From NCBI GenBank assembly GCA_039961635.1, contig JABRWB010000041.1, positions 1,448-65,447 of the forward strand: a DNA stretch of 64,000 nt, read 5' to 3'. The stretch comes from a bacterium (GTDB taxonomy: Bacteria > 4484-113 > JAGGVC01). Both the position numbers and the translations under genes were made by a program. The notes under the pieces were generated by a model. That model did no database searches and was not told the origin of the DNA. It saw nothing but the letters and a program-made list of their open reading frames with translations. Positions 1 to 64,000 of the stretch are shown in pieces; within the stretch, counting starts at the first letter, position 1; every line of letters begins with the position of its first letter.

Positions 1-732
1 TATCGTCGTATCGCTTTCGTGGCCGACGCCGCTTATGGTCGGAATCGTGCAATCGGCGAGCGCGCGCGCAAGCGCTTCGTCGTTGAAGCACCACAAATCC
101 TCGATGCTCCCCCCCCCGCGCGCGATTATCAGCGCGTCGAATCCATCCGGATCAGCCTGCGCGAGCGCGACCGCGCGGATAAGTTCCGCGGCCGCGCCGT
201 CCCCCTGCACGAGCGACGGAAAAAGCTTGAGCTCGACGTGGGGCGCGTTGCGCGCATGGACGTTAAGCATATCCTGCAGCGCCGCGGCCTTAGGCGAAGT
301 GACGATTGCCAGCCGGTGGGGAAGGGCGGGAATCGGAATCTTGCGCTCCGAGTCGAAAAGCCCCTGCGCCTTAAGCTTTTCCTTCAGTTTTTCATACGCG
401 ACCGCAAGCTCGCCCGCGCCGCGCGGGATTACTTCGTAAACCGTGAGCTGGTACTCGCCGCGCGGAAGGTATACGGTTACCCGGCCGGAGCAAACTACCT
501 CGTCGCCGTCCTTGAGCTTGATGCGCTGCGCGCCCGAAGCGCCGTTGAACCATGCGCACCGCACCTGGCTTTCCTTGTCCTTGAGCGTGAAGTAAACGTG
601 GCGGTCGTAGATTTTCAATCCGCTGATTTCGCCTACGACGGATACGGCCGCAAGCGCCGGCTCGTTTTCGAGCAGGCTTTTTACGAGCGTGGTCAGCTCG
701 GTTACGGAAATCGTTTTGCGCGCGAACGACAC
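1..732 (-). CDS. xseA: Exodeoxyribonuclease VII large subunit, N-terminal ~243 aa; the gene runs off the window start. GTG start at 732..730.
   Basis: Reverse-strand translation VSFARKTISVTELTTLVKSLLENEPALAAVSVVGEISGLKIYDRHVYFTLKD...LPHRLAIVTSPKAAALQDML reads as the XseA N-terminal OB fold followed by the catalytic core. It is open to position 1. The plus-strand ORF 19..828 is its antisense artefact. Confidence 0.75.
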   Translation of the reverse strand, partial: MSFARKTISVTELTTLVKSLLENEPALAAVSVVGEISGLKIYDRHVYFTLKDKESQVRCAWFNGASGAQRIKLKDGDEVVCSGRVTVYLPRGEYQLTVYEVIPRGAGELAVAYEKLKEKLKAQGLFDSERKIPIPALPHRLAIVTSPKAAALQDMLNVHARNAPHVELKLFPSLVQGDGAAAELIRAVALAQADPDGFDALIIARGGGSIEDLWCFNDEALARALADCTIPTISGVGHESDTTI

Positions 733-741
733 GCCGCTATT

Positions 742-2913
742 TTACACGCGGCGAAACGACAAAAACCGCGCGGCGGCGATCAGAGCCGCAAACACTATGT
801 ATGGAAGAAATATTGCCGGGGGCGATAATTTTTTGTTGTACCTGAATTTAAGCGTATGCTTGCCTGCCGGTATTTCCACGCCTTGAAAAGCCGCGTTCAC
901 CTTGAATATATTTACCGGCGTGTCGTCGAGCAACGCGCTCCATCCGGGATACCAGCTCACCGCGCGTACGAATATCTTGTCAGTATCGCAGGCGATTTCG
1001 AAGGAATCCTCGCCTGGCCTTTCGCCTTTCACAAGTCTAACCGAAGAGAAACCCTCAAGCGACGGTTTCACCGATATTTCATTCGTTCCCATTGCAAGCT
1101 GATCAAGGTAAACGGGATATGAATCCGCAATTCGCTCCAGAATTTCGTCTTGCGATGCAAGCTTTTCGTACGCGCCGCAGAGGTAGTATCCGGGCTTCGG
1201 CGGTTTCGTGATGGGCGACGGGTAGCTCGGAACAGCGCCGAGCCACGCGACCATCTCCGACTTGCGTTCGTCTTCTAAATTCGAGCCGTCGCTTGAAAGC
1301 GCGGTATCGCAAAATTTCTTGTAATCATTCAGCACAAGTTCGCCCGCCCATCCGACGCTGGGGATTCCCGCGAGCCATGGATAGCAAGGCTTCGCGAATT
1401 CAACATCCGATTCCTGCGAGCCGAGGTCGGGGCGTTTTTCTCCTTCCTCGTAATAAATCCGCAGGCCGGGGTCGTTACGGGCCAACAACGCGAACCAATG
1501 TGGAACCGGCAACGCGGCCTCCGCGCTTGATGTCAAATTGAATTTGGAATGAAACCATAACAGCGGCCAGACGGACAGCGCGAACATCGCGACAGCGATC
1601 AGCGCTGCAGAAAATTTGCTGTTTGAAGCGCGCCGTATGAGCAAATCGAATCCGATTGCCGCAAGCCCCGCGGCCATCAACACGTCCGGAATGATGAACC
1701 GTGCTGGAATCCGCGAGGCGCCGAATCCCGGAATGATATAAAACAGAGCGTAAACTCCCGCCCATTTTCCCAGAGCAAGAATGAAATAAGCGATATCGCA
1801 GGCGACGAGCAGCTTAACGGACTCGGCCGCCCGGCCGAAAAAAGAATCCAGCTTCGGCGCAGCCTTCCAAAAGCGGATGGCAAAAACGAAAGCGGCAAAC
1901 GCGGCAATAAGCGGAACGGGGCCGATGAAACTCACAAACTCGACGAATCCCTGCGGGCCGCGGTAATCCGGCGACTGCCAAGAATTCGCGGGCCCGAAAA
2001 AGAACGGATACAAATATGTCAGCGCCATGTGCGGCGGGTAGCTGTACGAGAGAAAGTCGGCAAGCGTAAATCCGGCGCGGTTGGAATGGCGGAGCAGTTC
2101 GACAGTCGGCCAAATGCACAATCCGGCGGAAAGCCCGGCGACAATTGCGGGTGCGACGGGTGCAATCAATATTGCCACTAAAGATTTTCCGATGCCGCGG
2201 CGTGAAATGACGCCATACGCAAAAATAAATATCGCCGCGCTGATGATCGATATCATCGTCATCTGCGGATGCCCGGCGAATATGGAAATTAATATTGCGA
2301 ATCCGGTCGCGACAAAATATACAAATCGTTTTTTTTCAGCGGATTCCGCGACGGCAAGCGAGCCGAAGATTATCCAAGGCATCCACGAGACTGCGGCGAC
2401 CAGATTCAGGTGCCCAAGATGTGCGGTCAGCGGCCCGGAAATCATGAATATCGACGCGCCGAACGCAGAAGCGGAGATGGATAACCTTAGCCTGCGGAAC
2501 AAGAACAGCGCGCCGAGACCTGCAAAAAATGTCGAGAGTGCCGCGCCGATGTTGATCGCGGTCCAAGTGTCGAATACTCTGTAGAGCAGTAGATTCGGCG
2601 GATAAAGCGGCCCGATCTGGCCTTCCGCGAACAGCGGGAAGCCGCACGCCTGGCCGGGATACCAGTAAGGCAGCCGCCCGGCTTTCAGTTCCTGCGAATA
2701 GAACAGCCGCCACGGGTAGTTCTGGTAAAGAATATCGCCGGAGGGGGAGTATACGTCGCCCAGGAAAAGCGTGCTCAAGTGGAAAACGAGCGTGAGGAGC
2801 ACGAGAAAAATGATTGCACCGGCAAGTGCGCGGTCTAGCTTCACCGGAAGGATTTTAGCACCGGGCTTGGCTCTAATTGGGTAAAATAACCCGCGGCGGG
2901 AACAGCATTCCAT
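742..2913 (-). CDS. Large polytopic membrane protein (723 aa), YfhO/GT-C glycosyltransferase-like; function uncertain.
   Basis: More than 12 predicted TM helices, an aromatic/Pro-rich periplasmic loop (YWYPGQACGFPLFAEGQIGPLYPPN) and a large C-terminal soluble domain. Strong GC3 bias. Its stop lies 9 nt upstream of the xseA start. Confidence 0.55.
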   Translation of the reverse strand: MECCSRRGLFYPIRAKPGAKILPVKLDRALAGAIIFLVLLTLVFHLSTLFLGDVYSPSGDILYQNYPWRLFYSQELKAGRLPYWYPGQACGFPLFAEGQIGPLYPPNLLLYRVFDTWTAINIGAALSTFFAGLGALFLFRRLRLSISASAFGASIFMISGPLTAHLGHLNLVAAVSWMPWIIFGSLAVAESAEKKRFVYFVATGFAILISIFAGHPQMTMISIISAAIFIFAYGVISRRGIGKSLVAILIAPVAPAIVAGLSAGLCIWPTVELLRHSNRAGFTLADFLSYSYPPHMALTYLYPFFFGPANSWQSPDYRGPQGFVEFVSFIGPVPLIAAFAAFVFAIRFWKAAPKLDSFFGRAAESVKLLVACDIAYFILALGKWAGVYALFYIIPGFGASRIPARFIIPDVLMAAGLAAIGFDLLIRRASNSKFSAALIAVAMFALSVWPLLWFHSKFNLTSSAEAALPVPHWFALLARNDPGLRIYYEEGEKRPDLGSQESDVEFAKPCYPWLAGIPSVGWAGELVLNDYKKFCDTALSSDGSNLEDERKSEMVAWLGAVPSYPSPITKPPKPGYYLCGAYEKLASQDEILERIADSYPVYLDQLAMGTNEISVKPSLEGFSSVRLVKGERPGEDSFEIACDTDKIFVRAVSWYPGWSALLDDTPVNIFKVNAAFQGVEIPAGKHTLKFRYNKKLSPPAIFLPYIVFAALIAAARFLSFRRV

Positions 2914-2931
2914 CTGCGACCGTCCAATCTA

Positions 2932-3771
2932 TTGCTCATGCCCGCACCGCATTTCAATTGGGACGTAATCTGGAACGCGCTGGCGATCCTCGTCTGGCTC
3001 GGCCAGGCGCGCTGGGTGCAGCTCGACGCCGAGCGCAAGTACGGCCGCGGCCGGTTCTGGGGGCTTGTGGCGCTGTGCTTCCCGTTCGCCGGCATCGTAG
3101 CCTACCTGATGTTCCAGCACACTTCGCTTGTCGAAATAGACATGTTCGACGCGGAGATGAGCTGGCAGCTTGCAGACACGGTGCAGGTGAACGGCCGCCG
3201 CCCGGCCCGGCTGACCGCGAAGCGCGGCTTCGGATACCGGCGCCCCGGCCCGTCCGGCCCGACGCGCGCCGACAAGCTCAAGGCGAAGGAGTTGCGGGAG
3301 CGCGCCGAACGGATTGCGCTTACGAATCCACTGCTTGCGAAGGAACTTCGGGAGAACGCCGACCTTTTGGATCCGCCAAAGCCGCCCAAAAAGCCGTGGA
3401 AGGTGCGCTGGAAGGAGTTCTGGCTGCTTCGGCGGGACGCGGCAAGCCTGCGCCGAAGCCGCAAGGCCGAGCGCCGGGAGTGGCTTAAGCGCCCGAAAAA
3501 GCTGCGCACTCACGAGCTGTTCATGAAAAAACTGTCCGAGACGCCGTATGTGGATCCAACGATGGAGGGGCTGCTGTTCGAGGGGCAGTACGAGGTGGCC
3601 CGCGAGCGTGCGACAATCAACCTGCAGATCGCGGAGGAGGAGGGCGATTCGAGGAAGCGCGTGACGTACCGGCGCTACCTTGACCAAATAAGCAAGCTGT
3701 CGAGGATTTACCTGCCGGGCGAGGAGAACCTGAGCACGGACATCGAGAGGTACCATCTGGGGGAGGAGTAG
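2932..3771 (+). CDS. Membrane protein with an N-terminal PLDc_N-like two-helix domain and a long, highly charged (R/K/E-rich) helical C-terminal tail.
   Basis: WNALAILVWLGQARW...GRGRFWGLVALCFPFAGIVAYLMF matches the small TM domain found at the N-terminus of cardiolipin synthases. The rest is low-complexity charged sequence. The opposite-strand ORF 2929..3816 is R/L-rich antisense noise. Confidence 0.6.
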   Translation: MLMPAPHFNWDVIWNALAILVWLGQARWVQLDAERKYGRGRFWGLVALCFPFAGIVAYLMFQHTSLVEIDMFDAEMSWQLADTVQVNGRRPARLTAKRGFGYRRPGPSGPTRADKLKAKELRERAERIALTNPLLAKELRENADLLDPPKPPKKPWKVRWKEFWLLRRDAASLRRSRKAERREWLKRPKKLRTHELFMKKLSETPYVDPTMEGLLFEGQYEVARERATINLQIAEEEGDSRKRVTYRRYLDQISKLSRIYLPGEENLSTDIERYHLGEE

Positions 3772-3798
3772 GGGAATTTCGTGTAAAATAGCGCGGAT

Positions 3799-4623
3799 AT
3801 GAAATCGTACATCCATGTATTCGTAGTTCTCGTTATTGCAATCGTAATCTCATTTGAAGCGGCAGCATGCCAGCCGGTGCCCGGGGGCGCGACGAAAAAG
3901 GAGCTGATAGAGGCGTGCGAGAAGGGGGACTTGGAAAAGGTTAAGTCAATCCTTTCCAAATCTCCCGAACTAGTTAATGCAAAACATGTAAGGCTTGAAG
4001 TGGATGAATCCGGAAAGGACAGAATTACTTTCAATCGTGAGCTCACGCCCCTCATTGCAGCCATAATCGCCGATAAGCAATTTGTAGTTGAATACCTGCT
4101 AAGCAAAGGCGCGGACGCGAATATCACAGTCAGACTTTTATATAACGAGAAGGTAAATGGAAAGCCTCAAAGGGGAGTTGTCCCTGCAGAACAGATAATG
4201 GGACCTCTGCAAGTAGCAGCTTCGAATGGACAAGCAGAAATCTGCATCGTTCTTATTGGCGGTGGTGCCCAAGTAAATGCCGTAATGTCGCCTGAAAAGG
4301 TTTCAGCCCTTCAACTTGCTTTGATGTCCGTGAAAATGCAGGAGTTCAACAAAGAGATTTTTCCGAATTCAGATGGTCTCAAAACCGTTCGCCTTTTGGT
4401 TGACGAAGGAGCGGACTTGAATGTCCGGCAAAGCGAGTCCGGAAATTCTCTACTTCATTCACTAGTTTTAAGTGAGGAAATGGATGCCGCGCTAATCTTG
4501 ATTAAAGGTGGAGCTGATCTGAACGCACGCAACAATGATGGCCTTACTCCATTAGGTATGGCCAAAAAGTACAAGAAAAACAAAATGGCTGCATTCTTAA
4601 AGAAGCATGGGGCGAAAGAGTAG
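3799..4623 (+). CDS. Ankyrin-repeat lipoprotein (signal peptide plus AAAC lipobox, at least 4 ANK repeats).
   Basis: MKSYIHVFVVLVIAIVISFEAAAC signal/lipobox. ANK repeats include TPLIAAIIADKQFVVEYLLSKGADANI and DGLTPLGMAKKYKKNKMAAFLKKHGA. The gene is visibly more AT-rich than its flanks. Confidence 0.8.
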   Translation: MKSYIHVFVVLVIAIVISFEAAACQPVPGGATKKELIEACEKGDLEKVKSILSKSPELVNAKHVRLEVDESGKDRITFNRELTPLIAAIIADKQFVVEYLLSKGADANITVRLLYNEKVNGKPQRGVVPAEQIMGPLQVAASNGQAEICIVLIGGGAQVNAVMSPEKVSALQLALMSVKMQEFNKEIFPNSDGLKTVRLLVDEGADLNVRQSESGNSLLHSLVLSEEMDAALILIKGGADLNARNNDGLTPLGMAKKYKKNKMAAFLKKHGAKE

Positions 4624-4653
4624 CCATGGCGATAATGCCTATTAATGCTCAAT

Positions 4654-7263
4654 TTAATTCTCAAACCCCTGCTCCACCCATATCCCCTTCCACGCGTCGG
4701 CTTCCAGTATCTCCGCGATGCTTCCCGGCAGGTCGCAGAAGAACCCGTACTCCTTCCAGACTGTAATGAGATTGTTGGCGTTCGTGCGAGCCGGTGCAGC
4801 GCTCTCAGCCACCTCGGATTCGCCGGATTCCGAAGCTGCGGCACCGGCTGCGATCGAAGCCGCGACATCCCAGTTATAGCTATCCACATCCCCGCCCTCG
4901 TCTATGAACATCGACAGCGACGAACCGCCGTGGTAGTCGTTTCCGCCCGCGCGCGCCTGGCCCGGCGGGTAGTCGTATATATCCCGCCCGCCGCCGTCGC
5001 GGAAGATGCACAGCGAGTTGTGCGCGCTCGCGCCCTGCGAAAAGCCGGTTCCGCCCTCGTAGCGGTCGTCGCCGAACGAATCGTAGAAGTAAGTGACGCA
5101 CTCGTCCCACGCAAGCCCCTGCGCCACGCCCTGCCGCGTCTGGTACAGGTCGTCGCCGCCGTAATTGAGGAACACGCCGACGGCCTGGTGCGCCGAGAAG
5201 CCCTGGTTGTAGCGGCTGCCGACGAAGTGGTCGTTCCCGCCTTCGTCGTAGTAGAATCCGAGGCCGAAGTAGTAGCCACCGCCCTGCGAGAAATTGCCCG
5301 CTTCGCAGTAGTCGTCGCCGCCCAGGTCTATCACTCCAGCGATCCCGCCAGAGGCGTACTGGCGGAAGCCGTCCGCGCAGCCCTGGCTCCAGGAATCGAA
5401 AATGCCGGGGTCGCCGTAGTTCGTGGGGTTCACCCCTTTGGCGTAACGGTAGTCGTCGCCAGCGCCGTCCACGAGAAAGCTGACGGCCTTTGCGCCGGCG
5501 AACGCCTGGGATTTCAGATGCGCTTCGCAGCGGTCGTCGCCGGAGACGTCGTACAGGATGCCGGTGCCGAAAATGCTAGCCGCCTGGCAGAACGCCTGGC
5601 CGCGGTAGCTGTCGTTCCCCGCCGCGTCAACGAGCGCGCCGCAGCCGAAAAAGCCCGTGCCCTGCGCCCAGTTCATCCCGATGTAAGAATCGTCGCCTTC
5701 GAGGTCCACAAGCAGCCCGCAACCGAGGGAGCCGGAGCCCTGCGAATAGGGCAGCGTGGACTCGTAGGCGTCGTCGCCGCCGAAGTCGATCAGGACGCCG
5801 ACGGGGTGCCGGGGCGAGATTCCGCTGCCCGCGGTCGTCGAATAGAAATCGTCGCCGCCGAGGTCGATGACGAGCAGGTCGTGGCGGTACTGCGCCGGGT
5901 CGGTGGGCAGGTTGCGCCAGGTGCGGCCGGTTCCCTGAATGACGATCCATCCGAACGGAGTTTCCTTTTCGTAAAGGACAGGCTGGTCGAGCTTGCCGGC
6001 ATAAATACGCTTCAAGTTCGATTTCAACTCGTCCAGGTAATAGGGCTCCTGGAAAACCAGCAACTTCGCTTGAGCCGCCAAGAGCTTGCTGTATTCGATT
6101 TTTCTGGAAATTGCTATCAGCTTTGCGTTGTCTCGGAACCTGCGCTTGTCAGCATCTTCGTTGATGTAATTGTCCGCCGCAAACGCGTCAGCAAGACCGG
6201 CGCGATGTTCTGCGACAAAGGCTTTTTCCTCGTCGGACAAAGCAGAAAAAGCCTCGGACACTAATTCCGCAGCTTCTTTGAAGCGATTTTCCCAGTATGT
6301 GGTGTAGTTATCAATCGTGATATTGACGGGCATCTGCGCCATCCAGGATGTCGCCGCGTCGTTTTTCAGCATCCAGCTTGCGGTGGAATGTATTCCGTCA
6401 AATCCCCAAATCGTTTTCAAACCGCAGGATTTTAAATCGGCTTCAACAAGTTTTATGCACCTATCCATGGTGAAGCCGTCGCGCAGAATCAGTGAGACCA
6501 GATGGCTCCTGAATCCATCGTCGGGGCTAGCCCGGTTGTTCAGCCGCACAAACAGGTCATCAAATTGGGTTTGAGTGCCTGACGCGCTTGTCAAAATCTG
6601 CGCCAAATATCGAAGGTTGATTTCCGCATCTGTCATTGGATATGGAGAAGTCGTTTCGTTTGCATTTGCGCAGAGCGTATTCCATAGCTGCTCATTAGGC
6701 GGAATCGTCCCCGCGCCGCCTTCCGGGCGAGGGCCGAGGATAACGGTGAATTCAAGCGTGCGCGATTCGTTTATGGCTTCGAGCTTCACGACGTCGCCGG
6801 GCTTTGAGTGCGCGAGGATGTCCGGGTAATCCTCCAGCGGGAATTCGGTCGGGTATTCGACGCCGTTCACCGTAACGATCAGTTGCGGTCCCGGTCGAAA
6901 AACTTTCACGGCGAGCGAATCGCCGACGTGCTTAGATTTAAGCGCGTCCTGAAGCTGCTGGTTGTACGTCGCGACATCCGCGCCGAGTTCCTTTCCGTCG
7001 AGCGCGAGTATCACGTCTCCGGAGCGAAGTCCTGCTTTGTACGCTGGCGAGTCCAATACGGGATCGATCGCAAGTCCCGGCGGATCGGTGGAATTGGACA
7101 TATTGATGCCCATGTAAACGTTGTCCGTGGCGATGGCGGGGCATAGAGCGGATGCTACGACAAGGATGGCCGCAAAAACACAAATTACCGCATGATTTGC
7201 GGCGCATGCGGCGGTCAACAAATGCAAGCACTTTCCCATGGCGCTCTCCCGTGCAGGAATCAC
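4654..7263 (-). CDS. Secreted PDZ-domain protein with a helical middle region and about 12 tandem ~26-aa GGDDxY...QGxG repeats (predicted beta-solenoid).
   Basis: N-terminal signal peptide. PDZ motif GLRSGDVILALDGKELG. Repeat units such as LVIDLGGDDFYSTTAGSG, LIDFGGDDAYESTLPYSQGSGSLGCG, LVDLEGDDSYIGMNWAQGTGFFGCG, FLNYGGDDLYQTRQGVAQG and FYDSFGDDRYEGGTGFSQG. Extreme GC3 bias; the antisense ORF 4645..6264 was rejected. Confidence 0.8.
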   Translation of the reverse strand: MIPARESAMGKCLHLLTAACAANHAVICVFAAILVVASALCPAIATDNVYMGINMSNSTDPPGLAIDPVLDSPAYKAGLRSGDVILALDGKELGADVATYNQQLQDALKSKHVGDSLAVKVFRPGPQLIVTVNGVEYPTEFPLEDYPDILAHSKPGDVVKLEAINESRTLEFTVILGPRPEGGAGTIPPNEQLWNTLCANANETTSPYPMTDAEINLRYLAQILTSASGTQTQFDDLFVRLNNRASPDDGFRSHLVSLILRDGFTMDRCIKLVEADLKSCGLKTIWGFDGIHSTASWMLKNDAATSWMAQMPVNITIDNYTTYWENRFKEAAELVSEAFSALSDEEKAFVAEHRAGLADAFAADNYINEDADKRRFRDNAKLIAISRKIEYSKLLAAQAKLLVFQEPYYLDELKSNLKRIYAGKLDQPVLYEKETPFGWIVIQGTGRTWRNLPTDPAQYRHDLLVIDLGGDDFYSTTAGSGISPRHPVGVLIDFGGDDAYESTLPYSQGSGSLGCGLLVDLEGDDSYIGMNWAQGTGFFGCGALVDAAGNDSYRGQAFCQAASIFGTGILYDVSGDDRCEAHLKSQAFAGAKAVSFLVDGAGDDYRYAKGVNPTNYGDPGIFDSWSQGCADGFRQYASGGIAGVIDLGGDDYCEAGNFSQGGGYYFGLGFYYDEGGNDHFVGSRYNQGFSAHQAVGVFLNYGGDDLYQTRQGVAQGLAWDECVTYFYDSFGDDRYEGGTGFSQGASAHNSLCIFRDGGGRDIYDYPPGQARAGGNDYHGGSSLSMFIDEGGDVDSYNWDVAASIAAGAAASESGESEVAESAAPARTNANNLITVWKEYGFFCDLPGSIAEILEADAWKGIWVEQGFEN

Positions 7264-7347
7264 CGGACTTCGGCAGCGACATTATAGTCCGATGGGCGGT
7301 TTCACCCGCTGCTGGCGGCTGAAACGTAGAATTGTTCGGCCGATATA

Positions 7348-8604
7348 ATGGAGAGGATGTCCGCCAAGCCTTCATCCGAGCTTGCCGCGCACGGCGGCGA
7401 ACCATTTTGCCGGGAGCTTATCCCGCTTTATCGGCGCGCATACGATCCGGTGGAGCTTGCCGCGCTGGAGGAATGCCTGCGCTCCGGGTGGGTCACGCGC
7501 GGCCCGAAAACCGTCGAATTCGAGAGGGCGTTTGCATATTATCTCGCAAGAGGAACGAAGAACGGAGAGTCGGCGGGAAATTCCCGCGGTTTGTTTGCGC
7601 TTGGGCTGAACTCCTGCACCGCGGCGCTGCATACCGCGTTGCATTGCGAAGGGATCGGCCCTGACGACGAGGTAATCACGACGCCGATGACGTTTGCCGC
7701 GACGGTCAACGTAATCGAGCATGTCGGCGCGACGCCCGTGCTTGTGGATATTCATCCGGATACGCTGTGTATTGACGAGGAAAAAATCGAACGGGCGATT
7801 ACGAATCGGACGAAAGCGATAATTCCCGTGCATTACGCGGGGCATCCATGCGAGCTTGACGCGATATCGGATATCGCGGAGCGGCATGGTCTTACGGTTA
7901 TCGAGGACTGCGCGCATGCGGTTGAGGCGGAATACCGCGGCAGAAAAATGGGCGGATTTTCGCCGTACTCATGCTTCAGCTTTTACGCGAACAAGAATCT
8001 CTCGACAGGGGAGGGGGGGATGCTTGTCTGCCGCGACGAAGAAACGAAAGCCAGGGCGATGGTCGTCTCGCTCCACGGGATGAGCCGAAACGCGTGGCAA
8101 AGGTACGAAGGTAGCCGGTTCGAATTGTACGATATCGAGCGCGCGGGATTCAAATACAACATATTCGACCTGCAGGCGGCGCTTGGGCTGGTGCAGCTTG
8201 GCAAGCTCGATGAAAACTGGAAAAAGCGTCTCAGGCTGTATGAGCGATATTGCTCGCTGCTCGCGGATGTGCCGGGAATCGAGCCGCTTCAGGTGCGGGA
8301 TCATGTAAAGAGCGCGCATCACATATTTCCCTGCCTTCTGGATTTGGACAAAATTACGGTCGGCCGCGACGAATTTCTTTCGTTACTGCTGGCTGAAAAC
8401 GTCCAGGGATATGTCCATTTCCGCCCGATATTCGAATTCAGATATTACAAGGACAAATACGGCTGGCGGGCAGAAGATTGGCCTGTCGCGGCAGACGCTG
8501 GCATGCGCGTTTTGTCGCTGCCGTTCTATCCGTCGATGACTGACGAAGAGATGGATTCGGTCGTCGGCGCAGTGCGCAAGGTTCTTGCGGCGGTATCTAT
8601 ATAG
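7348..8604 (+). CDS. DegT/DnrJ/EryC1/StrS-family PLP-dependent aminotransferase (aminosugar biosynthesis type).
   Basis: LEECLRSGWVTRGPKTVEFERAF...VIEDCAHAVEAEY...SFYANKNLSTGEGG, which includes the PLP-lysine motif. An alternative ATG at 7357 sits directly after a TATAAT (7344-7349), so a leaderless start is possible. Confidence 0.85.
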   Translation: MERMSAKPSSELAAHGGEPFCRELIPLYRRAYDPVELAALEECLRSGWVTRGPKTVEFERAFAYYLARGTKNGESAGNSRGLFALGLNSCTAALHTALHCEGIGPDDEVITTPMTFAATVNVIEHVGATPVLVDIHPDTLCIDEEKIERAITNRTKAIIPVHYAGHPCELDAISDIAERHGLTVIEDCAHAVEAEYRGRKMGGFSPYSCFSFYANKNLSTGEGGMLVCRDEETKARAMVVSLHGMSRNAWQRYEGSRFELYDIERAGFKYNIFDLQAALGLVQLGKLDENWKKRLRLYERYCSLLADVPGIEPLQVRDHVKSAHHIFPCLLDLDKITVGRDEFLSLLLAENVQGYVHFRPIFEFRYYKDKYGWRAEDWPVAADAGMRVLSLPFYPSMTDEEMDSVVGAVRKVLAAVSI

Positions 8605-8710
8605 CAGTTTTTCATCCCCTTCGGCCAAATCAAAAAGCAAGCCGTGCAGAATCCGGTTGTATAATCGCACCGTGTTTTTTCGGCGAGTTCCTGCAGCTTC
8701 CTACGATTGG

Positions 8711-9289
8711 GTGATTGCCGGGCTGGGCAATCCAGGCGAGCGGTACAAGGCCACGCGGCATAACCTTGGATTCATGGTGGTGGACGCGTTAGCTGAGCGG
8801 TGGAAGGCGGGAAATAAACACCAGCGATGTCAAGGCGAGGTGCGCGAGGCGCGGATCGAGGGCAAGGCTGTGCTGCTCGTCAAACCGATGACGTTTATGA
8901 ACGGAAGCGGGCTGTGCGTCGGCCCGCTGATGAGACGGAACAAAGGCGCATCTCTGATTGTGGTTTTCGATGATGTGAACCTTCCGCTGGGCAAAATGCG
9001 GCTGCGGGCCGACGGCAGCGCGGGCGGGCACAAAGGCGCTGAGAGCGTTATCCGCCACTACAAGAGCGCATTTTACCGCGTAAGGTTGGGCATAGGCGGC
9101 GGCGAATTGGAATACCTTTCGGATTGGGTTTTGGAGCCGTTCGAGCCGGAGGAAATGCCAACTGTGCTTGCCATGGTGGCCGCGGCTGTTGTCAAAATCG
9201 AGGAGATTGTTACGAAAGGTTGGGAATATGCTGTAACAGCCGGAAACACGGTTAATTACGTCAAAGGTACTGTGGAGAGTCAGTTATGA
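8711..9289 (+). CDS. pth: Peptidyl-tRNA hydrolase.
   Basis: VIAGLGNPGERYKATRHNLGFMVVD...KPMTFMNGSGLCVGP...VVFDDVNLPLGKMRLRADGSAGGHKG are the canonical Pth motifs. A GTG at 8711 gives the typical x-LIVGLGNPG N-terminus. The in-frame ORF opens at 8585 and an alternative GTG lies at 8672. A TTGTATAAT -10-like element is at 8657-8665. Confidence 0.75.
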   Translation: MIAGLGNPGERYKATRHNLGFMVVDALAERWKAGNKHQRCQGEVREARIEGKAVLLVKPMTFMNGSGLCVGPLMRRNKGASLIVVFDDVNLPLGKMRLRADGSAGGHKGAESVIRHYKSAFYRVRLGIGGGELEYLSDWVLEPFEPEEMPTVLAMVAAAVVKIEEIVTKGWEYAVTAGNTVNYVKGTVESQL

Positions 9290-9783
9290 ATGACCTGTTC
9301 TATCTTGCTGATTTGCTCGAGCAAAGGCATATTATCGAAAAGTCGATTTCAGACATCATACGCGGTCCGGCATACAAGGTTAACGTAGCCGAATATTTGG
9401 CGATTAGGGTTTTCGATATCCAGGCCGCGGGCCGCGGCCACCCCGGGGGCATGGAAGGCTGGTTTGCTTCAGGCCCGCTTTCAGGCCGATCCGTAAAAGT
9501 AAAGGCTTTCGCGCGCAACGAATATTACCTCGATATTCCGGCGGCCCACGCGCCCGAATATTACCTTGTGTTCATACACGGAGGCGCGCTGCTGGTGAGT
9601 ACTTTATATTTAATCAACATTGGGAATTTGCTGAAGGATTTGCAAAAGCGCGGCGCCCTGATTGGAGGTGCGACGAATTTGCCGCGCAGCTTCTGGGACG
9701 ATTCCGAGTTGTTTCCAAGGCAGATAAGCCGCGAGCTTATCCTGTCGCCGGAACAACATCATATGCTTTCGATTTTTGCATAG
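9286..9783 (+). CDS. Hypothetical protein (165 aa) of unknown function, translationally coupled to pth by an ATGA overlap.
   Basis: Codon usage matches its neighbours. Its start overlaps the pth stop. No motif recognised. Confidence 0.55.
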   Translation: MNDLFYLADLLEQRHIIEKSISDIIRGPAYKVNVAEYLAIRVFDIQAAGRGHPGGMEGWFASGPLSGRSVKVKAFARNEYYLDIPAAHAPEYYLVFIHGGALLVSTLYLINIGNLLKDLQKRGALIGGATNLPRSFWDDSELFPRQISRELILSPEQHHMLSIFA

Positions 9784-9786
9784 GGG

Positions 9787-10725
9787 GTGATGCCAGTGGC
9801 TATCAGCGTTTTAAGCGTTTCTCTCGGAAGCTCCAAGCGGGACAAAAAAGTTTCCACGGCGCTTTTAGGAGAACAGGTCATTATTGAAAGGCGCGGCACC
9901 GATGGCGATATTAACGCCGCCATCCGGCTGATCCGCGAAATGGACGGAAAGGTGGACGCGATCGGTCTCGGCGGGATTGATCTTTACTTATGGGTCGGAG
10001 ACCGCAAATACGTCGTCAGAGATGCGCTTAAAATGGCGCAGGCGGCCAGGAAATCGCCTGTTGTGGACGGCAGCGGTCTAAAAAACACGCTTGAGCGGCG
10101 CACCGTAGAGTGGCTGGCGCAAAAGTTCGAGGGTACTCCAAAACTTTCGGATTCGCGGGCGATGATGACTAGCGGCATAGACCGCACGGGAATGGCGCAA
10201 TCGTTATGGAAATACTGCAGAAGCGTCGTTTTCGGCGATCTTGCATTCGCCTTGGGAATCGGGATACCCATTCGTAGTCTGAAAACGTTGTTCTTCCTTG
10301 GCAGCGTGCTGCTGCCCATTGTCACGCGCCTGCCGTTCACATGGATTTATCCGACGGGCGAAAAGCAGGAGAAACAAACTCCGAAGTATCCAAAGTTGTT
10401 CGAGAGCGCCGACTGGATATGCGGCGACTTTCATTACATAAAGCGGTACGCGCCGTCAAATTTGAACGGCAAGGTGATTCTTACAAACACGACAACAGAA
10501 GAAGACGTGACAATGCTCGCAGGCCGGGGCGTGAGATGGCTTGTTACGACAACTCCCGTTTTCGAGGGCCGGAGCTTTGGAACCAATCTTCTGGAAGCGT
10601 GCATCGTCGCGTTGATCAAGCGCTCGCACAGCGAGGGATATTTGCCGACATTAGCCGATTACGAAGCGTATTTGAACAAGCTGGAAATCACACCATCGGT
10701 TCGCGCATTGGATAAGGCAAATTAA
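9787..10725 (+). CDS. Hypothetical protein (312 aa), possibly Rossmann-like and distantly AroM-like; unknown function.
   Basis: Begins 4 nt after the previous gene. The N-terminus PVAISVLSVSLGSS...DAIGLGGIDLY has a beta-alpha-beta character. No confident family assignment. Confidence 0.55.
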   Translation: MMPVAISVLSVSLGSSKRDKKVSTALLGEQVIIERRGTDGDINAAIRLIREMDGKVDAIGLGGIDLYLWVGDRKYVVRDALKMAQAARKSPVVDGSGLKNTLERRTVEWLAQKFEGTPKLSDSRAMMTSGIDRTGMAQSLWKYCRSVVFGDLAFALGIGIPIRSLKTLFFLGSVLLPIVTRLPFTWIYPTGEKQEKQTPKYPKLFESADWICGDFHYIKRYAPSNLNGKVILTNTTTEEDVTMLAGRGVRWLVTTTPVFEGRSFGTNLLEACIVALIKRSHSEGYLPTLADYEAYLNKLEITPSVRALDKAN

Positions 10726-11585
10726 TCCGAATTTGCGGTGCGGACGATTTCGACTTGGTGCGGGAATGGTATTTCTATCGCGTTTGCGCGGAATAACTCG
10801 ACCACGTCCTGTTGCATTCTCCGTTGAAGTTCATGCTGTTTGCCGGGCTTGACCTTTATCGCGATAAAGTATTCCACTCCGGAATCTTTAAGCGAATTGA
10901 CTCCGAGAATTTCCGGCTCGCCCAGGATGTAATCCAATTCCTTCATCAATCCCAACGAATACTCGCTTAACAAGGTTCTTACTTTGTCGAAGTCGGTAGA
11001 GTAAGCAACATCCACTTTCAAAAAAGCGCGGGCGAATCCTTTGGACAAAACGACCAAGGTGGAAACCTGGGAATTAGGTATTACGTGAATTGAACCGTCG
11101 AAGGCCACAAGTTTGATATTTCTTAGTCCGAGCCGTTCAACGGTGCCGACATGTTCCCCTACTTTGATCACGTCGCCAACGCCAAATTCGCCTTCAATCA
11201 GAATGAAGTAGCCGGCGATCACATCCTTTACAAGCTCTTGGCTGCCAAAACCGATTGCCAGCCCCAAAATTCCCGCGCCTGCAAGTAACGGCCCCAGGTC
11301 TACTCCGAACTCGGACAGCACCAGCAGGCTGGCAATAAAAACGACCACATACCTGTAAAGATTCCGCAGCACTCCGCTGACTGTGCGCACGCGTTCGGCT
11401 ATTCCTGGTTCGGATTCAAGACGCTTGGAAGCCCTGTCCGCGATTCGCTTGGACAGAAGATTGCCCGCCGCGAGCGCGATCCAAGAACCTACAATAATCA
11501 AAACAATTCTTGCGCCGTGCGCCAGATAACCGGTTACAACCGGAGTCAGCCATTCGGTGGTTACACGGACGGGCAGGTCTTCCAT
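10722..11585 (-). CDS. mscS: Small-conductance mechanosensitive channel (MscS family).
   Basis: 3 TM helices, then GAGILGLAIGFGSQELVKDVIAGYFILIEGEFGVGDVIKVGEHVGTVERLGLRNIKLVAFDGSIHVIPNS, the MscS beta-domain signature. Confidence 0.85.
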   Translation of the reverse strand: MEDLPVRVTTEWLTPVVTGYLAHGARIVLIIVGSWIALAAGNLLSKRIADRASKRLESEPGIAERVRTVSGVLRNLYRYVVVFIASLLVLSEFGVDLGPLLAGAGILGLAIGFGSQELVKDVIAGYFILIEGEFGVGDVIKVGEHVGTVERLGLRNIKLVAFDGSIHVIPNSQVSTLVVLSKGFARAFLKVDVAYSTDFDKVRTLLSEYSLGLMKELDYILGEPEILGVNSLKDSGVEYFIAIKVKPGKQHELQRRMQQDVVELFRANAIEIPFPHQVEIVRTANSD

Positions 11586-11747
11586 CGCTGCATCCTCAAA
11601 AAAGACGCAACATGTTATCAGGTTCCAATTCCGTCCACTATCATTCCTGGCAGCTCTTTACCGCTAGCAGAGGAATAATCAGCCAGGCGAGTCCTTTCAC
11701 GAAAAAGAACACAGCGCCAGCAATGCCGACTCTGGCAAGCCATTTTT

Positions 11748-12075
11748 TCAAGTGGTAATCACCTCATAGGTTCTGAAATCGGACGAAAGCGGAGACTCTT
11801 CTCCCCTCGCTTTGGCCTCCTTGATATCTTCGAATCCGCGCTGGTGGCCTTCGATGAATTCCGGTGAACCTACCCAAGCCTTGAAATTTTCCTCGGATTC
11901 CCAGTGGCTTACTATCAGATAACTGTCTCCGTCCTTTTTGGGACGAAGTACTTCCATACGAATAAAACCAGGCATTCTGTCGATCGCGCGCGCGCGCGTC
12001 TTGAACAGGTACTCGAATTTCTCCCTATAGTGCTCCTTGCACGTGATGTAATTGATTGCAACGAACAAACCATAC
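11748..12075 (-). CDS. Antibiotic-biosynthesis-monooxygenase (ABM) domain protein; start codon uncertain (TTG?).
   Basis: PGFIRMEVLRPKKDGDSYLIVSHWESEENFKAWVGSPEF shows the ferredoxin-like ABM fold pattern. The N-terminal 60 aa of the full ORF (to 12269) is R-rich junk, so the start is placed internally. Confidence 0.55.
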
Positions 12076-12154
12076 CTCCAGAAGATGAAATTGCGAAATT
12101 GAAAGTTCCGCGGCCCATCCCTTCGGGAAAGCCCGCTATTTCTACCCCGAATTA

Positions 12155-12174
12155 CCGAAATTATGTAATTTCGG
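12155..12174. promoter_or_regulatory. Perfect 9-bp inverted repeat CCGAAATTA-TG-TAATTTCGG in the divergent ABM/gspF intergenic region; candidate operator.
   Basis: Read directly. It sits about 50 bp upstream of the gspF ATG. Confidence 0.35.
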
Positions 12175-12223
12175 CGGCAACCACCGGCTAATTGTCCGGA
12201 GAGCTGATGGGGTAAAATGATTT

Positions 12224-13408
12224 GTGCCCACCTACAGGTACGAAGCCCGCGATATGGACGGCCGGTCAAGCTCCGGCACCATTGAAGCGGAATCGCAGGA
12301 CGCCGCTGTTGGCAGGCTGCTTGACGGCGGACTTTTCGTCCACCGGATTAGGGAATCTGCAGGCCAAATCTACCATTCCGAAGGTGGAACCTCGACCTTC
12401 AGCTACGGCCAAGGCTGTTTAAGCGCGATTGCCGGAAGCATCATCCCTTTCGTGACGCTGGGCGAGCTTGCGCTTGTGACAAGGGAACTGGCATCGGGCG
12501 TAGGAGCAGGATTGAACCTCGCGCATGCCATTTCGGCCGTCCTGGAAGGCTCGCTTTCCCCGATGATGCAAGGCGCTCTGCGCGACATTTCGACACGAAT
12601 CCAGTCGGGTGACACATTCGAGGAAGCTCTGGCCAGGCATCCGCGCATCTTCAACAAGATGTACAGAGGAATGATCAAGGCGGCGGAAGGAAGCGGTACG
12701 CTCGATATCGTGCTGGCCAACCTCGCTCAGTTTCTGGAGGAAGAAGTCGACCTTCGGCGGCGCGTGCAGGGCGCGCTGATTTATCCATCCATTGTGTTCG
12801 TAGTCGCGCTTGGTGCGGCATTCATCCTGGCGTGGTTGGGTTATTTCGGCATGAGCCTGTTCAGCGTGATGGTTGCAGCCGCGGTTGCAGTCGTCGCAAT
12901 TTGGCTGCTCGGCAAGAACCGTCACGTGGCTGCAATGTTCCGGCTGGTACTCTCGGTAACTCCGGGAATTGGCGGAATGATCGCGACGGCGGGTGTGGCG
13001 CGCACGTGCCTCGCCCTCGGGACTATGATCAAAAGCGGGGTACCATACCTTGAAGCGCTGGATATGGCAAAAGACGCGGCGAACCATCACGGCATAGAGC
13101 AGGCGCTTTCGGTCGTTTACAGCGAAGTCAGCCGTGGCGAGCAGCTTTCAACCAGCCTTGCCAAAAGCAGGATTTTCCCAAGCGTTCTTCGCCACCTGGT
13201 GGCCGCGGGGGAGCATGCGGGCAGTGTTGACGATATGCTGTTCAAGGTTTACCAGTACTTGCAGGGCGAACTTCAATACAGGACAAGGGCGATGCTTACT
13301 ATGATCGGCCCCTTGTTCACAATCCTGTTCGGCGCGCTCGTGCTATACATCGCGCTGATGTTTTGGTCGGGGTATTTTGAAAAAATCATGTCGGCGGCGG
13401 GATCGTGA
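12224..13408 (+). CDS. gspF: Type II secretion / type IV pilus inner-membrane platform protein (GspF/PilC family).
   Basis: N-terminus MPTYRYEARDMDGRSSSGTIEAESQDAAVGRLLDGGLFV plus two GspF-type domains with TM segments. No GspE/PilB ATPase is adjacent. Confidence 0.8.
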   Translation: MPTYRYEARDMDGRSSSGTIEAESQDAAVGRLLDGGLFVHRIRESAGQIYHSEGGTSTFSYGQGCLSAIAGSIIPFVTLGELALVTRELASGVGAGLNLAHAISAVLEGSLSPMMQGALRDISTRIQSGDTFEEALARHPRIFNKMYRGMIKAAEGSGTLDIVLANLAQFLEEEVDLRRRVQGALIYPSIVFVVALGAAFILAWLGYFGMSLFSVMVAAAVAVVAIWLLGKNRHVAAMFRLVLSVTPGIGGMIATAGVARTCLALGTMIKSGVPYLEALDMAKDAANHHGIEQALSVVYSEVSRGEQLSTSLAKSRIFPSVLRHLVAAGEHAGSVDDMLFKVYQYLQGELQYRTRAMLTMIGPLFTILFGALVLYIALMFWSGYFEKIMSAAGS

Positions 13409-14160
13409 AACGAAGCCTCGACGCGGTTGAACATTTTGCGGTGGATTTAGTCCGGCTTCAGGCGGGATGGGCAATCACCACGCTCGTGCTTGCCATCCAG
13501 GTTGTGGCTGTCGTGTTTTTCTCGGCTGCAGCGCCCGAAATTAAAACGCTTGATCAACAGGCGGCTTGGGAATCGGAGGTTCTTCGCTGGTTGTTGATTC
13601 CGGGAATTGTTTGCCTCTATCTCAAAGCTTGCCTGTATCTGTGGCGTTCGACCGCCCCAAAAGGAAATGCCTTGCACGCCCAATCGGTGCCGCGGACTTA
13701 CTCTCAAGCCGCAGGTGCGACGATTGTCGTGCTTTCGATTGACAATGCAATACTTTTGCTCGTTCCATTGGCCTTCGGCTTTGGAGATTACCTGTCGGTT
13801 TTGGAGAGAGGCGTGCAGATTTTTGCATTCGTTTCTTCCGGTACTGCGGTTGCAGGTTTGCTGTTCATCAAATTAGCACCGCGCCAGCCCCTTTTCGCGC
13901 CGATTTATTTCGCCTGGATGCTTTTGTTGGAATATGCGCAGGTCTGGCTTTCCCGCGAACATCCGGAATTGCCTTTGTTCAACGATTTGTTCGCTTGGAA
14001 TCGAATTTTTCCAAGTTTGGCGACGCAGACGACGACGTTGAAGCTCGACTCATTTCAGATCTACGAGCTTCTGTTTGCTTCCGCCATAACGGTCGCGGTC
14101 GCACTGGCTTTGATTACGGCGGTTCACGGAAAAATAAAAAGTGCAGCTAGCGGTTCCTGA
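13405..14160 (+). CDS. Polytopic membrane protein (about 7 TM), unknown function, translationally coupled to gspF.
   Basis: ATGA overlap with the gspF stop. Hydrophobic helices throughout. Contains SIDN...GFGDY. Confidence 0.6.
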   Translation: MKRSLDAVEHFAVDLVRLQAGWAITTLVLAIQVVAVVFFSAAAPEIKTLDQQAAWESEVLRWLLIPGIVCLYLKACLYLWRSTAPKGNALHAQSVPRTYSQAAGATIVVLSIDNAILLLVPLAFGFGDYLSVLERGVQIFAFVSSGTAVAGLLFIKLAPRQPLFAPIYFAWMLLLEYAQVWLSREHPELPLFNDLFAWNRIFPSLATQTTTLKLDSFQIYELLFASAITVAVALALITAVHGKIKSAASGS

Positions 14161-15241
14161 CCCGGAACAAGTATGCTCCTGCCGCGGCGACAATCGCGTT
14201 CGGAATCCAGCTTGCCAAAAGCGGCTGGATGGCACCTGCCTGACCAAGTTTCATCGCCACGACCGTTATTACATAGTAAACAAGCACAATCAAAACCGCG
14301 ATGCCCATTCCCGTTCCACCCGTCGTCCGAGCTGCGCTTATCGCGAGAGGAAACGCTATGAGAACAAAAAACACGCTGGCAAAGGGAGTGGAGAATTTGA
14401 AGTAATACTCGACGCGCGCCTTTGCGGCTTCGCGTTCAAGACCTTCCCTTTGCAAATCGTTGATATATGCCCGAAGCTCCGATATGCTCATTTCAAGGCT
14501 TGTCTTCGCCTTACGGGTCAGCCCGGACGGTTTGATTTCGAGTTCGCGTATATCAAGGATATCGAAAGTGGACGTAAGAACCGAGCCTTCCTGCATTACT
14601 TGGTAGCGCGAGCCGTTATGGAATACCCAATGATCCTCCTGCCAGACGCCCGTTTCTGCCGTAATCCAAGAGCTGCGCTGGTCGGTGGGGCCGAAATTGA
14701 AAAACTTTATTCCCGTCAGCTTGTCTCCCTCAAGCTTTTCAGCGAGCAAAAGAAAGGTGAGCTGCCCGCCTTCGTAGAAAGGCAAGACGAGGTTTTCCTG
14801 ATTCACCGCTCCTGTCTTGCGCAATAAAACTTCGTTCTTAATGCGGACGATTGCGCTGTTGGCGCCCGGCGCGACGCCTTCTGAAAGGAAAAAAGTGATG
14901 CCGGCTGCAGCAACCCCGAAGTAGGCAACTGCGGCTGCAGCCCTTAAAAGCGAAATCCCTGCCGCTCTAAGAGCAATTATCTCGGAATCGTTGTTTAGGC
15001 GGCCGATCCCAAGCAGTGTTCCCAAAAGCACCGACATGGGGAACGAAAGTGCAACAACTTGAGGAATACCCAAAAGAACAAGCTTTGCGAAAAGCGAGAA
15101 GGGCAGGTTGAACTTGATCATGAAGTCCAGGGTGGACTTAAGCATCGTCGCCGATACGATGAGAATTGAAAAGCTGAATAGCCCGAATAAAAAGGGCTGC
15201 CAAACTTCGCCAAGAATGAGCCGGTCAACCCTTTTGAACAC
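14147..15241 (-). CDS. LptF/LptG-family LPS export permease (YjgP/YjgQ).
   Basis: MFKRVDRLILGEVWQPFLFGLFSFSILIVSATMLKSTLDFM...IALRAAGISLLR is the canonical N-terminal motif. 6 TM helices plus a periplasmic beta-jellyroll. Confidence 0.8.
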   Translation of the reverse strand: MFKRVDRLILGEVWQPFLFGLFSFSILIVSATMLKSTLDFMIKFNLPFSLFAKLVLLGIPQVVALSFPMSVLLGTLLGIGRLNNDSEIIALRAAGISLLRAAAAVAYFGVAAAGITFFLSEGVAPGANSAIVRIKNEVLLRKTGAVNQENLVLPFYEGGQLTFLLLAEKLEGDKLTGIKFFNFGPTDQRSSWITAETGVWQEDHWVFHNGSRYQVMQEGSVLTSTFDILDIRELEIKPSGLTRKAKTSLEMSISELRAYINDLQREGLEREAAKARVEYYFKFSTPFASVFFVLIAFPLAISAARTTGGTGMGIAVLIVLVYYVITVVAMKLGQAGAIQPLLASWIPNAIVAAAGAYLFRVRNR

Positions 15242-15322
15242 GAACGCATTCTAACACAGTAAACCGACGCAAATAGGATAATCAAATCCCAATGTTGTTC
15301 GAATGCGGATTCCATTTGACAG

Positions 15323-15808
15323 GTGATTCCTGAAGGCTATCATGAATGCGTGGGACTTACGCGCTATCAAATCGCGGTTGCAGTTCTCGCGCTTACATTG
15401 GTTTCGGGCGGCGTGTTCATTTACTCGATGAACCAGCTTTCCAGTCCTCCTCCGCAGGACAGCTCCGCCATCGTGGATCGTAGGATGGAGACGGCTTCAT
15501 CTCTTCCCACGTCGCCGGCAATCGTTTCTCCACAGCCAGCCGGTGCAGAGCACTTGGCCGCCGCGGAAAAGCCCGCACCAAAATCGTCCTCCGCCAAAAA
15601 GCAGCCGCCTAAGAGCCCGATCAACATAAATACGGCGAAAGCGGAGGACCTCCAGCAGCTTCCGGGTATCGGACCGGTTCTTGCCGAGCGGATTATTCAA
15701 TATAGAAACGAAAACGGCTTTTTTGCTTCTCCTGATGATTTGATAAACGTTAAAGGGATCGGAGAGAAAAAGCTCGCAGATATATTACCCTACGTGAGGG
15801 TGCAGTGA
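15323..15808 (+). CDS. comEA: ComEA-family helix-hairpin-helix DNA-binding protein (membrane anchored).
   Basis: [55 protein letters not shown] is the tandem HhH signature. Confidence 0.8.
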
Positions 15809-16113
15809 CCGGCGCTCCGAAATTTGAAGAACGCGGTATCGGGATTGAATTTGCCGTCAGGGCAATTCCCGGTGCCGGCAAGAACGAAATTGCCGGCGCT
15901 TACGGCGACGCCGTTAAGGTCAGAGTCGTTGCGCCGCCGGAGAAGGGCAGAGCGAACAGAGAAATCGAGAAGCAGCTGGCGGGGTGGCTTGGAATCCCTG
16001 CCAAGAACGTGACAGTAACTGCGGGCGCCGCGACGCGGGATAAGCGCGTGCGCGCGGTGGGTATAGATGCGTCAACCTTTGCCGAAAAACTGGCGGCATT
16101 GAGATGCAAATAG
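15805..16113 (+). CDS. DUF167/YggU-family protein.
   Basis: [51 protein letters not shown] matches the UPF0235 pattern. Confidence 0.7.
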
Positions 16114-16135
16114 CGGATTTTTGGGATTTGGCCGG

Positions 16136-16360
16136 CTACTTCGCGTACTTTTTTATTACTTCGTCCGGTATCCGTACGCCTTTGTTCGTAAAAGAGCGCA
16201 GGAAACGCGTAGAAACCTTCAGCCGAACCTTTCGACCATCCTGGTAAAGTGTGACGGACTGGAGGTTCGGGTTGAACCTGCGCTTGGTCTTCCGCTGCGA
16301 GTGCGAAACGTGATGCCCCGTCAACGGAGCTTTACCGGTTACCTGACAACGCTTACCCAT
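16136..16360 (-). CDS. rpmB: 50S ribosomal protein L28.
   Basis: MGKRCQVTGKAPLTGHHVSHSQRKTKRRFNPNLQ... A GGAGG SD lies 7 nt upstream. Confidence 0.95.
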   Translation of the reverse strand: MGKRCQVTGKAPLTGHHVSHSQRKTKRRFNPNLQSVTLYQDGRKVRLKVSTRFLRSFTNKGVRIPDEVIKKYAK

Positions 16361-16400
16361 ACAAATACCTCCAGGTGTGGCCTGACGGCCGGAAGCGGGG

Positions 16401-16429
16401 ATTATAACAATAGCTCCGCCGCTGTCAAG
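16401..16429 (-). promoter_or_regulatory. Near-consensus sigma70 promoter for rpmB (TTGACA-N17-TATAAT on the minus strand).
   Basis: Minus-strand read: cTTGACAgcggcggagctattgtTATAATcc, then GGAGGT and the ATG about 35 nt downstream. Confidence 0.6.
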
Positions 16430-16446
16430 AGTGCTCGGCCCGGATT

Positions 16447-17514
16447 TTACCCGCCAAAATGGCGATAGGCAACGCTGCTTGCGGAGACAAGCTCATCCGC
16501 AAGTTCGTCATCCCTATGGAAAATGTCAAGGAATTCCTGAAGGAACTGTGCCTCAAATTCACCGAGTGCAATGAGCACCACTCCATCGGTTGTTTTCACC
16601 GCATACACCATCGGCCGCTTATCATGTTTATCCTGAAGCAGCTTTGCCAGTTCGGAATTTTTGGTTTGAAAAACGCTTACGACAAGGGAAGGGTCGTCTC
16701 CCGTGAAAATCATCTGGAATACTAGATTGTGCTTGAGGTTGTGAGGAATAAGTTCCTCAAAAGCGAATCCCTCAGGAATTTTGGTGAATTCAGGCACCAG
16801 GGGTCTCCACGCGTTTGCCGCGGAAATCGCTCCGTCGTGCCTGAAGCTGGGCAAGGGTGACTTGTTTTCGAATCCATACGGTATATCGAAAAGCGAGTTG
16901 TCGATATCCGCGACATGGATGAATTTCAAATCGTCAAGCACTTCAAAGGTCAGCAGCTTGCGATTATCCACCAACAATTCCAGCTTTAGCGGAAAGCCGC
17001 TGTCGGCGGATATCCAGACTTTGCGCACCATTCGTCCGGGAATGGCGACTATCCAAGTCCTTTTGCTGCCGTATTTCCCTTCGGACACGGTTGCATTTTC
17101 AAGCAATGCTGCCTGTCGGCCGCCGATGTTTATCCATTCCTGAATTCCGCCCCAGCCGCGTGGATCGTTGACCGCGATTTTTCTGCTCCTGTCCACAAGA
17201 TATCTGCGGTCTTCGACGCGGATGAAGTAAATATCTACGTCCTTCAAATCGCCTTCGGCATCCCTTACCTGGGGCTGTATTAGAGACTTGCCTGGGACGT
17301 GGATAATTCGCTGAAATACTTCCTTTGTGCCGCGCGAGCCCCTGGATTTTACAATTCGAATCGTGCAGGAATAGGCGCTACTTTCAAGTGTGTGGCGTAC
17401 TTTGGAAAGCAGCTCTTCCGCTGTTGGATTCTTAGCCGCGACAGGCGCAGTGGCCGAAAAGATAAACATTAAGCTCGCGGCCAAGGATGCGGCTTTTGGC
17501 GAAAGCAATTTCAT
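16447..17514 (-). CDS. Periplasmic RseB/MucB-like (LolA-fold) protein. It is the third gene of the ECF sigma operon.
   Basis: Signal peptide MKLLSPKAASLAASLMFIFSATAPVAA. About 355 aa. Sits immediately downstream of the sigma/anti-sigma pair with overlapping stop and start. Confidence 0.5.
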   Translation of the reverse strand: MKLLSPKAASLAASLMFIFSATAPVAAKNPTAEELLSKVRHTLESSAYSCTIRIVKSRGSRGTKEVFQRIIHVPGKSLIQPQVRDAEGDLKDVDIYFIRVEDRRYLVDRSRKIAVNDPRGWGGIQEWINIGGRQAALLENATVSEGKYGSKRTWIVAIPGRMVRKVWISADSGFPLKLELLVDNRKLLTFEVLDDLKFIHVADIDNSLFDIPYGFENKSPLPSFRHDGAISAANAWRPLVPEFTKIPEGFAFEELIPHNLKHNLVFQMIFTGDDPSLVVSVFQTKNSELAKLLQDKHDKRPMVYAVKTTDGVVLIALGEFEAQFLQEFLDIFHRDDELADELVSASSVAYRHFGG

Positions 17515-18050
17515 TTGCCGCCGCTCTCCTCCAACGGCGCCGGAACAATCTCAAGCTCGTCTGGATTTACGGCTGAGTAAAGCATCCCGTTCATTTCCGA
17601 TTCGGCAAGCCTGTGGCTGTCAACCGCGAAACGGAGAAACTCGTCCGCAGTTATTTCCGAATTGACGAGTATTGATGAAGAATTACCGGTTTGTGCATTG
17701 CGATCGAAATCCGCGGAAACATAAAATTGCGAGTTGTCCGGCGCAAGTGCGCGCGATGCAAAGGGGATGCCGAGCCAGATAATCGCGGCGAAAACGCCCA
17801 AAAGCGATCCGAAAAAGGCAAGCCGAACGGCGCCCCGTCTGACGTTGTCGCGTTTCCTGAGTTTGATTGCCGCGCCTATTCTGGTTTCAAGGTATGGAGA
17901 AGGTTCGTCGCGGACAATATTCGCGACCGCAAGCTTAAGTTCGCGCTGCTCATTAAAACGGTGCCGGCATTCAGGACAAACATCAAGATGTCTGCGAATC
18001 TTTTGGGCAAGATCGGCGTTCTTAATAGCACCGTCAAGATATGGATCCAT
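17511..18050 (-). CDS. Anti-sigma factor (zf-HC2 zinc-finger type, single TM).
   Basis: HLDVCPECRHRFNEQRELK is a CxxC...H zinc-finger motif. TM segment AVRLAFFGSLLGVFAAIIWLGI. Start placed at MDPYLDG, 24 nt after the sigma-factor stop. Confidence 0.65.
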   Translation of the reverse strand: MDPYLDGAIKNADLAQKIRRHLDVCPECRHRFNEQRELKLAVANIVRDEPSPYLETRIGAAIKLRKRDNVRRGAVRLAFFGSLLGVFAAIIWLGIPFASRALAPDNSQFYVSADFDRNAQTGNSSSILVNSEITADEFLRFAVDSHRLAESEMNGMLYSAVNPDELEIVPAPLEESGGK

Positions 18051-18073
18051 ATGATGTTTCAGATAATTGCAGT

Positions 18074-18673
18074 TCACTGGGTTGCATCTCCTTCGCTGAA
18101 TCCCGTAGACTCCAAAAGCTCGCGAAGCTTCTTTCGGGCATAAAAAATCCTGGACTGCACCGTACCGAATGGAATCGAAAGCGAATCGGCGATTTCTTGG
18201 TAGGACATACCTTCGAGATCGCAAAGCACTAAGACGTTTCGCTGCTGGTCGTTCAACATATCAAGGCATTTTCGAACGTGCTTTCTGGTGTGCTCTCGCG
18301 TAAGCTCGGCCTTCGGATTTCCGACGTCAACGAATGTCTCGCGGATGCTATCCTCGGTATCGACAACTTGCGGCTTTTTCTTCCGAATAAAATCGAGCGT
18401 CACGTTGTAGGCGATTCTGAAGAGCCAGCTTTTGAAGCTTGCGTTGTTCTTCAAGCTTCGCAAGTTGAAATACGCTTTTACGAACACATCCTGGGCGAGA
18501 TCTTCCGCATCTTCATTGTTTTTGACCATTCCACGAATGAAATGGAAAACCCTGCGATGGTAGGCGCGCACAAGTTGACCGTAAGCGGATTCGTCTCCGC
18601 GGCGGGCGAGTTCGACGATTTCGGCTTCATGGCCGATTTCGTCTAGTATGCCCGTTGACAGGTTGTTGCACAT
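18074..18673 (-). CDS. ECF (group IV) RNA polymerase sigma factor, RpoE-like.
   Basis: Region 2: LVRAYHRRVFHFIRGMVKNNEDAEDLAQDVFVKAY. Region 4: MSYQEIADSLSIPFGTVQSRIFYARKKLREL. Start placed at MCNN, giving 199 aa. Confidence 0.85.
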   Translation of the reverse strand: MCNNLSTGILDEIGHEAEIVELARRGDESAYGQLVRAYHRRVFHFIRGMVKNNEDAEDLAQDVFVKAYFNLRSLKNNASFKSWLFRIAYNVTLDFIRKKKPQVVDTEDSIRETFVDVGNPKAELTREHTRKHVRKCLDMLNDQQRNVLVLCDLEGMSYQEIADSLSIPFGTVQSRIFYARKKLRELLESTGFSEGDATQ

Positions 18674-18879
18674 AAGCAAATTTGGAACCGCTCGAGCCAC
18701 ATCCAAAAAGACGAAAAAGCCGCCCCCTTGTTCATCATTATAGGCCACGAACGAAAAATCGGTGGAACAACCCGGTTTGCGTAAATGGAGTGCCTGTCTG
18801 GCCCTAAACTGGGTTATACATCTTCAGGCTTGTGAATCCTAGAGCAACAGTTCACTTTAAGAATGATGCCGAACCGATT

Positions 18880-18895
18880 TGTGAACCTGGTCACT
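18880..18895. promoter_or_regulatory. CRP/FNR-family-like site TGTGA-N6-TCACT upstream of the citrate synthase promoter.
   Basis: ttTGTGAacctggTCACTttt. The centre is about 81 bp upstream of the predicted TSS, a class I position. Confidence 0.3.
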
Positions 18896-18934
18896 TTTTT
18901 GAGCTACTGCTTTTGTTCACAATGTTTCTTTGCG

Positions 18935-18962
18935 TTGGATTGGGCTTGACTAGTGATATAAT
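18935..18962 (+). promoter_or_regulatory. Sigma70 promoter for citrate synthase (TTGGAT-N16-TATAAT).
   Basis: gcgTTGGATtgggcttgactagtgaTATAATattc. The overlapping TTGACT has only a 5-nt spacer and was rejected. Confidence 0.5.
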
Positions 18963-19048
18963 ATTCAAGGTGCAATGCTATGCCGCATCTGAAGTTTGTT
19001 AGTGAAACGGCTTACAAAGCACCTTACAGAACCCCAAGGAGGACCGAT

Positions 19049-20341
19049 ATGTCCAAGCTTCACGAAAAACTCGCCAAGATCATCCCCCCCTTGCGCGAGG
19101 AGATTAAAAATCTTGTGAAAACCCACGGAGAGGTCAAAATCAGCGAAGTTAACGTGGGGCAGGCCTACGGCGGAATGCGGGGGGTTAAAGGCCTGATTTG
19201 TGACACTTCGCTTGTTGAGCCGGACACCGGGCTTGTTATCCGCGGCTACCCGATCCTGGACATCAAGGACAAGTTGCCGGAGGAAATTTTCTGGCTTTTG
19301 GTCACCGGTGAGCTTCCGAGCAAGGAAGAGTTGGAGGATCTGCAAAAGAACCTCGCCGAGCGAAAAGGCGTTCCAGCTTACATCTGGGATGTTCTGCGTG
19401 CAATGCCAAAGGGCACCCATCCGATGGTGATGCTTGACGCCGCGATACTGGTTCTGGAAAACGAAAGCCAGTTCCGCAAACGCTACGATGAAGGGATGAA
19501 GAAAGACGAATATTGGGAACCGATGCTTGAAGACGCGCTTAACATAATCGCGTGGATACCTGAAGTCGCCGCGGGCGTGTACCGCATCCGCTACGAAAAG
19601 GGCGACCTGATTCCATCGGACAAGAATTTGGACATGGGCGCGGATTACGTTAAGATGCTCGGGTTTGACGATCCCACGGGCGAGTTCGCCAACTTGATGC
19701 GTCTGTATTTGACGCTTCATAGCGATCATGAGAGCGGCAATGTCAGCGCCAACACCTGCCACACGGTCGGCAGTGCGCTAAGCGACGCCTACTACGCAGT
19801 CAGCGCCGGACTGAACGGGCTTGCAGGTCCATTGCACGGTTTGGCCAACCAAGAATGCCTCAAATGGGTGCTCGACGTAAAGGAAAAGTTCGGAGGAGTT
19901 CCTTCGGAAGAGGAGCTAAGGCAATTTAGCTGGGATACTCTCAATGCCGGCCGCGTCATTCCGGGATATGGCCACGCAGTTCTTAGGATTACCGACCCTA
20001 GATTCACGGCGTTTCACGGTTTCGGCTTGCGGGTATGCCCGGAGGATCCGGTTTTCAAGATCGTCGCGCGAGTTTACGAAGTAGTGCCCAAGGTCCTGAC
20101 CGAAATGGGTAAGGCGAAGGATCCTTGGCCGAACGTGGATGCGGCAAGCGGGTGCCTGCTCTATTATTTCGGCCTGCGCGAGTTCGACTACTATACGGTT
20201 CTCTTCAGCGTGAGCCGCGCGATGGGTATGCTTGCCCAGCTCGTATACAATCGGGCGATCGGCACTCCGATTACGCGTCCGAAGAGCGTGACGACCGAAT
20301 GGATTAAGAAGCAGGTTGCAAAAGCGGAAGCCGCCGGGTAA
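19049..20341 (+). CDS. Citrate synthase, eukaryotic/mitochondrial type.
   Basis: GGMRGVKGLICDTSLVEPDTGLVIRGYPI matches the mitochondrial CS motif GGMRGMKGL. Start placed at ATG 19049, preceded by AAGGAGG. The ATG at 18980 would fall at or before the TSS. Confidence 0.85.
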   Translation: MSKLHEKLAKIIPPLREEIKNLVKTHGEVKISEVNVGQAYGGMRGVKGLICDTSLVEPDTGLVIRGYPILDIKDKLPEEIFWLLVTGELPSKEELEDLQKNLAERKGVPAYIWDVLRAMPKGTHPMVMLDAAILVLENESQFRKRYDEGMKKDEYWEPMLEDALNIIAWIPEVAAGVYRIRYEKGDLIPSDKNLDMGADYVKMLGFDDPTGEFANLMRLYLTLHSDHESGNVSANTCHTVGSALSDAYYAVSAGLNGLAGPLHGLANQECLKWVLDVKEKFGGVPSEEELRQFSWDTLNAGRVIPGYGHAVLRITDPRFTAFHGFGLRVCPEDPVFKIVARVYEVVPKVLTEMGKAKDPWPNVDAASGCLLYYFGLREFDYYTVLFSVSRAMGMLAQLVYNRAIGTPITRPKSVTTEWIKKQVAKAEAAG

Positions 20342-20401
20342 CCGGATAAACTTGGCTGAACTTCCTTTCGCGGAGCCGGTGCTAAGGCATCGGCTCCGTT
20401 C

Positions 20402-21049
20402 TTATTTACGCTTCCAGAGAAAGAATTCGTTGTTGAACTTTCGAAAAACGGCAGGAAGTTTTTCGACCAACCGGAAACACTCCTCCACAGCCCGTGCGTT
20501 TACAGTCAAATCGCCCCTGTGGATGATCATGTTACGTGAGCGTACAAAGTACTCAAAGCGTGCGACCGTGTTTGCCTCACCTATTTTTTCGGCCGCATCG
20601 TCAAAATAAACACGCGAAAGAGCGTGAAACAGCCGCTTTTTTCTTTCGAAGCTTCTTGCTTCGTCGACGATAAAGTCGGTCAGATCCCCCGAAACGCCGA
20701 TGTTGAGCAAATGGTACGCGTACAGTTCCTCGAACATCAGCTCGTATGCCGTCACGAATAAGTTCACCACCATGCTTTTCACATTTTCGTCGGGCACATG
20801 AAAAAGCAAATGAATGGATTGTAGGAGTGGCTGATAGTTGACGTTTACAGGAAAGCTTTGCCGGTAGCGCCCCCTGTCGGCGCAGTTGGGACAGGCTACG
20901 CTTCCATCGTAAAAGTCGTGCTGGCGGCCCACATAGCCGCACATGATGCAGCGGAAGCGGACCTGTCTTTCGGCCCATTCCCGCGCGTGCGTCTTGAGCG
21001 AGCCGATGGATAACTCTTCGATTTCCACGGAAAGATAGTAGCACCCCAA
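20402..21049 (-). CDS. Hypothetical protein with an N-terminal CxxC...CxxC zinc ribbon and a C-terminal helical domain.
   Basis: CIMCGYVGRQHDFYDGSVACPNCAD. No recognised catalytic motif. Confidence 0.5.
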   Translation of the reverse strand: MGCYYLSVEIEELSIGSLKTHAREWAERQVRFRCIMCGYVGRQHDFYDGSVACPNCADRGRYRQSFPVNVNYQPLLQSIHLLFHVPDENVKSMVVNLFVTAYELMFEELYAYHLLNIGVSGDLTDFIVDEARSFERKKRLFHALSRVYFDDAAEKIGEANTVARFEYFVRSRNMIIHRGDLTVNARAVEECFRLVEKLPAVFRKFNNEFFLWKRK

Positions 21050-21087
21050 GAATGGAATGCTTTAATTGTGAGCCTGCCGGGGAAAGT

Positions 21088-21158
21088 AGCCCTAACGGGA
21101 CTCGAACCCGTGTTTTAGCCTTGAGAGGGCTACGTCCTAACCACTAGACGATAGGGCC
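21088..21158 (-). tRNA. tRNA-Glu, anticodon CUC.
   Basis: Reverse complement GGCCCTATCGTCTAGTGGTTAGGACGTAGCCCTCTCAAGGCTAAAACACGGGTTCGAGTCCCGTTAGGGCT. Cloverleaf with a 7-bp acceptor stem (one G-U pair), a TAGCC/GGCTA anticodon stem with loop CTCTCAA, and a GGTTCGAGTCC T-arm. CCA is not encoded. Confidence 0.8.
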
Positions 21159-21221
21159 TTGAGAGCGGGAGATAGTACCAAAAGCGGGCTTCGGGTGCAA
21201 CATTCGGCCGCAAAACCGAGG

Positions 21222-21959
21222 ATGTATAATCGGAGCGTGTTCTTTTTGCCATTAAGAGACGAGAATCCAAGCTACGGCCTGCCGATTGTCGTGCTTTTGT
21301 TGATTGCAATCAACGTCTATGCTTTCTACCTGGAAATTACGTTCAGCGGGGGAATGGAAGCGGCGGTATTCACATGGGGGGCGATACCGAAGGAGCTTGT
21401 GACCTTTAGGGACTTTCCGCCCGCTACCGGCCTGCCGGTCTATCTGAACATTTTCACTTCTATGTTCATGCACGGCGGATTGATGCACTTAATAGGCAAC
21501 ATGTGGTTTTTGTGGTTGTTCGGCGACAACTGCGAGTATGTAATGGGTCGGCTTGGATTTGCGGGTTTTTACTTACTTTGCGGAATTGCGGCAACAATCG
21601 CCCAGGTGGTGCTTTCGCCACTGTCGGACGTTCCAATGGTAGGGGCAAGCGGCGCTATTGCGGGAGTGATGGGCGCCTACCTGGTTTACTATCCCGCGGC
21701 CAGAATTTACAGTCTTATGTGGCTTTTTGTATTCGTGAGGTTCGTATACATTCCGGCTGCGCTTTTTCTGATTGTTTGGATTGTTTTCCAGATATGGAGC
21801 GCGATGGGGGACCAACTTACCGGGGGAGGCATCGCGTACGGCGCGCATATCGGAGGATTCGCAGCAGGTTTGCTGCTTGCAAAAGCCTTTATGGCCAGAA
21901 AGTCTCCGCCGCGTGGCAAACACTACGGCTGGACGCGCCGAATTTATGATTTCGACTAA
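21222..21959 (+). CDS. Rhomboid-family intramembrane serine protease.
   Basis: FMHGGLMHLIGNMWFLWLFG, the active-site motif GASGAIAGVMGAY, and AHIGGFAAGLL carrying the catalytic His. Confidence 0.8.
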   Translation: MYNRSVFFLPLRDENPSYGLPIVVLLLIAINVYAFYLEITFSGGMEAAVFTWGAIPKELVTFRDFPPATGLPVYLNIFTSMFMHGGLMHLIGNMWFLWLFGDNCEYVMGRLGFAGFYLLCGIAATIAQVVLSPLSDVPMVGASGAIAGVMGAYLVYYPAARIYSLMWLFVFVRFVYIPAALFLIVWIVFQIWSAMGDQLTGGGIAYGAHIGGFAAGLLLAKAFMARKSPPRGKHYGWTRRIYDFD

Positions 21960-22022
21960 TTTTCCCGGCAGGCATTCAAGCGTTTGAAGCTGGTATTACT
22001 CGATGGGGGTAGTATTTCTTCC

Positions 22023-23381
22023 ATGAAGCGGATTCGGATAATCGGTGCCGGAATAGCTGGGAGCGAGGCAGCTTGGCAATGCGCGCGCCGCGGCGTCCAA
22101 GTTGAGCTATGGGAAATGCGTCCCCACACCATGCCGCCCGCACACCGCACATCAGGATTTGCCGAGCTAGTCTGCAGCAATTCTTTTAAAAGCAAAGATC
22201 CGCATACCAGTGCAGGTCTCTTGAAGGAAGAATTGAGGATGCTGGGCTCGCTTATACTCGATTGTGCGGAGGCGGAGGCGCTTCCCGGCGGTACGGCGCT
22301 GATGGTTGATCGCGAACGGTTTTCCGCCAGAGTGACCGAAGCAATTTCATGTAATCCCTTGATTCATGTCATCCGCGGGTCGGTCGACAATATCGCGGAA
22401 TTTGCAGCCGAATCCGGCAACGATCCGGTGATTGTCGCAGTCGGGCCAAACACAACCGATAATTTTTGGAGAAGTTTGGACGCGTTTCTTGGCTCAGAAA
22501 GACTGCATTTCTTCGATGCAACCAGCCCAATTGTCTCTGCAGATTCGCTGAAATTCGACCGCATTTTCGAGGCGTCAAGATACGGCAAGGGGGAAAACGA
22601 AGGTTACTTAAATTCACCGATGGACAAGGATGAATATGTTAGATTCAGAGAGGAGCTGCTCTCGGCCGAATTGGTACCTCTAGGACATGGCGAGGAGCTT
22701 AGCCTGTTCGAAGGATGTCTGCCCATCGAAGAGCTTGCGCGCCGCGGCGAAGATGCGATGCGATTCGGGCCGCTGAAACCCGTAGGTTTTGTGGATCCGG
22801 TAAAGGGCAGGGAACCGTACGCAGTCGTGCAACTCCGCCAGGAAGATTCGATGAGGGCGGCTTATTCGCTTGTCGGATTTCAAACCCGGCTTAAATTTCC
22901 CGAGCAGGAACGCGTTTTGTCCTTGATTCCCGGTCTCGAAAAGGCGAAGTTTTTAAGGCATGGAAGAATGCACAAAAACACCTACATAGATGCTCCGAAG
23001 CTGCTTTATCCGACGCTTCAATATCGTGCTAATCCCAATTTGCTCTTCGCCGGACAGATTACAGGACTGGAAGGTTATCAATCCGCGGCAGCGACCGGAT
23101 TGGTGGCGGGATTGAACGCCGTGCGAATAGTCTCGGGAGCGGAACCCTTGCGAATCCCGGAGAAAACGGTAATCGGCGAAGCGCTTCGTTGGATGACCGA
23201 TTTCGGCAACAAGGAATACAGGCCGACTGCGCCGGTTTTCGGCATGTGGAAGGATGTTCCAAAATTGAAAAAGAAAGACCGGGCCGAATGGTTCATTAGA
23301 AGGAGCAGGGAAGGAATTGCAAAAATCGCCGCAGATATTGCAGCCAAGTCCGAAACGGAATTTCGATATGTCGATACTTAA
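22023..23381 (+). CDS. trmFO: Methylenetetrahydrofolate--tRNA-(uracil54-C5)-methyltransferase TrmFO.
   Basis: MKRIRIIGAGIAGSEAAWQCARRGVQVELWEMRP...TSGFAELVCSNSFKS. Confidence 0.9.
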   Translation: MKRIRIIGAGIAGSEAAWQCARRGVQVELWEMRPHTMPPAHRTSGFAELVCSNSFKSKDPHTSAGLLKEELRMLGSLILDCAEAEALPGGTALMVDRERFSARVTEAISCNPLIHVIRGSVDNIAEFAAESGNDPVIVAVGPNTTDNFWRSLDAFLGSERLHFFDATSPIVSADSLKFDRIFEASRYGKGENEGYLNSPMDKDEYVRFREELLSAELVPLGHGEELSLFEGCLPIEELARRGEDAMRFGPLKPVGFVDPVKGREPYAVVQLRQEDSMRAAYSLVGFQTRLKFPEQERVLSLIPGLEKAKFLRHGRMHKNTYIDAPKLLYPTLQYRANPNLLFAGQITGLEGYQSAAATGLVAGLNAVRIVSGAEPLRIPEKTVIGEALRWMTDFGNKEYRPTAPVFGMWKDVPKLKKKDRAEWFIRRSREGIAKIAADIAAKSETEFRYVDT

Positions 23382-24513
23382 TCCAACACTTGCGGACATG
23401 TCTTCTTATCCCATTGAACTCCTGGATTATGAGCTTCCGTCCGAGCTGATAGCGCAGGAGCCCCTGGACGATAGATCGGCGTCAAGAATGCTCCATGTAA
23501 TCCGCAATTCCGGCGAGATAATTCACAGAAATTTCCGTGATCTTCCTAAGCTGCTTAGGATTGGGGATGTATTGGTGCTGAACGACAGCAAGGTGATTCC
23601 CGGAAGAATCCGCGGACGCAAACTCACCGGCGGCTCGGTGGAAATCGTCGTACTGAAGGAGATGGATGAATATCGGTTCGAAGTAATCGCCGAAGTGCGG
23701 GGAGGATTGAAGAAAGGCGATAGATACTTGCTTGTGAACGATTTTCTGATCGAGGTCGAATGGGCGGAGCAAGGAGGCCCGCGTGGAATAATAAAAGCAA
23801 CGGCCTACTTGCCCAAATGCCACGATGAAGAGCAATTCAAACTCGATGACATGCATCCTGCGGCCGAATTGGAGGAGCCGTTATTTCTCGAAATGTTTTA
23901 TTCCGGCGGGGAAATGCCCATTCCACCATACATCAAACGTCAGTCGGAATTTCCCGACCGATATCAGACGGTCTACGCGCTAAACAGGGGTAGCGCGGCC
24001 GCTCCTACCGCCGGATTGCATTTCACGCAAGAGGTTCTTGACGAAATCGCGAGGCGCGGCGTTGATATCCAGCGAATCACTCTGCATATAGGCATTGGAA
24101 CGTTTTTGCCGATAAGGTCAGAGGATTTGGCCATGCACAAAATGCATAAGGAGGAATATCGCGTCTCCGAAGAAGCAGCCGAGGCGATTATAAAAGCAAT
24201 CCGCGAAGGCCGGCGGATCGTTGCAGCAGGCACAACTACCGTGCGCACGCTCGAAGCTGTATTCTCGCCGTGCAATTGCTCGGTGGACGGTACACCTTTC
24301 AAATTAAAAGGCGAAACGGATTTGTTCATCTTTCCCGGCTACAATTTCAAAGTAGTTGGTGCAATGTTAACCAACTTTCATTTACCGAAAAGCACTTTGC
24401 TGGCAATGGTGTATGCGTTTGGGGGGCGGAACGTGATAAGAAACGCCTATCAATCGGCCATCTCGGAACGCTACCGCTTTTATTCGTTCGGCGACTGCAT
24501 GCTTATAGAGTGA
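23368..24513 (+). CDS. queA: S-adenosylmethionine:tRNA ribosyltransferase-isomerase.
   Basis: LLDYELPSELIAQEPLDDRSASRMLHV...TAGLHFTQEVLDEIARRGVDIQRITLHIGIGTF. Overlaps the trmFO 3' end by 14 nt. Confidence 0.9.
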   Translation: MSILNPTLADMSSYPIELLDYELPSELIAQEPLDDRSASRMLHVIRNSGEIIHRNFRDLPKLLRIGDVLVLNDSKVIPGRIRGRKLTGGSVEIVVLKEMDEYRFEVIAEVRGGLKKGDRYLLVNDFLIEVEWAEQGGPRGIIKATAYLPKCHDEEQFKLDDMHPAAELEEPLFLEMFYSGGEMPIPPYIKRQSEFPDRYQTVYALNRGSAAAPTAGLHFTQEVLDEIARRGVDIQRITLHIGIGTFLPIRSEDLAMHKMHKEEYRVSEEAAEAIIKAIREGRRIVAAGTTTVRTLEAVFSPCNCSVDGTPFKLKGETDLFIFPGYNFKVVGAMLTNFHLPKSTLLAMVYAFGGRNVIRNAYQSAISERYRFYSFGDCMLIE

Positions 24514-24571
24514 TGAAAAATCGTTGAGATTCTGCGCCCGAAAAGTCAAACGCCAAACATTAATGTTTTTG

Positions 24572-26815
24572 CTACTTAAAGTAGTGGCATTCCCGGCAGG
24601 ATTTATCCGGATAATGCGCCTCGTCCTTGTCGGCATGGCACATTTGGCAGTTTTGCCTCGGCACCTCCCGCCAGGCGTGGTTTGCGTGGCAGGTCATACA
24701 GCTTTGATGACCATCGCGAACGTGCAGCCCCTTGGATGTCATATCCGCATGGCAAGACGCGCAGCTTTCGGGATCCGCCTTCCACTCGTGTGTCGCATGG
24801 CACATTGCACAGTTGTTTTTGATGCTCTCCTCGTTTGCCTGAAGCTTGTCCGCGTGGCACATCGTGCAAGATGGCATTTCAGTCTTGCTGAATGAGTGGG
24901 CTGCGTGGCACATCGTGCACGTCGTCATTTTCGATTTCAAGTTGGTTTCCGCAATGTCCGCATGACAAGTCGCACAGGCTACTTCCGGCTTGGGCGTCCA
25001 GTTGTGGTCAGCATGGCAGAAAGAGCAGGATACATGCGGCCCGGAGGAAGTTTCATCCGCTTTATCCGCATGGCAGCTAGCGCAATCCAGCGTCCGAGTC
25101 CAGGTATGAGGGATGTGGCACAGCGCGCAGTTTGCTTTGAATTGACCTGAAGAGGCGTTGCCGTTATCCACCTGCGATGGATGGCAGGTCTTGCAGGCTC
25201 CCGGCGGTTCGGGAGACCAGTTGTGCCCCGCGTGGCACATTGCACACTCGGGCATTCCAGCCGTGGCAGTGTCGGTTCCGATGTCTGCGTGGCAGGACAG
25301 ACACAAAATAGGCTCGGGTTTCCACAGGTGATCGGAATGACAAAGCGCGCAATCCGCCTTTACGTTGTTCAGCGACGCCAGACCGGAATCGCGCACGTCA
25401 GGATGACATTGGCCGCAGAACTTGCTGTTCCGGAGAGTGTGAACCGCGGCCATCTGGAATTCGTTCAGCTTCAGAGCTTTGTCGGCCTTTTGCTTCGCTA
25501 CTTCCGCTTCGGAGATTTCTAAGATTTGAGCAAGTTCCGCGTCCGTTGCCGCGGGAAGATTGGGCTTCCAGGTGTGTGGATTGTGGCAGAGGCTGCAATC
25601 CGCTTTGGCGGGCAGTTCTTTGGAATTGGCGACCGGGCTGTGATGGCAAGCGGCGCAAGACTGCCAGCCCTTGAAGCTGCCTTCGTGGGTGTTGTGGCAA
25701 ATGGCGCAGTTTTGCATTTTGCCTTTGAGCACTTCCTTGACAACTGGAGCATGGCAGCTGCGGCAAGTTGAGGATCCTCTGGGCGCTTTCCACGTGTGGT
25801 TCTGGTGGCATGACAAACATTGCTTATGTTTGGAAGGAATGCTGGAAGCGGGCACCGCGCCCGGATAAATGGCTCTTGAGTGGCATTCGAGGCATTTGGA
25901 TGGAGCTGCAACCTTCCAGTCGGAAATCGCGTGGCAGCTAAGGCAATCTTTGTGCTTCGCCGGTGCCGATGCGGGAGCGAAACGCTCCTTCCAGCCCGGT
26001 TCGTGGCAGCTTGCACAAGTACCGGTTTTGAAATTGCCCAGATAATGTGGGCTATGACATTGGATGCAGTTCTTGGGGTGGAATGGGAAGTTGTGTTCAA
26101 GCACTTCCGTTGTTTGGGTATGGCACTGCGTGCAAAACTCGGCGTTTCCGACGTTGGTCCAGGAATGGGGCTTGTGGCACTGAACGCAGGATTGATGTCC
26201 CGGATTGGAAGTCTGGCCCGGCTTATAAACCGCATGGCAGTTCAGGCAGGTAGAAGACGTAATCTCGTAACTTTCGTCGTGTGGATTGTGGCAACTCTTG
26301 CAGGATATTGCCATCGCAGCATCGGGGGAAAAGAAATCCTTGTTAATTTCAGTCTGCAGTGGTTCGGCGTGGCATATCTGGCAGTCGTTGAATTCGGGAA
26401 CAAGCTCCATTCCCGTTTTTTGGACTTTGAAAACGTGACAAGCCCAACAATGGTTTTTTGCCTGTTCGCTGGTGAAATGGCCTTCAGCGTGGCATTCGAG
26501 GCATTTTTTGGGATCGGGCAGCTCCAGGAAGTTGTCGGTGTTGTGGCACGTTGCGCATTCCATCCGCTCTTTGAGTACGTGGGAGCCGTGGCCGGGCGTG
26601 TTGGGAAGGGATTTCCACAGGTCTGCGGAAATTCCGGCAGGAGGTGTTTCGGAAAATTCGGAGACGGGCACTTTGGCGGCGTTGTGCTTGTCCTGACCGC
26701 CACACGTGGTCAATATCAAGATAGCCGGCAGAAGAAAAAAAAGACGCAAATCTGCGCTCGATTTGAGCGAGATTTGCGACCAAAAACGAAGCTTGGTTGG
26801 CGACGGCAGGGTCAT
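24572..26815 (-). CDS. Multiheme cytochrome c with 33 CxxCH motifs (747 aa), signal peptide or lipoprotein.
   Basis: 33 CxxCH motifs counted by eye, CATCH first and CRECH last. Spacing is regular at 10-22 aa. A 55-aa helical linker follows heme 17. The C-terminal half has an alternating 12/14-aa repeat CxxCHADHNW...CxxCHAD. Confidence 0.9.
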   Translation of the reverse strand: MTLPSPTKLRFWSQISLKSSADLRLFFLLPAILILTTCGGQDKHNAAKVPVSEFSETPPAGISADLWKSLPNTPGHGSHVLKERMECATCHNTDNFLELPDPKKCLECHAEGHFTSEQAKNHCWACHVFKVQKTGMELVPEFNDCQICHAEPLQTEINKDFFSPDAAMAISCKSCHNPHDESYEITSSTCLNCHAVYKPGQTSNPGHQSCVQCHKPHSWTNVGNAEFCTQCHTQTTEVLEHNFPFHPKNCIQCHSPHYLGNFKTGTCASCHEPGWKERFAPASAPAKHKDCLSCHAISDWKVAAPSKCLECHSRAIYPGAVPASSIPSKHKQCLSCHQNHTWKAPRGSSTCRSCHAPVVKEVLKGKMQNCAICHNTHEGSFKGWQSCAACHHSPVANSKELPAKADCSLCHNPHTWKPNLPAATDAELAQILEISEAEVAKQKADKALKLNEFQMAAVHTLRNSKFCGQCHPDVRDSGLASLNNVKADCALCHSDHLWKPEPILCLSCHADIGTDTATAGMPECAMCHAGHNWSPEPPGACKTCHPSQVDNGNASSGQFKANCALCHIPHTWTRTLDCASCHADKADETSSGPHVSCSFCHADHNWTPKPEVACATCHADIAETNLKSKMTTCTMCHAAHSFSKTEMPSCTMCHADKLQANEESIKNNCAMCHATHEWKADPESCASCHADMTSKGLHVRDGHQSCMTCHANHAWREVPRQNCQMCHADKDEAHYPDKSCRECHYFK

Positions 26816-26867
26816 CTGTCTAAACAGGGACAGGCGCCCAGGGACGCCGTCCGGGGCTTGAGAATTA

Positions 26868-28151
26868 CTACCGGTTTCCCAAAACCACCTTCGTATAGTA
26901 CAGCATCAGCAGGCCGTAAGCAAACACCAAAGCCCCCAAAATCAAAACTGTGCGCTTGGCCTGTCTGCCCCGCGAAATCAGTTTCGTGGTGAAAGACTTG
27001 ATTTCCATGTAAATGGATTCGGCCTCTTTGTGGTTGTCGGAAATGAGCTTTCCATCGACTGAATGCTGGAGGCCGCGCGCCGTAAGCAGTTTCGTGGTTA
27101 TTTCTTCCACCTTTGGAAGCATATCGGTCATACTTAAATGCGTAGTTTTTTCCGTTTCTTCAACTAGTGTAAGACACTCCTCGTGAAGCTCGTTTAGTCC
27201 GGCAAGCGATGTTTTTATCGTGTTAATCGTTGCGTACGCCGCGCTTTTGGTGTCGTGGCACGATAAACATCCGCCTTTTTCGGTTGATGTTATGAACTCG
27301 TCGGTAGGTTTTTTAAGCTTGTGATTATCGTGGCAAGTTATGCAGCGAGGAAAGCTCATAGCTTTGAAGGCTTCATTGTGAGGCCCTTGCGCGTAATATT
27401 GCTCGGTTCGAAGATGGCAAGAGCCGCATACATTCACGACAGAATCTACTCCCGGAGGCGCAGCGCCGTGATAGCCGTGGCAGGAAGTGCATACCGGTGC
27501 GGCTGTTTCCTTCTCCTTGAAAAGCAGTTCGCCATGCCGGCCGGCCATGTAATCGCTCACTATATCGGCGTCTATTCCATAGGCGGACATTAGCGATTTA
27601 TCTGCATGGCATTTGCCGCAGGTTGCAGGGATGTTTTCGTGATGCGTGGATGACTGCGGATTTGACGCTGGAGCAATTAAGTGCGGCGAATGGCAGTCCG
27701 AGCAGAATGCAACATTCATGTCGCCGTTTTCAAAAAAGCGCTTGCCGTGAATACTCGTTTTGTAAAGTTCAAGCTGATCGGTGCGCATATTTCCGAACTG
27801 CTTCATGTATTCCGGGTTTGCATGGCATTTCGTGCAGGTATCAAGTATCTGGCCGCCGGTCGGCTTGCCGACGAAACCAATTGCAGGATCCATCGCGACC
27901 GCCACGTCTCCTGAAGTTGGATCGCCTCCATGACAATCAACGCAACCCAGTCCCTTATCCCAGTGCGTGCTTTTTTTGAAATCCTGAACCAATTTCAGAT
28001 ATTTGCCTCCCATTTTTTCGTGGCAGGCGATACAACTATCCGAGCGTTTCCCTACAACCTCTTGAGCCAAGGCGGGTTTGGTCAAGAATAACAATAAAAG
28101 AGCAGTTATCGGCAAAAAAACCTCGCGAAATGCGATTCTAGGAGTTTTCAC
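26868..28151 (-). CDS. Nonaheme cytochrome c with N-terminal signal peptide and C-terminal TM anchor.
   Basis: 9 CxxCH motifs (CIACH...CLSCH), a coiled segment, then TVLILGALVFAYGLLMLYYTKVV. Confidence 0.9.
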   Translation of the reverse strand: MKTPRIAFREVFLPITALLLLFLTKPALAQEVVGKRSDSCIACHEKMGGKYLKLVQDFKKSTHWDKGLGCVDCHGGDPTSGDVAVAMDPAIGFVGKPTGGQILDTCTKCHANPEYMKQFGNMRTDQLELYKTSIHGKRFFENGDMNVAFCSDCHSPHLIAPASNPQSSTHHENIPATCGKCHADKSLMSAYGIDADIVSDYMAGRHGELLFKEKETAAPVCTSCHGYHGAAPPGVDSVVNVCGSCHLRTEQYYAQGPHNEAFKAMSFPRCITCHDNHKLKKPTDEFITSTEKGGCLSCHDTKSAAYATINTIKTSLAGLNELHEECLTLVEETEKTTHLSMTDMLPKVEEITTKLLTARGLQHSVDGKLISDNHKEAESIYMEIKSFTTKLISRGRQAKRTVLILGALVFAYGLLMLYYTKVVLGNR

Positions 28152-28582
28152 GAATAATACCCCCAGATTGTGAAAGTGATATAGAAAATCACAAATGCCA
28201 AGCCGGCGAGTGAAACCAGCGGCCTTTTGATGGGGTGCTGTGCATCTGCCGGAGTGCGATCAAGCCACGGCAGTAAAGCAACCGCCAGGAAAAACAGGCC
28301 GGAGATAATGATCGTAAACGGCTTGTTGAAATCTTGAATGCCGGCGAAGTCTTTTGGAACCACTTTTAATAGTTGATAAACCGCCAGAAAATACCACTCA
28401 GGCTTTATGTGGGTTGGAGTCGTGAAAGGGTCTGCGGGAGGTTCGAGCCCTTTTACGTATAAGCCGCACAAAATTACAATCAGGCCTAGGCAAAAAATCG
28501 CCACCGCCATTTCGGTTAAAAGGTGCGTCGGCCAAAACCTTGGCCCAACGACTTTTTCTCCTGGACGCGGATGGTAAACCAC
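28148..28582 (-). CDS. Cytochrome bc-complex subunit IV (PetD-like; equivalent to the C-terminal part of cytochrome b).
   Basis: PFTTPTHIKPEWYFLAVYQLLKVVPKDFAGI is the subunit IV / cyt b C-terminal signature. 3 TM helices. Confidence 0.75.
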   Translation of the reverse strand: MVYHPRPGEKVVGPRFWPTHLLTEMAVAIFCLGLIVILCGLYVKGLEPPADPFTTPTHIKPEWYFLAVYQLLKVVPKDFAGIQDFNKPFTIIISGLFFLAVALLPWLDRTPADAQHPIKRPLVSLAGLAFVIFYITFTIWGYYS

Positions 28583-28591
28583 GATGACCTC

Positions 28592-29287
28592 CTAAAGCGG
28601 GCCTGAAATGCCCTGGCGCCTGATCATAAGGAAATGACCAAGCATAAAAACAAGCGTCCCCAAAGGAAGAAAGACAACGTGCAACATGAAAAACCTGGTT
28701 AAAGTGTCGCCGGATACCGTGGCTCCGCCCCTTAAAAGCACTATAAGAAGGTTTCCAAGCGCAGGCGGGGGCACGGCCTTAGCCAAATCGGTGCCGACAG
28801 TAGTCGCCCAGTAGGCAATTTGATCCCAAGGAAGCAGGTATCCCGTGAAACCGAATAAGAGTCCGATTAAGAGCAATACCACCCCACTGACCCAAGTCAT
28901 CTCTCGCGGTGCTTTGTAGCTTCCTGTAAAGAAAACCCGCGCCATATGGAGGAAGAGAAACACAATGAACAAGTTCGCGCACCAATGGTGGACGCTTCTG
29001 ACAAACCAGCCGAAGCTGACCTCGGTAGCGATGAATCTAACCGAGTTATATGCCTCTGAAACTGTTGGCTTATAGTAAAGAAGCAAAAGAATTCCGCTTA
29101 CAAGCTGGATGCCGAACATCAAAAAGGTCAAGCCGCCAAGGCAGTACATCCAGTTTGTTGCGTGCAATGGGACGATCTGGTTGGCTTGCGCGCGCCACCA
29201 TTCCCGCCATTCGAACCGTTCCTCGAACCAGTCGCCTACCCGCCAACTCCAAGGCCTTTCAGATTTGCTTTGAGGAGATGCGCTCAT
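28592..29287 (-). CDS. Cytochrome b6-type subunit (short cytochrome b N-terminal domain).
   Basis: WMYCLGGLTFLMFGIQLVSGILLLLYYKP...VRSVHHWCANLFIVFLFLHMARVFFTGSYKAPREMTWVSGVVLLL...LPWDQIAYWA. The His ligands for hemes bL and bH are present. Confidence 0.85.
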   Translation of the reverse strand: MSASPQSKSERPWSWRVGDWFEERFEWREWWRAQANQIVPLHATNWMYCLGGLTFLMFGIQLVSGILLLLYYKPTVSEAYNSVRFIATEVSFGWFVRSVHHWCANLFIVFLFLHMARVFFTGSYKAPREMTWVSGVVLLLIGLLFGFTGYLLPWDQIAYWATTVGTDLAKAVPPPALGNLLIVLLRGGATVSGDTLTRFFMLHVVFLPLGTLVFMLGHFLMIRRQGISGPL

Positions 29288-29748
29288 GACACCTCCGCCC
29301 CAACGAAGATTTTTCCTTCCCGTATTACCACTTTGTATTGCTTAAGATCCCTGGGTGAGGGGCCGGCGATCAACTTGCCGTCGAACGTGAACCGTGCGCC
29401 GTGGCAGGGACAATCAAGTTCATTGCTTGCAACGTCGACCATGCAGCCAAGGTGAGGACATTTTTTTTCTAGTGCTTTTAACGCTCCATCGGCAAGGAAT
29501 ACGATAATCGGGACGCCATCAGATCCCATTACAGTTTTGGGAGAACCGTCGCCCACCGACCCCTCGGGGCCCACCTCGATCAGTTCGTTTTTCTCCGACG
29601 TTCGTTTGGGTGGAATAAGGATGTTGAGTAAGGGGAAGCAAATGATGAATGCAAGGCCGAGGAAAGAGCTCCCAAGAAGCCATTCGACAGCCTTGCGACG
29701 AGCCTCATTGGACTCGTCAGCATGCCCTGGTTCGAATTCCTTTACCAC
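29284..29748 (-). CDS. Rieske [2Fe-2S] iron-sulfur protein (possible Tat substrate).
   Basis: CPHLGCMVDV...CPCHGARF are the Rieske boxes. N-terminal EARRKAV followed by a TM helix. Confidence 0.85.
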   Translation of the reverse strand: MVKEFEPGHADESNEARRKAVEWLLGSSFLGLAFIICFPLLNILIPPKRTSEKNELIEVGPEGSVGDGSPKTVMGSDGVPIIVFLADGALKALEKKCPHLGCMVDVASNELDCPCHGARFTFDGKLIAGPSPRDLKQYKVVIREGKIFVGAEVS

Positions 29749-29820
29749 TATTAACCTCCGAATCGGGGAAACACAGAGCCATAAAAATGCTAGTGGTGTT
29801 TTCTCAACTTGTCAACAGTT

Positions 29821-29854
29821 ATCGGTAAATCGGTACCTTTTTATTGATATCGGT
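29821..29854. repeat. Three copies of ATCGGT(A) in the divergent Rieske/NAGPA promoter region; possible regulator binding sites.
   Basis: gttATCGGTAaATCGGTAcctttttattgatATCGGTttgact, read directly. Confidence 0.3.
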
Positions 29855-29855
29855 T

Positions 29856-29884
29856 TGACTATCACGAGGAGCTCGCTTATCATC
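29856..29884 (+). promoter_or_regulatory. Candidate sigma70 promoter TTGACT-N17-TATCAT for the downstream plus-strand gene.
   Basis: TTGACTatcacgaggagctcgctTATCAT. The ORF's first ATG (29890) is too close to the TSS, so the start was moved to 29917. Confidence 0.4.
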
Positions 29885-29916
29885 CCGTTGTGTTTTCGGG
29901 GCCGATACGTTTATTT

Positions 29917-31086
29917 ATGTTTGCCGCCACCGCTTTCTGGTGGGCGGCCGCGCTGTTTTTTTGTCTGCCGTCAAAGATTGCTTCAGCTTGGGAACTGGAC
30001 AAGACATGGCGCCGCAATATCGCCGACGGCGTTGAATTTGTACATTACAGGATGATTTTCGAGCGTGGGCCGGCGCACATTTTCGTCGTCGAGGTTGATC
30101 CGCTCAGTTCGTATAGCCTTAAGCCGGTTATAGCAAATAACCGAATAGGTTCCTTGGAAGAAGTTGGCTCGATCGCCAAGAGAGCAGGGGCGGTGGCTGC
30201 CATCAACGGCGGATTCTTTGACACCAAAACCAATTTACCGGTTGGGTTAATCGGTGTTAAACACCGACTTTTATACAACCAATGGCTTAACCGGGCCGTA
30301 CTGGGAATTGACGAAAAGGGCTTCGCGAGTTTTGGCACTTTCAGGGTTAGCGCCGAGCTTTACTTTCCGGATGTGGACAAGTCGGTGCCAATTCACGGCA
30401 TCAACCGCCCGAGAAAGGAAGGCGATTTAATTGTATTCTATCCGGAGTTCGGACCATCAACAAAAACGAACGAATGGGGCGTGGAAGTTCTCTGCAGGCG
30501 CATCAGTCCCACTTCAACCTACTACCCCTTTGCGGTTCTCGAACCGGAGAGGTATCTAATTCAGGAAGTAAACAGGAACAACACAAGAATTCCAAGCGAT
30601 GGCATGGTGCTTTCCTTCCATTCGTCCATACTAAAGGGCCTTACTTGGCTGGACAAAGTGATGCTTGGCGAGGAAGTAATTGTGCGAACGAACCTGCCAA
30701 AGGAGTGGGATTCCTTTCCATACCTACTGGGCGGGGGCCCGATGCTTGTAAAAGAAGGTAGGCTGGTTTTGGATCCAGCAAAAGAAGGATTCAAAGCGTC
30801 GTTCAATTACCCTACTGCAAGAACCGCCGTAGGAAAAACCGTCAGCGGGAAAATACTCATCGTCGTGGTTGACTCTGGTTCGAAGGATTACAGTATCGGC
30901 GCCACCTGGACGGAGCTGGCCTATGCGATGATTGGCCTGTATCCACTATCCGACTTGATGGGCTTTGATGGCGGCGGGTCGTCCACCATGTTCGTAGACG
31001 GCAAAGTTGTAAACGAGCCCAAAGACGGCGCTTCAAGGCGCGTCAGCAATATTTTGGCGGTAGTGCCTTTCGACGAGTTTCTTTAA
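29917..31086 (+). CDS. Phosphodiester glycosidase (NAGPA-like, DUF2233) family secreted protein.
   Basis: Signal peptide. AINGGFFDTKTNLPVGLIGVKHRLLYN...GFDGGGSSTMFVDGKVVNEP are the family signatures. Confidence 0.75.
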   Translation: MFAATAFWWAAALFFCLPSKIASAWELDKTWRRNIADGVEFVHYRMIFERGPAHIFVVEVDPLSSYSLKPVIANNRIGSLEEVGSIAKRAGAVAAINGGFFDTKTNLPVGLIGVKHRLLYNQWLNRAVLGIDEKGFASFGTFRVSAELYFPDVDKSVPIHGINRPRKEGDLIVFYPEFGPSTKTNEWGVEVLCRRISPTSTYYPFAVLEPERYLIQEVNRNNTRIPSDGMVLSFHSSILKGLTWLDKVMLGEEVIVRTNLPKEWDSFPYLLGGGPMLVKEGRLVLDPAKEGFKASFNYPTARTAVGKTVSGKILIVVVDSGSKDYSIGATWTELAYAMIGLYPLSDLMGFDGGGSSTMFVDGKVVNEPKDGASRRVSNILAVVPFDEFL

Positions 31087-31095
31087 ACCGGGCCG

Positions 31096-31431
31096 CTACA
31101 GCTCAAAATGCAGGGGGTGGGATCCATCAGGCTCTACATCCACTTCCTGTTCCCCAAGCAAGTTGCCTTGAAAATCCATACATTTAACGGTGTAATGCCC
31201 CGGGGGTAGCCCAGTAATCGTGTACACGCCGTCGACTGCCTGGCCTTGGCTGACTTCCTCGCCTTTGTCATTGACCGCCACCAGAGTGGCGCCATATGGG
31301 TTGCCATCCTTGCGGACACTGCCGGTTATTTCACCGGGCGGCGGCTCCGAGCAGGAAACCAAATATGCCGCCAACAACAACAGCGCCGCAAAAGCGATTG
31401 AAATGCGTCTGAAATTCATCATTACCTCCAA
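31096..31431 (-). CDS. Small lipoprotein with a carboxypeptidase-regulatory-like (CarbopepD_reg) beta-sandwich.
   Basis: LLLLAAYLVSC lipobox. ITGSVRKDGNPYGATLVAVNDKGEEV...GVYTITGLPPGHYTV. Confidence 0.55.
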   Translation of the reverse strand: MEVMMNFRRISIAFAALLLLAAYLVSCSEPPPGEITGSVRKDGNPYGATLVAVNDKGEEVSQGQAVDGVYTITGLPPGHYTVKCMDFQGNLLGEQEVDVEPDGSHPLHFEL

Positions 31432-31455
31432 AGCAAAAATACAGTATAGCGCAGT

Positions 31456-32640
31456 CTAAGTGGCGCTTGAATGCTTTTCGAGCAGCGGCATCGCCTCAGC
31501 TATACGCCTGAGGGCCTCCTTGATGTTTTCCTTGCTGTTGGCGTAGGAGAACCGCAGGAACCCTTCTCCGTGTTCACCGAAGGCGGTTCCAGCCAAACAG
31601 GAAACGCCCGCATTGTAAAGTAGATGGTCTGCAATATCCCGCCCAGACCTTCCGAAGCTAGAAAAGTTGGGGAACACGTAAAAAGCGCCCTTCGGCATCA
31701 GACAAGAAACCCCTTCAATAGCGTTAAGTCCGTCTACTATCAAATCCCGGCGCTCTTTGAATTCGCGTACCATATCTTCCACCGCTGTTTGATCTCCATG
31801 AAGCGCTTCCGCACCGGCGATTTGCGTAAATGCAGCGGTGCACGATGCCGCATTCGTCATCAGTCGCTCCAACTTGGCGGCAAGCTCCTCGTTGCAGACG
31901 GCGTATCCTAGCCTCCAACCAGTCATTGCATATGTCTTGCTGTGGCCATCAAGCAAGATCACGCGCTTGAGCGGATTATCGGTATTCATTATGCTGAAGT
32001 GCTCGCCTTCGTAAACGATCCTGCTGTAAATCTCGTCGGACAGAATGTAAAAGTCGTGCTTTTCGGCCAACTCGGAAATAGCAATGATATCTTCTTTGGC
32101 CAGCATTCCGCCGGTAGGATTCTGGGGCGAATTGATGAAAACCAGCTTCGTTTTCGGGGTTATCAGCGACTTGAGCTCGTCAATGTCGAATCTGAATTCG
32201 TTTTTTTCCCTTAGAATGATCGGAATAGACTTCGCTCCAAGGAACGTAGAAACGCTTTCATACGCCGGGTAACCGGGGTTCGGGTAGATCACTTCGTCAC
32301 CCTCGTCCACGAGCGCAAGCGCGGTAAGAAATACGACGGGTTTCGCCCCCGGCATAATTACAACGTTTTTGCCCGATAACTGCACTCCGTAGCGGTTCGA
32401 AACATATTCCGCGTACTTTTCACGCATTTCTCTTAATCCCGCTGAGGGAGTATAGTGCGTGTAACCGTTTTCCAAGGCCCAATGAGCCTTATCGATTATG
32501 TTGCGCGGAGTTGCGAAATCAGGTTCTCCGATTTCCAGATGGACAATGCTTTTTCCCTGGGCTTCGAGCTCCTTCGCCTTTGCAAGAGTAACAAAAGCCG
32601 TCTCGGTTCCCAGCTTTGACATTCTCGATGCGAACTTCAT
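31456..32640 (-). CDS. Class I/II PLP-dependent aminotransferase (aspartate/aromatic aminotransferase type).
   Basis: EIGEPDFATP...NSPQNPTGGML...DEIYSRIVYEG...GHSKTYAMTGWRLGY, which includes the PLP lysine. Confidence 0.85.
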   Translation of the reverse strand: MKFASRMSKLGTETAFVTLAKAKELEAQGKSIVHLEIGEPDFATPRNIIDKAHWALENGYTHYTPSAGLREMREKYAEYVSNRYGVQLSGKNVVIMPGAKPVVFLTALALVDEGDEVIYPNPGYPAYESVSTFLGAKSIPIILREKNEFRFDIDELKSLITPKTKLVFINSPQNPTGGMLAKEDIIAISELAEKHDFYILSDEIYSRIVYEGEHFSIMNTDNPLKRVILLDGHSKTYAMTGWRLGYAVCNEELAAKLERLMTNAASCTAAFTQIAGAEALHGDQTAVEDMVREFKERRDLIVDGLNAIEGVSCLMPKGAFYVFPNFSSFGRSGRDIADHLLYNAGVSCLAGTAFGEHGEGFLRFSYANSKENIKEALRRIAEAMPLLEKHSSAT

Positions 32641-32692
32641 TCCATTCCTCCAAAGCTCTCGTGGGATGAAGCGGCCGCATCGAATACGAAGT

Positions 32693-34039
32693 TTACGACG
32701 CGGCAGCTTGCCTTTTGGCTCCCAAATTCACCTTACAGGCAAGCAAACCCGTTATGAGCTTCGGATAAAAATCCGTGCTCTTTTGGGGCATCACTTCCCC
32801 GTTGCCAGCGACTTCTCGAATCTGACTCAGCTTTGTCGGATTCATCAAAACCGCCAGCTGGTGCGTACCGGAATTGACCTTTGCAAGCGCCGAAATTGCC
32901 GATCTATCGTAGCTGATATTGGTTTTCGCAGCTTGGGCTTCCTTCGATATGCCAAGCAAATGTTCCAATACCACTTCGTGGAGCACGGCAACGTCCAGCG
33001 ACCGCCATGCCTCGCTCCTTTCGGGCGCGAGGCGGCGCATAATATCATGGTCCGAAAGCTCGCACAGATAAAAGCGCCCGCCCATATAAAATCCAAATGC
33101 ATTGCGGCCCAGCTTATCGGAGCGGGATTTCATCTCGGCCGCCAATTCATCCAGGCTGCGCATTTCGGCTATCGCGAAGTATTGCCGAATCTGGCTTATG
33201 AAATCACCTGGGTTGAAATGCGCCAAGTTAAATAGCACTCTGTGGGTCGGCAAAACCACAAGTCCGGGATCGCTCATTCCAACCAGCGTCATCATTGCGA
33301 ACCGCGGATTATGCCCGTCAGGGCCTCCTATGTATTCGGCCATTCTTGCGTTGCGGTAATTCAAAGCCGTTTCGTACCTGTGGTGGCCATCGGCTATAAA
33401 AAGCTGTTTTCCCAAGAGCAGGTTTTGGATCGTACTAATAGTATCCGGGTGCGTAATCGCCCAAACCCGATGAACCACCTGGCCGTCTTCCTCGATTGTT
33501 GCTTCCATTTCCGGTTCACTTATGCAGGCTTCAGCCAACAAGGAAGCGACCTCGTTGTCGGGATCCGGGTAAAGCTGAAAAATTTGCCCGAGATGAGCGT
33601 CTAGCGCCATCAACAACTTGAATCTATCTTGTTTGGGCGCGTCGAGCGTTCTTTCATGCGGCTTTACGCCTCCGGTTCCGTAATCCTGAAGCTCCACCAT
33701 GCAGCACAAGCCGCGCCTCGTGAATTCAGTTCCGCCAACTTGAAATATTTGGTGGTAGACGTAAAGCGCAGGTCGATCGTCTTCGCGCAAAACGCCTGAT
33801 TCAAGCCATCTCTTCCAAGTTTCCGCGGCACGCGAATAGACATCGTTTCCTTCCGAGTCGCCAGTTTGTGGTATTCCCTTGCTTATCCGGCAAATGTTAA
33901 ATTCACTTTTGGCGTAGTAAGCATCCTGCATCGCTGGAGTTATTTTGTCGTAGGGCAGTGCGACTACATCGGAGAGATTACCAACCAATTCGGTGGAAAA
34001 TCTGGTTGCTCGAAAAGGTTCTATTTTTGCCATTGGCAT
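32693..34039 (-). CDS. DUF1015-family protein.
   Basis: MAKIEPFRATRFSTELVGNLSDVVALPYDKITPAMQDAY is the typical DUF1015 N-terminus. Confidence 0.65.
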   Translation of the reverse strand: MPMAKIEPFRATRFSTELVGNLSDVVALPYDKITPAMQDAYYAKSEFNICRISKGIPQTGDSEGNDVYSRAAETWKRWLESGVLREDDRPALYVYHQIFQVGGTEFTRRGLCCMVELQDYGTGGVKPHERTLDAPKQDRFKLLMALDAHLGQIFQLYPDPDNEVASLLAEACISEPEMEATIEEDGQVVHRVWAITHPDTISTIQNLLLGKQLFIADGHHRYETALNYRNARMAEYIGGPDGHNPRFAMMTLVGMSDPGLVVLPTHRVLFNLAHFNPGDFISQIRQYFAIAEMRSLDELAAEMKSRSDKLGRNAFGFYMGGRFYLCELSDHDIMRRLAPERSEAWRSLDVAVLHEVVLEHLLGISKEAQAAKTNISYDRSAISALAKVNSGTHQLAVLMNPTKLSQIREVAGNGEVMPQKSTDFYPKLITGLLACKVNLGAKRQAAAS

Positions 34040-34059
34040 ACCTCAGGAACGGGGCGCGC

Positions 34060-34071
34060 CCCCGGAATATC
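34060..34071. promoter_or_regulatory. 12-bp perfect palindrome GGGGCGCGCCCC just upstream of the DUF1015 start and downstream of the dehydrogenase stop.
   Basis: Read directly. A GC-only hairpin, attenuator or operator candidate. Confidence 0.25.
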
Positions 34072-34114
34072 AATGTTTAAGGTGCTTGCGCGGATTTTGC
34101 GTAAGCGAGCGGCG

Positions 34115-35050
34115 TTAAACCGAGGCTGACTTTTCGGAAGCAAAGTACTCTCGGAGTATAGACGCAACTTCGTTTCCGACCCGGCCTTGCCCTTCGGCGG
34201 TTTGGGCTCCGATGTGGGGAGTCAAAACAACATTGTCCAATCCGTCGAAGGGAAACTCCGTTGGCGGTTCGCTGCCGAAAACATCCAGCGCAGCTCCTGC
34301 AATCTTGCCTTGGCGCAGCGCTTCCGCTAGCGCCTTTTCATCAACGATTCCGCCTCTCGCGCAGTTGATAAGAAACGCTGTTGGCTTGACTAGGGCAAGT
34401 TTATCGGCATTAATCAAATTGTGGGTTTCCTCGGTGTGTGGTGTGTGAATTGAAATATAGTCAGACCGGGACAACAAATCGTCAAGGGCGGCCGCTTCGA
34501 TTGGCACGTCGGAAATGCCTGTTACGTCCACGTAGGGATCGAAGCCTATCACCTTCATCCCCAGGCCTATTGCTCGCCGTGCCGTTTCAATTCCAATCCT
34601 GCCTACGCCGATCAATCCTAGAGTTTTTTGCCAGAGCTCAACACCGGCAAATGCCTTTTTTTCCCATTGATGCGCCTTCATAGAATTAACGGCGGGAACT
34701 ATTTTTCGCGCCAGGGCGAACATGCAGGCGATCGCAAGCTCGGCGACCGATACGCTGGATGCGGCCGGCGTATTTTTCACTTCGATGCCCTTCGCTTCAG
34801 CAGCGTTGCAGTCAATATTGTCTACCCCGACGCCACCGCGCACGATTAGCTTTAGCGAGTCGGAAGCATCAATGACGGCAGCAGTCACCTTTGTGCGCGA
34901 CCGGACGACAATAGCGTCCATTCCTTTCACCGCAGTAAGCAACTGCTCGGGAGTGATTTCCGGATTGTAAACAACCTCAAGGTATGGGCACGCTTTGATC
35001 TCCTCAAGCGGTCCTTTGGACATCGAATCGCATATTAAAACTTTCGCCAT
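34115..35050 (-). CDS. D-isomer-specific 2-hydroxyacid dehydrogenase (phosphoglycerate dehydrogenase / hydroxypyruvate reductase type, no ACT domain).
   Basis: MAKVLICD...GMDAIVVRSRTKVTAAVIDA...GGVGVDNIDCNAAEAKGIEVKNTP...GLIGVGRIGIETARRA (NAD-binding site)...CARGGIVDE. Confidence 0.8.
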   Translation of the reverse strand: MAKVLICDSMSKGPLEEIKACPYLEVVYNPEITPEQLLTAVKGMDAIVVRSRTKVTAAVIDASDSLKLIVRGGVGVDNIDCNAAEAKGIEVKNTPAASSVSVAELAIACMFALARKIVPAVNSMKAHQWEKKAFAGVELWQKTLGLIGVGRIGIETARRAIGLGMKVIGFDPYVDVTGISDVPIEAAALDDLLSRSDYISIHTPHTEETHNLINADKLALVKPTAFLINCARGGIVDEKALAEALRQGKIAGAALDVFGSEPPTEFPFDGLDNVVLTPHIGAQTAEGQGRVGNEVASILREYFASEKSASV

Positions 35051-35105
35051 CTGCTTGCCTCCTTTGTATGTTCGCGCGATGCGCGGCGAATGGGAAACGA
35101 ACTAG

Positions 35106-36278
35106 CTATCCGGCTGCGGCCTTGGCCGCGCTTCCGATTAGATCCTCAAGAAGTATTTCTTCGGCTACTTTGACTCCCTTTCCCAATTCGATATCGACGC
35201 CGAATTTCTTCATGGCCATTTCGAATGCCGCGACGGCCATAATCGTATCGAAATGGTCTTGATATCCGAGGTGGCCGATTCGAAGGATTTTGTCCTTGTA
35301 TTCATCCTGGCCTGCGGCGAAGTAAACTCCCCAGTTGCCGCGGACATACTTAGCAACCTTTGAAGCGGGGACGGATTCAGGGAGCAATATAGGAGTCAAA
35401 ACGTCGCCTGGGCTCTTGGCGTTCAGGATCTCGAACCCCAAGGATTTGGCAGCGCTTCGCACGGCTTCGCCTTGGATGTGGCAGCGGTGTATCACGTTCT
35501 CCAGACCTTCCTCCAATATCATGTCCAGAGCGACTGCAAGTTGCTGGTAAAGGCTGACATTGCTTGTCCACGGATGGGTGTGATCGGCATCGTTTTTAAT
35601 GGCCGCTTGCAGGTTGAAGTAAAAGGCACGACGTTTTGTGTTGTTGACCTTTTCGGTAGCCTTGGGATTGAGGGAAATGAAAGCGAGCCCGGGTGGAAGC
35701 ATGAAACCCTTCTGGCTGCCCGAAAGCAAAACGTCCAACCCCCAAGCGTCCATCGGGCATTCCATCGCGGTCAGGCCGGAAATTCCGTCCACGACAATCA
35801 TCATTCCGGCGTTATGGGCAACTTCCGCCATTTCTCTGATTGGATTCCTTATTCCGCTGGCCGTTTCGTTCAATTGGGTAAAAATCGCAACTGCGTCCGG
35901 GCACTCCGAGATGGCTTTTTCGAGCTTGTCAATCGAACTGCAATCGTCCCAGCCATACTTGACTTCGTGAACAACGCAATCGTATGCCTTGCCGATCTTC
36001 CCCCAGCGCTCCCCAAACTTGCCTCCGTTGAAGGTGATCATCTTTTCGCCAGGACCGATTAGGTTGGAAACAGCAGCCTCCATCGCGCCGGTTCCGGTGG
36101 ACATAAGAACAAGCACGGGGTTTTCTGTAACAAAAATCTTCTTCAATGCCGCTGCGACTTTGTCGTAAATAACCTTGAATTCATCCGTGCGATGGTGAAT
36201 CATATCCTTCGCACCGGCGAGAGCGACATCTCCCGGCACCATTGTTGGGCCGGGCGTAAACAGGTGCACTTTCTTCAT
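35106..36278 (-). CDS. Class V aminotransferase (archaeal-type phosphoserine aminotransferase or serine-glyoxylate/pyruvate aminotransferase).
   Basis: MKKVHLFTPGPTMVPGDVALA...MSTGTGAMEAAVSNL. GGAGG SD 7 nt before the ATG at 36278. Co-oriented with the dehydrogenase. Confidence 0.8.
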   Translation of the reverse strand: MKKVHLFTPGPTMVPGDVALAGAKDMIHHRTDEFKVIYDKVAAALKKIFVTENPVLVLMSTGTGAMEAAVSNLIGPGEKMITFNGGKFGERWGKIGKAYDCVVHEVKYGWDDCSSIDKLEKAISECPDAVAIFTQLNETASGIRNPIREMAEVAHNAGMMIVVDGISGLTAMECPMDAWGLDVLLSGSQKGFMLPPGLAFISLNPKATEKVNNTKRRAFYFNLQAAIKNDADHTHPWTSNVSLYQQLAVALDMILEEGLENVIHRCHIQGEAVRSAAKSLGFEILNAKSPGDVLTPILLPESVPASKVAKYVRGNWGVYFAAGQDEYKDKILRIGHLGYQDHFDTIMAVAAFEMAMKKFGVDIELGKGVKVAEEILLEDLIGSAAKAAAG

Positions 36279-36490
36279 TTCAGGCCTCCGTGAGACGGTC
36301 AAGGCGATCGGCGGAAATGATTCCGCGTCAGGCCTCTCATCTGGCGATTGTACTAAAGGAGCTTGTGAAATGGAGATTTTGTGAAGCTAGTGCATAAGTT
36401 CTCATGAATGCGAATGTGAACCCTACGCCAAGAGCCATAAACCGCAAAGGTAGATCAAATCGGCCGCCGGCTGTAATTCGAACCACCAAA

Positions 36491-37486
36491 TCACAATATA
36501 CCGCAATTTTCCCAAAGTACGGTTCGGAGGTTTTCGGCGGCTGCTCTGGCGGCATCGGCAAATCCCTTTTCGCCAAATCGCTCGTATTCTCTGGACTTAT
36601 ATGCGTATATCACGCCCCTGCTGGCGTTGAAAATTGCTCCGGTTCCGTCCGCTCTTGTAAAGCACCTGGCGTCTTCCGGCTTTCCACCTTGCGCGCCAAT
36701 ACCGGGCACCAGAAACCAGGCGTTCGGCAGAATTTCCCTAATCCGGCGGCCTTCTTCCGGGTAAGTGGCGCCAGTGACCGCTCCAATCGAAGAAAAACCT
36801 GACTCCCCGGTTTTGTCCGAGCCCCATTTTGCAATCAACTGCGCGGTTTTCTCCCATATTCGCTCGTTTCCGGATTTCAAATCCTGAAATTCTACGGCAC
36901 TTTTATTGCTCGTTCTGCAAAGAACGAACGCACCCTTACCGTTTTCAAAATAAGGGGCGAACGAAGCGACTGTGTCCCATCCCAAATAAGGCGCCAGGGT
37001 AACCGCATCGCATTCGAGGGTGTTTGGCACTCCAGCAGGCGTTACCGATGCAAGCCAAGCGCGGGCATAGGCGTCGCTTGTAGTTCCTATGTCCCCCCGC
37101 TTGACGTCCATAATCACGATCAGTTCCCTGTTGCGCGCTCGCGCAAGTATGTCACCCAAAATTCTGTATCCGGCCGGGCCAAGCTGTTCAAAAAAAGCAA
37201 TCTGCGGTTTCACGGCGCATGCAAAGTCGGCCGTAGAGTCGATAATTTCGATGCAGAACTTTCTTACGCCCGTGTAAACGGCGCGGGCAAGACTTTTGTC
37301 TTCCCTTCCCGGTCCCAGGGAATCGGGGCTGAATCCACTACGAATTTCGGACAGCAATGGAGAAGGCAAGTCTTCAGGGCGCGGATCCAGCCCGATTACA
37401 AGAACGGATTTTTTTTGCATAACCGACCGGAGCAACCTGTCGCCGAAATTTGTTTTTGCCGCACGTTCCGAAATGTTTTGGTTCAT
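36491..37486 (-). CDS. pyrF: Orotidine-5'-phosphate decarboxylase, type 2 (long form).
   Basis: LVIGLDP...KPQIAFFEQLG...DVKRGDIGTT...PGIGAQGG. Start placed at MNQNIS (37486). Confidence 0.85.
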   Translation of the reverse strand: MNQNISERAAKTNFGDRLLRSVMQKKSVLVIGLDPRPEDLPSPLLSEIRSGFSPDSLGPGREDKSLARAVYTGVRKFCIEIIDSTADFACAVKPQIAFFEQLGPAGYRILGDILARARNRELIVIMDVKRGDIGTTSDAYARAWLASVTPAGVPNTLECDAVTLAPYLGWDTVASFAPYFENGKGAFVLCRTSNKSAVEFQDLKSGNERIWEKTAQLIAKWGSDKTGESGFSSIGAVTGATYPEEGRRIREILPNAWFLVPGIGAQGGKPEDARCFTRADGTGAIFNASRGVIYAYKSREYERFGEKGFADAARAAAENLRTVLWENCGIL

Positions 37487-37616
37487 CCCGATGTTACCGC
37501 CTACTAAGGAGATGGAAATTCGATTATACGAGGCTTTCCCGGCATTACAAGGACTTGGCCTAATTAGATGCAATTCGCAATCTTTCTTCCAATTCGAATA
37601 AGTTGATGCAGTTGTA

Positions 37617-37644
37617 AAATTTATGCTTGCTGACGCATAAATTC
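37617..37644. promoter_or_regulatory. Inverted repeat AAATTTATGC-N8-GCATAAATTC upstream of the pilin gene; candidate operator.
   Basis: Read directly. A weak sigma54-like GG-N9-GC (cGGCttgcttGCttat) follows at about 37660-37675. Confidence 0.35.
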
Positions 37645-37702
37645 ACGGGTATTATTAATCGGCTTGCTTGCTTATGGGCAGGCGCTATTTCAGGAGCCAT
37701 CC

Positions 37703-38089
37703 ATGATTAATTCCCGTTCGAGCGGATTTACGCTTATCGAGCTGATGATTGTAGTGGCGATAATCGCGATTATCGCGGCAACCGCGGTGCCGATAATGCT
37801 TGCATCTAGACAACAAGCGCAAATCAAGTCGGTTATCAGTACGCTACGCAACATTTCGTCGGCGGAGGAAGCCTTTTATCCCAAAAACTGGATTTACGGG
37901 GATTTCATAACGCTTCAAACGAATGGTTTTCTAGATGCACGCTTCTCCGCTAATTCCGTAGAAATGTTCGGATACACGATTGAGATTTCCCTCACAAACG
38001 GAGGTCAGGGTTTCACCGTGGTGGCAACACCCTCCTTCGACGGTCCAACATTCACGTTGACGGAAGACTACGCCATAACCGAATCGTAA
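37703..38089 (+). CDS. Type IV pilin / T2SS pseudopilin (class III signal peptide).
   Basis: MINSRSSG|FTLIELMIVVAIIAIIAATAVP is a prepilin cleavage/methylation motif. Confidence 0.75.
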   Translation: MINSRSSGFTLIELMIVVAIIAIIAATAVPIMLASRQQAQIKSVISTLRNISSAEEAFYPKNWIYGDFITLQTNGFLDARFSANSVEMFGYTIEISLTNGGQGFTVVATPSFDGPTFTLTEDYAITES

Positions 38090-38106
38090 GAAAATTCCGG
38101 TCGCCG

Positions 38107-38781
38107 TCATTTCCAAATCGGATCGCCGTATCGGGGCACAGCGATCGCGCAAAACCTGTTGCGCCTTACTCCTTCGATAGCCAGCCTTAAAAACGCCTGC
38201 ACTTTGGCGTCACTGTGAACGTGGGCAAAGTGGGTGCCGGGAACCAGTATTCTTTGTTGAAAGCCTGCTTGTGCATCGTCATCGAGTGCAATCAGCTCGG
38301 CGTAAGCCATCGCGGAATCACACAATTTGTCAAAAGTGGTTTCAGAAGGGCCGTATTTCCAAGGCGTGCGCGGATCGAATAGTGGATCTTCTGAATCCTT
38401 AAGGCCAACGGCGAAAAATACTTTGCCTTTTCCTCCTTCGCGAACGGCGGCGATTTTTTTCGGATCCGCTATACAAGAATATCCAAGAACCGCAAGAGAG
38501 TCCACCTGGACAATCGGTACGCCGATTGATGATGCAAGCCCGTTCGCAAATGAAATACCGGTTCTCAGCCGAATAAACTTTCCCGGCCCTACGCCTACGG
38601 CTATATGGGTAAGCATATCCGGGCGCAGTCCGAAATCCGACAGTAAACCGGCGACGGATTGCTTTAAAGCCTCGTTTTTTGACTTGTCAAATTCAATTTT
38701 GACCTCTGCCTCTTCCCCGTCCAAATGAACGGCCAAAATACACGTCGGGCCGCTCGTATCAATTGCTAACAGCTTAACCAA
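38107..38781 (-). CDS. tsaB: tRNA threonylcarbamoyladenosine biosynthesis protein TsaB.
   Basis: MVKLLAIDTSGPTCILAV...GVGPGKFIRLRTGISFANGLASSIGVPIVQVDSL. Confidence 0.8.
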   Translation of the reverse strand: MVKLLAIDTSGPTCILAVHLDGEEAEVKIEFDKSKNEALKQSVAGLLSDFGLRPDMLTHIAVGVGPGKFIRLRTGISFANGLASSIGVPIVQVDSLAVLGYSCIADPKKIAAVREGGKGKVFFAVGLKDSEDPLFDPRTPWKYGPSETTFDKLCDSAMAYAELIALDDDAQAGFQQRILVPGTHFAHVHSDAKVQAFLRLAIEGVRRNRFCAIAVPRYGDPIWK

Positions 38782-39241
38782 GAATCAATTCTCCAAGTTC
38801 AGCGCTTATTTCACTGGACGTAGCATTTTGAACTATCTCAAATTCAACGGTACGTTTGTCGCTATTGGCATACTCGAATCGAACTATTAAACCTCCGTAT
38901 TCCGCGTGGTTTTCCAGCCGGTCCGCCCATTCGCAGATCACCAGCCAGGAGTCGTCAAAATATTCCAGAAGACCAAGCTCCCTCATTTTCTCGATTCCGG
39001 ACATTCTGAAAAGATCCAAATGAACGGCGCGGATTCTGCCGTCGATGTATTCTTTAGCAACCAAATATGAAGGAGACGTTGCTTGTTCGGACGCCCCGAT
39101 TCCTTTCAGCAGGCCCTTTGCAAACACCGTTTTTCCGGCACCCAGCGGCCCGATTAGCCAGAAATTGAGCGGCCGCGCAATTCTGGAAGCTATATCGAAT
39201 CCAAGCTGGAACATGCATTCGCGCGAATCAAAAATGCGCAC
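38774..39241 (-). CDS. tsaE: tRNA t6A ATPase TsaE.
   Basis: FWLIGPLGAGKTVFAKGLLKGIG...SPSYLVAKEY is a Walker A plus the TsaE SPT/Y motif. Confidence 0.8.
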   Translation of the reverse strand: MRIFDSRECMFQLGFDIASRIARPLNFWLIGPLGAGKTVFAKGLLKGIGASEQATSPSYLVAKEYIDGRIRAVHLDLFRMSGIEKMRELGLLEYFDDSWLVICEWADRLENHAEYGGLIVRFEYANSDKRTVEFEIVQNATSSEISAELGELILG

Positions 39242-39260
39242 GGATGAAGTATACCAAGCA

Positions 39261-40166
39261 TTACCGAATTACTCGGTTTCTCAAATCGCCCAGAACCGCC
39301 TTGGTTAGGTCACGTCCTGAAGGAATTAATACATAATCGCTTGATGTACGTGCTGCCCATCGGGAAAGCTCGGATTGAAGTTCCGCCAGCCTTTCGACAT
39401 ACATCTTGAATACTGAACTTCCCATGCTAACTTCCACTCGTTCGCCAGATTCGGAATCCAGCAGCTCCAAATCGCCGGACAATTCCGGCTTTATTTCTTC
39501 TGGAAGAAGCACTTGGATAAGCGCCACCTGGTTTCCTCTGCCGACAAGCCCGGAAAGCGCACGAGCGGGAAAAGGAAACAGAAAGTCGGAAATAATCGCG
39601 ACAACGCCCGGCGCTTGTTTAAGTGCAAGGAACTCGGCTACCGCCTGAACAAGCGACGTTTTCCCGTCAGCCTTTTGCGCCTCGAGTATTTTGAACAGGT
39701 GGACGAATTTGCTGCGCCCGCGTGTCGGTCTTTGAATCACACCAAGGTCGGTATCGAAAACGGCTACCGATACCCTTTCCAGGTTTGAAAGCGAGATATA
39801 TGCCAACGCCGCGGCGAGCCTTCGTGCGTAATCGAACTTGGGCGGCGTGCCGAACGACATCGATTTCGAGGAATCCACGAGAAGGTACAGCGTCAAATCC
39901 TCCTCTTCGACGAACAACTTTACGAAATAGCGTTCTATCCGACCATAGAGGTTCCAATCGATTCGCCTGATATCGTCGCCCGGCATGTATTGCCTGAAAT
40001 CGTGGAATTCAACACTCTGTCCGAGCTTTCGGCTGCGTTTTTCCCCTCGGAGCTTGCCTCGAAACATCTTTTTGGCGATTATCTGCAGTTGCTCAAGCTG
40101 GGACATGAATGCGGCATCAAAAAGAGCTGAAGCCGAATCAGTAGGTTGAGTATTCGAAGTTTCCAC
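39261..40166 (-). CDS. DUF58-domain protein (vWA-like partner of MoxR ATPases).
   Basis: FHDFRQYMPGDDIRRIDWNLYGRIERYFVKLFVEEEDLTLYLLVDSSKSM. Confidence 0.75.
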   Translation of the reverse strand: METSNTQPTDSASALFDAAFMSQLEQLQIIAKKMFRGKLRGEKRSRKLGQSVEFHDFRQYMPGDDIRRIDWNLYGRIERYFVKLFVEEEDLTLYLLVDSSKSMSFGTPPKFDYARRLAAALAYISLSNLERVSVAVFDTDLGVIQRPTRGRSKFVHLFKILEAQKADGKTSLVQAVAEFLALKQAPGVVAIISDFLFPFPARALSGLVGRGNQVALIQVLLPEEIKPELSGDLELLDSESGERVEVSMGSSVFKMYVERLAELQSELSRWAARTSSDYVLIPSGRDLTKAVLGDLRNRVIR

Positions 40167-40194
40167 GAATCGATTTTACCAGCCCCAGGTATCC

Positions 40195-41577
40195 CTAATC
40201 CCGGGAGTCGCCAGAATATCTTTCCGGCCACAACTTCTTAAGCTTTTCGGCCAGCTTCGCCTCATAACCGCGGGAAGACGGCCTATATAACACACTTCCA
40301 TCTATTTCATCCGGCAAGTACTTCTGCGGGCTGAAGGCTCCCGGGTGATCGTGCTGGTAGTCGTAATCCTTTCCGTATCCCAGCTCTTTCATCAGTCTTG
40401 TCGGCGCATTGCGGATGTGCAAAGGAACCGGCAGGCTGCCGGTGTCCTCGATTAGCCGGCGGGCCGTACCAACCGCGAGGTACGCCTTGTTTGACTTCGG
40501 GGCGCATGCCAAGTATATGGCCAGCTCTGCAAGGTGAACGTCGCACTCCGGCAGCCCCACGAACTCGACGGCGTCTTTCACCGCGACGGCAAGCACGAGT
40601 GCATTTGGATCGGCCAATCCGATATCCTCCGCCGCCATCCGAATCATCCTTCGTACAAGGTATTTCGGGTCTTCGCCTCCCGCAAGCATACGCATCAGCC
40701 AGTAAAGCGCACCGTCAGGATCGCTTCCCCGAACCGCCTTGTGCAGAGCACTTATCTGGTCAAAATGCTCCTCGCCCTCCTTGTCGTAGCGCACGGCCTT
40801 TTCCTGCAGCGCTTCCTTCAGAAGTTCCTCCGTAAGCTCCACGGTGGCCGGTTCGTAATCTTTAGCTTCCGGATGTCTTGCTAAATAAATCTCGACTGCA
40901 AGCTCGAGCGTGTTGAGTGCAAATCTTGCATCGCCGTCAGACACCTGCGCAATTCTATGCAGGTCTTGGTCGGACACTACTATTTTGAGCGTTCCAAGGC
41001 CGCGCTCGGTTTCCGAAAGAGCGTTTTGCAATATCGAAACTATTGAATCGGCATTCAGAGGCTGCAAAACCAATACTTTGCATCTTGATAGTAGCGGCCC
41101 GATAACCTCGAAGCTCGGATTCTCGGTTGTTGCACCGATAAGCGTGATTGTCCCGTTTTCGACATGGGGCAGGAACGCGTCCTGCTGGGCTTTGTTGAAC
41201 CGATGAATCTCGTCAACGAAAAGGATCGTTGGCTTTCCGAACATGGATCGGTGGGTACCGGCCTTATCAACGACCTCTTTTACATCCTTGATGCCGCTCG
41301 TAACCGCGGATAGTTTAATAAACTGCGCTCCTGTCGCTTCCGCGATTATGTTGGCAAGCGACGTTTTTCCACATCCCGGCGGCCCCCAAAGTATCAGCGA
41401 TGGCATATTGTCGCTGACAATCAGATTCCGCAGCAATTTGCCCTCGCCGACTAAATGCTCCTGTCCTGCGAACTCGTCGAGCGTCCGAGGGCGCATCCTT
41501 TCGGCTAATGGCGCGTTTAACCCAGCCACAAGCCAATTATAAGCGCATCTTCGGATGTGGGATCTTATCGGACGCAA
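40195..41577 (-). CDS. rarA: Replication-associated recombination protein A (AAA+ ATPase).
   Basis: [20 protein letters not shown]...[19 protein letters not shown]...[20 protein letters not shown]. Confidence 0.85.
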
Positions 41578-41655
41578 TTTCGATTTGTGAACTCATACCT
41601 TTTAAATTCCGTCTTGAAATGCTGTCCGACTGACGTTACCTTGAGGTACAATCGG

Positions 41656-41669
41656 GCCGGGATCCGGGC
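41656..41669. promoter_or_regulatory. 14-bp perfect palindrome GCCGGGATCCGGGC in the rarA / lptC-like divergent region.
   Basis: Read directly. A CGATTTGTGAAC 12-mer at about 41581 is identical to one at about 18874. Confidence 0.25.
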
Positions 41670-41714
41670 CGGTTGCAATTTCAGCCCGCAAAGGAACCCT
41701 TCGGCAAGGGGAAA

Positions 41715-43961
41715 ATGGTATTAAAACAAGATATAAGCCGCGCGCGTGCTTTTGCGTCCGTTGCGCGAATAACCAAGGCGGTCTTGGCAATCGTCACTAT
41801 TGCCGCGGTTATTGGCGGCGTCAATCTGATTTTCTACAATTCTGAACGCGAAATAAACGCCATTGTCAACAGGCCACGCCAGGCGAAATACAGCATCGCG
41901 CTAAACGAGAACCGGGCTACGGGTATAAACGATCGCGGGGAAATCGTCTGGGAAATCGAGAGTGAAAAAGTGACCGTTTCCGCACGCGAAGACCAGTATG
42001 AATTTCATAAGGCTACCGCCCGGTTTTTTGACAGCCAGGGTCCGAACCTGTATATCGAAGTCGAGAAAATCGTGTACGACGAGCCTTCCCAGGATCTTCA
42101 TCTTCTTGGCGGAGTGCACCTTTTAACCAGAGATGAAATGGCCGTCTCAACCGAGGAAGTCCACTGGCGGCACTATTCCAATCAATTCATCTTTCCGAAG
42201 CAGGTCGAACTTCGTACAAAGGAAGGAAATTTGGTTTCCGCAGATTACATGCACGGGGATAAAAACCTTCGCCAGCTTTTCTTCGTGGGTCATTGCCAGA
42301 TTAAAATCATTGAACTCAAAGACACAAAATTCATTAGCGACCGCGAGCTTACGAAAACACAGCTCAAGCTCCAGGACTTCAAAAACATCTTCATTTCGGC
42401 AGACAAGGTCTATTACGACAAGGAGCTCGAGGTTACTGTCGCTGTAAGTTCGTTTTCCGACAAACAGTATAATGTGACCGATCCCCGGACAGGAATGCCG
42501 GTTGAAATCGACTACGGCGACGAGCCGCCCGGTCAGATTTATTTTCGGAAGGGAGAAATCGAGCTGGTCGCCAATCACGTGGAAGTCCATCAAAAGGACT
42601 CCTGGGCGAAATGCTACGGCAACGTGCAAATGAGGATCAATCCAGCGGAGATTAAGCCAAACGACGCTCCCGCCCTGCGTTCGATGAAAAAGCGTACGAC
42701 CCTGATTACCGCCAACGACATAGAATACTTTTGGGATTCGGACTACGCGCGCACGTACGGCAGAAGCGTTGTCATGCAAGACGATCGCAGGGCCGGCGCC
42801 TGGGGAGTCACCTATTACGGCAAGTTCCAGGATGACGAAACCGGCCAATTGCGCAAGGTTGTGTGGCTGGATGACGAGATTTTTATTTTTCAAGGCAGCG
42901 GAGAGTGGCTTAAGGAAGACGAGGTTCTAAAAGATTTTAAAAATCCGGATGTCGAGAAGATGTTATTTGAGGCGGTCAAAGTCACCGGCGATAAAGCCGT
43001 GTTGTTTCTTGATTCGGCGGATATTTACGGAGCCGGAAACGTCCGCGTGAGGCAAAAAGATAAAATCGCGACTTGCGACGAGATGCTGTTTGACGACAAG
43101 AAAAAGAAATTCACATGTCAAGGACACGTCCTGTACGTCAACAAGAAGGATGAAAGTTTTACGGGCGAGCAGATCATCTTTTTCTCGGATTCTGACGACA
43201 TCGAGGTAAACGGCAAAGCCGACGCTTCGATAAGAATCCCGCCGAAGTACACGAAAAAATTTGACGAAGTTAAGCGCAGTCTGGCGGAACGCGGTGCAAA
43301 AAACACATCCGACGAAGAGGCCGTCGCGATTGCCGAAGCGGAGCGGGCCAAGTGGCGCGAGGAGAACAAGCCCTGGGAATTTCTGCCCGGATGGATTGAC
43401 GACGTGCTGCTGCCGGGATTTGGCAAAGGAAGCCGTCCCTTATTTCCAGAAGCCCCGGCTGAAGCGTTTTCGGCGGACGGATTTGATTGGATGCAGAGAT
43501 TGTCGGGCGACGAGGTAGGAATTACACCGTGGAAAAAGGACGGCGCGGCGCCGGGCCAACCCGGATTTGGCCGTTCCGGTGATGCCGAGGTTCTTCCCGA
43601 AGGCATTCCCTTGGCTCCGCCGCAAGTTTCGGGACTTTCGGGGCGAGATGCGGTCAGCGAAAAGAGGCGCGAACTCGGATTGGAAGATCCAAGAGAGGTT
43701 CCGGGGCGATTGCCGCTCTCCCCTCCGACCGGAGGCGAGTTCATTCCCCCTCCAATAAAGGAATCTGGCGAAAAAAGTGCAGACGGACCACTGGAGCTTT
43801 TTTTCAAACTCCAGGACGATATGAATTCAAGGCACGACAACTCATCAGGAGACTCAGGTAAATCGGGCGAATCCAACGACATTCCAGCCGACAGCGGTAA
43901 CAAAAGAGATCCGGGCGATGCGATTGTCATCGAACCGCGCAAGGATGTGGATGACAAATGA
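41715..43961 (+). CDS. Giant LptC-like protein: N-terminal TM anchor, multiple OstA/LptC-like beta-jellyroll repeats, and a Pro/Gly/Glu-rich disordered tail (about 750 aa).
   Basis: TM segment AVLAIVTIAAVIGGVNLIFY, then alternating-hydrophobic beta patterns typical of LptC/LptA (GGVHLLTRDEMAVSTEEVHW...). Start placed at ATG 41715 with a GGGGAAA SD. The six-frame track's TTG start (41673) was rejected. Confidence 0.55.
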   Translation: MVLKQDISRARAFASVARITKAVLAIVTIAAVIGGVNLIFYNSEREINAIVNRPRQAKYSIALNENRATGINDRGEIVWEIESEKVTVSAREDQYEFHKATARFFDSQGPNLYIEVEKIVYDEPSQDLHLLGGVHLLTRDEMAVSTEEVHWRHYSNQFIFPKQVELRTKEGNLVSADYMHGDKNLRQLFFVGHCQIKIIELKDTKFISDRELTKTQLKLQDFKNIFISADKVYYDKELEVTVAVSSFSDKQYNVTDPRTGMPVEIDYGDEPPGQIYFRKGEIELVANHVEVHQKDSWAKCYGNVQMRINPAEIKPNDAPALRSMKKRTTLITANDIEYFWDSDYARTYGRSVVMQDDRRAGAWGVTYYGKFQDDETGQLRKVVWLDDEIFIFQGSGEWLKEDEVLKDFKNPDVEKMLFEAVKVTGDKAVLFLDSADIYGAGNVRVRQKDKIATCDEMLFDDKKKKFTCQGHVLYVNKKDESFTGEQIIFFSDSDDIEVNGKADASIRIPPKYTKKFDEVKRSLAERGAKNTSDEEAVAIAEAERAKWREENKPWEFLPGWIDDVLLPGFGKGSRPLFPEAPAEAFSADGFDWMQRLSGDEVGITPWKKDGAAPGQPGFGRSGDAEVLPEGIPLAPPQVSGLSGRDAVSEKRRELGLEDPREVPGRLPLSPPTGGEFIPPPIKESGEKSADGPLELFFKLQDDMNSRHDNSSGDSGKSGESNDIPADSGNKRDPGDAIVIEPRKDVDDK

Positions 43962-45352
43962 AGTCTGTCAGTTTGTCGGCTTCAAAATTGATTGCTTGTT
44001 TGGTGTTACTTTTATTCGCATTGCAGTTTGCGCTTGGCACGCGGGCGTTGGCCCAAGAAAGTGGCGCGGATTCCACTGAGTACGGCGAATCAGAACCGGA
44101 GCAGGGCAAGTACACGCGGCGCGGATTTGTCCGGATGTTTATCCCCAATGGGCGGATTACCGGCAATACAACCGACAAGCTTTATCATGTGGAAGGCGGC
44201 CTTGAAGTTTATTACTTCGATGTCAAGATTACGGCGGACGAGGCGGATATTGACCAAAACACCGAAACTGCCACGCTTTCCGGAAATGTTTTTTTCGAGG
44301 ATCCGGAATATCGAATCACTTGCAACAAGCTTTTTGTGGATTACAAAAACAACTGGATGAGCGCGGAAGGATTCGTGCAGTTCAACCGGTACAACGAAGG
44401 CAAGGCCAAAGTCGTTGAAACTCTGTCCAAGCGCAACCGTTTGATTACAGTGTTGAAAAACAAAACAACCAAAGTTTATTGTGGCAAGCTCAATTACAAT
44501 TGGGATACTGAAGACTTTTCGGCAGAAGGCGAAGTCAAGGTTGTACAGGAAGGTCTGACAATAGAAGCTTCCGAAATGAGCTACGAAAAGGCAACCGGCA
44601 ATTACTCGTTGTCTGGAGATGTCGTCTTGGTAATGGACAACTACGACTGGCTTTACCAGGCAAAGGTGGTAGCGCAGGAAGATGCGGACTTGGTCAAATC
44701 CCTAACCAAACGCAAGACGACGATCAAGTGCGAAAGCATGCTTGTGAACGACGAAAATGGCAACGTGCGCTGTCTTAAGGGGACCGGAGAGGACCGCGTG
44801 ACTGTGGATCAGGGCGATAAAAGGCTTGAATGCGACGATTTGGCGGTTGACGATGCAAAGAAAACAATGACAACCAAGGGCAATGTCAAATACTGGCAAA
44901 AGGACGGCAACTGGCTCGTCGAAGGCGGCCTTATTAAACGGGAAGAAGCGGAGAAGGAACTTCTTGACGAAATACAGGAACCGATGACAATCCTAGCCGA
45001 AACCATGCTTTTTGATTATGACAAGCGTAAGATGGAAGGCCTGGCGGGAGATGGTGAAACAATCAAAATCGAAGGCCGAAAGGGCAGGGGAGCCCAATCG
45101 AAGAAAATGACCTTCGACGACAAGGAAAAGCTTCTTGAAATGTCCGGCGGCGTGATTATTAATTCCGGCGAGGAATTTCTTTATTGCGATTCATTGTCGG
45201 CTGATACAGACAACAAGGTATATATTTTCAGCGGGGACGTGGACGGATTTTTCATGTATCAGAACCGCGAAAAGAAGGGCGAAGCCGAAGAAATCGCGCC
45301 AGCGGATTCGGGCAACGCTAATGGAAGTCAATCCCGCGAGTCGACGCGGTAA
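43958..45352 (+). CDS. Extended LptA/OstA-like periplasmic protein (464 aa, signal peptide), translationally coupled to the LptC-like gene.
   Basis: Signal peptide. OstA_N-like pattern LSGNVFFEDPEYRITCNKLFVDYKNNWMSAEGFVQF repeated several times. ATGA overlap with the upstream stop. Confidence 0.55.
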   Translation: MKSVSLSASKLIACLVLLLFALQFALGTRALAQESGADSTEYGESEPEQGKYTRRGFVRMFIPNGRITGNTTDKLYHVEGGLEVYYFDVKITADEADIDQNTETATLSGNVFFEDPEYRITCNKLFVDYKNNWMSAEGFVQFNRYNEGKAKVVETLSKRNRLITVLKNKTTKVYCGKLNYNWDTEDFSAEGEVKVVQEGLTIEASEMSYEKATGNYSLSGDVVLVMDNYDWLYQAKVVAQEDADLVKSLTKRKTTIKCESMLVNDENGNVRCLKGTGEDRVTVDQGDKRLECDDLAVDDAKKTMTTKGNVKYWQKDGNWLVEGGLIKREEAEKELLDEIQEPMTILAETMLFDYDKRKMEGLAGDGETIKIEGRKGRGAQSKKMTFDDKEKLLEMSGGVIINSGEEFLYCDSLSADTDNKVYIFSGDVDGFFMYQNREKKGEAEEIAPADSGNANGSQSRESTR

Positions 45353-45379
45353 CGCGCGCCGTCCGGCGCTGGTTTGAGC

Positions 45380-45601
45380 CTAGAACTCCGCGTGAAAATG
45401 CTGGTCAAGGATGGCCTGCAGCTTGTTCCAGTGCCCGACTTCTTCTTCGGCCAATTCGAGCATAAGCGCCTTGATGCCGGGATCGTCTACGTTTTCGGCA
45501 ATTTTGCGGTAAACGGCTTCCGCCTTTCGCTCCTGGCGCTGGGCGAAATGAATCGCATCCACCGGATCTGAAAAAGTGAACTCGGTCGAGTGTCCTTCCA
45601 T
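45380..45601 (-). CDS. Two-helix ferritin-like (rubrerythrin/EncFtn-like) mini-protein, 73 aa.
   Basis: AIHFAQRQERKAEAVYRKIAE...LMLELAEEEVGHWNKL gives an ExxH diiron half-site. Confidence 0.5.
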   Translation of the reverse strand: MEGHSTEFTFSDPVDAIHFAQRQERKAEAVYRKIAENVDDPGIKALMLELAEEEVGHWNKLQAILDQHFHAEF

Positions 45602-45622
45602 TTGGCGCTCCTTAATTGACTA

Positions 45623-46282
45623 CTAAAATTGGACAGCATCCTCCGCATCTGCGGAAAAATATTTCGCCATATACTCGCCGAGAATTCTTTTAAGCGAGTC
45701 ATGGCATTTGGTGCAAGCCGTACCAGCCTTGGTTCTGTTTTGCAAACCCGCGAAATCACGTACTCCTTCCAGAACAGCTTCTTCTATGTCGTTGTCGGTC
45801 ACCTGCAAGCATTCGCATATCACCGCGGAAGGCTTGTCGATGACCTTTTCCGACATTCCAATCCGAGTATAATAGTCATTTATTGCGGCTCTAAGCGCTT
45901 TATCTCCAAGCACGCTGCAGTGAATTTTATGCTCAGGCAAACCGCCGAGCTTTCTAAGTATGTCCCTGGGCGTTAGTGCTCGAGCCTGTTCCAACGTCAT
46001 GCCGCCATCCTCAAGTACGACTTCGCTCATCATTGAAGTGGATGCGATGGCGCTTGCGCAGCCGAAGGTCTTCCATCTCAGATCCCGAATGCGGCCCGAG
46101 TCGCGGTCAACCTTAATCCAAACACGCATCATATCACCGCATACCGGAGAACCGACCGTGCCGATACCGTCCGCGGATGCGTCCCAGTCCGCGGTGTCCG
46201 AATAAAGGGCGTTGCGCGGGTTGAGGAAATGGTCCTTAACCACCTCTCCATAAAGCCAGTCCATCATGTCGAATTCTGCCAT
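45623..46282 (-). CDS. NifU-like Fe-S scaffold: an IscU-type domain fused to a BFD-like [2Fe-2S] domain.
   Basis: GSPVCGDMMRVWIKVD...KIHCSVLGDKALRAAINDY is IscU. ICECLQVTDNDIEE...GTACTKCHD is the BFD CxC...CxxC. Start placed at MAEFDMMDW. Confidence 0.75.
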   Translation of the reverse strand: MAEFDMMDWLYGEVVKDHFLNPRNALYSDTADWDASADGIGTVGSPVCGDMMRVWIKVDRDSGRIRDLRWKTFGCASAIASTSMMSEVVLEDGGMTLEQARALTPRDILRKLGGLPEHKIHCSVLGDKALRAAINDYYTRIGMSEKVIDKPSAVICECLQVTDNDIEEAVLEGVRDFAGLQNRTKAGTACTKCHDSLKRILGEYMAKYFSADAEDAVQF

Positions 46283-46301
46283 TTGCGAAGACCTCGAAAA
46301 A

Positions 46302-47471
46302 TCAAGTCCTGCTGGGTATCGAATACACTTCCAGTCTGAGCCTGTCTTCAGATAAAGCAAGCACTTTCTTTGAATCAAGGCTGAACAGATACTGGGCGCA
46401 TCCATCCTGCACAAGGATTTCGCGGCGGGTGTCAAGCTGCATAATCCACAGGTCTTTTGAATCCGAGTATTCAGGCGGTTCGCCAATACGTTCGGGTATC
46501 CGCAAGTATCCTAGCCATTTGCGGTCCGGCGTCAGACTTGGTTGCAGTTCGTATCCCGAATGCTTGACCAGAACTTGATTTTCCTTTTTTTCGAGGTTGA
46601 AAGTGGAGATGTCCGACTCGTCAAGAAAATCCAGCACCCCGTCCTTGTTTGTATCCCTCGAAACCAGACTGAAGTAAATATCCTTGCCCGAATCGGTTAT
46701 GAACATACTGTGAACGTAGGGAAAAAGCCCCAGAATCGAAGCAGAGTTCTCGTAAAAATCGTATTTCAGAATGTAGTGATCCGCAGGATACTCTCCACGG
46801 AAGCTCCAGCAGTCAATAATAAGGGCATCCAATTCAAAGCTGTACACGATTTCGTCAATTAGGTCAGCGTTGTCCTTGACCACCAGCGCAACAAAGCTGT
46901 TCGTGTTCAAAGAGAGTCTGGCAATCGAAGTCGGCTCGTTTGGAAACAGGTATGGAACCGCTGCGACGTAAAGATACTGGTCGGTCGGATCCCAGGCAAA
47001 TTCCTTAACCCAGAAATTATCCGGCATGTGCTCAAAATTCACAAGTTTCGGCTCGCCGTCCTTAAGGCTGATAACGCGGAAAAACGGCCTGACGGCGGGA
47101 TCCGAAAATGGTTCGTAAAACAGAAGATAATTATGTCCTGGCGACACCGAAAGCTTTAGATTGGAAATGTTTGTGCCGCTCGGAAACAATTTTTCAAGCT
47201 GGGTTGCCGTAATGACCTTGCTGCGGGTGCCATCGTGAATGTTGTGCTTCCACAGGATGCTTCCGTTTGGATTGATTGCATACAGCAACACGTTGTTTTC
47301 GTCGAACCACGCAAACGTGGATATGCGGCTTCCGTCGTTGAATGAGATCGTCCGCGCGTAAGGATTATCCGCCAACGCCGGAGAGATCGAATTCATCAAA
47401 AACACGAGCATCCAAGATGCGAAGCGAAACAATAACGTCTTTTGCATGGGGCACTTATTATACAGGTACAC
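46302..47471 (-). CDS. Secreted beta-propeller (TolB/PD40-like) protein of unknown function.
   Basis: Signal peptide. Repeated beta-strand, Trp/Asp-rich blades. Confidence 0.5.
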   Translation of the reverse strand: MYLYNKCPMQKTLLFRFASWMLVFLMNSISPALADNPYARTISFNDGSRISTFAWFDENNVLLYAINPNGSILWKHNIHDGTRSKVITATQLEKLFPSGTNISNLKLSVSPGHNYLLFYEPFSDPAVRPFFRVISLKDGEPKLVNFEHMPDNFWVKEFAWDPTDQYLYVAAVPYLFPNEPTSIARLSLNTNSFVALVVKDNADLIDEIVYSFELDALIIDCWSFRGEYPADHYILKYDFYENSASILGLFPYVHSMFITDSGKDIYFSLVSRDTNKDGVLDFLDESDISTFNLEKKENQVLVKHSGYELQPSLTPDRKWLGYLRIPERIGEPPEYSDSKDLWIMQLDTRREILVQDGCAQYLFSLDSKKVLALSEDRLRLEVYSIPSRT

Positions 47472-47509
47472 CTTGGCGAAATCGTCCTAATAAGCGCACG
47501 AGCATCAAA

Positions 47510-50500
47510 TCAGGTTACTTCGACTGCCACACCGGGAGTAAGAAAAACCAACTTGGCCGAATCCACCGGCCCCAATCCTGCTTCAACCGCCTTGATGTAG
47601 ACCCACATTTGGAGGAAGTAATTCTCGGCTCTTCCATTTACTTCTGCCATGTCAACCGCGTCCGTTTTCCAGTCAACCAAAATTCTGCGTCGGTCGCATT
47701 CAAAAATCAAGTCCACCGCGCCTTGAGCCACCACGAAATCATCGTCATTAAGCATTACAATTGAGGGGCTGATTGCGGATGATTGCGGCATGTTTGGATT
47801 TGCCAGTGCCGTTAGGGCTCTTAATGCTCTTGGTTCTGATGCGAAGTCCTCTCTATTTAACCTTAACAAAAATCTCCATTCTGTTCTTGCAAATCCTTTC
47901 CCGCTTAAAAAACGCCCAAGCGGCGTTTCCAGAAAAGAATGAATCCGATTCATTTCTATATTGCTTGCATCTGATTCGGCGATTTTGCCCAGAGAAACGA
48001 GCTCCGCAAGAGTTTCTTCCGGATTTATACCGACACCACAACCGAATGGCAAATTGGACATGAGAATGTGAACCGCCGAGCCGAGTCGAAGCGAGTCATT
48101 GCGCAGATTGTGTGAATTTCGCGAGGCATCCCTCGGTTCGAACGATTCGGCGATCATTCGCAAACCTTCCGGATCGTCGTATTTGGATAGGGACGATGCG
48201 CTTATCTTTCGCGGAATGCTTATCGTTGAAGAAAATGGATACTTAAAGAGCACGGCATCGGGAATCTTCAGTTCCGCTTCATTCAACGGAGTTACATCCA
48301 TGCCAAGTTCGGTTTTAAGAGCAAGGTTGGGAAGTGTCTCTTTTCCGATTGCAGCCTTCAGCTCGGATTCCCGGAACACATCGCAGCTCAAATCCGCATC
48401 CAAGCCTTGCGGCGCAATCCCACCAATTTGAACGCCGATTGATTCCAGGGCCGCGTAAACAGGTTTTGCCTCAATAAAAATGGGCATTAGCCAATCCATA
48501 AAGTTGCAGGCTTCGTCCCGTTCCCTTATACATTCGTTTTTGGCGGTCCTCCTCGCTGCATAGCTTACCTTGAAGGCGGATTCGCGTACCGAACCGACCA
48601 TTATCAGCCGTTCTCTTGCGCGCGTTAGGGAAACGTAAAGTTTTCTAGCCTCCTCCTCAAGCATTTTGTGGCGCAGCGCCCGTTCGACAATGCGGTAAGG
48701 AGGAGATGGATAGGTAGCGTGGCGGTTGGGGTGAAGTAACCTGCAACCAAAACCAATTTCACGATCGAAAATTACGGCTCTTTTCGATTCATCGAATCTG
48801 AATTTATGTCCCAAACCGGCTGCGATCACTATCGGAAACTCAAGCCCCTTCGCTTGATGAATGCTTGTGATTTGAACTCGGTCTCCGACCGCCGATGTGG
48901 GAAGTTCGATTTTGTCTTCCGCCGACGCTTTTTTAATCAAATCTCCGAGTCCTCCCGGCGGCATGGATTCCGAAATTCCGGCGAACCATTCCAGTCTGGA
49001 GCTTGAATCCGCTGTCCCGTAACCGAGCCGGGCAAGGCTGTCCAGATTAGAATCGCGTATAGTTTTCAGCACCACTTCAGACAACTCATCCGACTGGGCA
49101 GTTTGGCGCATTTCAGTAAGCCATTCCAGGAAACGCTCAATTTTCAATCGCTCTTCAGTTGCGAATCGCATAAGCTCCTCTGATGGAGCACTTTCGCCCA
49201 AGGCCTCTGAAAGAACTGTCAGAACTTGATTATAACCCTTGCTGGTGACCGAAGACACAACTGCATCGAACAGCAGCTCGCAATGTTCCATTGAGCTTCT
49301 GATGGCAAGAAGGTAGTCAGGCGTTAGGCCGACCAAAGGACCGAGCAAAACCGCAGAAAGCGGAATATCCTGCAACGGATTGTCAATAACGCGCAATATG
49401 CTTAACAGATCCCTAGACAATGGATCGGACATAAGTTGCGCGCTACCTCCTGCTGAAAACCAGAACGGAATTCCGTAACGGCCGAACACCTCCGCATATG
49501 TATCCACCCAATTGACCGGTGCGGACAAAATAAGGGCTACGTGCCTGAACGATATCGGGACAGGCCTTTTCTGCCCATCATTTTCTTCGATTACTTTAAT
49601 TGCAGGCACCGAATTAACCAACGATAAAATTTCCCTGGCGACAAGTGATGCCTCCAGCTCTTTGCGGGATAAGTCGGTTTCTTCAAAGTCGCCGCCCGCA
49701 TTTTCCGTATCAAAATCATCGTTTTCAACCTCTTTGTCGTCTACGCGAGTTCCCGATGACAAAATAAGCTTCAACGATACGTGCGGAGTTACGCATCCGG
49801 ATGCGCACTGGCTCAATTCATTTCCAGCGCCACTTATAAGCTTGTGTCCATCGCAATAGTCAATCCCGCCGAAATTCTCGGAAAAAATCCGTGAAAAAAC
49901 AGCGTTTACCACGTCTATTACGGGTTTGACGCTTCTGAAATTATCGGGCAGGTCGATTAAACTGGACGATTCATCTTTGCCCTTTCGGATAAGGTTCAAT
50001 CGGTTAACAAATAAATCCGGCTCGGCATGCCTGAAGCGATAAATGCTTTGCTTTACATCGCCAACCATAAAAAACATTTTCGCGCGTTGCGACAGGCATT
50101 CGAAAATCGCATCTTGAATAGGGCTGGTGTCCTGATATTCGTCAATAAGAATATGATCGAATCTGTCGGCCAAAACTTCGGCCACATGCTTGTTGCTTGC
50201 CGCTGTTTCGGCTAATAAAGTATGTGCGTATCTTTCCAGGTCGGAAAAATCCAGCATTTTCAAGCGTAGTTTGATTTTCGAAAAGCACTCCGTGTACTTG
50301 TAAACCAAATCTATTAATTCGGGCAATATCTGCGAGGACGAAAACTTTTTCAATTCAGAAAGTATGATAAGCTCCGGAACCAGCCACGTTTTTCTAAAAT
50401 CGGACTTTATCCTGTTTCTAAATTTCACCCAAGACTCCTTAGTTCGATCCAGCTCGTAAATGTTACACTTCGCAGGATAGCGGGGAGTCCAGCTTGCGCC

Positions 50501-51325
50501 CGAAAGAAAGTCATTCATTGCGCCGGTTTTTTCCGTATCCATTGACAGAAATTCAGACAGCAGCTTTACATCGTTGTAAATTGCCTCGCGCCATGCTGCC
50601 GGTATCGCCGACTTTCTGAATTCCGTTTCGAACCATTCAAGTTCGCGCCTGATTTTCTCTATTTCCGCTGTTAAAGCATCTTTGTAAAGCTTACCCCAAG
50701 TCGTGTGCCAAAAACTTTCCGCTGACTTTACTTCATCGTAGAGGCCAAGCCAATATTTGCTTCTGGCTCTCGGCTGGGGCAGTTTTTCGAAAAAATCCGC
50801 CAAATCAAGCACCAAAGTATGCAGCCATTCATCGCCCCTGCCTGTGCCGAATGACCTCAACAACTGCGCATAGCGCTTTTGTCCAGCTTTGCTACTGGCC
50901 ATTTCGGCGATTGTCTTGCCAATAGCGATTTCTTTTAAATTGCGTGACTTATCCTCATCTAGAATTGCAAAGTCCGCGGGAAGAGACAACGGTCCTGCGA
51001 ATTCCCGTATAAGCTGCAAACAAAAAGAATGTATCGTACCAACAGGCGCTTGGGTGATTCTAGGGATCAAAAGCTCCAAATTGCGATCGTTCGATTCAAC
51101 GAGCCTGTTTATTACGCCAATCTTGAGTTGAGACGCTGCTTTTCTGGTGAAAGTAATTGCCAGAATCCGCTCCGGTGCGTTTCCTTCAATTAGCAGTTTT
51201 AAATATCGCTGAATAAGAACGCTAGTTTTTCCCGCTCCAGCAGCAGCGCTTACAAGTATCCGGCGATCGACGGCCTCGATCGCTTTGCGCTGACTCATTG
51301 TCCAGTTCACCGGGCCATTTTTCAT
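47510..51325 (-). CDS. addA: AddA/RecB-type helicase-nuclease (UvrD-like helicase plus C-terminal PD-(D/E)xK nuclease).
   Basis: ILVSAAAGAGKTSVLIQRYLKLL (Walker A)...DEYQDTSPIQ...VDLIFECDRRRILVDWKTD (nuclease motif). Confidence 0.85.
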   Translation of the reverse strand: MKNGPVNWTMSQRKAIEAVDRRILVSAAAGAGKTSVLIQRYLKLLIEGNAPERILAITFTRKAASQLKIGVINRLVESNDRNLELLIPRITQAPVGTIHSFCLQLIREFAGPLSLPADFAILDEDKSRNLKEIAIGKTIAEMASSKAGQKRYAQLLRSFGTGRGDEWLHTLVLDLADFFEKLPQPRARSKYWLGLYDEVKSAESFWHTTWGKLYKDALTAEIEKIRRELEWFETEFRKSAIPAAWREAIYNDVKLLSEFLSMDTEKTGAMNDFLSGASWTPRYPAKCNIYELDRTKESWVKFRNRIKSDFRKTWLVPELIILSELKKFSSSQILPELIDLVYKYTECFSKIKLRLKMLDFSDLERYAHTLLAETAASNKHVAEVLADRFDHILIDEYQDTSPIQDAIFECLSQRAKMFFMVGDVKQSIYRFRHAEPDLFVNRLNLIRKGKDESSSLIDLPDNFRSVKPVIDVVNAVFSRIFSENFGGIDYCDGHKLISGAGNELSQCASGCVTPHVSLKLILSSGTRVDDKEVENDDFDTENAGGDFEETDLSRKELEASLVAREILSLVNSVPAIKVIEENDGQKRPVPISFRHVALILSAPVNWVDTYAEVFGRYGIPFWFSAGGSAQLMSDPLSRDLLSILRVIDNPLQDIPLSAVLLGPLVGLTPDYLLAIRSSMEHCELLFDAVVSSVTSKGYNQVLTVLSEALGESAPSEELMRFATEERLKIERFLEWLTEMRQTAQSDELSEVVLKTIRDSNLDSLARLGYGTADSSSRLEWFAGISESMPPGGLGDLIKKASAEDKIELPTSAVGDRVQITSIHQAKGLEFPIVIAAGLGHKFRFDESKRAVIFDREIGFGCRLLHPNRHATYPSPPYRIVERALRHKMLEEEARKLYVSLTRARERLIMVGSVRESAFKVSYAARRTAKNECIRERDEACNFMDWLMPIFIEAKPVYAALESIGVQIGGIAPQGLDADLSCDVFRESELKAAIGKETLPNLALKTELGMDVTPLNEAELKIPDAVLFKYPFSSTISIPRKISASSLSKYDDPEGLRMIAESFEPRDASRNSHNLRNDSLRLGSAVHILMSNLPFGCGVGINPEETLAELVSLGKIAESDASNIEMNRIHSFLETPLGRFLSGKGFARTEWRFLLRLNREDFASEPRALRALTALANPNMPQSSAISPSIVMLNDDDFVVAQGAVDLIFECDRRRILVDWKTDAVDMAEVNGRAENYFLQMWVYIKAVEAGLGPVDSAKLVFLTPGVAVEVT

Positions 51326-54300
51326 TGGACTCCCTCCAATTCCCGCTTCATAAGGGAGATAACTGATTCTTTATCGCCCGCTTTCCCAGCTAATCTCACA
51401 ATGTCGTGTGAAGGATTCATCCTGCACACGGAAGCATAGTTGCAATAATCGCAAAGACAGTAATTGCCCACTTTTACGGGCGCGACCGCGATTCGACCTT
51501 CCGCTATCTCGGACAGGATTCTGCGCAAATATGCGGTGAACCAGTCGAATAAAGTTTTCCAGTCGCCCGCCCCTATCACGTCTATTTTATTTTGATATCC
51601 GAATCCTCCATTTTTATTAAAGTATATTGAATAGTATTTTGACCAGCCTGTTGCAGACTTATCCAATAACCTTGCCGCATGTTCGCTTATTAGGCCGCGC
51701 GATTTACGCATTATTCCCTTATCTTCTCCAGCATCTTCGAACGTTGGCCGCGAATAAATATCGGGCGAAATGTGAAACCACAGCAACGCGCCTACTTTTG
51801 GCCGCGGCGGGTTATCGGCTACGCCAATTGCTTGAACAATGTTCCCGGCCAACATTTCAAGTGCATACCCATAAAATAAAAGCTGTATATCCAGGCCGTG
51901 AAACAACTTATCCCACGAAATTTTTTTTAGGCCGCTTTTATAATCCACGACTGCAAGGCATCCGCTGTTGGCCTCCAAGTCAATTCTATCAATCCTTCCA
52001 GAAACCAAAAACCGAACATCGTCCACTTCAATTTTTACTTGTGGAAGCGCCCCTTCTTGATTACCAAGCCATTGTTCTGCAAGCAGTGGGTCGAAAAGGC
52101 CCGCATTCAGCGTTTGAAGAATTATAAGGAAAGTTTTTTTGACATCACGTTTGATTTGATCTTGAAGAAGCTTGAATGCCGGAATCCTGCTCCAGTCGCA
52201 AGATGCATCATTAAGGACATAAGTTGCGGCTTCATCCATCAGTGCAAGCAATGCAGATTGGTCGCCACCCCTCCAACAAAGCTTGCGAGTAAGTGATTCT
52301 GTAAGGGTTTTCTCCAGAATTGCGTGATATATTGCGCCTAGGGATAGCGAGTCCGGCCGCCCCTCGGGCCTGTTAAACAACCTTAGGTCGGCCTCGGCGA
52401 AGTAAGCAAACGGGCAAGCTGAATACTTTTCCAATCTGGTTGGCGATATCCGATTGCAGTATTTGACTCGGAGAGCGGTTCCCCATTTATGAAGTTTTGC
52501 CGCGGCAGGAGGAGCCTGCAAATTCAATGTTTCGGCCAATCTCACTTCGCCATTTGAAGGAACCAGTAATTCCCTCTGCATGCCTTTGGATTGAAGATAA
52601 GATGCGAACTCAATAGGTGTTACGGCTTCGCTTAAATTGCGGGGCGTTTCGGGCACGTCGTTTTCCTCGATTCTTCCGGCAGCCCAATCGGGAAGCATCG
52701 AAAGCAACGGAGAAGGAACAGCTTCAGAGGATTCCCTTATTGGAATAGTCACGGTCAAGCTATTTGAAGCGCGAGTGCATGCAACGTAAAACAAATATCT
52801 TTCCATAATAAACCTGCTGACGCCGTCTCCTTCCAGCGGAAATCCCTGTTGCCGCAAATATAATTTTTCCTCTTGCGTGATTAATCCGCCATCCCCGCCT
52901 TTGAGTGGAAATCGTTCGTCAATAAGTCCAAGAAGGAAAACATGTTTTGGAGATTCCTGGCGGCCGCGCTCGATTTCAGAGACAATTACTTCATCCAGTG
53001 CGGGCGGCGGAATTTTTGCTTTTGCATCCGATACGGCAGCTTCAAATAGTTCACTGAACATTCTAACTGACATTTTTTCGTCACCGCACAAAACGCCTAT
53101 TTCATGCAGCGTCCTTACGGCCAAGTTATAAGCTTCAAGCTCAATAATATCTCCGCGCACGCGCTCTTCGATTCCGGGGAACAGCATTTTTACTATTCCC
53201 TGCATCTCATATTCAAATTCAGGCGCAGTTAGGGGACGAGTGATTCTAGAACCATATTCGCCTAGTGAAATCAGAAAGGCAGCCAAATGAGTTTCATGCG
53301 CCGGCTCAAATTCGCCAACAAGCTTAACTGAATGCTCGCATATTCCTTCGTTTGGCACAGCAAAACGAAGCAAAAGATTTTCAAGTCTGTCTGTGGATTC
53401 GAGCGGCACACCGGAATGCGGATTTCGCAGAAGCGACAACATGCTGCGCCTGTCGGGTTCAACCGCAAAATCGAGAAGATCTGAAAACAACCTAAGAGCA
53501 GGTCTGACGGCCAGCGGCCGCGGGCAGTCCAGAAAAAAGGGTATGTCGTATTTGGGAAAGCAATCCGAAATCAATCTTCGATACGGCTCAAGAGACCTGG
53601 ACACGACGGAAATATCTTTGTACCTTACACCCGAGCAAACAAGCCGCCTAATTTCCCTGGCGACAAACCTGATTTCGGCAGATGATGTCGGGACGGCTAC
53701 AAGCCGGAAATCCCTGATTTGCGAGCCTGGCAGCTTCTGTCTGGGCAGGTTATTTGGGGACTTCCTTCCTTGTCTAATGCCGATTTCAAGCGCGTTAAGT
53801 TCGGGTGCTTCGGCGAATCTCCATGTCTTCCGCTCAAGATTAAGGTATTCTCGCTCGATCTTAAACGCCGATGCCATCGAATCCAGAGCAAAGTACGTGG
53901 CCAATGGATATCCCAGTGGCGATGTATCAATTCGATCCCTGGGATTATCTTTATTCTTCCCGCTCGGCGATAGATCGGACGGATTCATAAGAAGAGCAAT
54001 TGTCGTTTGCCTGGAGCCTTGAACAAGCGCACGAATAACGCTTAGTTCGCCCGCCGTAAACCTACTGAAGCCGTCAATCCATAGGCGAAGTGTCCGTTTC
54101 GACAGAAGTTTGGGAATATCACCAGCCAAAATCTCCAATCCCGCGGTGTCATCAACAAGGTTGCGGGATTCCAGTTCCGAATTCAATTTTGCCGCGAGAT
54201 AACTGATGTAATTTATTTTGGAGTGCAACCAAGGTCTTTGGGATGCATCTGCCGCCTCGGCAAGCATTTCCAAAGGAAATCCGCATCTTTTGCATTCCGA

Positions 54301-54678
54301 AATCAAATCCAGAATTTGATCCATTTGCCCGGTACCTGCGGTACCGGTGCTCGCCAAAAACGGGGGCATTTGTTCATCGGCAAGAATCCTGAAAAGCAAC
54401 AACCGCTTAATATTAGGATCGGCGAGTTCTTGTTTAGGCTCGTAGCCAAGAACACGCGGGAGCATTTTGAAACCGGTTATGGCCAAATCGCTGATGACGG
54501 GAGATTTCGATTTTGAAAGGAGCAGCCGCTCGTACTGCGCGGTGGCTTGATCGGGAACCAGCAAAATCATAAGTGATTCCCGGTCCGCACGGTTTGCCGC
54601 GATATCCAATATATCCCGCGCGATTTCGTGCGTTTTCCCGCTGCCTGCAGGTCCTATGATGAATTTTAGTTTAGCCAT
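51322..54678 (-). CDS. addB: AddB-type helicase-nuclease subunit with a C-terminal Fe-S-cluster nuclease domain.
   Basis: MAKLKFIIGPAGSGKTHEIA...C-terminal CLCDYCNYASVCR cysteine cluster. 4-nt overlap with addA. Confidence 0.8.
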   Translation of the reverse strand: MAKLKFIIGPAGSGKTHEIARDILDIAANRADRESLMILLVPDQATAQYERLLLSKSKSPVISDLAITGFKMLPRVLGYEPKQELADPNIKRLLLFRILADEQMPPFLASTGTAGTGQMDQILDLISECKRCGFPLEMLAEAADASQRPWLHSKINYISYLAAKLNSELESRNLVDDTAGLEILAGDIPKLLSKRTLRLWIDGFSRFTAGELSVIRALVQGSRQTTIALLMNPSDLSPSGKNKDNPRDRIDTSPLGYPLATYFALDSMASAFKIEREYLNLERKTWRFAEAPELNALEIGIRQGRKSPNNLPRQKLPGSQIRDFRLVAVPTSSAEIRFVAREIRRLVCSGVRYKDISVVSRSLEPYRRLISDCFPKYDIPFFLDCPRPLAVRPALRLFSDLLDFAVEPDRRSMLSLLRNPHSGVPLESTDRLENLLLRFAVPNEGICEHSVKLVGEFEPAHETHLAAFLISLGEYGSRITRPLTAPEFEYEMQGIVKMLFPGIEERVRGDIIELEAYNLAVRTLHEIGVLCGDEKMSVRMFSELFEAAVSDAKAKIPPPALDEVIVSEIERGRQESPKHVFLLGLIDERFPLKGGDGGLITQEEKLYLRQQGFPLEGDGVSRFIMERYLFYVACTRASNSLTVTIPIRESSEAVPSPLLSMLPDWAAGRIEENDVPETPRNLSEAVTPIEFASYLQSKGMQRELLVPSNGEVRLAETLNLQAPPAAAKLHKWGTALRVKYCNRISPTRLEKYSACPFAYFAEADLRLFNRPEGRPDSLSLGAIYHAILEKTLTESLTRKLCWRGGDQSALLALMDEAATYVLNDASCDWSRIPAFKLLQDQIKRDVKKTFLIILQTLNAGLFDPLLAEQWLGNQEGALPQVKIEVDDVRFLVSGRIDRIDLEANSGCLAVVDYKSGLKKISWDKLFHGLDIQLLFYGYALEMLAGNIVQAIGVADNPPRPKVGALLWFHISPDIYSRPTFEDAGEDKGIMRKSRGLISEHAARLLDKSATGWSKYYSIYFNKNGGFGYQNKIDVIGAGDWKTLFDWFTAYLRRILSEIAEGRIAVAPVKVGNYCLCDYCNYASVCRMNPSHDIVRLAGKAGDKESVISLMKRELEGVQ

Positions 54679-54808
54679 ATTTATGCCGCTTCGTTGCCGC
54701 GGAATAAGGATTATACAAGCCCCGGTCGGGTACAATCTGCACGTGCCGGCAATCAACGATTCAGGGAAACCTCCGGGCAGCTTTCCGCCGCCTTCCCGGT
54801 TTCACAAA

Positions 54809-56338
54809 ATGGACGACAGGCTTGTCGTCGACAGGAACGCGGTAAATTTCACTCTTCGCGGATTTCTGATACTTATAGCAGGCGGATTTGCAATTTTGCT
54901 TCTGGCCCAGGCGATCAGCATGCTGTTCGCCCCTCCGAACTTGTCCAGGATGTCGGACAATCAGCTGAAGAAGTTGTCCAAGAAGGTTAAATCTGCCTTG
55001 GGATCCGGTGCCGGGGTAATAGCTTCGCGTTATGAAAACGGACGCTCAAAGATGTATGCATATCCTCTTTCGCAAGAAAAGCCAATTTTGTTGGATGTCG
55101 CGTATTCGATGAGCGGCGGCACCAGTTTCATGTCCAGGTACGAAAACGCGTTCGACTACTTGCGGGAGGATAGGCATCCGGTTGACATTCTGGATCATGT
55201 TAAATTGCTTTTGCAGAATATCGCTGGCCTATTCGGAAGGGAAAACAGTCCGAACTTAGCGTTGCAAATGTATCCATCGGTTTACAGCCGTTTTGTAATT
55301 AGACTGGACGATTTCAATATCGCTTCCGGGGAGAAGTTTTCACTGCCTCCTGACCCAAGAGGAAGCACTGCAAGGGCGATTGTGATTCCTGATCCAAGCG
55401 GCCGCAACCTCTTTATCTGTCGCTCTGACGGCCCGCTGTTTTTCGACGGGAAAACCGGAGAAAAAGAAGTTACCATCGAAATGGCGCCAGCGGATCAACT
55501 TGGAGGATACAGCGCGCCCGCGGTGACGCGCAGATTTAAAATTAAACTGCCTGAATTGAACGGGTCTCGGGAGCCGATCAGGAACATAATCCGTCCGCTT
55601 CAGGGCGCGAAAAACGGGGTGTATTTTGTATTTTACACAGTCGGGGGGGAAAAACAGGTGATTGTTCAAAGCGGTATTATATTTTGCAGTATGTTGGACG
55701 ATACAGGCGCAAAAATGGTTGCGCATTTGGTTCCAGAACACGTTGCGCAAAATGGTGAGCTGGTCAATACTTTTGTCATAGCTACTTACGTGGAATCAAC
55801 AGGGACATTGCTTGGTGTTGTCGAAAATCTTTGGGAGGATGGATATTATAGGATAATGGCTAGCTTCGATCCAATGAGCAGCATGTTTAAACCGCTGTTC
55901 AAGGTGGGTTGGGATTCGACCGGCGGGCTTATAGACTACAAATTGGACGAATACTTTTTTTTCACTTCCAAAAAGCCGGAACAAGCATCAAGCTTTCCAT
56001 TTCGAAAAACGTCGTTTCGCGATGAGAACGAAGCCGTAATCGGTATGGATTCCGCCGGACCGGACGCAAATTACATTCTTTGCAGGTTGAATTTGAAATC
56101 GTTCACTTTAAAGGAGATTATAGCCACTTCTGCGAACGTGCGCGGCTTTCGAACAATGGGATACGGTTATTCCACGCCGGTTTTTACTCTTTCGGAAACA
56201 ACCAGGGAAGTTATTTACGCCGATCAGCACAAGCTGATGTCGGTCGATTACGAGGGCGGAGTCCCCAGGACTATTGCAGATGATGGTTCCGGCAACTGGA
56301 ACATGCTTTGGTCAATCGAGGCAAATCCGGATGGTTGA
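54809..56338 (+). CDS. Membrane-anchored periplasmic hypothetical protein (about 510 aa).
   Basis: TM segment LRGFLILIAGGFAILLLAQAI, then a mixed alpha/beta domain. No motif recognised. Divergent from addB. Confidence 0.5.
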   Translation: MDDRLVVDRNAVNFTLRGFLILIAGGFAILLLAQAISMLFAPPNLSRMSDNQLKKLSKKVKSALGSGAGVIASRYENGRSKMYAYPLSQEKPILLDVAYSMSGGTSFMSRYENAFDYLREDRHPVDILDHVKLLLQNIAGLFGRENSPNLALQMYPSVYSRFVIRLDDFNIASGEKFSLPPDPRGSTARAIVIPDPSGRNLFICRSDGPLFFDGKTGEKEVTIEMAPADQLGGYSAPAVTRRFKIKLPELNGSREPIRNIIRPLQGAKNGVYFVFYTVGGEKQVIVQSGIIFCSMLDDTGAKMVAHLVPEHVAQNGELVNTFVIATYVESTGTLLGVVENLWEDGYYRIMASFDPMSSMFKPLFKVGWDSTGGLIDYKLDEYFFFTSKKPEQASSFPFRKTSFRDENEAVIGMDSAGPDANYILCRLNLKSFTLKEIIATSANVRGFRTMGYGYSTPVFTLSETTREVIYADQHKLMSVDYEGGVPRTIADDGSGNWNMLWSIEANPDG

Positions 56339-56352
56339 TTTTAGGCAATGGT

Positions 56353-57156
56353 CTATTTAACGCGAATCCACTCGTGAGTGATACCTTCTTTTGAAACCCT
56401 TACCACCACGAATCCGTGTTCTGGCTTTCCGAATTTGTACTTCGAATACAGGCCCGCGCCGCCGCCGGCGCTGATGATGAAATCGGTTCCGTCGATTTCC
56501 ATAGAATCATAGAGGTGTATATGTCCGAGGAACACCATCGGGCATGCGGCTGCCCTTATCAAGGACATCACTTGGTCTTGGTCCTTCCCGCCGTCCATGG
56601 AATGAACTTTCCATCGTCCCACGGCAGGCGGTTTGTGAAAAGCAACGAAACATGTTTTTTCATTATTGATGTATTTATGAGCAAACGCGAGGGCCTCCCG
56701 CGAAAACTCTCCCGTCGAGTTATCCAACCCGATGAATCGGCAGCTTCCGTACTCGAAATACCAGTTTGGCTCTCCAACTCGCCGTTTCCAGTTCGCCAAT
56801 CCGCGCTCTCTGTCGTGATTGCCGGGGACATGTACGATGGGCACGCTCAACGTCTCAATTAACTTGGCATAAGCATCGAATTCGGAGCTATCGCCGTGAT
56901 TGACCAAATCGCCCGTGTTAAGAATGAACAGCGGCTTATATGACAACGCCTGTTCAAGAATCTCGCGGTACACCGCATCGCCGCTGCGGTTGTCGCCGAC
57001 GACAATGAACGTGAATCCGCCATCGACCCCGCTTTTGTCCGACCAGATTGCGCGGATGTTCTCTGCAAGCGATAGCGGCGCGGCGGCCAGCGGAACTCCG
57101 AGAGAGCACCACAAAGCTGCGAGCAGGATTGAAAATCTTCTCAAATGAACGCGCAT
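56353..57156 (-). CDS. Secreted calcineurin-like metallophosphoesterase.
   Basis: Signal peptide. FIVVGDNRSGD...LNTGDLVNHGD...GNHD...GHIH are the metal-ligand motifs. Confidence 0.8.
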   Translation of the reverse strand: MRVHLRRFSILLAALWCSLGVPLAAAPLSLAENIRAIWSDKSGVDGGFTFIVVGDNRSGDAVYREILEQALSYKPLFILNTGDLVNHGDSSEFDAYAKLIETLSVPIVHVPGNHDRERGLANWKRRVGEPNWYFEYGSCRFIGLDNSTGEFSREALAFAHKYINNEKTCFVAFHKPPAVGRWKVHSMDGGKDQDQVMSLIRAAACPMVFLGHIHLYDSMEIDGTDFIISAGGGAGLYSKYKFGKPEHGFVVVRVSKEGITHEWIRVK

Positions 57157-57235
57157 GACAGCCGTTTATACCAGACCTGCATCCAGCACAGCTTAAAGAA
57201 ACTCGATTGGAAGAGTGGTTTGTTCAAAAGCAGCG

Positions 57236-58714
57236 CTAAACCTCCAGTCGCCCCATAATTTCTTCCTTTTCTGCTTCTTCAATTTCCATTATGTCTCGCT
57301 TGATCTCGCGCCTCGCGACACCGGTACGCATTGCCGCCATCGCCACTTCCCGCGCCACCAACTTTGGTACATTCCGGTTGAACACCGTAGGGATAATGTA
57401 ATCCTGCCCCAACTCGTCCGGAGTAACGCTGGAGGCTATCGCTCGTGCTGCCGCCTGCTTCATCTCTTCATTGATGTCCCTCGCACGTGCGTCAAGTGCT
57501 CCGCGCATTATGCCGGGGAAGCACAGTACGTTGTTTATCTGGTTGGGATAATCGCTTCGTCCGGTTGCCATTATTGCTACGTGCCCCCAGGCCTCCTCCG
57601 GCATTATCTCGGGAACCGGATTTGACATTGCGAAAACTATTGGATCCTTGTTCATTTTCTTCACGTCTTCAAGCGTGATTATTCCGGGTCCGGAAAGTCC
57701 AAGAAACAGGTCTGCGCCTTTCATGGCGTCGTGAATAGTGCCTTTGCGATTCTCCTGGTTGGTGTTTTCGGCATACCACTGCTTGGCGAAATTATCGCCC
57801 AAGTCCGACCGTTCTTTGCAAATTATGCCCTTTCTGTCGCAGCCGATGAAATGGCTTACACCCATGGACATGAGCATCTTTGTGCAAGCCACGCCGGCTG
57901 CTCCCACTCCGGCCACCACCACGTGCAGGTCTTCGATTTTCTTCCCGGTGATTTTTAGGGCGTTAATAAGTGCGGCGGCCACAACAACGGCGGTACCGTG
58001 CTGATCATCGTGGAAAATCGGTATGTCTGTTTCTTTCTTCAGTCTATCCTCGATGTAAAAACAGCGCGGCGCGCTGATATCTTCAAGGTTTATCCCTCCG
58101 AACGTCGGAGCAATCATCTTGCAGATTTCAACTATCTTGTCAGGGTCTTTAGTATCCAGGCAGATCGGAAAGGCGTCTACCCCGCCAAACTCCTTGAACA
58201 GCATTGCCTTTCCTTCCATCACAGGCATCGCGGCTTCTGGGCCGATGTCCCCAAGTCCCAACACCGCGGTTCCATCAGAAACAACGGCAATCATGTTTTT
58301 CTTTATGGTCAGCGCCCACGCCTTTTCCTTGTCATGGTGGATTGCCATGCACACGCGCCCGACCCCCGGCGTATAGGCCATTGAAAGGTCATCCCGCGTT
58401 TTAACCGGCACGCGGTTGGCAATTTCGATTTTGCCTCCCAGATGGATTAGAAACGTCCTATCACTCCAAGAGCGGACGTTCACACCCTCCATCGATTTGA
58501 CCGCGTCGATTACCTGTTTCGCGTGTTCAAAGCTCGTGCAATCTACGGTGAAATCGCGGATGGACTTGTCCTTTTGCACCTGGACGATATCAATGGCGCC
58601 TATGGAGCCATCCACTTCGCTGATCTTCTCCAGGATCTTTGCGAGCGTGCCCGGGACGCGGACATGCTCGACGCGCAACGTCACACTGTAACTGGCACTG
58701 GGTGTTACTCCCAT
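57236..58714 (-). CDS. NAD(P)-dependent malic enzyme with an N-terminal ACT-like domain.
   Basis: An ~80-aa ACT-like N-terminus, then MAYTPGVGRVCMAI...AVVSDGTAVLGLGDIGPEAAMPVMEGKAMLFK...VVAGVGAAGVACTKML. Confidence 0.85.
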   Translation of the reverse strand: MGVTPSASYSVTLRVEHVRVPGTLAKILEKISEVDGSIGAIDIVQVQKDKSIRDFTVDCTSFEHAKQVIDAVKSMEGVNVRSWSDRTFLIHLGGKIEIANRVPVKTRDDLSMAYTPGVGRVCMAIHHDKEKAWALTIKKNMIAVVSDGTAVLGLGDIGPEAAMPVMEGKAMLFKEFGGVDAFPICLDTKDPDKIVEICKMIAPTFGGINLEDISAPRCFYIEDRLKKETDIPIFHDDQHGTAVVVAAALINALKITGKKIEDLHVVVAGVGAAGVACTKMLMSMGVSHFIGCDRKGIICKERSDLGDNFAKQWYAENTNQENRKGTIHDAMKGADLFLGLSGPGIITLEDVKKMNKDPIVFAMSNPVPEIMPEEAWGHVAIMATGRSDYPNQINNVLCFPGIMRGALDARARDINEEMKQAAARAIASSVTPDELGQDYIIPTVFNRNVPKLVAREVAMAAMRTGVARREIKRDIMEIEEAEKEEIMGRLEV

Positions 58715-58836
58715 CTTATTACCTCCGTAAGTAATCGTGCGGGAACCGCACAGGGCATGATGATACTACTTCCGGCGCGCGTGGAAGAATTGCCAAGGGC
58801 AGGGAGGGCATTAGCCGTTTGTAACAAAGCGACAGG

Positions 58837-60033
58837 CTATATGCTTGATTTTGCAATCTGCGTGACGGCGTTCACAGAGTATTCGATTTCTTCCTTCGTA
58901 TTGAAGCATCCAACGGAGAACCGCACTGTTCCGCCCTGATTCTTCGTGCCGATCATCTCGTGGGCCAGCGGCGCACAATGAATGCCAACCCTGTTTGAAA
59001 TTCGAAAGTCTTCGGCAAGCCTTCTGCCAACTTCCGAAGGCGCCATACCGGATAAGTTAAAGCTGACCGATCCACCATGACCATCGAACGCGGATGAAAG
59101 CCCGTAAACAACGACTCCATCTATCGAAGTCAGTCCTGACAGCAGTAGATCGGTCAGCGACTCCAAATGTTTTTTTAAGTCGGGGATACCGCGGTTCTCG
59201 ATGTAATCCAATCCGGCGGCAAGGCTTCTTACGCCCGGCATATTAATCGTTCCGGCCTCGTAATACTGGGGAAGGGCTTCAGGATGGCGCATTGACTCGC
59301 TCAAGAATCCGGTTCCGCCGATCCGAAGCGGCTTCACTTTGTATCCTTCAGCAATGTACATCAGCCCGGTTCCCTGAATCCCTAGGAGCGCCTTGTGTCC
59401 CGGGCAGGCGAAAAACGCCGCGCCCAGCTCATCGAGGTCGATTTCCAGATGTCCCGCCGCTTGCGAGCCATCCAGCAGCACCGGGATTCCAAATTTCGAT
59501 GCTTCGGTTATCACTTCCCGGTAGGGCTGAATGGAGCCAATTACATTTGAAACCATATTGCAGCAGACAAGCTTGCTGTTCGGTTTGACAAAGTCTTTTA
59601 TCGATTCGGGATATACGCGTCCGAAGGAATCATGCGGCAATACGTCAAACGAAACGGAGCGCGTCCTTGACAGTTCCTCAAGCGGCCTGAGAACGCTGTT
59701 ATGCTCCAGCGGCGTAATCAAGACGTGATCGCCTGCTCCAAGCCAACCGAAGAGAATTGTAGACAAACCGTCCGTTGCGCTGTATGTGAAGTTCAGCCTG
59801 TTGGAGTCCTTAATTCCGAAAAATCTTGCCAGTCTTGAGCGCGTATCCGAAAGCAGTTTGTTTGTCTCGCTGCTGCCGGCGCCGAGCCCGCGCGTAGGCG
59901 AACCGGCATTCGTGCGGATAAATTCATTTACGGCATCGTAAACCCCTTGCGGCTTTGGAAAGCTAGTAGCGGCATTGTCCAGGTATACCGCTATGCCCCC
60001 GGTATGCAGCAGGTCGTTCGCGCAAACGCTCAG
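58837..60033 (-). CDS. Class V aminotransferase / cysteine-desulfurase-like PLP enzyme; no canonical start codon for the N-terminal domain.
   Basis: In-frame upstream sequence [35 protein letters not shown]... then ...[10 protein letters not shown]. There is no ATG/GTG/TTG between the in-frame stop (60061-60063) and codon 80. The first candidate is a CTG overlapping the tatA stop (CTGA). Confidence 0.6.
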
Positions 60034-60251
60034 TTCGAATCCCCGCCTTCGCCCACGGAATCATCCTTCACAGGTTCCGCGGGCTTTTCTTGCACGGCAT
60101 CGGGTTTCGCCGGCTCATCCTTTACTGCAGATTTGAACTCCTTTATTCCCTGGCCGAGACCTTTGAACAGGCGCGGAATCTGTGTTCCTCCGAAAAGGAC
60201 AAGAACCGCCAACAGAATCAGCAGAAGTTCCTGCGAGCCAAAACCGAACAT
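60030..60251 (-). CDS. tatA: Twin-arginine translocase subunit TatA/E.
   Basis: [40 protein letters not shown]. Confidence 0.85.
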
Positions 60252-60327
60252 TTCAGTCTCCCGCGCCGCAAGTGGGCAATTCCATTATACACTCCGCAGC
60301 CGTGGCAAGAGAACCAACACAAGTGTA

Positions 60328-62214
60328 CTAACTTCTATCGAACGTAACCTCCTCGATGGGGCAATTCGTAAGTTGCGGTGCTCGGTCCATCGGCGTCAGC
60401 TTGAGATTCTTCACATAAGGTTGAACGAGCATAGTGGGGGAATTGACGAACAATAAAACCCAGGGCGCATCTTCCAGGGCGATCGATTCCGCCCGTCTGT
60501 AGAGATCCGCGCGCAGGTTTTGATCTACGGTGCGCTGTGCCTCGCGCACAAGTTTGTCGAATTCAGGATTGCTGTATCTAGATATGTTGCCAGGCGCGCC
60601 TGCCTGGGAAGAATCCAGCAGCGTAAACAGCCAGTTGTCGGGATCGGGATAATCCGCAAGCCACGTGTTTTGGCAAAAGACGGTTTCGCCTGCGTAAACC
60701 TGCTCCAGAAACGTTCCCCAATCCTTCCTGTTTATTTCTATGTTGATTCCGATGTTGCGCAAGTCCTCCTGTACGGCAACCGCAATTTTGTTACGGAATT
60801 CTTGGTTGTCTATGTTCAGCGTGATTGTTGGCAGACCTTGCCCCCCAGGGTATCCCGCTTCCGCCAACAGCTTTTTCGCAAGTTCGATGTCGTATTTGTA
60901 TCCGGGCGAGTCAGCCCAGTAATAAAAAGTACCTTCAGGGACGTAGCTGTCCATTCGCTTAAACTTGCCTTCGAGGATATTCGCGATGATGTCGTCTTTG
61001 TCGATTGCGTGATTGATTGCTTTCCGAAGCAGCTTGTTATCTTTAAACGGTGGCTTGGAACAATTAAAGCAATATCCATACATATCCATCGCCGGCCGGG
61101 TCATCAGATTAGCCGCCAGGATATCGTCGCGCTTCACCTCGCCCATCCGTCCGCTGGGCACATCGGTGTGCTCCAGCTGGCCGTTTTTAAATTCCTCGAA
61201 CCTGGTGTTTTCATCGCTGATTATCCTGAACAAAAGCTTGTCAACACCCGGCGGTTTGCGGAAGTGAAGCCGGTTTGCGGCAAGCAGAACGCTCACGTCC
61301 GCTTCCCAGGATTGAAACATGAACGGCCCTGTGCCCACGGGATGCTGCCCGAAATCATCCGCGTATTTCTCAACTTCCTCTTTGGGAACAACGTAGCAGT
61401 TCGTCATCCCAAGCACCATTAAAAACGGCGCGTAGCCCTCTTCGAGCTCAATTTGAAGCGTGGCGTCGTCCGGTGCAGTAATGCCAGCCACTGTCGGGGG
61501 CGCCAAGGCTTTCCCCTTCAGTGAGTTCAATTCCGCTGTCAATTCCGCGCTAAGCGAAGTCGCTTTGGCCTTCACAGCCGCGGCTAGCAAGTTCTCGCAT
61601 TTCCGGGGGTCAGCACCTTCGGCAAAAGTAACATATTTGATTGTGTCTGCAATACTGGCAAGGGTTTCATGAAACTCCGGTTTGTCACCTTGGTTTGCGA
61701 TGAGGAAATCTATCTGTGCAGGAAAGCTGCGGCTGAAGTAATACGCGCGCGCGCCTTTGATGGGATAAAGAAGTCCCGCCCGCTCGCTTTGAGTTGCCGG
61801 ATTGAGCAGCCTTGTGAACGAATAAACGAAATCCTGCGAAGTTACCGTTCTGCCGTTGTGAAACTTAACGCCTTCTTTCAAGTAAAACTTCCACGTCTTT
61901 CCGTCCGGACTTGCCTCCCATTTATCGGCGATGCTAGGCGAAACGCGCCCGTCGGCGTCAAATCTAACCAATCCGTCAAAGATTCTTCGTGTAACCGAGT
62001 CGGACACAGTGTCGGTCACATGCGCTGGATCGAGCGTCATCGGATTGGAGGGTATCGGAAAGCGGTATACGTCTTCCTGCAGCGCGTCCGAGGTGTCAAC
62101 GGTCTGTCCGGAAAGTTTTCTTGACTCGTCACCTCCGTTCGGCGACGGGCAGCCGAACATCGTAAATGTCCCCAAGATCAAGCTCAACAGACAAATCACA
62201 AGAGGATTCTTCAT
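60328..62214 (-). CDS. ABC transporter substrate-binding lipoprotein, family 5 (peptide/nickel/opine type).
   Basis: Lipobox FGCPSP. SBP_bac_5 motifs IADKWEASPDGKTWKFYLKEGVKFHNGRTVTSQDFVYSF. ATG at 62214 preceded by AAGGAGA. Confidence 0.8.
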   Translation of the reverse strand: MKNPLVICLLSLILGTFTMFGCPSPNGGDESRKLSGQTVDTSDALQEDVYRFPIPSNPMTLDPAHVTDTVSDSVTRRIFDGLVRFDADGRVSPSIADKWEASPDGKTWKFYLKEGVKFHNGRTVTSQDFVYSFTRLLNPATQSERAGLLYPIKGARAYYFSRSFPAQIDFLIANQGDKPEFHETLASIADTIKYVTFAEGADPRKCENLLAAAVKAKATSLSAELTAELNSLKGKALAPPTVAGITAPDDATLQIELEEGYAPFLMVLGMTNCYVVPKEEVEKYADDFGQHPVGTGPFMFQSWEADVSVLLAANRLHFRKPPGVDKLLFRIISDENTRFEEFKNGQLEHTDVPSGRMGEVKRDDILAANLMTRPAMDMYGYCFNCSKPPFKDNKLLRKAINHAIDKDDIIANILEGKFKRMDSYVPEGTFYYWADSPGYKYDIELAKKLLAEAGYPGGQGLPTITLNIDNQEFRNKIAVAVQEDLRNIGINIEINRKDWGTFLEQVYAGETVFCQNTWLADYPDPDNWLFTLLDSSQAGAPGNISRYSNPEFDKLVREAQRTVDQNLRADLYRRAESIALEDAPWVLLFVNSPTMLVQPYVKNLKLTPMDRAPQLTNCPIEEVTFDRS

Positions 62215-62284
62215 AAGAAATCTCCTTTTTCCGGACAAATCCCGAGTCCGCGCACGGTTTTGCTCCGTTTCCATCCGACTGCTT

Positions 62285-64000
62285 CTATTTTTGGCTGCCG
62301 ATTGGCTGCGCATCGCTGGACGTCCTTTCGTTGTCTACTTGTGTTTGAGCGGTAATGCTCTCGCCTACCTCCGGCGGGCTGGTGGCCGATTTTTGTGGAA
62401 AGCTTTGCCGGGCCTCTTCGTCAATCCAGACTTTGGTTAAATCCGCGTTAGGCAGACTTGCGTCGGTATCCATGCCGGAAAGCTTCACGCCCTTCACCCA
62501 AGGCTTGATCAATACGTTGTTGGTTTGGGCAAAGCAGAAAATCCACGGAGCGTCTTCCAGCACCATCTGCTCGATCTGCCAGTAGAGCTGTCTGCGCTTG
62601 TTCCGATCGAACGAGGTACGCGCCTCCTCAATAAGCTTGTCAACCTCTCGGTTGCGGTACCACGCAAAGTTGCCGCTCGCGCCGCGCTGGCTTGAGTGAA
62701 GCAGGGTAAATATGAGATTGTCCGGATCTGGAAAGTCGTAAACCCAACCCAGCCGATGAAAAGCGAGACGGTTGCTTTCCATAGCGTCGATGAACGTAGC
62801 CCACTCCATCGGAACAAGGTCGACTTTTACGCTTATGTTCTTGAGATCGCCCTGGATTTCCTGCGCGATTGTCGGATTGTCGCCCTGGGGATTGTATGTC
62901 AAATTTACCCTGTCCAAGAACAGCCCTTGCGGGTGACCGGCCTCGGCCAAAAGCTCCATCGCCTTACCGGGATCGAAATAATATTTCGGCCTCAGTTTGG
63001 TTTCGGGATTTGTCCAATCCCCCATGCTGGGCGGAATCAAGCCCACGAACGGACGAAACCGGCCTTCAAGCACCACATCGCAGATGTAGTCACGATCAAT
63101 TGCATAATTTACCGCCTGCCTTAGCGCGTTTTTATTCTGAAAGACCTCTTCGCGCCAGGGGTCTTTGGTTAGGTTAAGTACGAAAAACTGCACGGCTAGC
63201 AAATCGACGCGCTTGAGTTCTTCGGAATATAGAGGATCGTTTTTAAGGCGGTTGTATTGCCCGGTCGGAACGTTGCAGGTATCCAGGTCACCGGATGCAT
63301 ACATCTGAAATTGAGTATTGCGGTCGGGAACTATAAGATAGGTTACTTTTGACAGCTTGGATGCGGCACGCTCGGGCTGGTCGAACGCCTCCAGGACAAT
63401 TTGCCTGTCCGCATCCCATTTGGCTAGCCGGAACGGCCCTGTTCCCACAGGATTTCTCCCGAAATCATCAGGATCCGCGAGCTCGGCGATAGCTTCTTTG
63501 GGTATTGGAGAAAAGTTGACCATGGCCATCTGGTCCACAAAGGGGCCATAAGGCTCCGCAAGCTTTACTTCAAATGTGTAAGCATCAGGAGCGTTCAGAC
63601 CCGACACTTTTTGGGGCGGCGCAACCTTCGAGGAATTTGTTTGCAGGAACTCGATCACGGATTGAGGAACTGATTTTGGATCCCTTTTCATCCCGGACTC
63701 TATTGCTTTTTTGAACTCAGTCGTGTCCACCTCTTCCAAAAACGCCACATAATCTATTGTGTCGGCAAGGCGTTCAAGTGTGTTCTTGGGCTCGCCTTCG
63801 TCCTCGAATTTGCCGGCCAAAAGATAACTGGCGGTTGCGGGAAATTGGCGGCTGTAAAAATATTCTTTGGCGCCTTCCACAACGAACAGCAGGGAACCGC
63901 GCTCGCTGCTGGTTTCAGGATCCAAAAGTCTAGTGAAGCTGTATACAAAGTCCTCTGCGGTGCATTTTCTGCCGTTGTGGAAACGAATATCTTTTTTTAA
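62285..64000 (-). CDS. Second family-5 substrate-binding protein, paralogous to the downstream one; its 5' end runs off the window.
   Basis: The same domain order as its neighbour (RFHNGRKCTAEDFVYSFTRLLDPETS...). Reading continues in-frame past 63925 to the window end. Confidence 0.8.
   Translation of the reverse strand, partial: LKKDIRFHNGRKCTAEDFVYSFTRLLDPETSSERGSLLFVVEGAKEYFYSRQFPATASYLLAGKFEDEGEPKNTLERLADTIDYVAFLEEVDTTEFKKAIESGMKRDPKSVPQSVIEFLQTNSSKVAPPQKVSGLNAPDAYTFEVKLAEPYGPFVDQMAMVNFSPIPKEAIAELADPDDFGRNPVGTGPFRLAKWDADRQIVLEAFDQPERAASKLSKVTYLIVPDRNTQFQMYASGDLDTCNVPTGQYNRLKNDPLYSEELKRVDLLAVQFFVLNLTKDPWREEVFQNKNALRQAVNYAIDRDYICDVVLEGRFRPFVGLIPPSMGDWTNPETKLRPKYYFDPGKAMELLAEAGHPQGLFLDRVNLTYNPQGDNPTIAQEIQGDLKNISVKVDLVPMEWATFIDAMESNRLAFHRLGWVYDFPDPDNLIFTLLHSSQRGASGNFAWYRNREVDKLIEEARTSFDRNKRRQLYWQIEQMVLEDAPWIFCFAQTNNVLIKPWVKGVKLSGMDTDASLPNADLTKVWIDEEARQSFPQKSATSPPEVGESITAQTQVDNERTSSDAQPIGSQK

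Follow-up and report, generated by a model that had tools for sequence, protein, structure and literature searches.

Results

An LptC-type gene and an LptA-type gene overlap in the window

The window is the whole stretch of DNA analyzed here, 64 kb in length. It encodes two translationally coupled genes, ORF1 and ORF2, and their features are listed in Table 1. ORF1 was read from the ATG at 41715 to the TGA at 43959-43961. An alternative in-frame start, TTG at 41673, would give a protein of 762 aa. The ATG was favored because the N-termini of the homologues align there and an AAGGGG Shine-Dalgarno-like motif lies just 5' of it. Both ORFs are kept in homologues at 32-57% identity, and therefore they are genuine genes and not chance ORFs. 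In the public gene calls, both proteins are labelled 'LptC' and their N-termini are cut short, with the signal peptide of ORF2 lost, which matters in practice for annotation.

Table 1. Positions of ORF1, ORF2, their parts and the LptF/LptG-family permease in the window
Feature	Position	Strand	Evidence
ORF1, elongated LptC-like protein, 748 aa	41715..43961 (stop included)	+	ORF list, Pfam, NCBIfam, AF2/Foldseek
ORF1 membrane anchor, hydrophobic core, residues 22-41	41778..41837	+	AVLAIVTIAAVIGGVNLIFY inside AF2 helix 4-51
ORF1 complete LptC-type beta-jellyroll head, residues 61-198	41895..42308	+	Profile alignment, AF2
ORF1 extension, beta-blocks with helical insertions, residues 225-507 (~280 aa)	42387..43235	+	AF2, profiles
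ORF1 residues 281-482, module paralogous to ORF2 117-320	42555..43160	+	hhalign
ORF1 disordered acidic/Pro/Gly tail, residues 513-748 (236 aa)	43251..43958	+	pLDDT, composition
ATGA overlap of ORF1 stop and ORF2 start, 4 nt	43958..43961	+	Sequence gacaaATGAagt
ORF2, elongated LptA-like periplasmic protein, 464 aa	43958..45352 (stop included)	+	Pfam, AF2, Foldseek
ORF2 Sec-type signal peptide, residues 1-32	43958..44053	+	Read from sequence
ORF2 structured core, residues 58-431	44129..45250	+	AF2, profile matches
LptF/LptG-family permease, 364 aa	14147..15241	-	Pfam LptF_LptG 2.9e-80, 352 of 353 profile positions

An earlier sequence-only reading of this DNA had described a greatly elongated LptC-like and LptA-like pair overlapping by ATGA, the first protein TM-anchored and the second carrying a signal peptide. 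The overlap was borne out by direct reading of the sequence, and the lengths and matched family profiles agreed with an elongated pair. In ORF1, the hydrophobic segment lies within a long AF2 helix ahead of a beta-domain that begins at residue 61, and an equivalent hydrophobic stretch is present in its homologues. The leader of ORF2 consists of a K-rich N-region, hydrophobic LVLLLFALQFAL and an ALA|QE site. All ORF2 homologues likewise start with a hydrophobic leader, and ORF2 has no further hydrophobic segment after it.

ORF1 and ORF2 have Lpt-type families and folds

Residues 22-199 of ORF1 aligned end to end with a profile of canonical LptC-like proteins of ~185 aa (2.1e-37). Pfam LptC matched residues 29-190 (7.4e-11, 42.4 bits against a cutoff of 21; profile positions 3-166 of 175), and ORF1 passed the NCBIfam LptC equivalog TIGR04409 with 59.6 bits against a cutoff of 38. 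Further along the chain, Pfam LptD_N matched residues 273-368 (2.9e-6, 27.9 bits against 20.4) and OstA_2 weakly matched residues 419-465. The LptA-like part of ORF1 scored below the NCBIfam LptA equivalog cutoff (34.2 versus 71.7 bits). In the AF2 model, residues 61-507 had mostly pLDDT 70-90, with 13 strands in the head (pLDDT 78-90) and 22 in the extension (mostly 70-87), although the pTM of the whole chain was only 0.53. The top Foldseek matches in the PDB were the LptC structures 6mit_C, 6mjp_C and 3my2, together with 4b54, all at probability 1.0 and with TM-scores of 0.61-0.75, normalised to the target. A sequence-profile search of the PDB sequences with ORF1 gave no match.

For ORF2, Pfam LptD_N matched in 3 stretches (5e-16, 59.4 bits against a cutoff of 20.4), and LptC and OstA_2 also matched; the NCBIfam LptA equivalog (TIGR03002) cutoff was missed with 49.6 versus 71.7 bits. 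The AF2 model had an overall pLDDT of 78.9, a pTM of 0.72 and 28 predicted strands, with pLDDT ~85-95 in the core and ~90 over residues 50-432. The core comprises four beta-blocks at residues 58-144, 171-226, 254-314 and 343-431, with helices between them, and the C-terminal half of the jellyroll profile matched ORF2 four times. Core length ranged from 374 to 446 aa across clades. The top Foldseek matches were the N-terminal domain of LptD in LptD-LptE, LptH (4uu4) and LptA (2r1a), at probability 1.0; 420-540 columns of ORF2 were aligned with LptD chains, and no other fold appeared at high probability. The sequence-profile search of the PDB sequences reached only E ~0.005. The AF2 models of both proteins were built from shallow alignments of 10-12 sequences.

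The extra length consists of repeated half-jellyroll-like blocks

The additional length is made up of blocks of 55-95 aa that recur along the chain, each similar to a jellyroll's C-terminal half, with short helices between them. In the ORF1 extension, whose partial jellyroll-profile matches lie at 272-309 and 420-507, we found a module aligning with part of ORF2 (hhalign of alignment A1 against A3: probability 98.7, E 4.2e-16, 193 columns). It includes a QxxGxWL and acidic-helix insertion at ~390-410. By this profile alignment, the module is a paralogue of its ORF2 counterpart, a relationship that is new here. ORF1 and ORF2 jointly contain ~63 predicted strands and ~640 beta-region residues; E. 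coli LptC plus one LptA has roughly half that beta-structure.

The sequence-only reading had called both proteins multi-jellyroll. Its LptC/OstA-type segments were matched, LptC and LptD_N scoring above their Pfam cutoffs in ORF1 and ORF2 and solved LptC, LptA/LptH and LptD structures being the best Foldseek matches of the models, but the added units are half-jellyroll blocks with helical insertions and not complete jellyrolls.

Single-chain homologues align with ORF1 followed by ORF2

Twelve long proteins of 589-959 aa were checked. In nine of them (P0031, P0032, P0033, P0034, P0036, P0037, P0040, P0042 and P0048, all 854-959 aa), the N-terminal half matched the ORF1 profile, and the C-terminal half that follows it matched the ORF2 profile. 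In P0034, for instance, residues 53-484 correspond to ORF1 profile positions 71-517, and residues 523-852 to ORF2 profile positions 102-450 (E 4e-43). The ORF2-profile match of P0039 was only partial. Alignment A4 contains ten sequences, namely eight of the nine colinear proteins plus P0045 and P0090, and each of them matched the LptC as well as the LptA equivalog model. Apart from P0033, which is N-terminally incomplete, all of these A4 sequences have an N-terminal hydrophobic anchor.

The single-chain proteins (855-960 aa), which are uncharacterised and come from metagenomes of uncultured bacteria, share with ORF1 the TM anchor, the LptC head and the extension blocks with their QxxGxWL acidic-helix insertion. 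However, their junction spans only ~20-65 aa, without a long disordered segment or an internal signal peptide, whereas the window has two coupled genes, with >200 aa of disordered sequence where the chain is split. Because these proteins align with ORF1 and then ORF2, the pair represents a one-chain LptC-LptA bridge in split form. Judged from these alignments, the single-chain homologues are the strongest evidence for a head-to-tail bridge, and they were absent from the sequence-only reading. Its proposal of an Lpt bridge thus holds in family assignment and in the bridge idea, through Pfam, Foldseek and these colinear homologues, but not in complete multiple jellyrolls.

A disordered segment lies at the split point

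The ORF1 tail had pLDDT <50 in the AF2 model and contains 11% P, 11% G and 20% D+E. A Pro/Gly/acidic disordered tail of ~200 aa without canonical counterpart had been predicted; the tail is there, slightly longer, and canonical LptC has one jellyroll and nothing beyond it. Relative to the single-chain homologues, the disordered segment is located exactly at the split point. A disordered stretch of 200-380 aa is always present, either C-terminally in ORF1 or N-terminally in ORF2, with shares that differ by clade, and ORF1 homologues of 550 aa are without the tail. Six short motifs are kept in the tail (WEFLP, F[DE]W, P[ED]GxP, PPQ[IV], EFxPP and AIxxxP). They are conserved only in the clade of the window and L001-L003, and disordered segments from other clades do not carry them. 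With the motifs restricted in this way, the case for one single function of the tail is weaker.

The positions of strongest conservation are grouped at the C-terminal beta edge of ORF1, with the motif IEVNG...PxKY, and at the N-terminal edge of ORF2, with GKYTRRGF...NGRITGNT. In the homologue alignment, IEVNG (ORF1 496-500) is invariant and lies at the C-terminal edge of the extension.

The pair is conserved while its surroundings differ

The ORF1-ORF2 pair was adjacent in all eight related GTDB loci, in each of which the ORF1 stop and the ORF2 start overlap or almost abut; the flanking genes differ. The eight genomes carry the NCBI labels Planctomycetia, Planctomycetales, UBP7 or 'bacterium'. 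In the UBP7 relative, the genes after the pair encode a PfkB kinase and a cytidylyltransferase, which resemble the two halves of HldE, an enzyme of the heptose pathway. In the window, the gene after ORF2 is a convergent NifU, and neither an ABC ATPase nor lptB comes next. According to the literature, lpt genes outside Proteobacteria are generally unclustered. A DegT-family sugar aminotransferase is also encoded in the window. The LptF/LptG permease that the sequence-only reading had placed at 14.1-15.2 kb was recovered by its Pfam profile, and it is likely the inner-membrane partner of the bridge. No LptB, LptD, LptE or lipid A synthesis genes were found in the 64-kb window, and for this reason we infer from homology that the cargo would be LPS.

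Discussion

Proposed function of ORF1 and ORF2

Taken together, ORF1 (LptC-type) and ORF2 (LptA-type) are probably segments of a periplasmic LPS bridge, each lengthened by beta-blocks, and the pair most likely forms an Lpt bridge of fixed length that has about double the usual amount of beta-structure. The N-terminal helix would hold ORF1 in the inner membrane, where its LptC head would receive LPS from the LptB2FG extractor. The glycolipid would then slide through the extended beta-groove of ORF1, whose conserved edge may pair strand to strand with that of ORF2, and the four ORF2 blocks would pass LPS to the N-terminal domain of LptD. Because the strands and beta-region residues are held in two chains, the two polypeptides would set the bridge length independently of a variable LptA copy number. 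With linear stacking of the blocks, the span of the pair would be ~25-30 nm, the LptF/G and LptD domains not yet added, as a rough estimate from ~6 nm per ~135-residue LptA unit and the AF2 beta-region lengths. The disordered segment probably aids the two halves in finding or holding each other, or crosses the cell-wall layer.

Alternative explanations

The data fit equally well a bridge for a wide periplasm and a fixed-length bridge across an ordinary-width periplasm, the extra blocks taking the place of one or more LptA copies that oligomerisation supplies in other bacteria. We regard the ordinary-width explanation as a serious possibility, short of an even chance. E. coli LptA readily forms oligomers when purified, and better performance in vitro was seen with an engineered LptC-LptA fusion (PMC12065857). 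The single-chain versions point to selection for covalent, fixed stoichiometry, and the estimated span is only modestly above that of LptC plus two or three LptA. Against an ordinary width, most relatives are labelled Planctomycetia or Planctomycetales at NCBI, a group in which periplasms are enlarged and irregular. More tentatively, and with somewhat greater doubt, these lineages could build the whole periplasmic LPS conduit as a molecular ruler of fixed length, made of one chain or of two translationally coupled chains, its doubled length matching an enlarged, Planctomycetes-like periplasm. In the split form, the disordered segment would then serve as an assembly element whose conserved Trp/Phe/Pro motifs make up for the missing covalent bond by recruiting or holding the other half, or thread it through the cell wall.

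A cargo other than LPS, for instance a different glycolipid or lipoproteins destined for the surface, along the lines suggested for the Borrelia Lpt homologues, is unlikely. A preprint models a lipoprotein route through LptB2FGCAD in that organism, which has no LPS (bioRxiv 10.1101/2022.12.21.521298), and such a cargo would agree with the missing lipid A and LptD/E genes in the window and with the far divergence of ORF1 and ORF2 from solved Lpt proteins in the PDB sequence searches. However, ORF1 passed the LptC equivalog cutoff, the window encodes the LptF/G permease and the DegT-family aminotransferase, and in the UBP7 genome HldE-like genes come after the pair.

It is just as improbable that the extra blocks and tail are accessory parts, serving as a cell-wall or outer-membrane anchor or in regulation beside an LptC/LptA groove of normal length. 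The conserved QxxGxWL and acidic-helix insertions that part the blocks are foreign to canonical jellyrolls, and the tail motifs look like typical binding sites. However, the jellyroll profile itself is matched by all of the blocks, their number and the core lengths are conserved across clades and fused proteins, and the ORF2 model, with pLDDT ~90 and its pTM, is predicted as one rigid body aligning along LptD chains and no other high-probability fold.

An AsmA/TamB or generic DUF identity found no support, since the Pfam profiles AsmA, AsmA_2, DUF490/TamB and MCE did not match ORF1 or ORF2 at E up to 10 and no AsmA/TamB-like fold was among the top 50 PDB fold matches of either model, nor was an MCE structure among the top matches. 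The sequence-only reading had named these identities as the ones that would tell against it; as no such family appeared, that objection falls away.

Significance and comparison with known systems

In E. coli, how the length of the Lpt bridge is set, including the copy number of LptA, is still debated. The fixed-length bridge proposed for ORF1 and ORF2 would have its length written into one or two polypeptides, giving a defined stoichiometry, and structural studies of an entire bridge should therefore be tractable with it. Whether the length of the bridge follows the width of the periplasm can be tested directly in this system. In addition, the occurrence of split as well as fused forms amounts to a natural experiment on the LptC-LptA junction, the target of thanatin-class antibiotics, and on how it holds together.

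Like ORF1, LptC (E. coli YrbK; PF06835, TIGR04409; 3MY2, 6MIT chain C) has an N-terminal membrane helix followed by a beta-jellyroll, and its gene lies directly upstream of an LptA-type gene. However, LptC has ~190 aa and a single jellyroll, whereas ORF1 adds the ORF2-paralogous beta-blocks and the disordered tail. In Proteobacteria the order is lptC-lptA-lptB; here lptC and lptA are adjacent but lptB is not next. LptA/LptH (E. coli YhbN, P. aeruginosa LptH; PF03968, TIGR03002; 2R19, 2R1A, 4UU4) is, like ORF2, a secreted soluble protein with an OstA/LptD_N-type jellyroll, encoded directly downstream of an LptC-type gene. It has ~185 aa and one 16-strand jellyroll, in contrast to the four half-jellyroll-like blocks of ORF2. 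Canonical LptA gains length through head-to-tail oligomers, whereas ORF1 and ORF2 gain it within the chain.

In Borrelia burgdorferi, a non-proteobacterial diderm, BB0464 and BB0465 are diverged LptC and LptA; BB0465 is modestly longer, by 45 aa with four extra strands, and bridge length was discussed against periplasm width, with ~6 nm per LptA unit in the bridge model (bioRxiv 10.1101/2022.12.21.521298). The Borrelia Lpt proteins are single jellyrolls and their LptC is a lipoprotein, whereas ORF1 and ORF2 are 2.5 to 4 times the canonical length. With LptB2FG, the engineered E. coli LptC-LptA fusion assembles into a stable complex in which LPS transfer takes place in vitro (PMC12065857). This fusion is a laboratory version of what the fused homologues are in nature, although it is artificial, of canonical unit length and without the extra blocks. 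TamB, YhdP and YdbH, and the MCE tunnels LetB and Veillonella MlaD, differ from ORF1 and ORF2 in fold and family and are related by functional analogy only: in these AsmA-like and MCE systems, long chains or stacks form a periplasm-spanning hydrophobic groove or tunnel, and the protein itself encodes how long it is.

Gene Pair and Family Assignment

The sequence-only reading had described two long ORFs at 41715-45352, an elongated LptC-like protein (ORF1) followed by an elongated LptA-like protein (ORF2), and the ORF list bears this description out for both. At their junction, gacaaATGAagt, the two genes share an ATGA overlap of 4 nt. An in-frame alternative start for ORF1, TTG 41673, was dropped in favor of the ATG, because an AAGGGG motif lies upstream of the latter and the N-termini of homologues align there. 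Homologues were scarce, with 12 found for ORF1 and 10 for ORF2 in a search of 5.8 billion proteins. Though few, they are clear (32-57% identity, many invariant columns), and ORF1 and ORF2 are real genes. Public entries with 100% identity (P0001 and P0013, on a 137-kb contig of an NCBI MAG) name both proteins 'LptC'. These public gene calls start too far downstream relative to the homologues (725 versus 748 aa for ORF1, 405 versus 464 aa for ORF2), and the 405-aa call starts at Met60, so that the ORF2 signal peptide is lost. A lipoprotein assignment of ORF2 was considered, since residues 11-14 (LIAC) resemble a lipobox, but the hydrophobic core comes after the Cys, a residue that the homologues do not share. 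The ORF2 leader is more likely a type I signal peptide than a lipoprotein signal.

Coordinates of the gene pair, of modeled ORF1 features and of other genes in the window
Feature	Position	Strand	Length	Source
ORF1, LptC-like	ATG 41715 to TGA 43959-43961	+	748 aa	
ORF2, LptA-like	ATG 43958 to 45352	+	464 aa	
ORF1 helix	residues 4-51, hydrophobic core 22-41			AlphaFold2 model
ORF1 strands, ~35	residues 61-507			AlphaFold2 model, pLDDT mostly 70-90
ORF1 low-confidence stretch	from residue ~510			AlphaFold2 model, pLDDT <50
Ankyrin-repeat protein	3799-4620	+	274 aa	
Overlapping opposite-strand ORFs	4645-7263	+ and -	539 aa (+), 869 aa (-)	
LptF/LptG-family gene	14150-15241	-		
Two multihaem cytochromes	24575-29748	-	747 and 427 aa	
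NifU ORF (from TTG 46486) and upstream ORF	45623-47471	-	287 and 389 aa	
AddA/AddB-type helicase-nuclease pair	47513-54756	-	1271 and 1144 aa	
ORF without Pfam match	54656-56335	+	560 aa	

Pfam places LptC at residues 29-190 and LptD_N at 273-368 of ORF1, and finds three LptD_N stretches as well as LptC and OstA_2 in ORF2. The NCBIfam LptC equivalog scores ORF1 above its cutoff, and the LptA equivalog matches both proteins under its cutoff. The AlphaFold2 model of ORF1 was built on a 12-sequence alignment. The ORF2 model is the better of the two (pLDDT 78.9, pTM 0.72, core ~90); its 28 strands form four blocks (58-144, 171-226, 254-314 and 343-431), between which lie helices (158-167, 230-249 and 318-339). 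In Foldseek searches of the PDB, the top matches of both models were LptC, LptA/LptH and the LptD-LptE translocon, at probability 1.0. A profile search against PDB sequences gave no match for ORF1 and only marginal LptA matches for ORF2; the likeness to solved Lpt proteins is seen only at the level of profile libraries and fold. An AsmA/TamB protein or a generic DUF beta-sandwich, named by the sequence-only reading as examples of identities that would overturn its assignment, was rejected, as neither profiles nor Foldseek supported these or unrelated families. The LptC/LptA-like assignment therefore stands.

Anatomy of the Extra Length

A jellyroll profile was made from canonical LptC-like proteins of ~185 aa and aligned computationally with both proteins. 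It covers ORF1 22-199 end to end. Past residue 199, it matches ORF1 through its C-terminal part only (272-309 and 420-507), and the matches in ORF2 are likewise to this part (70-141, 167-226, 276-312 and 336-430). The added length thus consists of repeated blocks that resemble the C-terminal jellyroll half. The proposal that the proteins are built from multiple jellyrolls holds for such repeated half-jellyroll-like blocks but not for whole jellyroll copies. Profile-profile comparison further showed homology between ORF1 281-482 and ORF2 117-320 that extends through the helical insertions (probability 98.7, E 4e-16); ORF1 accordingly combines an LptC head with a paralogue of the ORF2 module. 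The insertion that marks this module, in which Q-x-x-G-x-W-L precedes an acidic helix, occurs once in ORF1 (~390-410) and twice in ORF2.

Single-Chain Homologues

An exhaustive profile search returned only 8 ortholog clusters. Beneath them were proteins of 855-960 aa that have a TM anchor and match the jellyroll profile 6-8 times each. In nine proteins of 854-959 aa (P0031, P0032, P0033, P0034, P0036, P0037, P0040, P0042 and P0048), computation showed the ORF1 core followed colinearly by the ORF2 core. In P0031, for example, residues 74-458 correspond to ORF1 profile positions 78-479, and residues 523-874 to ORF2 profile positions 88-460 (E 1e-38). The LptC and LptA equivalog models both matched all ten long single-chain members tested. 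P0031, P0032, P0034, P0036, P0037, P0039, P0040, P0042 and P0048 are TM-anchored single chains from metagenomes that match both of these models, most of them with the ORF1-then-ORF2 order. On its 82-kb JGI contig, P0031 lies between mutL and a 539-aa protein without a Pfam match, with no separate LptA-like gene alongside.

Since the fused homologues are colinear with the pair, a gene-fusion (Rosetta stone) argument predicts that the ORF1 C-terminus and the ORF2 N-terminus are neighbors within one continuous structure. On this argument, the pair is the split form of a single-chain protein, with a disordered segment and a signal peptide at the break. In the fused proteins, the junction measures only ~20-65 aa and centers on a conserved (E/D)YFRERDG-like helix; it lacks a long disordered stretch such as the split pair of the window has at the break. 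It has been reported that an engineered E. coli LptC-LptA fusion works in vitro (PMC12065857), and covalent LptC-LptA linkage is therefore compatible with transport.

Conservation of the Pair and the Disordered Junction

When GTDB species genomes were scanned, a related pair turned up at 8 loci (L001-L008). Their records are titled uncultured Planctomycetia (2), 'bacterium AUK090', Planctomycetales (2), 'bacterium isolate UBP7' (2) and 'bacterium AC1.30'; one Planctomycetales record is the complete genome CP060262.1, with UBP7_A in its isolate name. In all eight, the LptA-like gene directly follows the LptC-like gene, with a stop/start overlap or 2 nt between them. The flanking genes vary from clade to clade, and thus conservation is limited to the pair itself.

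The disordered tail of ORF1 (residues 513-748) is 11% P, 11% G and 20% D+E. Within the window clade (the window and L001-L003), the tail is steady at 232-262 aa and carries six conserved short motifs, WEFLP, F[DE]W, P[ED]GxP, PPQ[IV], EFxPP and AIxxxP, and the LptA-like N-terminal extension is 52-82 aa. The motifs are clade-specific, as a search of the disordered segments elsewhere found none. Other clades lack this tail, and their LptA-like protein has a similar low-complexity stretch directly behind its signal peptide: tail and extension measure 40 and 194 aa in L004, and ~103 and ~300 aa in the UBP7 loci (L005-L008). The structured cores are constant among clades, with the LptC-like core ending at residue 511-532 and an LptA-like core of 374-446 aa. 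Because the segment shifts between the two proteins while the cores stay constant, the disordered material is a property of the ORF1-ORF2 junction and of neither protein by itself.

In a UBP7 relative, genes for a PfkB kinase and a cytidylyltransferase lie directly downstream of the pair and resemble HldE, an enzyme of LPS heptose synthesis, split in two. At L007 (CP060262.1, isolate HK-STAS-UBP7_A-1), they are two overlapping ORFs at 14009-15458 that resemble the two halves of bifunctional HldE/RfaE. In the window, an LptF/G permease gene lies 27 kb from the pair; gene and profile scans of the 64-kb window found no LptB, LptD or further jellyroll gene. The LptF/LptG-family gene is present in a single copy, although lptF and lptG adjoin each other in many bacteria; its neighbors here encode a ComEA-like helix-hairpin-helix protein and a 251-aa protein without a family.

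Other Genes in the Window

The two multihaem cytochromes have cytochrome c7/c3 and MtrC/MtrF-like domains. Genes for a Rieske iron-sulfur protein and a cytochrome b adjoin them, and the cluster may be a module of an unusual kind for respiration or extracellular electron transfer. The mechanically called NifU ORF overlaps the upstream ORF by ~185 nt, and its NifU_N Pfam match does not start before residue 79, which makes an internal Met the probable true start. The protein encoded upstream opens with a hydrophobic leader and matches no family with confidence. The 560-aa ORF overlaps the addB start by ~100 nt. Of the two overlapping opposite-strand ORFs, the minus-strand one is probably the real gene, because a domain match (PDZ) occurs there alone; most of its length is without a family. 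Ankyrin-repeat proteins, one of which is encoded here, are uncommon among free-living bacteria.

Mechanism and Comparison with Known Systems

The best-supported reading of the pair is the canonical Lpt 'slide' on a lengthened track, in which LPS would pass from LptB2FG to the ORF1 head, the ORF1 extension, ORF2 and then the LptD N-terminal domain. We infer LPS as the cargo, a docking interface between ORF1 and ORF2, and the role of the tail. The pair has ~63 strands in total; E. coli LptC plus LptA has ~31. With the helical insertions left out, the beta-regions hold ~640 residues. At ~6 nm per LptA unit of ~135 residues, as in a Borrelia bridge model (bioRxiv 10.1101/2022.12.21.521298), this suggests a length of ~25-30 nm if the blocks stack linearly. 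Such length may answer to a wide periplasm or may merely replace LptA oligomers.

Automated pipelines already call these proteins LptC, LptA or LptD. Among the top 148 matches, a best-ranked list whose ranking favors long proteins, 64 exceed 400 aa, and long multi-block relatives are not rare there. In the literature searched, we found no description of natural elongated, tandem, paralogous or fused LptC/LptA or of a disordered junction segment, nor of this architecture in work on Planctomycetes Lpt and cyanobacterial LptC, though one may exist in either case. The core function is as expected, and this defined natural system bears on the length and stoichiometry of the Lpt bridge. Compared with known Lpt systems, family and mechanism are as known, and the architecture, with its split/fused relationship, is distinct.
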